This document shows positions 1-32,000 of a DNA stretch of 32,000 nucleotides, piece after piece (within the stretch, counting starts at the first letter, position 1; each line of letters begins with the position of its first letter). The stretch is taken from assembly GCF_016127575.1 (NCBI RefSeq), contig NZ_CP066019.1, positions 540,001 to 572,000 on the forward strand. The letters are read 5' to 3'. The notes beneath the pieces are model-generated. The model was not told the DNA's origin and ran no database searches. It saw only the letters and a list, made by a program, of their open reading frames with translations. Source of the DNA: Cupriavidus necator. Lineage in GTDB: Bacteria > Pseudomonadota > Gammaproteobacteria > Burkholderiales > Burkholderiaceae. Both the position numbers and the translations under genes were made by a program.

Positions 1-81
1 GAAGAGAACGGCCTGGGCCACAAGGACGTGATCCGCTTCCGCACGCCGGGGCTGGACGGCATCGGCGGCAGCCGCAGCTGA
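1..81 (+). CDS. 3' end of an upstream CDS (...EENGLGHKDVIRFRTPGLDGIGGSRS*); probably the small P4/DmpO-like subunit of multicomponent phenol hydroxylase, by position only
   Basis: Frame 1 is open from the window edge to TGA at 79-81. It lies directly upstream of a DmpP-like reductase, matching dmpKLMNOP synteny. No motif support. Confidence 0.4.
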   Translation, partial: EENGLGHKDVIRFRTPGLDGIGGSRS

Positions 82-118
82 GGCGCATGGTCGAACGCAC
101 CACCGGAAGGAGACCAAG

Positions 119-1186
119 ATGTATTCGCTGACCATTGAACCGATCGGGCAGACCATCCCCATCGCTCCCGGGCAGACCGTGCTGGACGCCTGCCTGCGCA
201 ACGGCGTGTGGCTGCCCCATGCCTGCTGCCACGGGCTGTGCGCCACCTGCAAGGTGCAGGTGGTGGACGGCGAGGTCGAGCAGGGCGAGGCCTCCAGCTT
301 CGCGCTGATGGATTTCGAGCGCGACAACGGCCAGTGCCTGGCCTGCTGCGCGACCGCGCAGTCGGACCTGGTGATCGAGGCCGACATCGAGGAAGACGCC
401 GATGCGCTGGGCCTGCCGCTGGCCGACTATCGCGCCGAAGTTGTCGAGACGCGCGCCCTGACGCCCACCATCCTGGGCATCTGGCTGCGTGTGAAGGATG
501 GTGGACGCACGACCTTCCAGGCCGGTCAGTACGTCAACCTGAACGTGCCGGGCTGCGACCAGCCGCGTGCGTTCTCGCTGGCCAACGCGCCGGGCGACGA
601 GCTGGTCGAGCTGCACGTGCGGCGCGTGCCGGACGGGCAGGCCACCGGCTACCTGCACGACCAGCTGGCGGTCGGCGACGAATTGTCGTTCTCAGCGCCC
701 TATGGCCGCTTCTTCGTGCGCAAGTCGGCGCAGGTGCCGATGCTGTTCCTCGCGGGCGGCTCCGGCCTGTCCAGCCCGCGCGCGATGATCCTGGACCTGC
801 TGGCCGCCGGCGAGACCCTGCCGATGACGCTGGTGCAGGGCGCGCGCAACCGCGGCGAGCTGTACTACGACGCCGAGTTCCAGGCACTGGCGCAGGCCCA
901 CCCCAACTTCCGCTACGTGCCCGCGCTGTCGGACGAACCCGCCGACAGCGGCTGGAGCGGCGCGCGCGGCTACGTGCATGACGTGCTGCACCAGCTCTAC
1001 GCGCAGGACGGCAATGCCGACTTCCGCGGCCACAAGGCCTACCTGTGCGGGCCGCCGCCGATGATCGAGGCTTGCATCCGCACGCTGATGCAGGGCCGGC
1101 TGTTCGAGGCGGATATCCACACCGAGAAGTTCCTGTCCGCGGCCGATGCGCAGAACAGCGCGCGCAGTCCGCTGTTCAAGATCTGA
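119..1186 (+). CDS. dmpP: Phenol hydroxylase reductase component (P5/DmpP-like): N-terminal plant-type 2Fe-2S ferredoxin fused to an FAD/NAD(P)H oxidoreductase
   Basis: CX4CX2C cluster motif (CCHGLCATC) plus a distal CLACC. RAFSLAN flavin motif and GGSGLSSP nucleotide-binding motif. RBS GGAAGGAGA at 105-113. Followed by a XylT-like ferredoxin and C23O. Confidence 0.9.
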
Positions 1187-1197
1187 GGAGGCCGGCC

Positions 1198-1521
1198 ATG
1201 CATACCGTCGAGATCGCCGGCAGCGGGCTGCGCTACCCCTGCGCGGCGGAGCAGAACCTGCTGCGGGCCATGGAAGTGCTGGGCCAGCGCGGCATCCCCG
1301 CCGGCTGCCGCGGCGGCGGCTGCGGCGTGTGCAAGGTCCGCATCGAAGCCGGCGACTTTCACGCCGGCAAGATGAGCCGCGCCTGCCTGTCCGAAGCGGA
1401 GCAGCGCGACGGACTGGTGCTGGCCTGCAAGACCTACCCGGACAGCGATATCCGCCTGCGGCCGGTGGCCCTGCTGCAGCGCTGCCTGGAAAAGCAGCGG
1501 TGGCGCGAACAGGGCCGGTAG
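1198..1521 (+). CDS. dmpQ: XylT/DmpQ-like 2Fe-2S ferredoxin (catechol 2,3-dioxygenase reactivating ferredoxin)
   Basis: Internal ATG at 1198 of ORF 1045..1521, preceded by GAGGAG at 1185-1190. Motif [11 protein letters not shown]...LACK. Canonical position between the reductase and C23O. Confidence 0.85.
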
Positions 1522-1592
1522 CACGCAAACGAAGCACAAGCAAGGAAGGTGGCACCCACACAACGCCACCCCACCACACCAGGAGACCCATC

Positions 1593-2528
1593 ATGGCATT
1601 GACAGGCGTATTGCGACCGGGGCATGTAGCCCTGCGCGTGCTGGAGCTGGAACCGGCGCTGAAACACTACACCGAGGTACTCGGCTTGATCGAAACCGCG
1701 CGCGATGCGCAGGGCCGGGTGTTCCTGAAGGCATGGGACGAGCACGACCACCACAGCGTGGTGCTGCGCGAGGCCGACAGTCCGGGCATGGACTACATGG
1801 GTTTTCGCGTCGACAGCGGCCACACGCTGGAGCGGCTGGCGCAGGAGGTGGAGCAATCCGGCCTGGCCAGCGATTGCAAGTGGATCGCCGCGGGCGAGCA
1901 CCCGCATACCGGCGTGCGCTTTCGCTTCACCATCCCGACAGGGCATGCGATCGAACTCTTTGCCGACAAGGACAAGCTTGGCTGCAAGACCGGCGACCTC
2001 AATCCCGACCCCTGGCCGGACGACCTGCGCGGCATGGCGCCCAGCCGCTTCGACCACTGCCTGCTGTATGGCGACGATGTCGACGGCACCGTCAAGTTGT
2101 TCCGCGACGTGCTGGGCTTTTCTCTGGCCGAGCAGGTCGTGGCCGGGGCCGACGGCGAGATGCTGATCGGTGCCTTCCTGACCTGCTCGAACAAGGCGCA
2201 CGACATTGCCTTTATCCGCCACCCGGAGAAGAACCGCTTCCACCATGCCTCGTTCCTGCTTGATAACTGGAGCGAAGTGTTGAAGGCGGCCGACATCATC
2301 TCCAAGAAGGACGTGTCGCTCGACATCGGCCCGACCCGTCACGGCATTACGCGTGGCGCGACGATCTACTTCTTCGATCCCTCGGGCAACCGCAACGAGG
2401 TCTTCTCCGGCGGCTATATCCACTACCCGGACAAGCCCACCATCACCTGGACCGATAACGAGCTGGGGCGCGCGATCTTCTACCACGACAGGAAGCTGAA
2501 CGAAGCGTTCTTGAATGTGCTGACCTGA
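1593..2528 (+). CDS. dmpB: Catechol 2,3-dioxygenase (extradiol, type I)
   Basis: ATG at 1593 after AGGAGA. N-terminus [32 protein letters not shown], and the 311-aa length and sequence are typical of XylE/DmpB. The 1146 start in the ORF track adds an R/A-rich junk N-terminus. Confidence 0.93.
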
Positions 2529-2555
2529 GCGCGAACGCTCGCCTCCCGCTCGTTT

Positions 2556-2585
2556 GCTCCCTCTCCCGCTTGCGGGAGAGGGAGC
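2556..2585. repeat. REP-like perfect palindrome GCTCCCTCTCCCGC-TT-GCGGGAGAGGGAGC between C23O and the HMS dehydrogenase gene
   Basis: 14-bp perfect arms read directly from the sequence. It shares the core CCCTCTCCC...GGGAGAGGG with the hairpin at 25698-25723. Confidence 0.8.
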
Positions 2586-2643
2586 ACCCAATCGATGAGC
2601 GGAGGATTGCCGTGCACGAATGCTTCAATACCAGAGAAACAAC

Positions 2644-4098
2644 ATGAAAGACTTCAAGAACTTCATCAACGGCGAGTGGGTCGGCACCGCGCGGACCTTC
2701 GAGAACCGCAATCCGGCCGACAACAGCCTGATCGGCCACGTGCACGAGGCCGGACAGGCCGAGGTCGACGCCGCGGTGCGGGCCGCGCGCAGCGCGCTGC
2801 AGGGACCGTGGGGCCGCATGACGGTGGCGCAGCGGGTCGAGCTGCTGCACGCGGTGGCCGACGGCATCAACCGCCGCTTCGACGAATTCGTGCAGGCCGA
2901 GATTGCCGATACCGGCAAGCCCTTCGGGCTGGCCAGTCATATCGACATCCCGCGCGGCGCGGCCAACTTCAAGGTCTTTGCCGACCTGATCCGCAACGTG
3001 CCGACCGAAAGCTTTGCCATGGACACGCCCGACGGCGGCAAGGCCATCAACTACGCGGTGCGCAGCCCGCGCGGCGTGATCGGCGTGGTGTGCCCGTGGA
3101 ACCTGCCGCTGCTGCTGATGACATGGAAGGTCGGGCCGGCGCTGGCCTGCGGCAACACCGTGGTGGTCAAGCCCTCGGAGGAGACCCCCGCCACCGCGAC
3201 GCTGCTGGGCGAGGTGATGAACGAGGCCGGCGTGCCGCCCGGCGTCTACAACGTGGTGCACGGCTTTGGCCCGGATTCGGCCGGCGCGTTCCTGACCGCG
3301 CACCCGCAGGTCAACGGCATCACCTTCACCGGCGAGACCCGCACCGGCGAGGCCATCATGAAGGCAGCGGCCAACGGCGTGCGGCCGGTGTCGTTCGAGC
3401 TGGGCGGCAAGAACGCGGGCATCGTGTTCGCCGATGCGGATTTCGACAAGGCCGTGGCCGGCATCACGCGCTCGGCGTTCGAGAACAGCGGCCAGGTGTG
3501 CCTGGGCACCGAGCGCGTCTACGTGCAGCGGCCGATCTTCGAGCGCTTTGTCGCCGCGCTGAAGGCGAAGGCCGAGGGCCTGAAGCTGGGTCGGCCCACC
3601 GAGCCCGGCGTGAACATGGGCCCGCTGGTGTCGCACGAGCACCGCGACAAGGTGCTGTCCTACTACCGCAAGGCCGCCGGGGCCGGCGCCACCGTGGTCA
3701 CCGGCGGCGGCGTGCCGCAGATGCCGGGGGCGCTGGCCGAAGGCGCCTGGGTGCAGCCCACCATCTGGACCGGCCTGCCGGAAAGCGCCGCCGTGATCCG
3801 CGAGGAGATCTTCGGGCCGTGCTGCCATATCGCCCCGTTCGACACCGAAGAGGAAGTCATCGCGCTGGCCAACGACACCCCGTACGGCCTGGCCGCCACG
3901 GTCTGGACCGGCGACCTCGGCACCGCGCACCGCATGGGCAGCGCGCTGGACGTTGGCATCTGCTGGATCAATGCCTGGTTCCTGCGCGACCTGCGCACCG
4001 CCTTTGGCGGCGCCAGGCAGTCCGGCATCGGCCGCGAGGGCGGTGTCCATTCGCTCGAGTTCTACACCGAGCTGCGCAACGTCTGCGTCCGCCTGTGA
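2644..4098 (+). CDS. dmpC: 2-hydroxymuconic semialdehyde dehydrogenase (NAD+ aldehyde dehydrogenase family)
   Basis: MKDFKNFINGEWVG... is near-colinear with remembered DmpC/XylG (VVKPSEETP, FELGGKNA, GQVCLGTERVYV, EEIFGPC). The start at 2644 matches the DmpC N-terminus better than 2620. Confidence 0.93.
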   Translation: MKDFKNFINGEWVGTARTFENRNPADNSLIGHVHEAGQAEVDAAVRAARSALQGPWGRMTVAQRVELLHAVADGINRRFDEFVQAEIADTGKPFGLASHIDIPRGAANFKVFADLIRNVPTESFAMDTPDGGKAINYAVRSPRGVIGVVCPWNLPLLLMTWKVGPALACGNTVVVKPSEETPATATLLGEVMNEAGVPPGVYNVVHGFGPDSAGAFLTAHPQVNGITFTGETRTGEAIMKAAANGVRPVSFELGGKNAGIVFADADFDKAVAGITRSAFENSGQVCLGTERVYVQRPIFERFVAALKAKAEGLKLGRPTEPGVNMGPLVSHEHRDKVLSYYRKAAGAGATVVTGGGVPQMPGALAEGAWVQPTIWTGLPESAAVIREEIFGPCCHIAPFDTEEEVIALANDTPYGLAATVWTGDLGTAHRMGSALDVGICWINAWFLRDLRTAFGGARQSGIGREGGVHSLEFYTELRNVCVRL

Positions 4099-4107
4099 GG
4101 TCCCGTC

Positions 4108-4890
4108 ATGCATAACGAACTTATCCTTGAGATCGGCGCCGGCCTGCACCATGCGCTGGCCTCCCGTCGCCCGGTGGCGCCGCTGACCGAATCGTGGCCG
4201 GAGCTGAGCATCGACGATGCCTACCGCATCCAGCTGGCGATGGTGCAGCATCGGCTCGACGCCGGCGAGCGCGTGGTCGGCAAGAAGATCGGTGTGACCA
4301 GCCGCGTGGTGATGGACATGCTCGACGTGCGCCAGCCCGACTTTGGCCACCTGCTGTCCGGCATGGTCTACCCCGACGGCGCGGCGATTCCCGCCGACAC
4401 CCTGATCGCGCCCAAGGCCGAAGGCGAGATTGCCTTCGTGCTGAAGGAAGACCTGGAGGGGCCGGGCGTGACCAATGCCGACGTGCTGCGCGCCACCGCC
4501 TATGTGCTGCCTTGCTTCGAGATCGTCGACTCGCGCATCCGCGACTGGAAGATCCGCATCCAGGACACCGTGGCTGACAACGCATCGTCAGGCGTGTTCG
4601 TGCTGGGCGATGCCGCGGTGGACCCGCGCAGCGTGGACCTGGGCACGGTCGGCATGACGCTGGAGAAAAACGGCGAGATCGTCGCGACCGGCGCCGGCGC
4701 GGCCGCGCTCGGGCATCCCGTCAATGCGGTGGCGTGGCTGGCCAATACGCTTGGCCGGCTGGGCATTGGCCTGAAGCGGGGCGAGGTGATCCTGTCCGGC
4801 TCTCTTGCCGCGATGGTGCCCGTAACCGCCGGCGACCAGCTGCGCATCAGCCTGGGCGGCATCGGCTCGGCCGGCGTGCGCTTCGTCTGA
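4108..4890 (+). CDS. dmpE: 2-oxopent-4-enoate (2-hydroxypenta-2,4-dienoate) hydratase
   Basis: Strong resemblance to XylJ/DmpE (GKKIGVTS, QPDFG, AEGEIAFVL, DSRIRDWKIRIQDTVADNAS, GGIGSAGVRF). Confidence 0.92.
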   Translation: MHNELILEIGAGLHHALASRRPVAPLTESWPELSIDDAYRIQLAMVQHRLDAGERVVGKKIGVTSRVVMDMLDVRQPDFGHLLSGMVYPDGAAIPADTLIAPKAEGEIAFVLKEDLEGPGVTNADVLRATAYVLPCFEIVDSRIRDWKIRIQDTVADNASSGVFVLGDAAVDPRSVDLGTVGMTLEKNGEIVATGAGAAALGHPVNAVAWLANTLGRLGIGLKRGEVILSGSLAAMVPVTAGDQLRISLGGIGSAGVRFV

Positions 4891-4926
4891 ACCCGACCCA
4901 TTTTTCAATTCAGCGCAGGACATGCC

Positions 4927-5715
4927 ATGAATCTGACACACGACACCATTGCCCGGCTCGCCGAGCACCTGGAGAACGCCGAGCTGCAGCGCGAGGCGGT
5001 GCGCAAGATCACCGACGAATACCCGGACATGGACTGGGACGACGCCTACGCCATCCAGGACGCCATCCGCGCGCGCAAGGAGGCGCGCGGCACCCGCATC
5101 GCCGGGCTCAAGATGGGCCTGACTTCGTTCGCCAAGATGCGCCAGATGGGCGTGAGCGACCCGGTGTACGGCTTCCTCACCGACTATGGCGCCTGCATGG
5201 ACGGCGCCGCCATCGATACCGGCACGCTGATCCATCCCAAGGTGGAAGCCGAGATCGCCTTCGTGCTGAAGGCGCCGCTCAAGGGGCCTGGCTGCCATAT
5301 CGGCGACGTGCTGGCCGCGACGGACTTCGTGGTGCCGGCGGTGGAGGTGATCGACTCGCGCTACGAGAACTTCCGCTTCGACCTGAAGAGCGTGATTGCC
5401 GACAACACCTCGTCGGCGCGCTTCGTCGTGGGCGGCACGCACCGCGGCGCCGAGGGGCTGGACCTGAAGAACCTGGGCGTGGTGCTGGAGAAGAACGGCG
5501 AGGTGGTGGCCACCGCGGCCGGCGCGGCGGTGCTCGGGCATCCGGCCAACAGCGTCGCCATGCTGGCCAATATGCTGGGGGCGCGCGGGCGCGAGCTGCC
5601 GGCGGGCACCTTCATCATGACCGGCGGCGTGACCGAGGCCATCGCGGTGGCGGCCGGCGACAACATCACCGTTCGCTACCAGCACCTGGGCACGGTATCG
5701 ATGCGCTTCACCTGA
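4927..5715 (+). CDS. dmpH: 4-oxalocrotonate decarboxylase
   Basis: Resembles XylI/DmpH (GLKMGLTS, VEAEIAFVLKAPL, DSRYENFRFDLKSVIADN, ITVRYQHLGTVSMRF). Confidence 0.92.
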   Translation: MNLTHDTIARLAEHLENAELQREAVRKITDEYPDMDWDDAYAIQDAIRARKEARGTRIAGLKMGLTSFAKMRQMGVSDPVYGFLTDYGACMDGAAIDTGTLIHPKVEAEIAFVLKAPLKGPGCHIGDVLAATDFVVPAVEVIDSRYENFRFDLKSVIADNTSSARFVVGGTHRGAEGLDLKNLGVVLEKNGEVVATAAGAAVLGHPANSVAMLANMLGARGRELPAGTFIMTGGVTEAIAVAAGDNITVRYQHLGTVSMRFT

Positions 5716-5738
5716 ACCGCGTAGCAAGGAGACACACC

Positions 5739-5930
5739 ATGCCAATCATGCAGGTCTTCCTGATCGAAGGCCGTACCGACGAACAGAAGGCGCGCCTGAT
5801 CCGCGCGCTCACCGATGCCGCGGTCGAAGCGGTGGGCGCACCGGTGGAAACCGTGCGCGTGATGATCACCGAGGTGCCGAAGGCGCAGTTCGGCATCGGC
5901 GGCAAGACCGCCACGGAACTGGGCCGCTGA
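5739..5930 (+). CDS. dmpI: 4-oxalocrotonate tautomerase (63 codons, Pro-1 after Met removal)
   Basis: MPIMQVFLIEGRTDEQKARLIRALTDA... The size and N-terminal Pro are diagnostic. ATG at 5739 follows AAGGAGA. Confidence 0.93.
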   Translation: MPIMQVFLIEGRTDEQKARLIRALTDAAVEAVGAPVETVRVMITEVPKAQFGIGGKTATELGR

Positions 5931-5954
5931 CGCCCACGCGATAAGGACAACGAC

Positions 5955-6899
5955 ATGGACATGAAAGCAAGCGGCCACCACAAGGTGGCCATCATCGGCT
6001 CCGGCAATATCGGCACCGACCTGATGATCAAGGTAATGCGCCACGGCCGGAGCCTGGAGATGGGCGCCATGGTGGGCATCGATGCCGCGTCGGACGGGCT
6101 GGCCCGCGCCGCGCGCCTGGGCGTGCCGACCACGGCCGAGGGCATCGACGGGCTGGTCGGCATGCCGGGCTTCGGCGATATCCGCATCGCCTTCGATGCC
6201 ACCTCGGCCGGTGCTCATGCGCATCACAACCGCGTGCTGCAGCAGCACGGCGTGCGCGTGATCGACCTGACGCCGGCGTCGATCGGCCCGTACGTGGTGC
6301 CCGTGGTCAACCTGGACCAGCACCTGGATGCCCCCAACATCAATATGGTCACCTGCGGCGGCCAGGCCACCATCCCCATGGTGGCGGCGGTGTCGCGCGT
6401 GGCCAGAGTGCACTACGCCGAGATCGTGGCGTCGATCTCGAGCAGGTCGGCCGGGCCGGGCACGCGCGCCAATATCGACGAGTTCACCGAGACCACCAGC
6501 CAGGCGCTGTGCTCGGTGGGCGGCGCCGCGCGCGGCAAGGCCATCATCGTGCTCAACCCGGCGGAACCGCCGCTGATGATGCGCGACACGGTCTTCACGT
6601 TGTCGGAGGACGGCGATGAAGCGGAAATTGCGGCGAGCGTCGAAGCGATGGCGCAGGCAGTGCAGGGCTACGTACCGGGTTACCGGCTCAAGCAGCGCGT
6701 GCAGTTCGAGCGTATCGCCGCGTCGGCGCCATTGAATATCCCCGGACTGGGACCGATGAGCGGGCTCAAGACCTCGATCTTCCTGGAAGTGGAGGGCGCC
6801 GCCCATTACCTGCCGGCCTATGCCGGCAACCTCGACATCATGACCAGCGCCGCACTGGCCTGCGCCGAGCGCCTGGCCGAGACCCGGCTGTCCGCATGA
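5955..6899 (+). CDS. dmpF: Acetaldehyde dehydrogenase (acylating)
   Basis: [32 protein letters not shown] and [23 protein letters not shown] match DmpF. AAGGA lies 7 nt upstream of the ATG. Confidence 0.93.
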
Positions 6900-6916
6900 G
6901 CCGCAGGGAGACAAAG

Positions 6917-7981
6917 ATGACCGCACAACCCACCAAGAAGCTCTACATCTCGGACGTGACGCTGCGCGACGGCAGCCACGCCATCCGCCACCAGTACAGC
7001 CTGGAGCACGTGCGCCGCATCGCGGCCGCGCTCGACGCCGCGCGCGTGGATTCGATCGAGGTCGCGCACGGCGACGGGCTGTCGGGCTCCAGCTTCAACT
7101 ACGGCTTTGGCGCCCATACCGACCTGGAATGGATCGCCGCCGTGGCCGAGACCGTGCGCCATGCCCGCGTGGCCACGCTGCTGCTGCCGGGCGTGGGCAC
7201 CTTGCACGACCTGCGCGCCGCCTATGATGCCGGCGCGCGCGTGGTGCGCGTGGCCACGCACTGCACCGAAGCCGATGTCTCGCGCCAGCACATCGAATAT
7301 GCGCGCGAACTCGGCATGGACACCGTCGGCTTCCTGATGATGAGCCACATGACCACGCCCGCGGCGCTGGCGCAGCAGGCGAAGCTGATGGAAAGCTACG
7401 GCGCCCAGTGCGTGTATGTGGTCGATTCCGGCGGCGCGCTGGGCATGCAGGACGTGCGCGAGCGCTTCCGCGCCTTCAAGGACGTGCTCAGGCCGGAAAC
7501 CCAGACCGGCATGCACGCCCATCACAACCTGAGCCTGGGCGTGGCCAATTCCATCGTCGCCGTGGAAGAGGGCTGCGACCGCGTCGACGCCAGCCTGGCC
7601 GGCATGGGTGCCGGCGCCGGCAACGCCCCGCTGGAAGTCTTTATCGCCGCCGCCGAACGCCTGGGCTGGCAGCACGGCTGCGACCTCTACACGCTGATGG
7701 ATGCCGCCGACGACATCGTGCGCCCGCTGCAGGACCGCCCGGTGCGCGTCGACCGCGAGACCCTGGCGCTGGGCTACGCCGGGGTCTATTCAAGCTTCCT
7801 GCGCCATGCCGAGGCCGCCGCGGCGCGCTACGGCCTGGGCACGGTCGACATCCTCGTCGAGCTGGGCCGGCGGCGCATGGTGGGCGGGCAGGAAGACATG
7901 ATCGTGGATGTGGCGCTGGATTTGCTGGCGCGGCGCAGTGCTCAGGCGGGGCAGGCAGTGCCGTCGGCGGCGGTGGCCTGA
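6917..7981 (+). CDS. dmpG: 4-hydroxy-2-oxovalerate aldolase
   Basis: [43 protein letters not shown] and [18 protein letters not shown] match DmpG. The 6917 start follows AGGGAG. An alternative ATG at 6896 overlaps the dmpF stop. Confidence 0.92.
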
Positions 7982-8092
7982 CCGTCGGCAGGCGCGGTCA
8001 GGGCGACGCCGGCGCGGCGCGCGCCGCAACGATCGCCAGCATCGGGCCGCTCACGCTCAATGGCCAGGGCCGGCTGCGCGGCAACCTGCGCG

Positions 8093-9420
8093 TCAGTCGG
8101 TCCCCGCCGTGGTCGCGTCGCCGCTTGCCATGCGGTGGAAGACAATATCGTCGACCAGCGGTTCCAGCGGTGCCGCAATGCGGTCGATGGTGCCTTCCCG
8201 GTTGTAGAGGAAGGTGAGGGCCAGGTTGTCAGGATGGATTTCGGCGGGTTTTTCGGCGGTGGTGAACACATCGTAATGACGATGGGCGAGCTGGCCGGAC
8301 ATGCCGCGCCAGCGCCAGACTTGTCGACCCGCAGCTGCGCGAGCATTTCCTGGCGCCGGGCGCGCATGCGGCCGAGCCAGTCGATGGGCGCATGGCCGCG
8401 CAACTGGTCCAGGGCCGCATAGGTCAGCAGCGCGGTCACCGCGCTGGGTGCCCGGTTGGTCAGCACCGCAATGCCGATACGCCTGGATGGCATCAGCGTC
8501 ATCAGCGCCGCCCAGCCCAGCCAGCTGCCGCTGTGCGAGACCGTGCGCTCGCCGCGGTATTGCTCGACCGTGAGGCCAAGGCCGTAATGCTGATCGCCGA
8601 CCTCCGGGAACTCCGACATGCCGATATGCACGCCTGGCGTCATCATGTCGCGCACGATCGCCGGCGATAGCAGGGCACGCCCGCCAACCTTGCCTTCATC
8701 CAGCAGGCAGCGCATCCATTTCGCCAGGTCCTCCACCGAGGTGGCGAGGCCACCGGCCGGCTTCACAATGGAGGACCAGTTCGCACGCAAGCACTCGCTT
8801 GCAACCATCGTATGCGGGTGCGCGTGGTCGGGAGCGGCGGCCAGGGCCTCGGCGCAGAAACCGAAGCGTGAGAAACCCAGCGGCCGCAGCAGGCGCTCCT
8901 CGGTGAAGTCCTCCCAGCGCTGGCCGCTGAGGCGCTCGGCCACATGGCCGGCGATCACGTAGCCAAGGTTCTGGTACTGCCAGCGTTCGCGCAGGTCACG
9001 GCTGGGCGCCAGGTGGCGCAGCCGTGCCAGCAGTTCGCCGGTGTCGAGGTCGCCCGGGGTATGGAGCCAGTCGTGGCGCGGCATGCCGCTGTGGTGGCAG
9101 AGCAGGTCGCGCACCGTGATGCGCTCGGTGGTGACGGCATCGTGCAGCCGGAATCCCGGGATCAGGTCGCGTACGGGCGTGGCCCAGTCCAGCCTGCGCT
9201 CGTCCACCAGCAGGCCCAGGCCGGCCGCGGTGAAGGACTTGGTGATCGAGCACAGCATGAACTGCGTGGCCGTTGTCACCGGTGCTGATCCGGCGCTGTC
9301 GCGGACGCCGTAGCCCAGCATCAGGACGGGCTCGCCGTCGCGGATCACGGCCAGCGCAAGCCCGGGGATCTTCCAGTCCGCCATCGACTCTTCGACCAGT
9401 GCATCGAATCCGTTCAGCAT
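8093..9420 (-). pseudogene. Cytoplasmic serine hydrolase of the beta-lactamase/PBP fold (PF00144-like) with a C-terminal DUF3471-like domain, interrupted by a frameshift or small deletion near 8300-8330
   Basis: From ATG at 9420: SxxK (SITK), YxN (YQN) and HSG motifs, with no signal peptide. After ...AQLRVDKSGAG the frame degenerates into P/S/T/R-rich sequence that runs on to 7942, overlapping the dmpG 3' end. A different frame (8302..8093) reads GMSGQLAHRHYDVFTT...LTFLYNREGTIDRIAAPLEPLVDDIVFHR, typical of the C-terminal domain of this family. Confidence 0.6.
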
Positions 9421-9756
9421 GGGGCATTCCTGGGGGCATGGGCTCCGTATGCTGCCATGTCCTGGCGACGCAGTCATCGCCGGGTCGAAGTGACCGTGCC
9501 TTGCTTGCAACATCCCCAGCGTTGACAGCCATTCCTCCTGCTGGCCACGCCATGCCCCTCTCTCGTAGGGATCAGTTCGGCGCGTCGCGTCGTTAGCCAG
9601 CGCAACAGGAGCACGGACCGGGGTGCCGATACGCTGGCCACGCAGCGGCGCGCGGCGCACAGGCGGGCCGCGGCATAGCGCCACGCCGGGCCGGCCTGGC
9701 TGCAAGGTGGCCCCGGGGCGGGTAAACTGGCCGGTCCCAGCCTCCTTGCCACCGCC

Positions 9757-10722
9757 ATGACCGCCCTGCCTATCTCCTTCGACGACGTCGCCGCCGCACA
9801 CGAACGCATCCGCGCGGCGGCTCACCGCACCCCGGTGCTGACCTCCGCCACCGCGAACGTGGCCACCGGCGCGCAGCTGTTCTTCAAGGCCGAGAACTTC
9901 CAGCGCATCGGCGCCTTCAAGTTCCGCGGCGCCTACAACGCCATCGCCCAGTTCACGCCGCAGCAGAAGGCGGGCGGCGTGCTGGCGTTCTCTTCCGGCA
10001 ACCATGCGCAGGCGATCGCGCTGTCGGCCCGGTTGCTGGGCGTGCAGGCGGTGATCGTGATGCCGCAGGACGCCCCCGCGATCAAGATCGAAGCCACGCG
10101 CGGCTATGGCGCCGAAGTGGTGCTGTACGACCGCTACCAGGACGATCGCGAAGCGCTGGGCCGGCGCATCGCCGCCGAGCGCGGCATGACGCTGATCCCG
10201 CCGTATGACCATCCGCACGTGATGGCGGGGCAGGGCACGGCGGCCAAGGAGCTGTTCGAGGAAACCGGGCCGCTGGACATGCTGGTGGTGTGCCTCGGCG
10301 GTGGCGGGCTGCTGTCGGGCTGCGCGGTGGCGGCCCGGGCGATGTCGCCCGGCTGTGCCGTGTACGGCGTCGAACCCGAGGCCGGCAACGATGGCCAGCG
10401 CAGCCTGCGCAGCGGCGAGATCGTCCGCATCGACACCCCGCGCACCATTGCCGACGGCGCGCAGACGCCGTTCCTGGGCAACCACACCTTTGCCGTGATC
10501 CGCGAGCTGGTGACGGACATCGTCACGGTGTCGGATGCGGAACTGGTCGACACCATGAAGTTCTTCGCCGGGCGCATGAAGATCGTGGCTGAGCCCACCG
10601 GCTGCCTGGCCGCCGCCGCGGTGCTGCACGGCAAGCTGGATGTGAAGGGCAAGCGCGTGGGGATCATCATCTCGGGCGGTAATGTCGACCTGGGCGCCTT
10701 CGGCAGCTTCCTGCTGGGCTGA
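9757..10722 (+). CDS. PLP-dependent serine/threonine dehydratase family protein (serine racemase / threo-3-hydroxyaspartate ammonia-lyase-like)
   Basis: FKAENFQRIGAFKFRGAYNAI (PLP lysine motif), SSGNHAQA and GGGGLLSG glycine loop. About 320 aa, with no regulatory ACT domain. Confidence 0.85.
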   Translation: MTALPISFDDVAAAHERIRAAAHRTPVLTSATANVATGAQLFFKAENFQRIGAFKFRGAYNAIAQFTPQQKAGGVLAFSSGNHAQAIALSARLLGVQAVIVMPQDAPAIKIEATRGYGAEVVLYDRYQDDREALGRRIAAERGMTLIPPYDHPHVMAGQGTAAKELFEETGPLDMLVVCLGGGGLLSGCAVAARAMSPGCAVYGVEPEAGNDGQRSLRSGEIVRIDTPRTIADGAQTPFLGNHTFAVIRELVTDIVTVSDAELVDTMKFFAGRMKIVAEPTGCLAAAAVLHGKLDVKGKRVGIIISGGNVDLGAFGSFLLG

Positions 10723-10797
10723 GTCGGGCGGCAGGGAATCCTGGACTGGCCCTGGCCGTCTAACCTGCAATCCGCGACGACAAAGCCAGGGGCGGCC

Positions 10798-12027
<1,230 letters not shown>

Positions 12028-12053
12028 ACGGCGGTTGCCCTCGCCGCCGAGCG

Positions 12054-12099
12054 GCCTCTGGCAGGGGCATCCGGCACTGAATCCGCCCTGCGCAGAGGC
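12054..12099. terminator. Long imperfect stem-loop between the convergent rtcB and lipoprotein genes (possible bidirectional terminator; no U-tract)
   Basis: GCCTCTGGCAGGG (12054-12066) pairs with CCCTGC-g-CAGAGGC (12086-12099): 13 bp with one bulge and a 19-nt loop. Confidence 0.3.
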
Positions 12100-12117
12100 A
12101 TTGCAGCCGGGGCCACT

Positions 12118-12843
12118 CTACTGGAAGATCAGCGTGCTCACCGGTTGTCCGTTTGCACCGAAGAAAGTGAACTTGGACGAGACAAAGCTGATGTTTCCGC
12201 TGGTGTCGATCCGGAACGTGGTTTCCTCCTCTCCGACCCGGGCATTGTTGTTATCGAACTCTGTGTTGAGGAATGTCACGAGGAGCGTGGTCCCAGAATC
12301 GGGTGCCACGGAAAAGGACTGGGTGAGCGAGCCCAGTTTCGCGGCTTGCGTGTTGTCCGAGAAAATCGTGGCGGTTGCCAGCGGGCCGGAGTCGCCAGCC
12401 TTTACAGTTGCCGGGAATGTGTAGTCGGCGAAAGCCGCATAACCATCCGCCCCCTGGTCGATAGCGACCACGGCAAAGGTTGCCGAGTTTCTGAAGATAA
12501 ACCTGGCGCCCGAAAACGGCTCCGAGTTTCCGTTCGTGATGACTGTGCCTGTGACGGTTTCGGTGGTCTTCAGGACAACGGCGCTGTTCAGCGTGGCGGA
12601 ATCGGCTGGCGCCGCGTTGAGCGTTCCTGAGCCTGAAACTGGCTTATTCTCGACTGAACCGGAGATGGAAAAATTCGCGGTTATGCCGTTGGCCGCCAGC
12701 GCCGCCATGGCGGTGGTGAGCGGCACTGTCAGAGTTTGCGCCGGCGGACTCGCTGCCTCGCTGCTGCCGCCGTCATCTCCGCCGCCGCCACAGCTGCCAA
12801 GTAAGAACGAAAATGCGAACAAAAATAAGAATCTCTTGGGCAT
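12118..12843 (-). CDS. Orphan lipoprotein of unknown function (beta-strand-rich, S/T/G/N/A-rich) in a low-GC islet
   Basis: MPKRFLFLFAFSFLLGSC has a signal peptide and lipobox, followed by a GGGGDDGGS linker. AGGAG lies 6 nt upstream of the ATG. G+C is visibly lower than the flanks. I recognise no family. Confidence 0.7.
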   Translation of the reverse strand: MPKRFLFLFAFSFLLGSCGGGGDDGGSSEAASPPAQTLTVPLTTAMAALAANGITANFSISGSVENKPVSGSGTLNAAPADSATLNSAVVLKTTETVTGTVITNGNSEPFSGARFIFRNSATFAVVAIDQGADGYAAFADYTFPATVKAGDSGPLATATIFSDNTQAAKLGSLTQSFSVAPDSGTTLLVTFLNTEFDNNNARVGEEETTFRIDTSGNISFVSSKFTFFGANGQPVSTLIFQ

Positions 12844-13353
12844 CGCCGGCTCCTGACGGAAGTGCCCCGGATTCGAAATCTTTGTAAGGCGCGCCGCGGC
12901 AGGAAAGGAAGGCTCTGGCGTAAATCGCAGGCTTCTCGTTCCTGCCGATCCTCAAAATGCCAGGCTGCCGGGAAGGCTTGGCTTACGATGGCGTCGCGAA
13001 AATTCTCGCGCAACAAATATGCCATCCATGCCATCGCGTTTGATTCTTCTACGTTTTTTCAAGCGTGTATATTCGGCAAACATGCGAAACAACAAGATCG
13101 GTTCCGTTTTTGATACGCGCCGTCATCGGCGCCCCATCGCTGCAGGTGAACCTTGATGATGTCGGCGACGGTCGGATTCTGATCCGGCCTGATGGCCAGT
13201 TGGCATGCGCCCCCCCGGTGCCACCGGATTGTCGCGGCCATCCCGCAGGCACGAACGCGCTCTCACGGGGCTGGCTTGCGCCCGCGTGGCAACGATGTAC
13301 TACGGGAAGTCGGGGGATCCGTCTGCTGTGGCCTGGCCGGTGCCCCAGCCGGG

Positions 13354-14346
13354 TCAGTCGACGAGCAGATTTATCTTCGTCGTGAATTTCTGCCAGCGAT
13401 CGATGTCGGCGCTCACCAGCTTCTGGAATTCAGCGGGCGTGCTTGTCGTCGTGGCAAAGCCGAGCTGCGTCAGCGATGCCTTGACCTCGGGCCTGGCGAT
13501 GGCCCTGGCGATTTCCGTGTTGAGCCTTTGCACGATCTCGGGCGGCGTATTTGCGGGGGCGAGGATGCCGAACCACTGGTCGACGTCATAGCCGGCCACG
13601 CCAAGCTCGCTCACGGTGGGTACGTCGGGCAGGAACGGCGAGCGTGCCTTCGACGTGACGGCCAGCGCGCGCAGCTTGTTGCTTTTCAGGTAGGGGATGG
13701 TGTTGGTCAGCGTGTTGACGCTGACATCGGCCTGGTTGCCGAGCACGTCGGCGATGGCGGGGGCGCAACCCTTGTACGGCACGTGCAGCATGTCCATCCT
13801 TGCCGAGACCTTGAGCAGTTCGCCGGCCAGATGCTGCGGGGTGCCGTTGCCGCACGACGCATAGCTGGGGGGTGATGGGCTCTTGCCCGCCGCCAGCAGG
13901 TCGCTGAAGGTGCGGAGTTTCGAGTGCGATGGCACGGCGATCACCGATGGCACCGAAGCGAAGGTGATGACGGCGCTGAAATCGGACTTGGGATTGAACT
14001 GCAGCTTCTTGAAGACGCTCGGGTTGATGGCAAAGCTGCTGTTGACAATGAGCAGCGTATAGCCGTCGGCAGGACTCTTGGCGACGAACTCGGCGCCAAT
14101 ATTGCCGCTGGCGCCGGGCCGGTTGTCGATCACCACCGGCTGCCCCAGCGACTTGCTGATGTCGGCCCCGATCAGGCGCGCGAGAGAATCGGTCCCCCCT
14201 CCGGCCGGGAACGTCACCACCATGCGGATCGGCTTTTGCGGGAAGGTACTGGCGATATTGGCTTCGGCGCGCCCGGGCAGGGTGCCCAGGCTGCCTGCGA
14301 CAAACAGGAGCGATGCCAGACTGCTGACGACGGATAGGGGTCTCAT
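13354..14346 (-). CDS. Bug-family (TctC-like) periplasmic solute-binding protein of a tripartite tricarboxylate transporter
   Basis: Signal peptide, then KPIRMVVTFPAGGGTDSLARL...VIDNRPGASGNIGAEFVAKSPADGYTLL, the Bug/TctC signature. GAGG lies 7 nt upstream of the ATG. The gene starts 43 nt downstream of the fusion gene on the same strand. Confidence 0.9.
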   Translation of the reverse strand: MRPLSVVSSLASLLFVAGSLGTLPGRAEANIASTFPQKPIRMVVTFPAGGGTDSLARLIGADISKSLGQPVVIDNRPGASGNIGAEFVAKSPADGYTLLIVNSSFAINPSVFKKLQFNPKSDFSAVITFASVPSVIAVPSHSKLRTFSDLLAAGKSPSPPSYASCGNGTPQHLAGELLKVSARMDMLHVPYKGCAPAIADVLGNQADVSVNTLTNTIPYLKSNKLRALAVTSKARSPFLPDVPTVSELGVAGYDVDQWFGILAPANTPPEIVQRLNTEIARAIARPEVKASLTQLGFATTTSTPAEFQKLVSADIDRWQKFTTKINLLVD

Positions 14347-14389
14347 TGATATGCCTCGTCGGTTAGGGTGAAGGAAGCGGGAAAGCCGG

Positions 14390-16195
14390 TCAATCGGGGT
14401 CTATACGCACCGCCTGGCAGCACTCGCCGCCGGCGCGCACCAGTGCTGCAGCCGCCTCTAGCGCTTCAGCGGAGTCCGAGTGGATACGGTAGAGCGGTTG
14501 CCCTGGCGCCACCTTTGCACCGATCGCGCACAGCATGTCGACCCCGGCACCGCCATCGCGCGGCGCGCCGGCGGCGCGCGCCACGCCGGAAATCTGCAGG
14601 CCATCGACGCCCGCCACCCGGCCCCGCGTGGTGGCGGGAACGACCAGCGTATGCGTACCCGGCGCCACTGGATCGCAGCGGACGCCCTGCGCGGCGGCGA
14701 TGCGATCGAACGCGGCCCTGGCCTTGCCTTCATGCAGCAGCGCCGCCGCAATTTGCATGCCGTGTTCGGGGGAGTCCACGCGGGGATCGAATGCGATGAT
14801 TTCGCCGGCAAAGCGCAGGGCCTTGTCGCGCAGGTCGGCGGGCGCATCGGGAGCGTTGTCGAGCACGAGTCGGACGTCGCGCACTTCCAGTGCGGGGCCG
14901 ATGCCGCGGCCGATCGGGCCGCTGCCGTCCGTGACCAGTGCGCGTACGTGCAGGCCCAGTCCCTTGCCGACGTGTTCGAACAGCGCGCCCAGCGCCTCGG
15001 CGTCGGCGCGTGTTGCCAGCTTGGTTTGCGGCCCGTAGGGCAGGTCGACAATGACGTGGGTGGCGCCGGCGGTGTACTTTTTCGACAGGATCGACGCCAC
15101 CGACCAGCGCCGCGAATCGAGCCGCAGCGGTCGCGTGATGGCGTTCATCACATCGTCGACCACGGAATGGTTCAGCCGTCCGTTCCAGGCGATGCAGGCG
15201 CGTGCCTGGGCCACGCATCGGCGCACGTCTTCATGCGCCAGGTCGACCCGTGCGATGGTCTCCATGGCATCGGCGGTGCCGGCGGCAGAGGTGATCGCGC
15301 GTGACGATGTCTTGGGCATCGCCAGCCCGTAGGCCGCGACGATCGGCACCACGATCAGCGTGATGCGGCTGCCGGGAACGCCGCCCATCGAATGCTTGTC
15401 GACGACTACCGGTTCGTCCCAGTCGATGCGGGGTGTGAAGGCGGTACGCGCGCGCGCCAGAGCCACCACTTCCTCGTCCGTGAGCGTGCGGGTTGCGGCA
15501 ACCAGGAACTCGGTCAGCTCGGCCTCGGTGTAGCGCCCGGCGATGGCGTCCTGCAGCACGGCAACGTAGGCCGCTTCGTCGAGCGGCTCGCCGCGCAGCT
15601 TGGCCATAAGGTTGGTGCGGCTGGCCGGCCGTTCGGCGGCGGATGTCCTGGTGCCGGTGCGCAAGGCTTCGACAAAGCGTGCCGTGCCTGCTTCCAGCGT
15701 GCTGTGGTTCGACACCGTGATACACGGGACGTGTGGCGGCACCGGAGCTCCCGCGCGTGCCACGCGGCTGGCAACCTGGTCGCCCGATTCCCGCCCGCGT
15801 GCGGCAATGCGCCGGGCAAGCACGTCATGCGGTGCCGTTACCAGGACCACCACGAAACGGGGCAAGCGCGCCGCGAGTTCCGCGATGACGCCGCGCGAGC
15901 CATTGGCCACGACGTTGCGGCCGCGTTCGAGCTCGCACATCAGGGACTTGGGCAATCCGTAGCGCAGGTCGTGCGCGTCCCAGGTCACCAGGAACTCTCC
16001 GCTTCGCTGGCGCCGCGCGAACTCGGCCTCCGTGACACCTTCGTGCTCTTCGCCAGCAGACCCGTCGGGACGCGTGATGACGCGCCGCGCAAAAACGTAG
16101 TCGCCGTCGAGCGCGGCACGTGCACCGTCGATCAGGGAGTCCTTGCCAGCGCCACTGGGCCCCACAACAAAGAAGAATGTGCCGGTCGCCTTCAT
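14390..16195 (-). CDS. Bifunctional fusion: N-terminal ribose-1,5-bisphosphate phosphokinase (PhnN-like, ~aa 1-185) plus C-terminal family-2 thymidine phosphorylase / AMP phosphorylase-like domain (~aa 195-601)
   Basis: The N-terminus has the [11 protein letters not shown]-loop, RRVITRP..AG.EH and NGSR, as in E. coli PhnN. The C-terminus has [13 protein letters not shown] and [19 protein letters not shown], which match the AMP-phosphorylase-like family rather than DeoA (DKHSTGGVGD / GHTGGTLD). It is a single uninterrupted ORF. Confidence 0.85.
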
Positions 16196-16200
16196 GAGTA

Positions 16201-16279
16201 TTACCTTAGATGTCGAAGTTATGTGGCTATGCTAGCACCGGCCAGGGGGGTGTCAAGATAAGTTCGATGTCTAAGGTAA
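16201..16279 (-). promoter_or_regulatory. Promoter/operator module of the phnN-fusion gene: sigma70-like -35 TTGACA and -10 TAGCAT (minus strand) bracketed by inverted operator arms TTACCTTAGAtgTCGAA / TTCGAtgTCTAAGGTAA
   Basis: Plus-strand TGTCAA at 16252-16257 and ATGCTA at 16229-16234, with a 17-nt spacer. Arms at 16201-16217 and 16263-16279 match 15 of 17. The same architecture recurs at 18066-18141. Confidence 0.65.
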
Positions 16280-16549
16280 TGCAAACAACGGGCCAGCGCC
16301 CGCAAATCCAGTGTGTACGCGGGATTCGCGGACTTGTAGGGGAAAACACGGGGATACGGGTGCGCAGTGACGGTGCCTCATGCATGGGTTGCGGGCATCG
16401 TGCACTGATGGAGTGAACGCTACATGGAGAGGCATGGCCGATGAAGCGGTGATGTCGGCGTGCGAGCGCCGGAGGCGCTATCATGTGCGCTGTCGCTGGC
16501 ACCGGGCCGTCCGCTGCCGCATGCATACGCTCTACTTTCCCTCACGACT

Positions 16550-17095
16550 ATGGCCACAAAGAAACCGGATGCTCCGGTCCCGATCACGCCTGCGGATGAA
16601 GCCGATGAAGAACGGCTTGCCCACCTGGTGAAGGATGCCGCCCGGGCCTACATCCGGGCGCTGCAGCTGCGGCTGGCGGAACATTCGGTTTCGTATGGCC
16701 ACTGGACCATCCTGCGTATCCTGTGGCGCCATGACGGCGTGTCGCAGCGAGAGCTGAGCGAACGCGCCGGGGTGACCGAGCCGACGACGTTTGCGGCAGT
16801 CAAGGCGCTGGAGGCGCTGGGCTACGTGGAACGCACGCATCTTCCTGGCAACAGGAAGAAGGTGCATGTGTTCCTGAGCAAGACCGGACGCGGGCTGCGC
16901 CGCAAGCTTGAACCGCTGGCGACCGAGGTGAATGAACTCAGCGTGGCAGGGCTGAGCGAAGAAGACGTGCTGACCACGCGCCGCGTGCTGATCACGATTG
17001 CGAAGCGGCTGGTCGCCGACGAAGCCGCGTCGGCGGAACATGGCCGGCGGGTCCCGTCCACCCAGGAGGTAGGGCGCCTGCTCTCGGACCTGTAG
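16550..17095 (+). CDS. MarR-family transcriptional regulator
   Basis: Winged-helix core HWTILRILWRHDGVSQRELSERAGVTEPTTFAAVKALEALGYVERTHLPGNRKKVHVFLSKTGR. Start chosen at MATKK (16550). The RBS is weak and 16460 is an alternative start. Confidence 0.85.
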   Translation: MATKKPDAPVPITPADEADEERLAHLVKDAARAYIRALQLRLAEHSVSYGHWTILRILWRHDGVSQRELSERAGVTEPTTFAAVKALEALGYVERTHLPGNRKKVHVFLSKTGRGLRRKLEPLATEVNELSVAGLSEEDVLTTRRVLITIAKRLVADEAASAEHGRRVPSTQEVGRLLSDL

Positions 17096-17195
17096 ACGAC
17101 CCGCAACGGAAAAGACCCTCGCCGGGCGAGACGGCAAGGGTGAATGCCTTGGGTAGAAGGCGTGAATCGGTCAGGGGGCCTGAGCCCCGCGGGTG

Positions 17196-18029
17196 TCAGG
17201 CTTCGTCGAGCCCGATGTCCACGGCAGGGGCCGACTGGGTGATCTTGCTCGTGGAGATGTAGTCCACGCCCGTTTCCGCCACGGCCCGGATCGTTTCCAG
17301 GCGGATGCCGCCTGACGCCTCGACTTTGGTCCGGCCATTGACGATCTGCACGGCTTCCTTCATGTCGGGCACCGACATGTTGTCCAGCATGATCACGTCG
17401 ACACCGGTTGCCAGTGCTTCGTGCACCTGTTCCAGCCGGTCGCATTCCACTTCCAGCTTGGTCAGCACGGGCAGCTTGCGGCGCACGCGTGCCACGGCGG
17501 CAGCGATGCTGCCGCACACGGCGATGTGGTTGTCCTTGATCATCACGCCGTTGTCCAGGCTCAGCCGGTGGTTCAGGCCGCCGCCGCAGGTCACCGCATG
17601 CTTTTCCAGCGCGCGCAGGCCCGGCGTGGTCTTGCGGCTGTCGATCAGGCGCGCCTTGGTATGGGCAATGGCCTGGGCATAGGTTGCCGTATGGTTGGCG
17701 ATGCCGCACAGACGCTGCATGATGTTCAGCGCGGTGCGCTCGGCCGTCAGGACGCTGCGTGCATTGCCGCTCACGTTAAGCAGCACCGCGCCTTTTTCAA
17801 CCTTGTCGCCGTCGGCGACGCGCACATCGACCGACAGCGTCGGATCGTAGCGCGCGAAGATGCGTGCCGCCACGTCGATGCCGGCGATAAGCATCGGCTC
17901 GCGGGCGTTCATGCAGAAGGTGCCGGTCTCTCCCGGTTCAATCATGGTCTGGACGGTCAAGTCGCAGATGCCGATGTCTTCGGTCAGCCAGAGGTCGATC
18001 AGCTTGTCGGTGGCGAAAATGTCGTACAT
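17196..18029 (-). CDS. Nicotinate-nucleotide pyrophosphorylase (carboxylating) / quinolinate phosphoribosyltransferase family protein (NadC paralog; ModD-like not excluded)
   Basis: LTEDIG.CDLT, TAERTALNIMQRLCGIA, SRKTTPGLRALEKHAVTCGGGLNHRLSLDNGVMIKDNH, EVEC, IMLDNM and EASGGI are type II PRTase motifs. CAGGAG lies 7 nt upstream of the ATG. Confidence 0.85.
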   Translation of the reverse strand: MYDIFATDKLIDLWLTEDIGICDLTVQTMIEPGETGTFCMNAREPMLIAGIDVAARIFARYDPTLSVDVRVADGDKVEKGAVLLNVSGNARSVLTAERTALNIMQRLCGIANHTATYAQAIAHTKARLIDSRKTTPGLRALEKHAVTCGGGLNHRLSLDNGVMIKDNHIAVCGSIAAAVARVRRKLPVLTKLEVECDRLEQVHEALATGVDVIMLDNMSVPDMKEAVQIVNGRTKVEASGGIRLETIRAVAETGVDYISTSKITQSAPAVDIGLDEA

Positions 18030-18065
18030 GAAGGGCTCCTGAACGGTGGTTGCGGTACCTCATAA

Positions 18066-18141
18066 ATCTTAGAGATCGAAGTACATGGCGCAATACTAGC
18101 CCTTTCAGGCGCCATGTCAAGTAATATTCGAGATCTAAGAT
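18066..18141 (-). promoter_or_regulatory. Second copy of the promoter/operator module, upstream of the nadC paralog: -35 TTGACA, -10 TAGTAT, flanking arms ATCTTAGAgaTCGAA / TTCGAgaTCTAAGAT
   Basis: Plus-strand TGTCAA at 18115-18120 and ATACTA at 18093-18098, with a 16-nt spacer. Arms at 18066-18080 and 18127-18141. It aligns base-for-base with 16205-16275 over about 72 nt. Confidence 0.65.
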
Positions 18142-18152
18142 AAAGCGCAAAC

Positions 18153-18938
18153 CTACCGCGCAAACTGCCCCAGCACCGTCCCGACCGCCTCCAGCCCCGC
18201 CCCGATCATATGCTGCATGTAGGTGCCCATCTGCGGCATTACCAGCATCAGCACCAGCAGGCCGCCGGACAGCGTGACCGGGAAGCCGACCGCAAAGATC
18301 GACAGTTGCGGCGAGGCGCGGTTGAGGATGCCCATCGCCAGGTTCAGCGTCAGCAGCGCCGCGATCATCGGCAGCGCCAGCAGCAGCCCGGACGAGAACA
18401 CCATGCCGCCGGCGCGGGCCACGGCCATGGCGCCGCCGGCGGACAGCGGCGTGCCGCCGATGGGCAGGCCGCTGAAGCTGTCGACCAGCGCGCCCAGCAT
18501 CAGCAGGTGGCCGTCCAGCGCCAGGAACAGCAGCATCGCGATCAGGTTCAGGAAGCGCGACAGCACCATGGTCTGGCCGCCGGCGGCGCGGTCGAAGAAC
18601 GAGGCAAAGGACAGGCCCATCTGCAGGCCGATGATTTCGCCGGCCTGCTGCACGGTGGCAAAGACCAGCCGCATGGCAAAGCCCGTGGCCAGGCCGATGC
18701 CGACTTCGTTGAGGATGATCATCAGCCCGCCGAAGGAGTACACCGGCACCACCGGCAGCTGCGCGATGGTGGGCGACACCACCACCGCGACCATCGCGGA
18801 CAGCGCGATCTTGGCGCGGCGCGGGATGGTGGACTCACCGAACAGCGGCGCGGTGCCGATCAGGGCCAGGATGCGGAAGAAAGGCCACAGGAACGCCGCG
18901 AGCCAGCTGTAGAGCTGGGCTGAGGTGAATTCGACCAC
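18153..18938 (-). CDS. fliR: Flagellar type III export gate protein FliR
   Basis: Polytopic membrane protein with an N-terminus (LAAFLWPFFRILALIGTAPLFG) typical of FliR. Last gene of the fliLMNOPQR order. Confidence 0.92.
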   Translation of the reverse strand: MVEFTSAQLYSWLAAFLWPFFRILALIGTAPLFGESTIPRRAKIALSAMVAVVVSPTIAQLPVVPVYSFGGLMIILNEVGIGLATGFAMRLVFATVQQAGEIIGLQMGLSFASFFDRAAGGQTMVLSRFLNLIAMLLFLALDGHLLMLGALVDSFSGLPIGGTPLSAGGAMAVARAGGMVFSSGLLLALPMIAALLTLNLAMGILNRASPQLSIFAVGFPVTLSGGLLVLMLVMPQMGTYMQHMIGAGLEAVGTVLGQFAR

Positions 18939-18985
18939 GGCGGGGAGTCAGGGGGCGGGAGGGCGGCGGCGGGGGCTGGCCAGCG

Positions 18986-19255
18986 TCAGTGCGCCAGCGC
19001 GGGAATGCTCTGGAACACCTCGCGCATGTAGTCGACCATGGAATTGATCATCCACGGCCCCGCCAGCACCATGGTGGCGAACAGCGCGATCAGCTTGGGG
19101 ATGAAGCTCAGCGTCATCTCGTTGATCTGCGTCGCGGCCTGGAACAGGCTCACCACCAGGCCGGCGGCCAGCGCCACCAGCAGCAGCGGGGCGGCCAGCA
19201 GCAGGGTCATCTTCATCGCCTGGGTGGCGATGGTCATTACGGTCTCGGGTGTCAT
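18986..19255 (-). CDS. fliQ: Flagellar export gate protein FliQ
   Basis: 89 aa with two TM segments; LFQAATQINEMTLSFIPK signature. Confidence 0.93.
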   Translation of the reverse strand: MTPETVMTIATQAMKMTLLLAAPLLLVALAAGLVVSLFQAATQINEMTLSFIPKLIALFATMVLAGPWMINSMVDYMREVFQSIPALAH

Positions 19256-19295
19256 GGCTCGGACTCTGCGGTGGGTGGCGGGCGTTGGGGCCGTG

Positions 19296-20081
19296 TCAGT
19301 TCATGAAGCTCTGCGCCAGCGAACCGAGCAGCAGCTGCCAGCCGTCGACCAGCACGAACAGCATCAGCTTGAACGGCAGCGAGATGGTGGCCGGCGGCAC
19401 CATCATCATCCCCATCGCCATCAGCACGCTGGCGACGACCAGGTCGATGATCAGGAACGGGATGAAGATGGTGAAGCCGATCTGGAACGCGGTCTTCAAC
19501 TCGCTGGTGACGAAGGCCGGCACCAGGATGCTGAGCGGCACTTCCTCGGGGCCCTGCATCTCAGGCGCCTTGGCCATCTGCGCGAACATGGCCAGGTCTT
19601 TCTCGCGGGTCTGGCGCAGCATGAAGGCCTTGAGCGGCTCCGCGGCCTTGGCCGCGGCGGCTTCCAGGCTGATCTTGTTTTCCGACAGCGGCTTGTAGGC
19701 GTCGTTGTAGACACGGTCGAACACCGGTGCCATCACGAAGAAGGTCAGGAACAGCGACAGGCCCACCAGCACCTGGTTGGGCGGCGAGGTGGCGGTGCCC
19801 AGTGCGCTGCGCAGCAGGCCCAGCACGATGATGATGCGGGTGAAGCCGGTCATCAGCAGCATCGCCGCAGGCAGGAACGACAGCGAGGTCAGCAGCACCA
19901 GCGTCTGTACCGGCAGCGACCAGATCTGGCCGCCGCCCGGGGCGGGCTTGCTGATGACGCCGGGCAGTGCCTGGGCCCAGGCCGGCGCGGGCGCCAGCGC
20001 GGCAATGGCCAGCATCAGCGCGAGCAGGGACAGCAGCGGGCCCGGCAGCGGGCGCCGCAGCGCGGCACGCGGGGAATTCAT
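19296..20081 (-). CDS. fliP: Flagellar export gate protein FliP
   Basis: Signal peptide, then [19 protein letters not shown] and FKTAFQIGF motifs. The ATG overlaps the fliO stop (ATGA). Confidence 0.93.
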
Positions 20082-20533
20082 GACTTGAAGTGATTTTGCA
20101 TCGAACGCAGCAGCTTTTCGGCAAAGGTGCCGCCACCCGGCTGTTGCGAAGGGCCTGCACCGCCGGTGGCGGCGAGGGGATTGGCTGCGGTGGTGCCCGC
20201 AGGCAGGGTATGCAGTGGCCGGATTTCGCCGGGGCTCACGCCCAGCACCAGCCAGGTATCGCCCACTTCCACCAGCACCAGGCGCTGGCGTGCGCCGAGC
20301 ATGGTGCTGCCGACCACCTTCATCGCGCCGCCGGTGGCCTGACGGACCAGGCCGGCACGCCGGGCCACCCAGGCCATGCCCAGGATCAGCGCGACGATGG
20401 CGAACAGCCCCAGCCCGGCCTGCGCCAGGCTGGCCGCGCCGCTGATGGCGGGCGCGTGCGTGCCGTCGGCGGCCATGGCGGCCCCCGGCAGCGCCGCAAG
20501 CACGGCCAGGCTGGCGCGCGTGTGCATGATCAT
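20078..20533 (-). CDS. fliO: Flagellar biosynthesis protein FliO
   Basis: Small single-TM protein between fliN and fliP; [15 protein letters not shown] motif. ATGA overlaps at both ends. Confidence 0.85.
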
Positions 20534-20979
20534 TTGTTCAGCTTCCGGATGCGTTCGGACGGCGTGATGATGTCCGTCAGGCGGATGCCGAACTTGTCGT
20601 TCACCACCACTACCTCGCCCTGCGCGATCAGGTAGCCGTTGACCAGCACGTCCATCGGTTCGCCGGCCAGGCCGTCCAGCTCCACCACCGAGCCCTGCGC
20701 CAGCTGCAGCAGGTTCTTGATGGGCACCTTGGTGCGGCCCAGTTCCACGGTCAGCTGCACCGGGATATCGAGAATCATCTCGATATCGTTGCGGAAGCCG
20801 CTCGGCGCTTCCTTCGCCAGCGGCTGGAACACGGTGGCGGCGGCCGGAGTGGCCGCGGGTTGGGCCGCCGGTGCGGCAGCTGCGGGGATCCCGGCGGATG
20901 TGGCGCTGGTCTGCTCGGCCAGCGCGCTGGCCCAGTCGTCCATCGGATCGACGGGCTTGTCCTCGATGCCGTCACTCAT
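20530..20979 (-). CDS. fliN: Flagellar motor switch protein FliN
   Basis: C-terminal SpoA domain: [33 protein letters not shown]...[17 protein letters not shown]. Confidence 0.93.
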
Positions 20980-21991
20980 AATCGCTGTCCTCGGTGTCCA
21001 GGTGGGAATCGCCGTCCTGGTGATTGATCATTCGTTCTACCCGCAGCGCGTACTGGCCGTTCATCGTGCCGAAGCCGCATTGCATGACGGGCACGCCGTC
21101 CACCTTGCCGAACACCTTCTCCGGCAGCTCGATCGGCAGCACGTCGCCGGCGCGCATCGCCAGCACTTCGGCCACGGTGCTCTGCAGGTGCGCGAACTCG
21201 GCCACCAGCTCCACCTCGGCCGCGCGCAGCTGCGTGGACAGTTGCGTGACCCAGCCCTTGTCGACTTCCTTCTCGTCCTGCAGCGGATTCATCAGCAGGT
21301 CCTTGAGCGGCTCGATCATCGCGTACGGCAGGCACACGTGGAGCTGCCCGCCGACGGCGCCCAGTTCGATATGGAAGGCGGTGGTCACCACGGCCTCGTT
21401 GTGGGTGGCGACGTTGGCAAACTTGGGGTGCATCTCCGAGCGGATGTACTCGGTCTCGATCGGGTGCACGGTGCGCCAGGCGTTGCCGTAGCTGGCCAGC
21501 GTCAGCTCCAGCATGCGCTGGATGATGCGCTGCTCGGTCTGGGTGAAGTCGCGGCCTTCCACGCGGGTGTGGAAGCGGCCGTCGCCGCCGAACAGGTTGT
21601 CCACCACCAGAAACACCAGGTTCGGGTCGTAGACGAACAGCGCCGTGCCGCGCAGCGGCTTCAGGTGGACCAGGTTCAGGTTGGTCGGCATCGGCAGGTT
21701 GCGCGCGAAGTCGCCGAATTTCTCGATCCTGATGCTGCCCACGGTGATGTCCGCGCCGCGGCGGATGAAATTGAACAGCGCCGTGCGCATCGAGCGCGCA
21801 AAGCGCTCGTTGATGATTTCCAGCGTGTGCAGGCGGCCGCGGATGATGCGCTCCTGCGTGGCCAGGTTGTAGGGGCGCACACCGCCCTCGTCGAGCGCAG
21901 GCTCGCTGGCCTTGGGCGTATCGGCTTCGCCGGATACGCCCTTGAGCAGCTCGTCGACCTCGTCTTGCGAGAGGAACTTGTCGTAGGCCAT
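20972..21991 (-). CDS. fliM: Flagellar motor switch protein FliM
   Basis: N-terminal CheY-P binding motif LSQDEVDELL. About 339 aa, with FliM middle and C-terminal domains. Confidence 0.93.
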   Translation of the reverse strand: MAYDKFLSQDEVDELLKGVSGEADTPKASEPALDEGGVRPYNLATQERIIRGRLHTLEIINERFARSMRTALFNFIRRGADITVGSIRIEKFGDFARNLPMPTNLNLVHLKPLRGTALFVYDPNLVFLVVDNLFGGDGRFHTRVEGRDFTQTEQRIIQRMLELTLASYGNAWRTVHPIETEYIRSEMHPKFANVATHNEAVVTTAFHIELGAVGGQLHVCLPYAMIEPLKDLLMNPLQDEKEVDKGWVTQLSTQLRAAEVELVAEFAHLQSTVAEVLAMRAGDVLPIELPEKVFGKVDGVPVMQCGFGTMNGQYALRVERMINHQDGDSHLDTEDSDYE

Positions 21992-22050
21992 CTAGTGTCC
22001 TGCCCCTTGTGCGGCGTTATGGATGAATCCGGTGCGGCCCTGGCTTGCGC

Positions 22051-22542
22051 TTACTGCACCACGAAAGAGGTGAAGAGCACGTCCAGCACCCGCTGCGCCG
22101 GCAGGCCGCTGGCAAACGGCTTGCTGATGGTGTCGCGGATGTCGTCGGCCAGCTTGCGCTTGCCTTCGACGGTGGCCAGGTCGGCCGGCTGCCTGGCCGA
22201 CAGCAGCAGCAGGATGCGGCTGCGTGCCTCGGGCAGGTACTGGGCCAGGCGAGCCTGGGTCTCGGCATCGGCCACCTTCAGTGACAGGCCGGTGTGCAGG
22301 AAGCGGTCGCCGTCGTCGCTGCGCAGGTTGACGGTGAACGCGTCCAGCGGCACGAAGATCGGCGGCGGCACGACCGGGGCGGCAGGCGCGGCGGGCGCCG
22401 CCGGCTGGCGGTTGCTCAGCACGCTGCCCAGCACGAAGCCTCCGGCGCCCAGTGCCACCACCAGCACGCCGGCGCCGATCAGCAGCAGCCGGCCGCGCTT
22501 GCCTGTGTTGCCAGTCCGGGGAGGGGAAGCCGTGTTCGCCAT
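22051..22542 (-). CDS. fliL: Flagellar basal-body-associated protein FliL
   Basis: Single N-terminal TM segment, then FVPLDAFTVNL...FLHTGLSLKV...LFTSFVVQ, typical of FliL. First gene of the operon. Confidence 0.88.
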   Translation of the reverse strand: MANTASPPRTGNTGKRGRLLLIGAGVLVVALGAGGFVLGSVLSNRQPAAPAAPAAPVVPPPIFVPLDAFTVNLRSDDGDRFLHTGLSLKVADAETQARLAQYLPEARSRILLLLSARQPADLATVEGKRKLADDIRDTISKPFASGLPAQRVLDVLFTSFVVQ

Positions 22543-22700
22543 GAGAAGCCTGTATCGGAATGCCTGCCATTCTTCCGGAATCGCAGGCCAGCAAAGGGCC
22601 GAAAAAAAGGGGGAAACCCTTTCAGCTTGGCCATTTGAGCGGAAAGGGAGCAGGCACGGCTACGCGAGCGGGCGCCGTTTGTTGCGCGCCTGCAGGCTGG

Positions 22701-22727
22701 TTAACGCTTGATGTCGTGTGAACTTGA
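22701..22727 (-). promoter_or_regulatory. Candidate sigma28 (FliA)-type promoter for fliL: TCAAGTTC-N11-AGCGTTAA on the minus strand
   Basis: Compared with the enteric consensus TAAAGTTT-N11-GCCGATAA, it matches 6 of 8 and 5 of 8 at exact spacing. It lies about 160 nt upstream of the fliL ATG. Weak. Confidence 0.25.
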
Positions 22728-22910
22728 GTGCCGGTGCAAGCTGCCGCGATTCCTGGCCGGGCCGCCGGGCAGGGGCGCGGTAGCGCCGCCATGCATTCCC
22801 TACTACGCCAGTCGGGTAGTGATTCATGTGGGTTTGCACGTCATCCAATCTCCAATACGTTGATTTGCATGATGTTTTTTGTCTTCACTCTTATATAAGA
22901 TATAAGACAT

Positions 22911-22939
22911 TTGACCGGGGAGCGGCTTCAGACTACAAT
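22911..22939 (+). promoter_or_regulatory. Sigma70 promoter of acnB: TTGACC-N17-TACAAT
   Basis: -35 at 22911-22916 and -10 at 22934-22939, in an AT-rich tract about 45 nt upstream of the acnB ATG. Confidence 0.6.
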
Positions 22940-22985
22940 CGCGACGTAACGAGATTTTCTAAACCTAATTACTCAGCAGGTTCCC

Positions 22986-25577
22986 ATGCTTGAAAACTAT
23001 CGCGCACATGTGGCCGAGCGCGCCGCGCTTGGCATCCCCCCTCTGCCCCTGACCGCCAAGCAGACGGCCGAGCTGGTCGAACTGCTGAAGAACCCGCCCG
23101 CCGGTGAAGAGCAGACCCTGGTGGAGCTGATCACCTACCGCGTGCCGGCCGGCGTGGATGACGCCGCCAAGGTCAAGGCCTCGTACCTGGCCGCCGTGGC
23201 GCTGGGCAAGGAAAAGTGCGCGCTGATCTCGCGCGCCAAGGCGACCGAGCTGCTGGGCACCATGCTGGGCGGCTACAACATCTCGCCGCTGATCGAGCTG
23301 CTGGACGATGCCGAAGTGGGCACCGTCGCCGCCGAGGCGCTGAAGAAGACCCTGCTGATGTTCGACGCCTTCCACGATGTGAAGGAAAAGGCCGACCAGG
23401 GCAATGCCAACGCCAAGGCCGTGCTGCAAAGCTGGGCCGACGCCGAGTGGTTCACCAGCCGTCCGGAAGTGCCGCAAAGCCTGACCATCACCGTGTTCAA
23501 GGTGCCGGGCGAAACCAACACCGACGACCTGTCGCCGGCCCCGGACGCCACCACCCGCCCGGACATCCCGATGCACGCGCTGGCCATGCTGAAGAACAAG
23601 CGCGAAGGCGCTGCGTTCCAGCCGGAAGAAGACGGCAAGCGCGGCCCGGTCAAGTTCATTGAATCGCTGAAGGAAAAGGGCCACCTGGTCGCCTACGTGG
23701 GAGACGTGGTCGGTACCGGCTCCAGCCGCAAGTCCGCCACCAACTCGGTGCTGTGGTTCACCGGCGAAGACATCCCGTTCATCCCGAACAAGCGCTTCGG
23801 CGGCGTGTGCCTGGGCAACAAGATCGCCCCGATCTTCTACAACACCATGGAAGACGCCGGCGCGCTGCCGATCGAGCTGGACGTGTCGAAGATGGAAATG
23901 GGCGACGTGGTCGAACTGCGCCCGTATGAAGGCAAGGCCCTGAAGGACGGCGCAGTGATCGCCGAGTTCAAGGTCAAGTCCGACGTGCTGTTCGATGAAG
24001 TCCGCGCCGGCGGCCGTATTCCCCTGATCGTCGGCCGTGGCCTGACCGCCAAGGCGCGCGAAGCGCTGGGCCTGGCCCCGTCGACGCTGTTCCGCCTGCC
24101 GCAGAACCCGGCCGATACCGGCCGCGGCTTCACGCTGGCGCAGAAGATGGTCGGCCGCGCCTGCGGCCTGCCTGAAGGCAAGGGCATCCGCCCGGGCACC
24201 TACTGCGAACCGAAGATGACCTCGGTGGGCTCGCAGGACACCACCGGCCCGATGACCCGCGACGAACTGAAGGACCTGGCCTGCCTGGGCTTCTCGGCCG
24301 ACCTGGTGATGCAGTCGTTCTGCCACACCGCCGCCTATCCGAAGCCGGTCGACGTCAAGACCCACCACACGCTGCCCGAGTTCATCAGCACCCGCGGGGG
24401 CATCTCGCTGCGCCCGGGCGACGGCGTGATCCACTCGTGGCTGAACCGCATGCTGCTGCCCGACACCGTCGGCACCGGCGGCGATTCGCACACCCGCTTC
24501 CCGATCGGCATCAGCTTCCCCGCAGGTTCGGGCCTGGTGGCCTTTGCCGCCGCCACCGGCGTGATGCCGCTGGACATGCCGGAATCGGTGCTGGTCCGCT
24601 TCAAGGGCAAGATGCAGCCCGGCGTGACGCTGCGCGACCTGGTCAACGCGATTCCGCTGTACGCGATCAAGCAAGGCCTGCTGACCGTGGCCAAGCAAGG
24701 CAAGAAGAACATCTTCTCGGGCCGCGTCCTGGAAATCGAAGGCCTGCCCGACCTGAAGGTCGAGCAAGCGTTCGAGCTGTCGGATGCATCGGCTGAGCGC
24801 TCGGCCGCCGGTTGCACGGTGCGCCTGAACAAGGACCCGATCATCGAATACATCAACAGCAACATCACGCTGCTGAAGTGGATGATCGCCCAGGGCTACC
24901 AGGACCCGCGCAGCCTGCAGCGCCGCATCAAGGCCATGGAAGCGTGGCTGGCCGATCCCAAGCTGCTGGAGCCGGACGCCGACGCCGAATACGCCGCCGT
25001 GATCGAGATCGACCTGGCCGACGTGCATGAGCCGATCGTGGCCTGCCCGAACGACCCGGACGACGTCAAGACGCTGTCCGAGGTGGCCGGCGCCAAGATC
25101 GACGAAGTGTTTATCGGTTCGTGCATGACCAACATCGGCCACTTCCGCGCAGCCTCCAAGCTGCTGGAAGGCAAGCGCGACATCCCGGTCAAGCTGTGGG
25201 TGGCTCCGCCGACCAAGATGGACCAGAAGCAGCTGACCGAGGAAGGCCACTATGGCGTGTTCGGCACCGCCGGTGCCCGCACCGAAATGCCGGGCTGCTC
25301 GCTGTGCATGGGCAACCAGGCACAGGTGCGCGAAGGCGCCACGGTGATGTCGACCAGCACGCGTAACTTCCCGAACCGCCTGGGCAAGAACACCAACGTG
25401 TACCTGGGTTCCGCCGAACTGGCGGCGATCTGCTCGCGCCTGGGCCGTATCCCGACCAAGGAAGAGTACATGGCCGACATGGGCGTGCTCAACGCCAATG
25501 GCGACAAGATCTACAAGTACATGAACTTCGACCAGATCGAGGACTTCAAGGAAGTGGCCGACGGCGTGACGGTGTAA
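22986..25577 (+). CDS. acnB: Aconitate hydratase B / 2-methylisocitrate dehydratase
   Basis: 863 aa. N-terminus [22 protein letters not shown](T)AKQ and the N-terminal HEAT-like plus swivel domain organisation are characteristic of AcnB. Fe-S cysteines lie in ...IGSCMTN..., ...[11 protein letters not shown].... Confidence 0.95.
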
Positions 25578-25605
25578 GCCGCGCAGTCAGGCTGGCATGA
25601 AGAAG

Positions 25606-25635
25606 GGGCCCCGCTTGCGGGGCCCTTTTGTATTT
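25606..25635 (+). terminator. Rho-independent terminator of acnB
   Basis: GGGCCCCG-cttg-CGGGGCCC: an 8-bp all-GC stem with a 4-nt loop, followed by TTTTGTATTT. Confidence 0.85.
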
Positions 25636-25697
25636 GGATTTCGCCGGCTTGACGGGTGGCATACGCCACCACCACCACCAAATTGCCGCTGGGATGT

Positions 25698-25723
25698 TCC
25701 CTCTCCCCATGAGGGGAGAGGGA
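25698..25723. repeat. REP-like palindrome TCCCTCTCCCC-ATGA-GGGGAGAGGGA, 12 nt downstream of the response-regulator stop codon
   Basis: 11-bp perfect stem. The core is shared with 2556-2585. Confidence 0.75.
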
Positions 25724-25734
25724 GAACACCTTGC

Positions 25735-26394
25735 TCAGGCTAGTTCGGGCGGTTTTGGAGCACCCAGCGGAATCCCCTGGCGCGCGGCGTACGCCACCAC
25801 CTCCGCGGTATTGTGCAGGTCGAGCTTGCGCATCAGGTTCTCGCGGTGCTTGCGCGCAGTCAGCGGGCTGATGTCGAGTTGCGCGGCAATGTCGCCGGCG
25901 GTGGCGCCGCGCGCGATCAGCATCAGGATCTGCAGTTCGCGCCGGGTGAGCGTGGCAATTCCGTCCGGTGCCGCGGTGGCCGGTGCAGTGGCGCGCGCGG
26001 CCACGAAGTTGCGGCCCTCGCGCAGGGCCATGAGCGCGGGCACCAGTTCGCTGATATCGCCGCTCTTGACCAGGTAGCCATTGGCGCCCGCATCGATCGC
26101 CGCGTGGGCCATGCCCGCGCCCGCGCTGCCGGTCAGCACCAGGATGCGCAGCGCAGGATGCCTTGTGCGCAGGCGTTCCACGAAGGCCAGGCCATCGACG
26201 CCGGGCATGCCCAGGTCCATCACCAGCAGGTCGGTCGGTACCCGTTCCAGGAGCCCCAGCAGTTGCGCGCCATCTGCTGCCTCGCCCGCCAGCACCAGGT
26301 TGCCGACGCCGGACAGCACCTGCTTGAGGCCCTCCAGCACGATGGCATGGTCATCGGCGAGGGCCACGCGGGTCGGGACGGAAAAGCGGCTCAT
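25735..26394 (-). CDS. NarL/FixJ (LuxR C-terminal HTH) family response regulator
   Basis: Receiver domain (LADDH..., LLVMDLGMPGVDG, ILVLTGS) plus a LuxR HTH (LTRRELQILMLIARGATAGDIAAQLDISPLTARKHRENLMRKL). Confidence 0.9.
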   Translation of the reverse strand: MSRFSVPTRVALADDHAIVLEGLKQVLSGVGNLVLAGEAADGAQLLGLLERVPTDLLVMDLGMPGVDGLAFVERLRTRHPALRILVLTGSAGAGMAHAAIDAGANGYLVKSGDISELVPALMALREGRNFVAARATAPATAAPDGIATLTRRELQILMLIARGATAGDIAAQLDISPLTARKHRENLMRKLDLHNTAEVVAYAARQGIPLGAPKPPELA

Positions 26395-26618
26395 CGCGGC
26401 AGGTGCATCGGTGGCGAATGGGAAAGGGAAGGTGGTATAAAACGGCAGCCCGTCAGTCCGGCAGCTGCAGGTGGCCTGCTGAATGCCCCAATGAACCGGC
26501 GGCCGGCTGGATTATAGCGTTGCACGCCCAACCTGCCCCACGGCCTACCTAGCATGCGCAAGCTTCCGTTGTCCTGTTGCCGTACCGTTTCCTGCCGCCC
26601 GCAACGGGCGCTCGCATC

Positions 26619-28424
26619 ATGACAGCCACAGGCACCGGATTGCCGCCGGCCTGGCAGCCCGGAGATGTGCCGGCGGCGATGGTGGACCTGCTCTACCGCC
26701 AGTCCAACGCGGTCCTGTTTGCCAACTTCGTCATTGCGCTGCCGGTGGTCTATGTGCTGCGTCCCAGCGTGCCGCTGCCCATGCTGGCCGGCTGGATGGC
26801 CGCGGTGTACCTGCTGACCACGCTGCGCATCGGCCTGTCGCGGCGCTACTTCCGGCGCGACGGCAGCACGCCGCCGCAGGTGTGGGCACGCCGCTTCATG
26901 GTGCTGTCCTGGCTGTCCAGCCTGCTGTGGGGCGCCGTGGGCTCTGCCATCCTGCTGCCGCCCGAGCCGCAGCTGGTGGCGTTCTGCTGCATCGTGCTGG
27001 CCGGCATGTCCAGTGGCGCGATCCCGTCGCTGTCGGCGCATCCGGCCACCTACCGCGGTTCAGTCGCGGCCATGCTGCTGCCGTTCACCATCTATTGCCT
27101 GGTGCAGCAGGGGCCGGTGTATGGCGTCTACGCGGGCTTTGCCGCGTGCCTGCTGTGCGTCAACATCTACTACAGCCAGGTCACCTATCGCGCGCTGCGC
27201 GATGGCGTGACACTGCGCTTCGAGAACGTCGCGCTGATCGGCGAGCTTGAGCGCGAGCGCGACCGCGTCACCGCCGCGGACCGGGCCAAGACGCGCTTCC
27301 TGGCGGCCGCCGGGCACGACCTGCGCCAGCCGGTGTATGCCATCGGCCTGCAGGCGGCATCGCTGCTGACTCTGGGCGAGCGCGGCGATGTGGCAGGCGG
27401 CCAGGCGCATGCCATCGGCCACCGGCTGCAAGCCACGCTGGCGCGCATGGACAACCTGCTCGACGGCCTGCTCGACGCCTCGCGCCTGGATGCCGGCGTG
27501 ATGCCGGTGCGCCGCCAGCCGCTGCATCTGGCGCGGCTGCTGGCCGAGCTGCGCGACGAGTACGCCGAGCAGGCGTGCCAGCGCGGCAGCGTGCTGCGGG
27601 TGGTGCCGGCGCGCGCGTGGATCGACAGCGATCCGGACCTGCTCAAGCGCATCCTCGACAACCTGGTGGCCAATGCGCTGCGCCATGCGCCGCGTGCCAG
27701 CATCCTGGTGGGCGCGCGGCGCCGCGGCGATGCCATGGAGATCCAGGTGATCGACACCGGCCCGGGCATCGCCGCGGCCCAGCAGTCGCGCGTGTTCGAC
27801 GAATACGCCCAGGTGCCGGGCCTTGCCATGGCAGGCGACGACCAGGCGGGCGCAAAGGGACTGGGCCTGGGCCTGGCGATCGTGCGGCGCCTGGCGGCGC
27901 TGCTTGGCCACCAGGTGGGCCTGCGTTCCGCACCGGGGCGCGGCTGCGTGTTTTCGGTGCGCGTGCCGCTGGCTGCCGCCGCGGCGCAGGTGCATCCAGC
28001 CACCCCCGCCATTCCCGCGGCCGCTGGCGAGCCGCTCTGCGTGATGCTGGTCGACGACGACGCGCAGGTGCTGGGCGCGCTCACCGAACTGCTGTCGCTC
28101 TGGGGCCATGTGGTCTACGGCGGGCGCACCGTTGCCGCAGTGCGCGCTGCGTACCGCGCCGCCAGCCAGGACGGGCCCGCCCCGGTCCACCTGATCCTGG
28201 CCGACTACCGGCTGGCCGAAGGCCTGACCGGCATCGCTGCGGTCGGCATGCTGCGCGCCAGCCTGGGCCGCGCGGTGCCGGCGCTGATCGTCACCGGCGA
28301 CACCGCGCCAGACCGGCTGCAGGCGCTGCATGACAGCGGCTTCCCGGTGTTGCACAAGCCGATCCAGGGCGAGGCCTTGCGCGCGGCCCTGCATCGCGCG
28401 GTGCAACTGGCCGAGGCCGCCTGA
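26619..28424 (+). CDS. Hybrid sensor histidine kinase: polytopic membrane N-terminal region, HisKA, HATPase_c and a C-terminal receiver
   Basis: H-box FLAAAGHDLRQP, N-box LDNLVANALRHA, G1 DTGPGI, G2 GLGLGLAIV, receiver VMLVDDD...ILADYRL...LHKP. The start is uncertain (ATG 26619 versus TTG 26577). Confidence 0.88.
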   Translation: MTATGTGLPPAWQPGDVPAAMVDLLYRQSNAVLFANFVIALPVVYVLRPSVPLPMLAGWMAAVYLLTTLRIGLSRRYFRRDGSTPPQVWARRFMVLSWLSSLLWGAVGSAILLPPEPQLVAFCCIVLAGMSSGAIPSLSAHPATYRGSVAAMLLPFTIYCLVQQGPVYGVYAGFAACLLCVNIYYSQVTYRALRDGVTLRFENVALIGELERERDRVTAADRAKTRFLAAAGHDLRQPVYAIGLQAASLLTLGERGDVAGGQAHAIGHRLQATLARMDNLLDGLLDASRLDAGVMPVRRQPLHLARLLAELRDEYAEQACQRGSVLRVVPARAWIDSDPDLLKRILDNLVANALRHAPRASILVGARRRGDAMEIQVIDTGPGIAAAQQSRVFDEYAQVPGLAMAGDDQAGAKGLGLGLAIVRRLAALLGHQVGLRSAPGRGCVFSVRVPLAAAAAQVHPATPAIPAAAGEPLCVMLVDDDAQVLGALTELLSLWGHVVYGGRTVAAVRAAYRAASQDGPAPVHLILADYRLAEGLTGIAAVGMLRASLGRAVPALIVTGDTAPDRLQALHDSGFPVLHKPIQGEALRAALHRAVQLAEAA

Positions 28425-28525
28425 GGCCCTGCGCTGCATGCATGGCAGGAGCGGTTTATGATCGGGCTTTTCCGTTGTCCGGCGCCTTCTTGCGCAGTGC
28501 GCAAGCGCCTGAACCAGGAGCCAGT

Positions 28526-29230
28526 GTGCCCGATCTGTCCGCTTTCCCCATCACCCGCAAATGGCCGGCGCAGCATCCCGACCGCATCCAGCTGTATTCC
28601 CTGCCCACGCCCAACGGGGTCAAGGTGTCGATCATGCTGGAGGAGACCGGCCTGCCGTATGAACCGCACCTGGTGCGCTTCGACGCCAACGACCAGATGT
28701 CGCCGGAGTTCCTGTCGCTGAGCCCGAACAACAAGATTCCCGCCATCCTCGATCCCAACGGTCCGGGCGGCAAGCCGCTGGCGCTGTTCGAATCGGGCGC
28801 GATCCTGCTCTACCTGGCCGACAAGTCGGGCCAGCTGATCCCGGCCGACCCCGCGCGCCGCTACGAAACCATCCAGTGGGTGATGTTCCAGATGGGCGGC
28901 ATCGGGCCGATGTTCGGGCAGGTGGGCTTTTTCCACAAGTTCGCGGGCAAGGAGTACGAGGACAAGCGCCCGCGCGACCGCTACGTGGCCGAAAGCCGGC
29001 GCCTGCTGAATGTGCTGAACCAGCGGCTGGAAGGGCGCGACTGGATCATGGGCGACACCTACACCATTGCCGATATCGCCACCTTCCCGTGGGTGCGCAA
29101 CCTGCTTGGCTTCTATGAGGCGGGCGAACTGGTCGGCATCCAGGACTTCCCGCATGTCAGGCGCGTGCTGGAGGCCTTCGTGAAGCGCCCGGCGGTGGTG
29201 AAGGGGCTCGATACGCCGCACCGCGGCTGA
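28526..29230 (+). CDS. Nu-class glutathione S-transferase (YfcG/YghU-like)
   Basis: IQLYSLPTPNGVKVSIMLEE, SPNNKIPAI, LFESGAILLYLA, QWVMFQMGGIGPMFGQ and IADIATFPWV resemble E. coli YfcG. GTG at 28526 follows AGGAG by 5 nt. An upstream ATG at 28442 is the alternative. Confidence 0.85.
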   Translation: MPDLSAFPITRKWPAQHPDRIQLYSLPTPNGVKVSIMLEETGLPYEPHLVRFDANDQMSPEFLSLSPNNKIPAILDPNGPGGKPLALFESGAILLYLADKSGQLIPADPARRYETIQWVMFQMGGIGPMFGQVGFFHKFAGKEYEDKRPRDRYVAESRRLLNVLNQRLEGRDWIMGDTYTIADIATFPWVRNLLGFYEAGELVGIQDFPHVRRVLEAFVKRPAVVKGLDTPHRG

Positions 29231-29371
29231 GGCAGCCTGCGGCGTGCGCGCCGCGGGCGTGGGCATCGTCCTACACGGCGGCCTCCCCGGCGCCTACAGA
29301 GGGGCGGGCGGCACGCATCCTATAGTCCAGGAACAGGCGCATCGCCCTGCGTTGCCTGAGGAGCCCGGACC

Positions 29372-30703
29372 ATGCCGATGCCCATCACCTTTTCCCTGTT
29401 GCGTGTCGTTCTTTTGGCGGGCGCCACCGCTGCGCTCGCCGCCTGCGGTGAAACGGCCAAGCTGCCTTCCGAAGCGGGCTTTGGCCCCACGCCGCAGCTG
29501 CCGCCACCCAACCAGACCGCGATCCCCACCGTCAAGATCGCGCCGGCCATCGGCTGGGCCGCGGGCCAGCGCCCGGTGCCGGCCGCAGGCATGGCGGTGA
29601 CGGCCTTCGCCGACAAGCTGGACCATCCGCGCTGGGTCTATGTGCTGCCCAACGGCGACGTGCTGGTGGCCGAGAGCAATGCCCCGCCCAAGCCCGACGA
29701 CGGCAAGGGCTTCCGCGGCTGGATCATGAAGAAGGTGATGAAGCGCGCGGGCGCCGGCACCCCCAGCGCCAACCGCATCACGCTGCTGCGCGACACCAAC
29801 GGCGACGGCGTCGCCGACCAGCGCTCGGTGTTCCTAAAGGACCTGAACTCGCCGTTCGGCATGGCCCTGGTCGGCAACGACTTCTACGTAGCCGCCACCG
29901 ACGCGGTGCTGCGCTTCCCGTACCAGCCCGGACAGACCCGGATTACGGCCGCGCCCCAGAAGGTGGTGGACCTGCCCGGCGGGCCGCTCAACCATCACTG
30001 GACCAAGAGCCTGATCGCCAGCCGCGACGGCAGCAAGCTGTACGTGACGGTGGGCTCCAACAGCAACGTGGGCGAGCACGGCATGGACAAGGAGGTCGGC
30101 CGCGCCGCCATCTGGGAGGTCGACCCGCAGGCCGGCACGCACCGGATCTTTGCCAGCGGCCTGCGCAATCCCAACGGCATGGCGTGGGAACCGGTCACCG
30201 GCATGCTCTGGACCGCCGTCAACGAGCGCGATGAAATCGGCAGCGACCTGGTGCCGGACTACATCACCTCGGTGCGCGACGGCGGCTTCTATGGCTGGCC
30301 CTACAGCTACTACGGCCAGCATGTCGACGCACGCGTGAAGCCGCCGGCGCCGGACCTGGTGGCCAGGGCCATCGTGCCGGACTATGCCGTGGGGGCGCAC
30401 ACCGCATCGCTCGGGCTGGCCGCCGCCGGCGGCAACAACCTGCCGGCGCGCTTCAGCGAAGGCATGTTCGTGGGCCTGCACGGTTCGTGGAACCGCAGGC
30501 CGCTGGCGGGCTACAAGGTGATCTTCGTGCCGTTCAGCAAGGGCCGGCCCAACGGCGCGCCGTTCGACGTGCTGACCGGCTTTCTCGATGAGGACGGCAA
30601 CGCGCGCGGGCGGCCGGTGGGCGTGGCGATCGACAAGCAAGGCGGTTTGCTGGTGGCCGACGATGTCGGCAATACCGTGTGGCGGGTCAGCGGCGCGAAG
30701 TAG
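29372..30703 (+). CDS. PQQ-dependent sugar (sorbosone/glucose) dehydrogenase-like beta-propeller lipoprotein
   Basis: Lipobox LAAC. Motifs [46 protein letters not shown] and GGFYGWPY are typical of the soluble GDH/sorbosone dehydrogenase family. Confidence 0.8.
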
Positions 30704-30780
30704 GCGGGCCAGGGCGCGGCAGCGGCGGCACCGCACCGCTAGAATGACGGCGTCCCCACACGCCGAGCCCGCTGCCGTCC

Positions 30781-31620
30781 ATGTCTCTCACGGTCTTCGC
30801 TGTCGTCCTGCTCGCCGCGTTCCTGCATGCCGCCTGGAACGCGGTGGTCAAGGGCGGCGGCGACAAGATGCTGTCGACGGTGATGGTGGCGGTGAGCGCC
30901 GGACTGACGGGCGCCGTGGCGCTGCCGGCGTTGCCGCAGCCGGCGCCGGCGAGCTGGCCGTTCATCGCCGCGTCAGTGGGCGTGCACGTGGTGTATTTCG
31001 CGCTGGTGGCACGCATCTACCACACCGCGGACATGAGCCAGACCTACCCCCTGATGCGCGGCACCGCGCCGCTGCTGGTGGCGGTGGCCAGCGTGGGCTG
31101 GCTGGGCGAGCACCTGTCGGCGCTGGCGTGGAGCGGCATCGCCGTGATCAGCCTGGGCATCCTGGCCATGGCGGGTGGTGCCCGCGGTGCCCCTGGCAGC
31201 CGTGAGGGCATGTGGCTGGCGCTGCTGAACGCAGTGGTGATCGCCGCCTATACGCTGATCGACGGCACCGGCGTGCGCCGCTCCGGCGCACCTGTGGCGT
31301 ATGCATTCTGGATCTTCGTGCTGACCGCGGTGCCGCTGGCGGCGTGGGCGCTGGTGGCGCGCCGGCCGGCACTGGGCGGCTATGTGCGGCGCAACCTGGT
31401 GTTCGCGCTGGTGGGCGGCGGCGGCACGCTGGCGTCCTATGGGCTGTCGCTGTGGGCGATGACACGCGCGCCGGTGGCCCCGGTAGCGGCCCTGCGTGAG
31501 TCCTCGATCCTGTTCGGCGCGTTGATCTCCGGGCTGCTGCTCAAGGAGCGCGTGGGCGCCGCCCGCCTGGGCGCGGCCTGCCTGATTGCCGCCGGCGTGG
31601 CCACGCTGCGCTTTGCCTGA
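30781..31620 (+). CDS. EamA/DMT-superfamily membrane transporter
   Basis: About 10 predicted TM segments. N-terminus AAFLHAAWNAVVK and two EamA-like halves. Confidence 0.75.
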   Translation: MSLTVFAVVLLAAFLHAAWNAVVKGGGDKMLSTVMVAVSAGLTGAVALPALPQPAPASWPFIAASVGVHVVYFALVARIYHTADMSQTYPLMRGTAPLLVAVASVGWLGEHLSALAWSGIAVISLGILAMAGGARGAPGSREGMWLALLNAVVIAAYTLIDGTGVRRSGAPVAYAFWIFVLTAVPLAAWALVARRPALGGYVRRNLVFALVGGGGTLASYGLSLWAMTRAPVAPVAALRESSILFGALISGLLLKERVGAARLGAACLIAAGVATLRFA

Positions 31621-31762
31621 GGGCACGTCCGGGTGCCGCTCTGAACGCCCGGCCGCTGAGCGCCGCCAGCGCTGTCTATACTTGGTTTTACCGGGGTCAG
31701 ACGGCGGAGGGGCACTGCGTCCGCGCAAACCGGCAGCCTGGCGTCGACGCCGAGGAGAGGGC

Positions 31763-32000
31763 ATGGACCACACCGCAGATTCGTTTCGGGCTTTTGAGCT
31801 GGCTGGCTGGGAAGATCCCGAGGTCGTCAGCCAGTACCAGGAGCATCTGTCGCACGTGACCCGGCAATCGGTCGAGTCCCTGCTGGACGAGGCCCATGTG
31901 ACCAGCGGGCTGCGCGTGCTGGATGTGGCCACCGGCTCCGGCCATGTCGCGGCGGGGGCGGTGCGGCGCGGCGCAGAGTCCGTCGGCATCGATTTCTCGC
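31763..32000 (+). CDS. Class I SAM-dependent methyltransferase, 5' partial (runs off the window)
   Basis: My translation from ATG 31763 (after GAGGAGAGG): MDHTADSFRAFELAGWEDPEVVSQYQEHL...GLRVLDVATGSGHVAAGAVRRGAESVGIDFS. It contains SAM motif I (VLDVATGSG). Confidence 0.7.
   Translation, partial: MDHTADSFRAFELAGWEDPEVVSQYQEHLSHVTRQSVESLLDEAHVTSGLRVLDVATGSGHVAAGAVRRGAESVGIDFS

Follow-up and report, generated by a model that had tools for sequence, protein, structure and literature searches.

Quinolinate salvage in Bordetella has been assigned to the locus nadQ-nadC-bug69 (Brickman 2017, as cited in Sorci et al. 2024, PMC11452294), and Bug27 of Bordetella is a published sub-micromolar quinolinate binder, with a KD of 136 nM. 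Sorci et al. 2024 (PMC11452294) noted that bug27, nadC and phnN are adjacent in Variovorax/Jezberella, read phnN as the supplier of PRPP for quinolinate phosphoribosyltransferase (QaPRT), and included a 'Cupriavidus cluster 7' among their NAD-context clusters; a phosphorylase domain is not mentioned there. The archaeal AMP phosphorylase produces ribose-1,5-bisphosphate (R15P) by phosphorolysing AMP, CMP and UMP, and the PhnN of E. coli turns R15P into PRPP (PMC9700705). According to papers that cite Hove-Jensen et al. 2003, this ribose 1,5-bisphosphokinase provides a PRPP-synthase bypass that feeds NAD synthesis. Here, we analysed a window of 32,000 nucleotides from chromosome 2 of Cupriavidus necator H16, which contains the genes H16_B0557 (Bug), B0558 (a fusion), B0559 (MarR) and B0560 (NadC). 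We propose, with a probability of roughly 0.6, that they constitute a MarR-repressed module for exogenous quinolinate (pyridine-2,3-dicarboxylate) that regenerates its own PRPP.

All the features named in an earlier sequence-only reading are present, each where that reading had placed it and in the same arrangement. H16_B0558 (14390-16195, minus strand) is a single uninterrupted ORF of 601 aa. The gene for a Bug/TctC-family periplasmic binding protein, H16_B0557 (13354-14346, minus strand; 330 aa), follows it on the same strand after 43 nt. H16_B0559 (16550-17095, plus strand) encodes a MarR-family regulator, 181 aa long if the ATG chosen by gene callers is taken as the start. This gene diverges from the fusion gene and converges with H16_B0560 (17196-18029, minus strand; 277 aa), the gene of a second quinolinate phosphoribosyltransferase.

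The fusion protein has two domains. Residues 1 to about 183 (15647-16195, minus strand) form a PhnN-type, PRPP-forming ribose 1,5-bisphosphate phosphokinase domain, to which TIGR02322 aligns over residues 5-179 and profile positions 1-177 of 179, scoring 174.8 bits (cutoff 156). Its P-loop, GPSGAGKDS, and the motif NGSR are invariant or nearly so among 13 homologues. Residues from about 185 to 601 (14393-15643, minus strand) form a nucleoside-monophosphate-phosphorylase-like domain of thymidine phosphorylase family 2 (TP2), which the 'thymidine phosphorylase' model NF003338 (PRK04350) matches with 668 bits (cutoff 434). The ORF and these profile scores bear out the claim that a PhnN-type kinase is joined to a phosphorylase fold. 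DeoA-type models score far under their cutoffs (TIGR02643, 107 against 571 bits; NF004490, 159 against 269 bits). The best PDB sequence match of the phosphorylase domain is the Tk AMP phosphorylase (4GA4/5/6, 252 bits), compared with 115 bits for human TP and 71 bits for E. coli DeoA, and the best fold match is also 4ga4, with a TM score of 0.92. Identity to the archaeal AMP phosphorylase is 37%; PYNP_C is kept, and so are HS(M/I)GGVPG and a second motif that occur in AMP phosphorylase too. Judged by profile, sequence and fold matches, the nearest relative of the domain is archaeal AMP phosphorylase and not DeoA or TrpD, in agreement with the original assignment to AMP phosphorylase or TP family 2. 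The AMP_phos equivalog model TIGR03327 has a cutoff of 535 bits, which the domain misses with 352. The 601-aa fusion is missing an N-terminal domain of about 80 aa that is found in relatives of about 680 aa (P0074, P0092, P0117). In the homologue alignment, an invariant segment of the phosphorylase domain is replaced relative to the archaeal enzyme. By analogy with Y168/R171 of E. coli TP, this segment presumably lines the base pocket in TP/PyNP, and therefore the substrate of the phosphorylase may not be AMP. Standalone TP-family-2 genes do not adjoin nadC or phnN. Our literature search found no paper on a PhnN::TP2 fusion, and the supplements searched held no expression data for it.

The Bug protein matches PF03401 (TctC) with 233 bits. 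Its best PDB match is Bug27 (2QPQ, 364 bits; the next Bug reaches 206), it shares 56% identity with Bordetella Bug27, and the Bug27 residues G21, T22, C136, Q142, C165 and T183 are all identical in the alignment. This relatedness places H16_B0557 in the Bug27/Bug69 group, whose quinolinate binding is known from experiment, which strengthens the suggestion that it may bind a pyridine carboxylate. There is no terminator-like site in the 43-nt gap between the fusion and bug genes, and the two are probably co-transcribed. H16_B0560 matches TIGR00078 with 316.5 bits (cutoff 198), and its segments ERTALN, SRKTTPGLR, NHR, KDNH, EVE, LDN and EASGG align with their counterparts in the T. thermophilus QaPRT 1x1o. 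For EC 2.4.2.19, the RehMBEL1391 model gives H16_A3037 (nadC) beside H16_B0560 (unknown). H16_B0560 is thus a second nadC copy, the housekeeping nadC being H16_A3037, and the earlier view of it as a paralog rather than the sole genomic copy was correct. This paralog is better conserved than the fusion, with identities between Cupriavidus and Caballeronia of 75-77% and 58-62%, respectively.

H16_B0559 matches PF01047 with 52 bits and has no close characterised structure in the PDB, where its best match scores 46 bits. The 6PCO/6PCP chains of BpsR reach only 32 bits; the MarR is not specifically NicR/BpsR-like. It presumably represses two promoters, each lying in a module of similar design. In the module of the fusion-bug operon (16200-16280, minus strand), palindromes at 16205-16218 and 16262-16275 flank a -35 TTGACA (16256-16251) and a -10 TAGCAT (16234-16229), and the promoter-proximal palindrome overlaps the ribosome-binding region. 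This module was also detected as an inverted repeat (I4). In the module of the nadC paralog (18062-18145, minus strand), palindromes at 18068-18081 and 18126-18139 flank a -35 TTGACA (18120-18115) and a -10 TAGTAT (18098-18093). The two modules are 73% identical. The palindrome CTTnGAnnTCnAAG occurs at four positions (16205, 16262, 18068 and 18126), and its pattern has 7 matches in the window, against 0.56 expected by chance; none of 100 shuffles reached 7. Six of the matches are the four sites and reverse-strand readings of two of them, and the seventh lies at 24728, with 2 mismatches. Between 13000 and 18300, sigma-70-like promoters are matched at just two places, both within the modules (TTGACA-16-TAGCAT and TTGACA-16-TAGTAT, 10/12 each). 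The four operator copies flanking two near-identical promoters are present at the same positions in every Cupriavidus locus with MarR, and the duplication is kept wherever MarR is present and absent elsewhere. That the fusion and the nadC paralog carry the same promoter/operator module, as first proposed, is upheld by the 73% identity, the four palindromes and this co-occurrence. A terminator-like hairpin with a T-run (17115-17141, minus strand; 10-pair stem, 7 G-C pairs) lies downstream of the nadC paralog. Another terminator-like hairpin, after fliR (18145-18161, minus strand), insulates this gene from the flagellar operon, and a hairpin resembling the fliR one (16288-16303) precedes the fusion-bug module.

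Synteny was compared in 80 species-level loci, 77 of them informative. In 52 of the 80 loci the nadC paralog lies immediately upstream of the fusion, on the same strand, and in 23 others marR alone stands between the two, which amounts to 75 of the 77 informative loci; the paralog is missing in only 2 loci having upstream sequence. The 52 loci comprise 50 with a measured gap, over which the median is 16 nt, together with L083 and L084. Of these 50 gaps, 49 measure 5-55 nt and one measures 140 nt. The linkage is near-obligatory across Beta-, Gamma- and Alphaproteobacteria, and therefore the conserved unit is the gene pair of nadC paralog and fusion, not the four genes. Of the four-gene unit expected across related genomes the pair has held up; MarR is confined to Cupriavidus loci and Bug is present in 33 of the 80. 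In other lineages a different organic-anion importer adjoins the pair (ACS-family MFS, TRAP DctM or ABC). NicAB-like two-subunit Mo-hydroxylases adjoin it in Polaromonas/Rhodoferax, in Pandoraea and in four Cupriavidus species.

From these features we infer the following route. The Bug27-type periplasmic protein would capture quinolinate, and H16_B0560 would convert quinolinate and PRPP to NaMN, CO2 and PPi. The C-terminal domain of H16_B0558 would split a nucleoside 5'-monophosphate (NMP) by phosphorolysis into base and R15P, and its PhnN domain would form PRPP from R15P and ATP, without PRPP synthase. The MarR would bind two palindromes per promoter at both promoters, and its release by a ligand would switch on the nadC paralog and the fusion-bug operon together. 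The channel from NMP through R15P to PRPP is conjectural, and so is the identity of the NMP. The latter could about equally be ordinary NMPs (AMP/CMP/UMP, as for the archaeal enzyme), with salvage into NAD, or NaMN itself, in which case a closed cycle would decarboxylate quinolinate to nicotinate. As NAD synthesis takes little PRPP, salvage alone has no obvious need of a dedicated supply; adenine released from AMP, if re-salvaged by Apt, would leave a PRPP gain of nil.

The sequence-only reading had itself raised another role for the phosphorylase-fold domain, that of a TrpD-like phosphoribosyltransferase using PRPP made in cis. Its acceptor would be another base or an aromatic amine, the PRPP would come from the PhnN domain, and the nadC paralog would be a parallel, not the sole, consumer. 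The fold is in common, TrpD structures are matched at E about 1e-11, and there is a weak TIGR01245 match. A Prs-like::TP2 fusion (P0148) fits equally with PRPP as the channelled metabolite, and PRPP is the only metabolite common to the PhnN::TP2 and Prs::TP2 fusions; however, AMP released by Prs could equally be a phosphorylase substrate. We consider this role quite unlikely, as the TrpD model, with a cutoff of 199 bits, reaches 35, TrpD structures match far below AMPpase/PyNP, the PYNP_C and HS(M/I)GGVPG features are retained, and without an NMP phosphorylase the module has no evident source of R15P for the PhnN domain.

The pair might instead serve NAD+/ADP-ribose conflict or homeostasis, rebuilding NaMN/NAD from ribose-bisphosphate-type breakdown products after an FRG-domain neighbour has acted. 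At 19 non-Cupriavidus loci, the pair has within about 4 kb an orthologous gene for an FRG-domain protein (55-95% identical across taxa), whose orientation varies. It matches the PADLOC phage-defence candidate PDC-S15 with 165 bits, and the FRG domain is a putative NADase/effector of the ART superfamily (PMC9503650). Yet neither the window nor any Cupriavidus locus has FRG, no PADLOC model is matched by the fusion or the nadC paralog, and the Comamonadaceae loci with FRG also have a Bug27-like quinolinate binder, consistent with uptake. Defence islands would also not typically show MarR-type small-molecule control or a stable chromosomal synteny, and we hold this explanation to be very unlikely. 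Least probable of all is an adjacency without special meaning, in which B0560 would be a redundant copy of nadC and B0558 an ordinary enzyme of nucleoside/nucleotide catabolism. By TraDIS, neither gene is required in rich or in minimal medium, and their NCBI annotation is routine (PhnN / thymidine phosphorylase; NadC), but chance neighbours would hardly be linked in 75 of 77 loci of three proteobacterial classes with such short gaps, nor have their operator-promoter modules duplicated when marR splits the pair, and H16 has two distinct nadC loci.

The preferred reading, a quinolinate module with its own PRPP supply, overlaps in part with systems already described. Like the Bordetella locus and bug27-nadC-phnN, it links a Bug27/69-type quinolinate binder genetically to a QaPRT. 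Unlike the Bordetella locus, it has a MarR with its own duplicated operator instead of NadQ, and its nadC is the second one of a de novo-competent prototroph instead of an auxotroph's only one. The claim that the unit had not been characterised therefore stands in part: the adjacency and the PRPP-supply reading are in PMC11452294, where the NMP-phosphorylase-like domain that the 601-aa H16 fusion carries is not discussed.

The locus resembles the nic cluster of Pseudomonas putida, which serves nicotinate catabolism with the NicAB hydroxylase and the MarR-type NicR, in having a MarR-type regulator over pyridine-carboxylate genes. No nic genes occur in the window, and a link of the module to nicotinate catabolism is hypothetical. 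The phosphorylase domain has its nearest solved structure (4GA4-4GA6) and the HS(I/M)GGVPG motif in common with the archaeal AMP (NMP) phosphorylase of the pentose bisphosphate pathway (TK0352/TK0353-type), and by analogy it would be expected to convert NMP + Pi to base + R15P. It differs in scoring under the equivalog cutoff, in the presumed base-pocket segment and in the deletion of the N-terminal oligomerisation domain. Neither an R15P isomerase nor a form III Rubisco partner was seen around the fusion, and R15P would go to PRPP, not to RuBP as in the archaeal pathway. As in E. coli PhnN, the kinase domain is above the equivalog cutoff and R15P-derived PRPP would be functionally linked to the QaPRT step. 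Unlike E. coli PhnN, the H16 kinase lies outside a C-P lyase (phn) operon; it shares one polypeptide with its presumed source of R15P and is genetically hard-wired to a dedicated nadC paralog. The core pair of nadC paralog and fusion is conserved across many bacteria.

The four genes of the module, proposed in the sequence-only reading, were all recovered as ORFs in the window. The gene for the fusion protein (14390-16195, minus strand) has as its neighbours a bug gene (13354-14346, minus strand), a marR gene (16550-17095, plus strand), a nadC paralogue (17196-18029, minus strand) and fli genes. A residue-identical copy of the fusion protein is encoded on chromosome 2 of C. necator H16 (AM260480.1, ~619-641 kb). 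By the published locus tags, acnB is H16_B0568 and the fli cluster is H16_B0561-B0567, and therefore the NadC-like gene is H16_B0560, in agreement with the supplement of the RehMBEL1391 model; it follows that marR is H16_B0559, the fusion gene H16_B0558 and bug H16_B0557. The bug gene starts 43 nt after the fusion gene, and this gap has no terminator-like site. Hairpin terminators are located 3' of the nadC paralogue and of fliR.

The fusion protein has 601 amino acids, passes both the PhnN and the NF003338 profiles and can be described as two domains. Residues 5-179 match positions 1-177 of the 179 positions of the PhnN equivalog TIGR02322, with 174.8 bits against a cutoff of 156. This PhnN domain lies outside the context of a C-P lyase operon (phnGHIJKLMNP), and phn genes, which were looked for in 80 related loci, were not seen there. 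The C-terminal domain passes NF003338/PRK04350, bacterial thymidine phosphorylase family 2, with 667.9 bits against a cutoff of 434, and scores 351.6 bits against TIGR03327, the equivalog of archaeal AMP/NMP phosphorylase, whose cutoff is 535. Its nearest solved relative is the AMP phosphorylase of Thermococcus, with 37% identity and 252 bits for 4GA5, versus 115 bits for human thymidine phosphorylase and 71 bits for E. coli DeoA. An AlphaFold model (pLDDT 85.9, pTM 0.68) confirmed the expected folds, and a Foldseek search with this model placed AMP phosphorylase at ranks 1-2, with TM scores of 0.78-0.92 (0.92 for 4ga4). A DeoA-type thymidine phosphorylase or PyNP was rejected, with scores and cutoffs of 106.6 and 570.7 bits for TIGR02643, 158.6 and 269 for NF004490, and 150.7 and 409 for TIGR02644. 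Since these models failed and AMP phosphorylase is the nearest relative, the domain does not cluster with DeoA, in keeping with what had been read from its motifs. TrpD was rejected as well, as TIGR01245 gave 35.1 bits against a cutoff of 199, a PYNP_C domain is present and the fold match is far lower.

More than 3,700 homologues of the fusion protein were scored, and they are named 'PhnN' or 'thymidine phosphorylase' by NCBI. After clustering at 50%, most of the sequences closest to the phosphorylase domain are fusions of 590-690 amino acids, and standalone family 2 enzymes of ~500 amino acids appear from ~54% identity down. The N-terminal multimerisation domain of AMP phosphorylase, of ~85 amino acids, is missing from the 601-residue protein and is kept in relatives of ~680 residues (alignment columns ~190-280). 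In the alignment, the PhnN-fused clade has an invariant segment that differs from its counterpart in AMP phosphorylase, and which we take, from Y168 and R171 of E. coli thymidine phosphorylase, to line the base pocket in thymidine phosphorylase and PyNP. Separate phnN and nadC partners were sought near the standalone genes of homologue P0138, Dongia and Azospirillum, and none were found; the link to NadC is therefore confined to the PhnN-fused clade. Another homologue, P0148 (724 amino acids), has the family 2 domain fused to an N-terminal domain like Prs, the PRPP synthetase. The phosphorylase family has thus been wired repeatedly to PRPP-forming enzymes. Read by eye, the catalytic domain of homologues P0180 and P0190 (934-1017 amino acids) appears to be interrupted by large intein-like insertions. 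A literature search for PhnN fused to an AMP or thymidine phosphorylase found no paper on such a fusion.

H16_B0560 passes the NadC equivalog TIGR00078 with 316.5 bits against a cutoff of 198.4. Its segments ERTALN, RKTTPGLR, NHR, KDNH, EVE, LDN and EASGG align with the quinolinate phosphoribosyltransferase (QaPRT) of T. thermophilus, 1x1o, and are presumably the quinolinate and PRPP contacts, as in the M. tuberculosis enzyme. Because these segments are conserved, quinolinate or a very close analogue would be the expected substrate. The C-terminal segment GALTHS of QaPRTs is replaced by TSKITQS, and TSKI(T/N)Q, found across this protein and its orthologues, is a sequence signature of their clade; we assume that the GALTHS-equivalent segment is near the site of the PRPP 5-phosphate. 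In the genome-scale model RehMBEL1391, EC 2.4.2.19 is assigned to 'H16_A3037/H16_B0560 | nadC/unknown', and nadA, H16_A3038, is located beside H16_A3037. A housekeeping role for H16_B0560 was rejected, as H16_A3037 is the nadC beside nadA, and the description of H16_B0560 as a NadC paralogue is upheld by this second locus. In a TraDIS study of H16, H16_B0558 and H16_B0560 were dispensable in rich and in fructose minimal medium; this says nothing on nadC function, because cross-feeding made even nadA score as non-essential. Entries for the module genes were looked for in the supplements of published H16 RNA-seq studies, and none were found.

To compare gene order, relatives of the fusion protein were scanned with one genome per species, which gave the 80 loci (labelled with L numbers), and the window proteins were mapped onto these. 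In 52 loci (50 from gap scoring plus L083 and L084), the nadC paralogue is directly upstream of the fusion gene and shares its strand, with a median gap of 16 nt over the 50 measured. In 23 further loci, all from Cupriavidus, the two genes are split only by the divergent marR. The paralogue is truly absent from only two Pseudomonas loci, and three further contigs are truncated. The pair is present in Burkholderiaceae, Comamonadaceae, Alcaligenaceae, Pseudomonas and marine Alphaproteobacteria. The NadC paralogue is the better conserved of the two: when Cupriavidus is compared with Caballeronia, its identity is 75-77%, and that of the fusion protein ~60%. The conserved functional unit is thus a nadC-phnN::phosphorylase operon. 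Of the module first proposed, this linkage stands and the four-gene unit does not, as MarR is lineage-specific and 33 of the 80 loci have a Bug27-like gene. In Caballeronia, Paraburkholderia and Pandoraea an MFS importer of the ACS family adjoins the pair, and other organic-anion importers found in this position are a TRAP DctM fusion and, in Pseudomonas, an ABC system. The Pseudomonas loci L083 (9048-10223) and L084 have a long-form fusion of ~694 amino acids, with the ABC transporter and the nadC paralogue upstream, an SsuA/NMT1-type binding protein near the transporter, and a ProB-like protein with amino-acid-kinase and PUA domains after the fusion (TIGR01027, 228 bits).

The fusion gene and the nadC paralogue share a promoter/operator module, as had also been noticed earlier. 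Regions 16200-16280 and 18062-18145 share 73% identity, and each has two copies of the palindrome CTTnGAnnTCnAAG, ~57 nt apart, which flank a minus-strand promoter, TTGACA-16 nt-TAG(C/T)AT. No other sigma-70-like matches occur in 13000-18300. The four sites are the only close matches to the palindrome in the 32-kb window, where one more match, at 24728, carries 2 mismatches and where 7 strand-matches were observed versus 0.56 expected. H16_B0559 matches PF01047 and is a MarR-family protein and putative repressor, with a winged helix; the palindromes, its predicted operators, overlap the promoters. All Cupriavidus loci with this MarR have the four sites, in unchanged relative positions, and the loci that lack it have none. 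The tracking of MarR by these sites is strong indirect evidence, drawn from sequence comparison, that H16_B0559 controls both promoters. In Cupriavidus, marR has been inserted inside the pair and the promoter/operator duplicated, and co-regulation has probably been kept thereby. A terminator-like hairpin with a T-run is located just upstream of each module (16288-16303 and 18145-18161, minus strand), so the duplication may have taken in the upstream terminator. Characterised relatives of the regulator were sought in the PDB, where the best match reached 46 bits and NicR/BpsR-like chains 32. Caballeronia lacks the Cupriavidus-type MarR; there, a different perfect palindrome, CTTAGAGCnCTAAG, lies ~200 nt upstream of the nadC paralogue (L031:5959, L032:5948, L044:5833) and may be bound by another regulator.

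H16_B0557 matches the structure of Bug27, 2QPQ, with 364 bits, and Bugs with other ligands with at most 206. It has 56% identity to Bug27, the same closeness as between Bug69 and Bug27. Six contact residues of Bug27 could be mapped unambiguously (G21, T22, C136, Q142, C165 and T183) and all are identical in H16_B0557; N227 is replaced by Asp, and the 'Asn228' and 'Phe12' of the published numbering could not be mapped unambiguously. By this closeness and these residues, H16_B0557 probably belongs to the quinolinate-binding Bug27/Bug69 subfamily of TctC proteins. Bug27 and Bug69 of B. pertussis bind quinolinate with a KD of 136 and 70 nM, respectively (Sorci et al. 2024, PMC11452294), and sub-micromolar binding has been measured only for these B. 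pertussis proteins. Comparative genomics, together with the quinolinate binding published for Bug27-group proteins, gives good support to the functional linkage suggested at the outset. On the far side of bug, gene content varies: the fusion proteins of L001 and L002 are identical, yet the genes after bug are entirely different, with a 241-residue protein and RtcB in L001 and a TonB receptor, FecR and an ECF sigma factor in L002. The module therefore borders a strain-variable junction. The GC content is 0.60-0.62 at 12001-14000 and ~0.68 elsewhere in the window. A complete dmp-type gene set for catechol meta-cleavage occupies 119-7981 (plus strand) and comprises a reductase component, catechol 2,3-dioxygenase, 2-hydroxymuconic semialdehyde dehydrogenase, hydratase, 4-oxalocrotonate-type decarboxylase, acetaldehyde dehydrogenase and aldolase. 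As an ordinary cluster of this type, it was rejected as a 3-hydroxyanthranilate pathway that could be a local source of quinolinate.

Putative catabolic genes recur beside the pair. Two-subunit Mo-hydroxylases of NicAB architecture are immediately upstream of the nadC paralogue in four Polaromonas/Rhodoferax-type loci and also near the pair in three Pandoraea and four Cupriavidus species, that is, in three separate lineages. They are found at L067:1774-5944, at contig edges in L063, L064 and L066, upstream in L035, L037 and L043, and ~1.3 kb downstream of bug in L016, L019, L020 and L022. The subunits are a [2Fe-2S] protein of 171 amino acids and a MoCo protein of ~1215 amino acids with C-terminal cytochrome c domains. 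For homologues of these hydroxylases, JGI and, in one case, NCBI give the name 'nicotinate dehydrogenase subunit B'. In six marine alphaproteobacterial MAGs (L046, L050, L053, L059, L075 and L080), two UbiD-family decarboxylases, an Amidohydro_2 protein and a TPP enzyme flank the pair, with genes for a succinate-glutarate-type CoA-transferase and a glutaryl-CoA-dehydrogenase-like protein close by. Together, these genes look like a cluster for (hetero)aromatic polycarboxylate decarboxylation. The changed segment of the presumed base pocket, the NicAB-like Mo-hydroxylases and the UbiD neighbours make us lean toward a catabolic role, without being decisive.

The best-supported reading is that of an inducible quinolinate-processing module. 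Its parts and their genetic coupling are observed, and from them we infer all of the catalysis: the Bug27-type protein would take up quinolinate, the NadC paralogue would phosphoribosylate it, and the fusion would regenerate PRPP in cis, from nucleoside 5'-monophosphate through ribose-1,5-bisphosphate (R15P). The archaeal enzyme converts AMP, CMP and UMP with Pi to base and R15P, and E. coli PhnN converts R15P to PRPP (PMC9700705). In an open version, which is the simplest extrapolation by analogy, AMP, CMP and UMP would feed the phosphorylase domain. This version is physiologically awkward, as NAD synthesis should need very little PRPP and re-salvage of the released adenine would use up the PRPP gained. 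In a closed version, which we consider less likely than not, the NadC paralogue and the two domains of the fusion would form a balanced catalytic cycle with ribose phosphate as a recycled carrier. Quinolinate and PRPP would give nicotinate mononucleotide (NaMN), CO2 and PPi by the NadC paralogue; NaMN and Pi would give nicotinate and R15P by the phosphorylase domain; and R15P and ATP would give PRPP and ADP by the PhnN domain. In net terms, quinolinate would be decarboxylated to nicotinate at the expense of ATP, with transient N-ribosylation as the chemical activation, and nicotinate would then go to catabolism, by the NicAB-like hydroxylases, or to salvage. Such a cycle would account for the fusion of kinase and phosphorylase, the near-constant dedicated NadC partner, the divergence of the presumed base-pocket segment from AMP phosphorylase, and the importers, Mo-hydroxylases and decarboxylases that recur beside the pair.

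A role of the pair in NAD conflict or NAD homeostasis has a low probability. It would fit with an orthologous FRG-domain protein (PF08867) that is encoded close to the pair in 19 betaproteobacterial loci (L068:8793-9596, L033:8849-9649, L047:8809-9570, L067:8814-9575 and 15 further loci) and matches the PADLOC candidate PDC-S15 with 165 bits; FRG belongs to the ART superfamily and is a predicted NADase (PMC9503650). However, the FRG gene was not found in the Cupriavidus loci. PADLOC models gave no meaningful match to the fusion protein, the NadC paralogue or MarR. The orientation of the FRG gene varies, and it is sometimes immediately downstream of the pair in the same operon.

If quinolinate processing is the role of the module, a widespread bifunctional enzyme would have its function defined, the AMP-phosphorylase family would have its first role in bacteria, tied to R15P and PRPP metabolism, and there would be a reason for the second nadC in many soil and aquatic Proteobacteria. 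The closed cycle would be a new pyridine dicarboxylate route, a nucleotide-carrier decarboxylation cycle. For the use of C. necator H16 as a biotechnology chassis, the module would offer a MarR/operator switch that responds to quinolinate or pyridine, and a source of PRPP independent of PRPP synthase. C. necator H16 is a tractable model organism with genetics in place, including a ΔnadA strain (PMC9166356), in which this reading is directly testable. The idea is partly in the literature already, as regards the adjacency of bug27, nadC and phnN and the supply of PRPP: Bug27 orthologues of Variovorax and Jezberella adjoin nadC and phnN, one Cupriavidus cluster was placed in an NAD-related context, and PhnN was proposed to supply PRPP to QaPRT, with the phosphorylase domain unmentioned (Sorci et al. 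2024, PMC11452294). Quinolinate salvage loci are thus the closest known kind, from which the module described here differs in having an uncharacterised bifunctional enzyme at its centre.

Follow-up and report, generated by a model that had tools for sequence, protein, structure and literature searches.

Why do two neighbouring genes on the same strand of the Cupriavidus necator genome carry promoters that are each enclosed by a pair of inverted pseudo-palindromes, and which protein would bind there? We have followed up this question in a stretch of 32,000 nt (the whole of which is called the window here), and we argue that the two genes, one an additional gene of NAD synthesis and the other encoding a fusion enzyme that regenerates PRPP, are most likely under a MarR-type repressor encoded between them.

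The first of the two genes (14390–16195, minus strand) encodes a 601-residue fusion protein in which Pfam recognizes a PhnN-type ribose-1,5-bisphosphokinase and an AMP/thymidine-phosphorylase-like domain, and which matches the NCBIfam models TIGR02322 (PhnN, 1.3e-51) and PRK04350 (7e-201). Since a gene for a Bug/TctC-family periplasmic binding protein (13354–14346, minus strand; Pfam TctC, 5.6e-69) begins 43 nt past its end, the two are probably cotranscribed, and the position of the Bug/TctC gene is conserved in loci L001–L012. The second gene, nadC2 (17196–18029, minus strand), encodes a quinolinate phosphoribosyltransferase paralogue (Pfam; NCBIfam TIGR00078, 1.3e-94) which shares 38% identity with the housekeeping NadC encoded on contig C1 (tblastn against the genome). 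Between them lies marR (16550–17095, plus strand), whose 181-residue product belongs to the MarR family (Pfam PF01047, 5.5e-14, and PF12802, 3.6e-11; the best PDB matches are MarR-family proteins) and, within it, to the OphR/PhtR (phthalate-cluster) clade; it is the candidate repressor of both promoters.

Two promoters, each between paired operators

The initial annotation had described a minus-strand promoter upstream of the fusion gene, bracketed by two inverted arms. A repeat search recovered the arms (16200–16222 and 16258–16280; 23 nt, 87% complementary, 35 nt between), and a promoter scan recovered the bracketed hexamers, with a spacer of 16 nt and not the 17 nt first given. The promoter reads TTGACA-N16-TAGCAT with a TG at −15/−14 and matches the consensus at 10 of 12 positions; its −35 hexamer, TTGACA, lies at 16251–16256 and its extended −10, TGcTAGCAT, at 16229–16237 (hexamer 16229–16234, TG 16236–16237), both on the minus strand, and CTTGACA and GTGCTAGCAT are invariant in the alignment. 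From this geometry transcription is predicted to start at the A at 16222 (minus strand), 7 nt past the −10. The distal operator (CTTAGACATCGAAC, 16262–16275, minus strand) would then span −53 to −40 and ends 5 bp upstream of the −35, and the proximal operator (16205–16218, CTTCGACATCTAAG on the minus strand) would span +5 to +18. The arms are inverted copies of one another in their half-sites but not in their centres, where the central dinucleotide is identical on the same strand (CA/CA, TC/TC). The outer half of the proximal operator is the source of the AAGG Shine–Dalgarno of the fusion gene (16204–16207), so that the proposed overlap of arm and Shine–Dalgarno holds at this gene; it does not hold at nadC2, which has its own GGAG 57 nt further down the leader.

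A second copy of the block had been proposed at 18068–18139, upstream of nadC2, and it emerged clearly when the fusion-gene upstream block was aligned with 18030–18165: arms, −35 and −10 are in register, and there is one 1-nt indel inside the block. This copy comprises a proximal operator (18068–18081, CTTCGATCTCTAAG on the minus strand; predicted +6 to +19), a conserved core promoter TTGACA-N16-TAGTAT (18093–18120, minus strand; 10 of 12 consensus positions in the promoter scan) and a distal operator (CTTAGATCTCGAAT, 18126–18139, minus strand; predicted −53 to −40). The centre-to-centre distance between arms is 57 bp at the fusion promoter and 58 bp at nadC2, just as had been estimated, and a promoter scan of 16000–18400 returned exactly two sigma70-like sites, each of them on the minus strand and enclosed by a pair of arms. 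We also considered a nested palindrome at nadC2 (ACATGGCGC/GCGCCATGT) as a separate operator, which it probably is not, given that its left half is unconserved in other species; only TACGCCATGTAC, which lies between the −10 and the proximal arm, is conserved across species. The nadC2 distal operator lies about 14 nt past the stop codon of a fliR-like gene and a small terminator-like hairpin.

Taken over the four arms, the operator consensus is (T/A)AnCTTAGA-NN-TCGAA(G/C/T)TT, a 14-bp pseudo-palindrome. CTTAGA-NN-TCGAAG is symmetric at five of six positions and has the geometry, TTAG-N4-C(T/G)AA, of the crystallized MepR site (see below). Its orientation is constant, the TTAGA half facing outward and the TTCGA half facing the promoter in every operator. 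Within the window CTTAGANNTCGAAG has seven matches at ≤2 mismatches, six of which are accounted for by the four arms; the shuffle mean was 0.56 (n=100), and 0 of 100 shuffles reached seven.

Uniqueness and conservation of the sites

The genome scan for arm-type sites that had been suggested earlier shows them to be specific to the two promoters. TTAGA-NN-TCGAA occurs only at these four arms in the 7.4-Mb genome, TTAG-N4-CTAA occurs three times in the whole of it, and every one of the other 21 matches to TT[AC]GA-NN-TC[GT]AA has the all-C form, TTCGA..TCGAA. Phylogenetic footprinting, which the initial annotation had set as a test able to refute its operators, found 56 of 56 blocks intact in 28 Cupriavidus genomes (all of the Cupriavidus genomes examined that carry the locus, with two blocks each), in loci where identity to the window proteins falls to 73% for the fusion protein and 64% for MarR. 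Across these genomes the half-sites, CTTGACA and TGcTAGCAT are invariant, and the −35/−10 spacer, the central NN and the DNA separating the −10 from the proximal arm are variable. With four unique sites and 56 of 56 conserved blocks, the two-promoter regulon with its operator–promoter–operator layout is supported. Outside the genus, TT[AC]GA-NN-TC[GT]AA was absent from 68 of 68 fusion loci, one of which (L071) has a MarR homologue.

The same comparison bears on the idea that the block is transcribed from an upstream start and acts as an RNA hairpin, whether as a terminator, a processing site or a translational trap. A 90-nt minus-strand RNA would indeed fold at −23.7 kcal/mol (z = −4.07 versus shuffles), and the proximal arm covers the fusion-gene Shine–Dalgarno; however, a fully conserved −35 and extended −10 would lie inside the ‘loop’, covariation is absent (central dinucleotides that are complementary between the arms occur in only 3 of 23 and 3 of 24 distinct blocks, and the half-sites are unchanging), no Rfam match at E ≤ 1 was found in 15900–18500, and related single sites in other genera stand without any partner arm. 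Since the arms are kept without compensatory changes, they appear to be a protein footprint and not an RNA hairpin, and we reject the hairpin as very improbable. We likewise reject, as scarcely credible, the view that the two blocks represent a small MITE/REP-like element, mobile or repetitive, of no regulatory meaning. Two copies of about 80 bp with terminal inverted repeats, 1.8 kb apart, might suggest such an element, but there are just two in 7.4 Mb, both in the same orientation and immediately upstream of genes that elsewhere belong to a single operon, conservation between copies and between species is limited to functional elements, and neither target-site duplications nor extra copies were seen in the 28 genomes.

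MarR as the probable regulator of the two promoters, and its relatives

The adjacent MarR, already named as the obvious candidate, gains comparative support from co-occurrence and from the presence of the same palindrome type beside its homologues in phthalate-catabolic clusters. In a sample of the genus Cupriavidus, all 15 genomes with a marR orthologue also have the fusion gene, and none of the 23 that lack the orthologue has it. In other Burkholderiales and in Rhizobiales, MarR homologues (32–64% identity) are found in phthalate-dioxygenase (oph/pht) clusters, adjoining TT(A/C)G-N4-C(T/G)AA palindromes, of which these genomes have hardly any others; the flanks of those inside oph/pht-type clusters (48–64% identity) include phthalate dioxygenase, its reductase and a permease–reductase–oxygenase operon. 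TTAGATCTCTAA lies near the MarR homologue of L083, CTTAGTACCCTAAG precedes a phthalate dioxygenase gene in L092 (PDB 7fjl, E 1.7e-201), the L091 site falls in the gap between a divergent oxygenase gene and dehydrogenase–marR–decarboxylase genes, and in L126 and L127 the site lies next to the gene for a phthalate dioxygenase reductase (PDB 2PIA, E 4e-105). TTCGA(TA/TC)TCTAA occurs in nine loci of another Burkholderiaceae genus, and the oph-type cluster L134 has two sites. The sites of Paraburkholderia-like loci have the TTCGA half and so escape a scan for TTAG-N4-CTAA. In total, TT(A/C)G-N4-C(T/G)AA is present in 17 of 31 clade loci (within ±1.5 kb; the second L134 site, seen in the larger locus, is counted outside these), and in 10 of them in the strict form TT[AC]GA-NN-TC[GT]AA, of which 101 kb of clade loci contain 10 copies and 886 kb of control loci none. 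The nadC2–fusion operon of genome G691 has two TTAGATATC sites around TTGCCA-N17-TAGACT, and a 64%-identical marR is found on another of its contigs.

PhtR and OphR are MarR-type regulators of phthalate 4,5-dioxygenase clusters with a phthalate-induced QAPRTase gene, ophE/phtD (PMC6051330, which cites Chang & Zylstra 1999, J Bacteriol 181:3069). The Cupriavidus system resembles theirs in MarR identity (48–64%), in the common TT(A/C)G-N4-C(T/G)AA site type, and in that a second nadC copy is tied to such a MarR in both, which does not imply orthology of nadC2 with ophE/phtD; nadC2 was not found near oph-cluster marR genes in eight genomes. The regulon differs, comprising nadC2, the PhnN::phosphorylase fusion and the Bug protein and no phthalate dioxygenase, dihydrodiol dehydrogenase or decarboxylase, homologues of which were not found by tblastn anywhere in this genome. 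Considering these targets and the missing phthalate genes, we class MarR as a relative of the OphR/PhtR clade with a different regulon. Given its place in the phthalate 4,5-dioxygenase-cluster clade, MarR probably responds to an ortho-dicarboxylate, aromatic or pyridine, with phthalate and quinolinate as examples; since the genome has no phthalate pathway, this effector may not be the one to which the oph-cluster relatives respond. The literature searched yielded gene-cluster descriptions and no published PhtR/OphR operator, so the assignment of TT(A/C)GA-NN-TC(T/G)AA to this clade is our own, drawn from the comparison of loci. A search with the site sequence CTTAGATGTC returned nothing relevant, and one with five 12-mers returned the MepR paper as the only relevant hit. 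A possible resemblance of the HucR/UrtR operator to CTTAGATGTC was set aside.

We propose, with a probability of roughly 0.7 and from sequence, that dimers of the adjacent MarR at the paired operators shut both promoters sterically until they are released by an effector. A MarR dimer, encoded between the two promoters, would bind each operator, one promoter driving the fusion gene (probably together with the Bug/TctC gene) and the other nadC2. The distal dimer, at about −46, would lie against the −35 hexamer and the region that the alpha subunit of RNA polymerase touches, and the proximal dimer, at about +12, would sit on initially transcribed DNA and, at the fusion gene, also over the ribosome-binding site. 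Together they would mask the footprint of RNA polymerase at both edges and exclude the enzyme, and the effector would free the repressor from the operators. Of the occlusion and looping that had both been suggested, the position of the sites at the two edges of the polymerase footprint favours the former; a spacing of 57–58 bp corresponds to 5.4–5.5 helical turns, which makes looping unlikely because the two dimers would lie on opposite sides of the double helix. Since 5 bp separate the distal operator from the −35, the part of this operator in occlusion is assumed from typical MarR footprints of 20–25 bp. The strict A/C asymmetry conserved in every arm is not accounted for by simple symmetric-dimer binding.

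The 5-bp gap, which leaves the −35 hexamer free of overlap, could also point to a dual switch in which MarR activates or fine-tunes from the distal (−46) site and represses from the proximal site only. Some MarR/SlyA-family proteins do activate from upstream sites, and alphaproteobacterial nadC2 operons have a single site just past the −10. We nevertheless hold this to be quite improbable, given that neither promoter should need an activator, since the −35 is perfect and the −10 good in both (and extended by a TG in one), that a site centred at −46.5 lies outside the usual activator positions, and that the two sites mirror each other across the promoter, which points to equivalent roles.

The proposed steric repression has precedents. 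At E. coli marO, MarR binds sites I and II of a single promoter region, one dimer at each; one site lies at the promoter elements and the other reaches the ribosome-binding site, and the steric repression is relieved by an aromatic acid. The Cupriavidus promoters share with marO the two separate palindromic sites per promoter region, each of which would take one dimer, and at the fusion gene one of them likewise reaches the ribosome-binding site; the proposed repression is steric and ligand-relieved as at marO. The site sequences are unrelated, the Cupriavidus sites flank the −35/−10 whereas those of marO lie between, and marO controls the regulator's own operon whereas Cupriavidus marR seemingly has a separate promoter without such a site. 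The S. aureus MarR protein MepR was crystallized on GTTAG-N4-CTAAC (core TTAGATATCTAA), and represses through one site over the −10 and transcription start or two sites over the −35, −10 and transcription start (PMC3936728). The likeness lies in the operator, an inverted (G)TTAG signature with a 4-bp linker, and in one dimer per site and ligand-relieved repression, features that we propose for the Cupriavidus MarR; a site in the oph-type cluster L134 has exactly the sequence of the crystallized core TTAGATATCTAA. The two mepA sites abut, whereas the Cupriavidus sites lie 57–58 bp apart with the core promoter free between them; the inner half-site is TTCGA in Cupriavidus and TTAG(A) for MepR, and the regulated genes are metabolic in the one and an efflux pump in the other. 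The 60 best PDB matches of the Cupriavidus MarR do not include MepR, so that the likeness is one of operator geometry and not of close kinship.

A further conserved palindrome, different from the arms, lies upstream of marR (16408–16425, ATGGAGTGAACGCTACAT) and has a perfect copy in the nicotinate-degradation (nic) cluster. It is probably an operator for another regulator acting on marR, and in principle could instead be the site of MarR itself. TATCAT (16479–16484, plus strand), a candidate for the −10 of the marR promoter, falls inside a conserved block (GCGCTATCATGTGCGC), and the GGCTATCATGT block is also found about 60 nt before marR homologues in another genus. No CTTAGA-type site was found near this putative promoter, which argues against autoregulation of MarR through arm-type sites, an unusual situation for the family.

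Both features would fit a regulator encoded elsewhere that uses the arms, with the local MarR binding another site such as the 16408–16425 palindrome; so would the nadC2 operons of G691 and Bradyrhizobium, which have related sites and no adjoining regulator gene. This seems to us improbable. The marR gene is gained and lost jointly with its target gene, its clade is the only regulator gene common to all TT(A/C)G-N4-C(T/G)AA loci, and the 16408 palindrome is by its sequence that of the nic cluster, which has its own TetR-type regulator. We therefore retain MarR as the candidate that acts at the arms. That such an operon is under MarR-type control may apply more widely, since in Bosea and relatives the nadC2–fusion operon has a 12-bp palindrome (TTnGTATACAAA) directly past the −10 and, beside it, a gene for a BpsR-like MarR (PDB 6pcp/6pco, E ~3e-27) with its own TTCGTATACGAA site. 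BpsR/NicR-type MarRs regulate nicotinate metabolism (PMC6837509). Control of the operon by MarR-type proteins thus appears to recur, with differences: the Bosea protein belongs to a different clade (22% identity to the Cupriavidus MarR), and has a different half-site and one promoter site versus two.

Origin and meaning of the regulon

In other Proteobacteria nadC2 and the phnN::phosphorylase fusion gene are contiguous, in that order, and form one operon, whereas in Cupriavidus marR lies between them and each gene has its own promoter–operator cassette. We suggest that there are two cassettes in Cupriavidus because marR was inserted into an operon that is contiguous elsewhere.

A broader reading, which we offer tentatively and regard as rather doubtful, is that MarR senses an ortho-dicarboxylate (phthalate/quinolinate) and is no longer coupled to phthalate catabolism, that its insertion duplicated the cassette, and that one signal now reaches nadC2, a PRPP-regenerating enzyme pair and a Bug protein, with cross-wiring to the nicotinate regulon. 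If so, the module would be self-contained, with PRPP regenerated from nucleotides and the dicarboxylate bound by the Bug-type protein, and it would salvage external quinolinate or bypass antimetabolite inhibition of NadC; the cross-wiring would run through the nic-type palindrome upstream of marR.

The gene switch itself is of an ordinary, known kind, of which this locus is a clean example. What it adds is a concrete regulon and a testable operator consensus, TT(A/C)GA-NN-TC(T/G)AA, for the phthalate-cluster MarR clade, which may be useful for phthalate or quinolinate biosensors and for the annotation of phthalate-degradation clusters. It would also tie a regulator of the aromatic-dicarboxylate type to a widespread and uncharacterized gene pair, nadC2 and the PhnN::AMP-phosphorylase-like fusion, a link which suggests a purpose for the pair and inducers to try. 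Finally, considering the evolution of regulation, the locus may represent an operon split by the insertion of its own regulator, in which co-regulation was kept through two copies of the cassette.

Paired putative operators around two promoters

We confirm, with small corrections, the observation of the initial annotation that inverted arms bracket a minus-strand promoter and that a second copy of this block precedes the nadC paralog. Within the window (C2:540001–572000 of a three-replicon, 7.4 Mb genome of 66% G+C whose relatives belong to Cupriavidus), the minus strand between the start of the fusion gene and marR reads TTGCAT TAC CTTAGAcaTCGAAC ttatc TTGACA-N16-TGcTAGCAT and continues, from the −10 to the start codon, as agccacataa CTTCGAcaTCTAAG gtaatactc ATG. 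A repeat search returned the arms as 16200–16222 and 16258–16280 (23 nt, 87% complementary). With up to two mismatches the 14-mer CTTAGANNTCGAAG has seven matches in the window (shuffle mean 0.56; none of 100 shuffles reaches 7), six of which are the four arms at 16205, 16262, 18068 and 18126. A promoter scan of 16000–18400 found two σ70-like sites only, both on the minus strand, each between an arm pair and each with 10 of 12 consensus positions and a 16-nt spacer, one nucleotide short of the N17 first proposed. The fusion and nadC2 blocks align in register with a single 1-nt indel, the arm centres being 57 and 58 bp apart, respectively.

The only sites that keep the TTAGA half at no more than one mismatch, across the whole genome, are these four arms; TTAG-N4-CGAA occurs seven times and TTCG-N4-CTAA nine times, and no other such site in the genome is paired or arm-like beyond the core. 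As far as sequence can tell, the regulon comprises the fusion and nadC2 promoters, as had been suggested. The fusion protein, used as query, retrieved 80 loci, 68 of them outside Cupriavidus; all 12 Cupriavidus loci contain both blocks together with marR (64–97% identity; fusion-protein identity 73% to 96%), and both blocks also occur in 15 further marR-centred loci of the genus. Loss of the arms at orthologous loci had been named beforehand as a possible refutation; they are kept, with 56 of 56 blocks intact over 28 Cupriavidus genomes at a spacing of 57 or 58 bp (55 and 59 in the most distant species). Across all 94 distinct arms the ten half-site positions do not vary apart from one base, and CTTGACA and GTGCTAGCAT are similarly constant across blocks; genomes differ in the −35/−10 spacer, in the DNA that separates the −10 from the proximal arm, and in the two central bases of every arm. 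The strict regular expression used for this comparison dropped no block, and a mismatch-tolerant scan gave the same constancy.

If the block were transcribed whole, its RNA would fold well (−23.7 kcal/mol, z = −4.07), a trivial consequence of the arms being inverted. Central dinucleotides able to pair between arms were found in 3 of 23 distinct fusion blocks and 3 of 24 distinct nadC2 blocks; since they are so rarely complementary, we argue against selection for RNA pairing, which makes a hairpin unlikely as the selected element and leaves the half-sites and the promoter as what is selected. Rfam gave no match at E ≤ 1 over 15900–18500.

Just past the distal arm of the fusion promoter, 16281–16330 carries a strongly conserved ATGCAA...GGGCCAGCGCCCGCAAATCCAGTGTGTACGCGGGATT, within which the minus strand has a small terminator-like hairpin (16288–16303), and this stretch may insulate the promoter from antisense read-through. 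At the nadC2 promoter, a nested palindrome (ACATGGCGC/GCGCCATGT, 18083–18117) is probably not a separate operator, its left half not being conserved; what is kept there is TACGCCATGTAC alone, which separates the −10 from the proximal arm and is better conserved than the equivalent fusion-promoter stretch.

The adjacent MarR as candidate regulator

In kind, the system would be a standard MarR repressor–operator switch, and the comparative data support the earlier proposal of the adjacent MarR as its candidate regulator. In a sample of the genus, all 15 genomes whose marR ortholog reaches 86% identity or more also have the fusion gene, which is missing from all 20 listed genomes without such a MarR and from all three with only a 52–56% paralog. 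The clade to which this MarR belongs, with the signature DRLAHLVKDATRA...FGHWTFLRILW..DGLTQRELS..AGVMEPTT, has members in other Burkholderiales and in Rhizobiales, and palindromes of the same geometry adjoin their genes: GGTTAGATCTCTAATA between marR and a transporter gene (locus L083); ACTTAGTACCCTAAGC before a gene matching phthalate dioxygenase structures (L092; 7fjl/7v25, E 1.7e-201); TACTTAGGAGACTAAGTA in the 17 bp that separate a divergent Rieske oxygenase gene from a dehydrogenase–marR–decarboxylase-like operon (L091); TACTTAGCTAACTAAGTA beside a phthalate dioxygenase reductase gene (L126/L127; 2PIA, E 4e-105); and two sites 75 bp apart (L095). Nine loci of another Burkholderiaceae genus have TTATTCGATATCTAACTATAAT or TACTTCGATCTCTAAC, the TTCGA/TCTAA hybrid of the Cupriavidus arms. 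L134 is an oph-type cluster: its marR diverges from the genes of an MFS permease, a reductase and a Rieske/LigXa_C oxygenase, and two of these genes are preceded by a site, the permease gene by TTCGATATCTAA at 12 nt and the reductase gene by TTAGATATCTAA at 26 nt. The background is low, with TTAG-N4-CTAA occurring three times in the entire genome, and strict TT[AC]GA-NN-TC[GT]AA 10 times in 101 kb of clade loci vs 0 in 886 kb of control loci. Finally, genome G691 has a nadC2 (75% identity)–fusion (61%) operon with two TTAGATATC sites around TTGCCA-N17-TAGACT, and a 64%-identical marR on another contig. Taken together, phyletic pattern, clade palindromes, low background and G691 put the adjacent MarR far ahead of any other candidate for binding the arms.

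The two G691 sites (contig C57; L136:6230–6300), in another Burkholderiaceae genus, are in direct orientation, 39 bp apart; their distance from nadC2, about 430 nt upstream of it, implies either a long leader or a small upstream ORF. Further, seven Cupriavidus genomes (G797, G799, G801, G805, G823, G824 and G827) hold a 68–71% identical match to the phosphorylase-like part of the fusion protein only (from about residues 172–187 onward), inside longer open frames of 705–902 aa; another kind of fusion, or a paralog that is not fused, may account for it.

A precedent is MepR, a MarR protein of S. aureus crystallised on TATTTAGTTAGATATCTAACTAAATA, which reads its signature GTTAG-N4-CTAAC with the residues that open the recognition helix (Thr-Gly-Pro-Thr) and represses from one site over the −10 and transcription start or from two over the −35, −10 and start (PMC3936728). 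The present clade has Thr-Glu/Met-Pro-Thr-Thr at the presumed equivalent place, a correspondence taken as a lead only; MepR is absent from the 60 best PDB matches of the Cupriavidus MarR.

Gene context and the split operon

The fusion gene (14390–16195, minus strand) encodes 601 aa joining a PhnN-type ribose-1,5-bisphosphokinase to an AMP/thymidine-phosphorylase-like domain, and a Bug/TctC binding-protein gene lies downstream. The gene after marR is nadC2 (17196–18029, minus strand; TIGR00078, 1.3e-94), whose product is just 38% identical to that of nadC on C1. Most likely marR starts at 16550 and encodes 181 aa.

In nearly all non-Cupriavidus loci, among them those of Pseudomonas, Bosea, Bradyrhizobium and Pseudolabrys, nadC2 and the fusion gene make up an operon, nadC2 ending about 10–20 nt before the fusion gene on the same strand. 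Only Cupriavidus has marR between the two genes in opposite orientation and a promoter–operator cassette for each. Since the cassettes match in their functional elements only, their likeness fits either a copying event or common constraints acting on both. The same-strand pair, present in nearly all of the 68 loci (L013–L080, e.g. L029:5152–8034), ranges over Alpha-, Beta- and Gammaproteobacteria, follows ABC-transporter permease genes in Pseudomonas and precedes an isochorismatase (nicotinamidase-like) gene in Bradyrhizobium; it looks like a conserved, apparently uncharacterised NAD/PRPP module.

In Alphaproteobacteria the intact operon has TTGACA-N17-(−10) followed directly by TTnGTATACAAA. 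Bosea encodes, convergently after the fusion gene, a BpsR/NicR-like MarR (PDB 6pcp/6pco, E about 3e-27) with TTCGTATACGAA 13 nt before its own start; BpsR is a 6-hydroxynicotinate-responsive repressor of Bordetella (PMC6837509). Three TTnGTATACnAA palindromes (L029:5074, 8080–8538; L051–L066) lie in Bosea about 300 bp upstream, just after the nadC2 −10, and 13 nt before the marR start. The arrangement suggests an autoregulated MarR regulon, a counterpart of that in Cupriavidus: MarR-type control with a palindrome just after the −10 recurs, whereas clade and half-site differ. Upstream of the nadC2 cassette, two Cupriavidus species (L010:3431–3868; L011:2795–3205) have in place of fliR a BpsR-like MarR gene, whose product shares 35% identity with that of Bosea, giving two different MarR genes per locus.

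Upstream of marR, and unlike the arms, is an 18-bp palindrome (ATGGAGTGAACGCTACAT, 16408–16425) with two mismatches in the window, kept in all Cupriavidus orthologous loci and nearly perfect in the most distant species; a likely marR −10 lies downstream of it in conserved GCGCTATCATGTGCGC (16479–16484). The genome's one perfect copy, ATGTAGTG-NN-CACTACAT, is at C1:502102–502119 (L131:3103–3120), flanked by a nicB-like gene and an MFS transporter gene in a nicotinate-degradation cluster (nicF/X/D/E/C/A/B-like genes and a TetR-type regulator), with related half-sites in the nicE–nicC gap. The palindrome is probably an operator of the nic regulator, so that marR may be under nicotinate-linked control, consistent with an NAD-related role of the regulon.

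Proposed repression and effector

From sequence we predict starts at 16222 and 18086, an A 7 nt after each −10, and infer MarR binding and the kind of effector. Counted from these starts, the distal sites would span −53 to −40 and the proximal sites +5 to +18 (fusion gene) and +6 to +19 (nadC2), at the upstream and downstream edges of the RNA polymerase footprint, so that two dimers would deny polymerase its upstream contacts and downstream DNA; the proximal site of the fusion gene would, in addition, cover the ribosome-binding site on the DNA. Looping had been offered as one of two modes, but 5.4–5.5 helical turns between sites would put the dimers on opposite faces, which speaks against a loop. 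Every arm has TTAGA outward and TTCGA inward, and the hybrid form recurs in the other Burkholderiaceae genus; tuned affinity and directional contact are both possible explanations.

The operator–promoter–operator interpretation is supported, and the clade assignment and the apparent operon split extend it; the operator consensus of phthalate-cluster MarRs, the nadC2/PRPP regulon and the duplicated cassette appear undescribed in the literature searched. Phthalate clusters are described as pairing a MarR regulator (phtR) with a second QAPRTase gene (phtD/ophE) that improves growth on phthalate (PMC6051330, with reference to Chang & Zylstra 1999). No phthalate pathway was found in the present genome. 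That QAPRTase gene is reportedly induced specifically by phthalate, and its enzyme competitively inhibited by it; phthalate has its pyridine analogue in quinolinate, the substrate of NadC. Given this tie and likeness, an ortho-dicarboxylate would be a plausible effector by analogy. Tentatively, and at rather less than even odds, the module of nadC2, PRPP regeneration and Bug binding protein may work in salvaging quinolinate or in relieving the inhibition of NadC.
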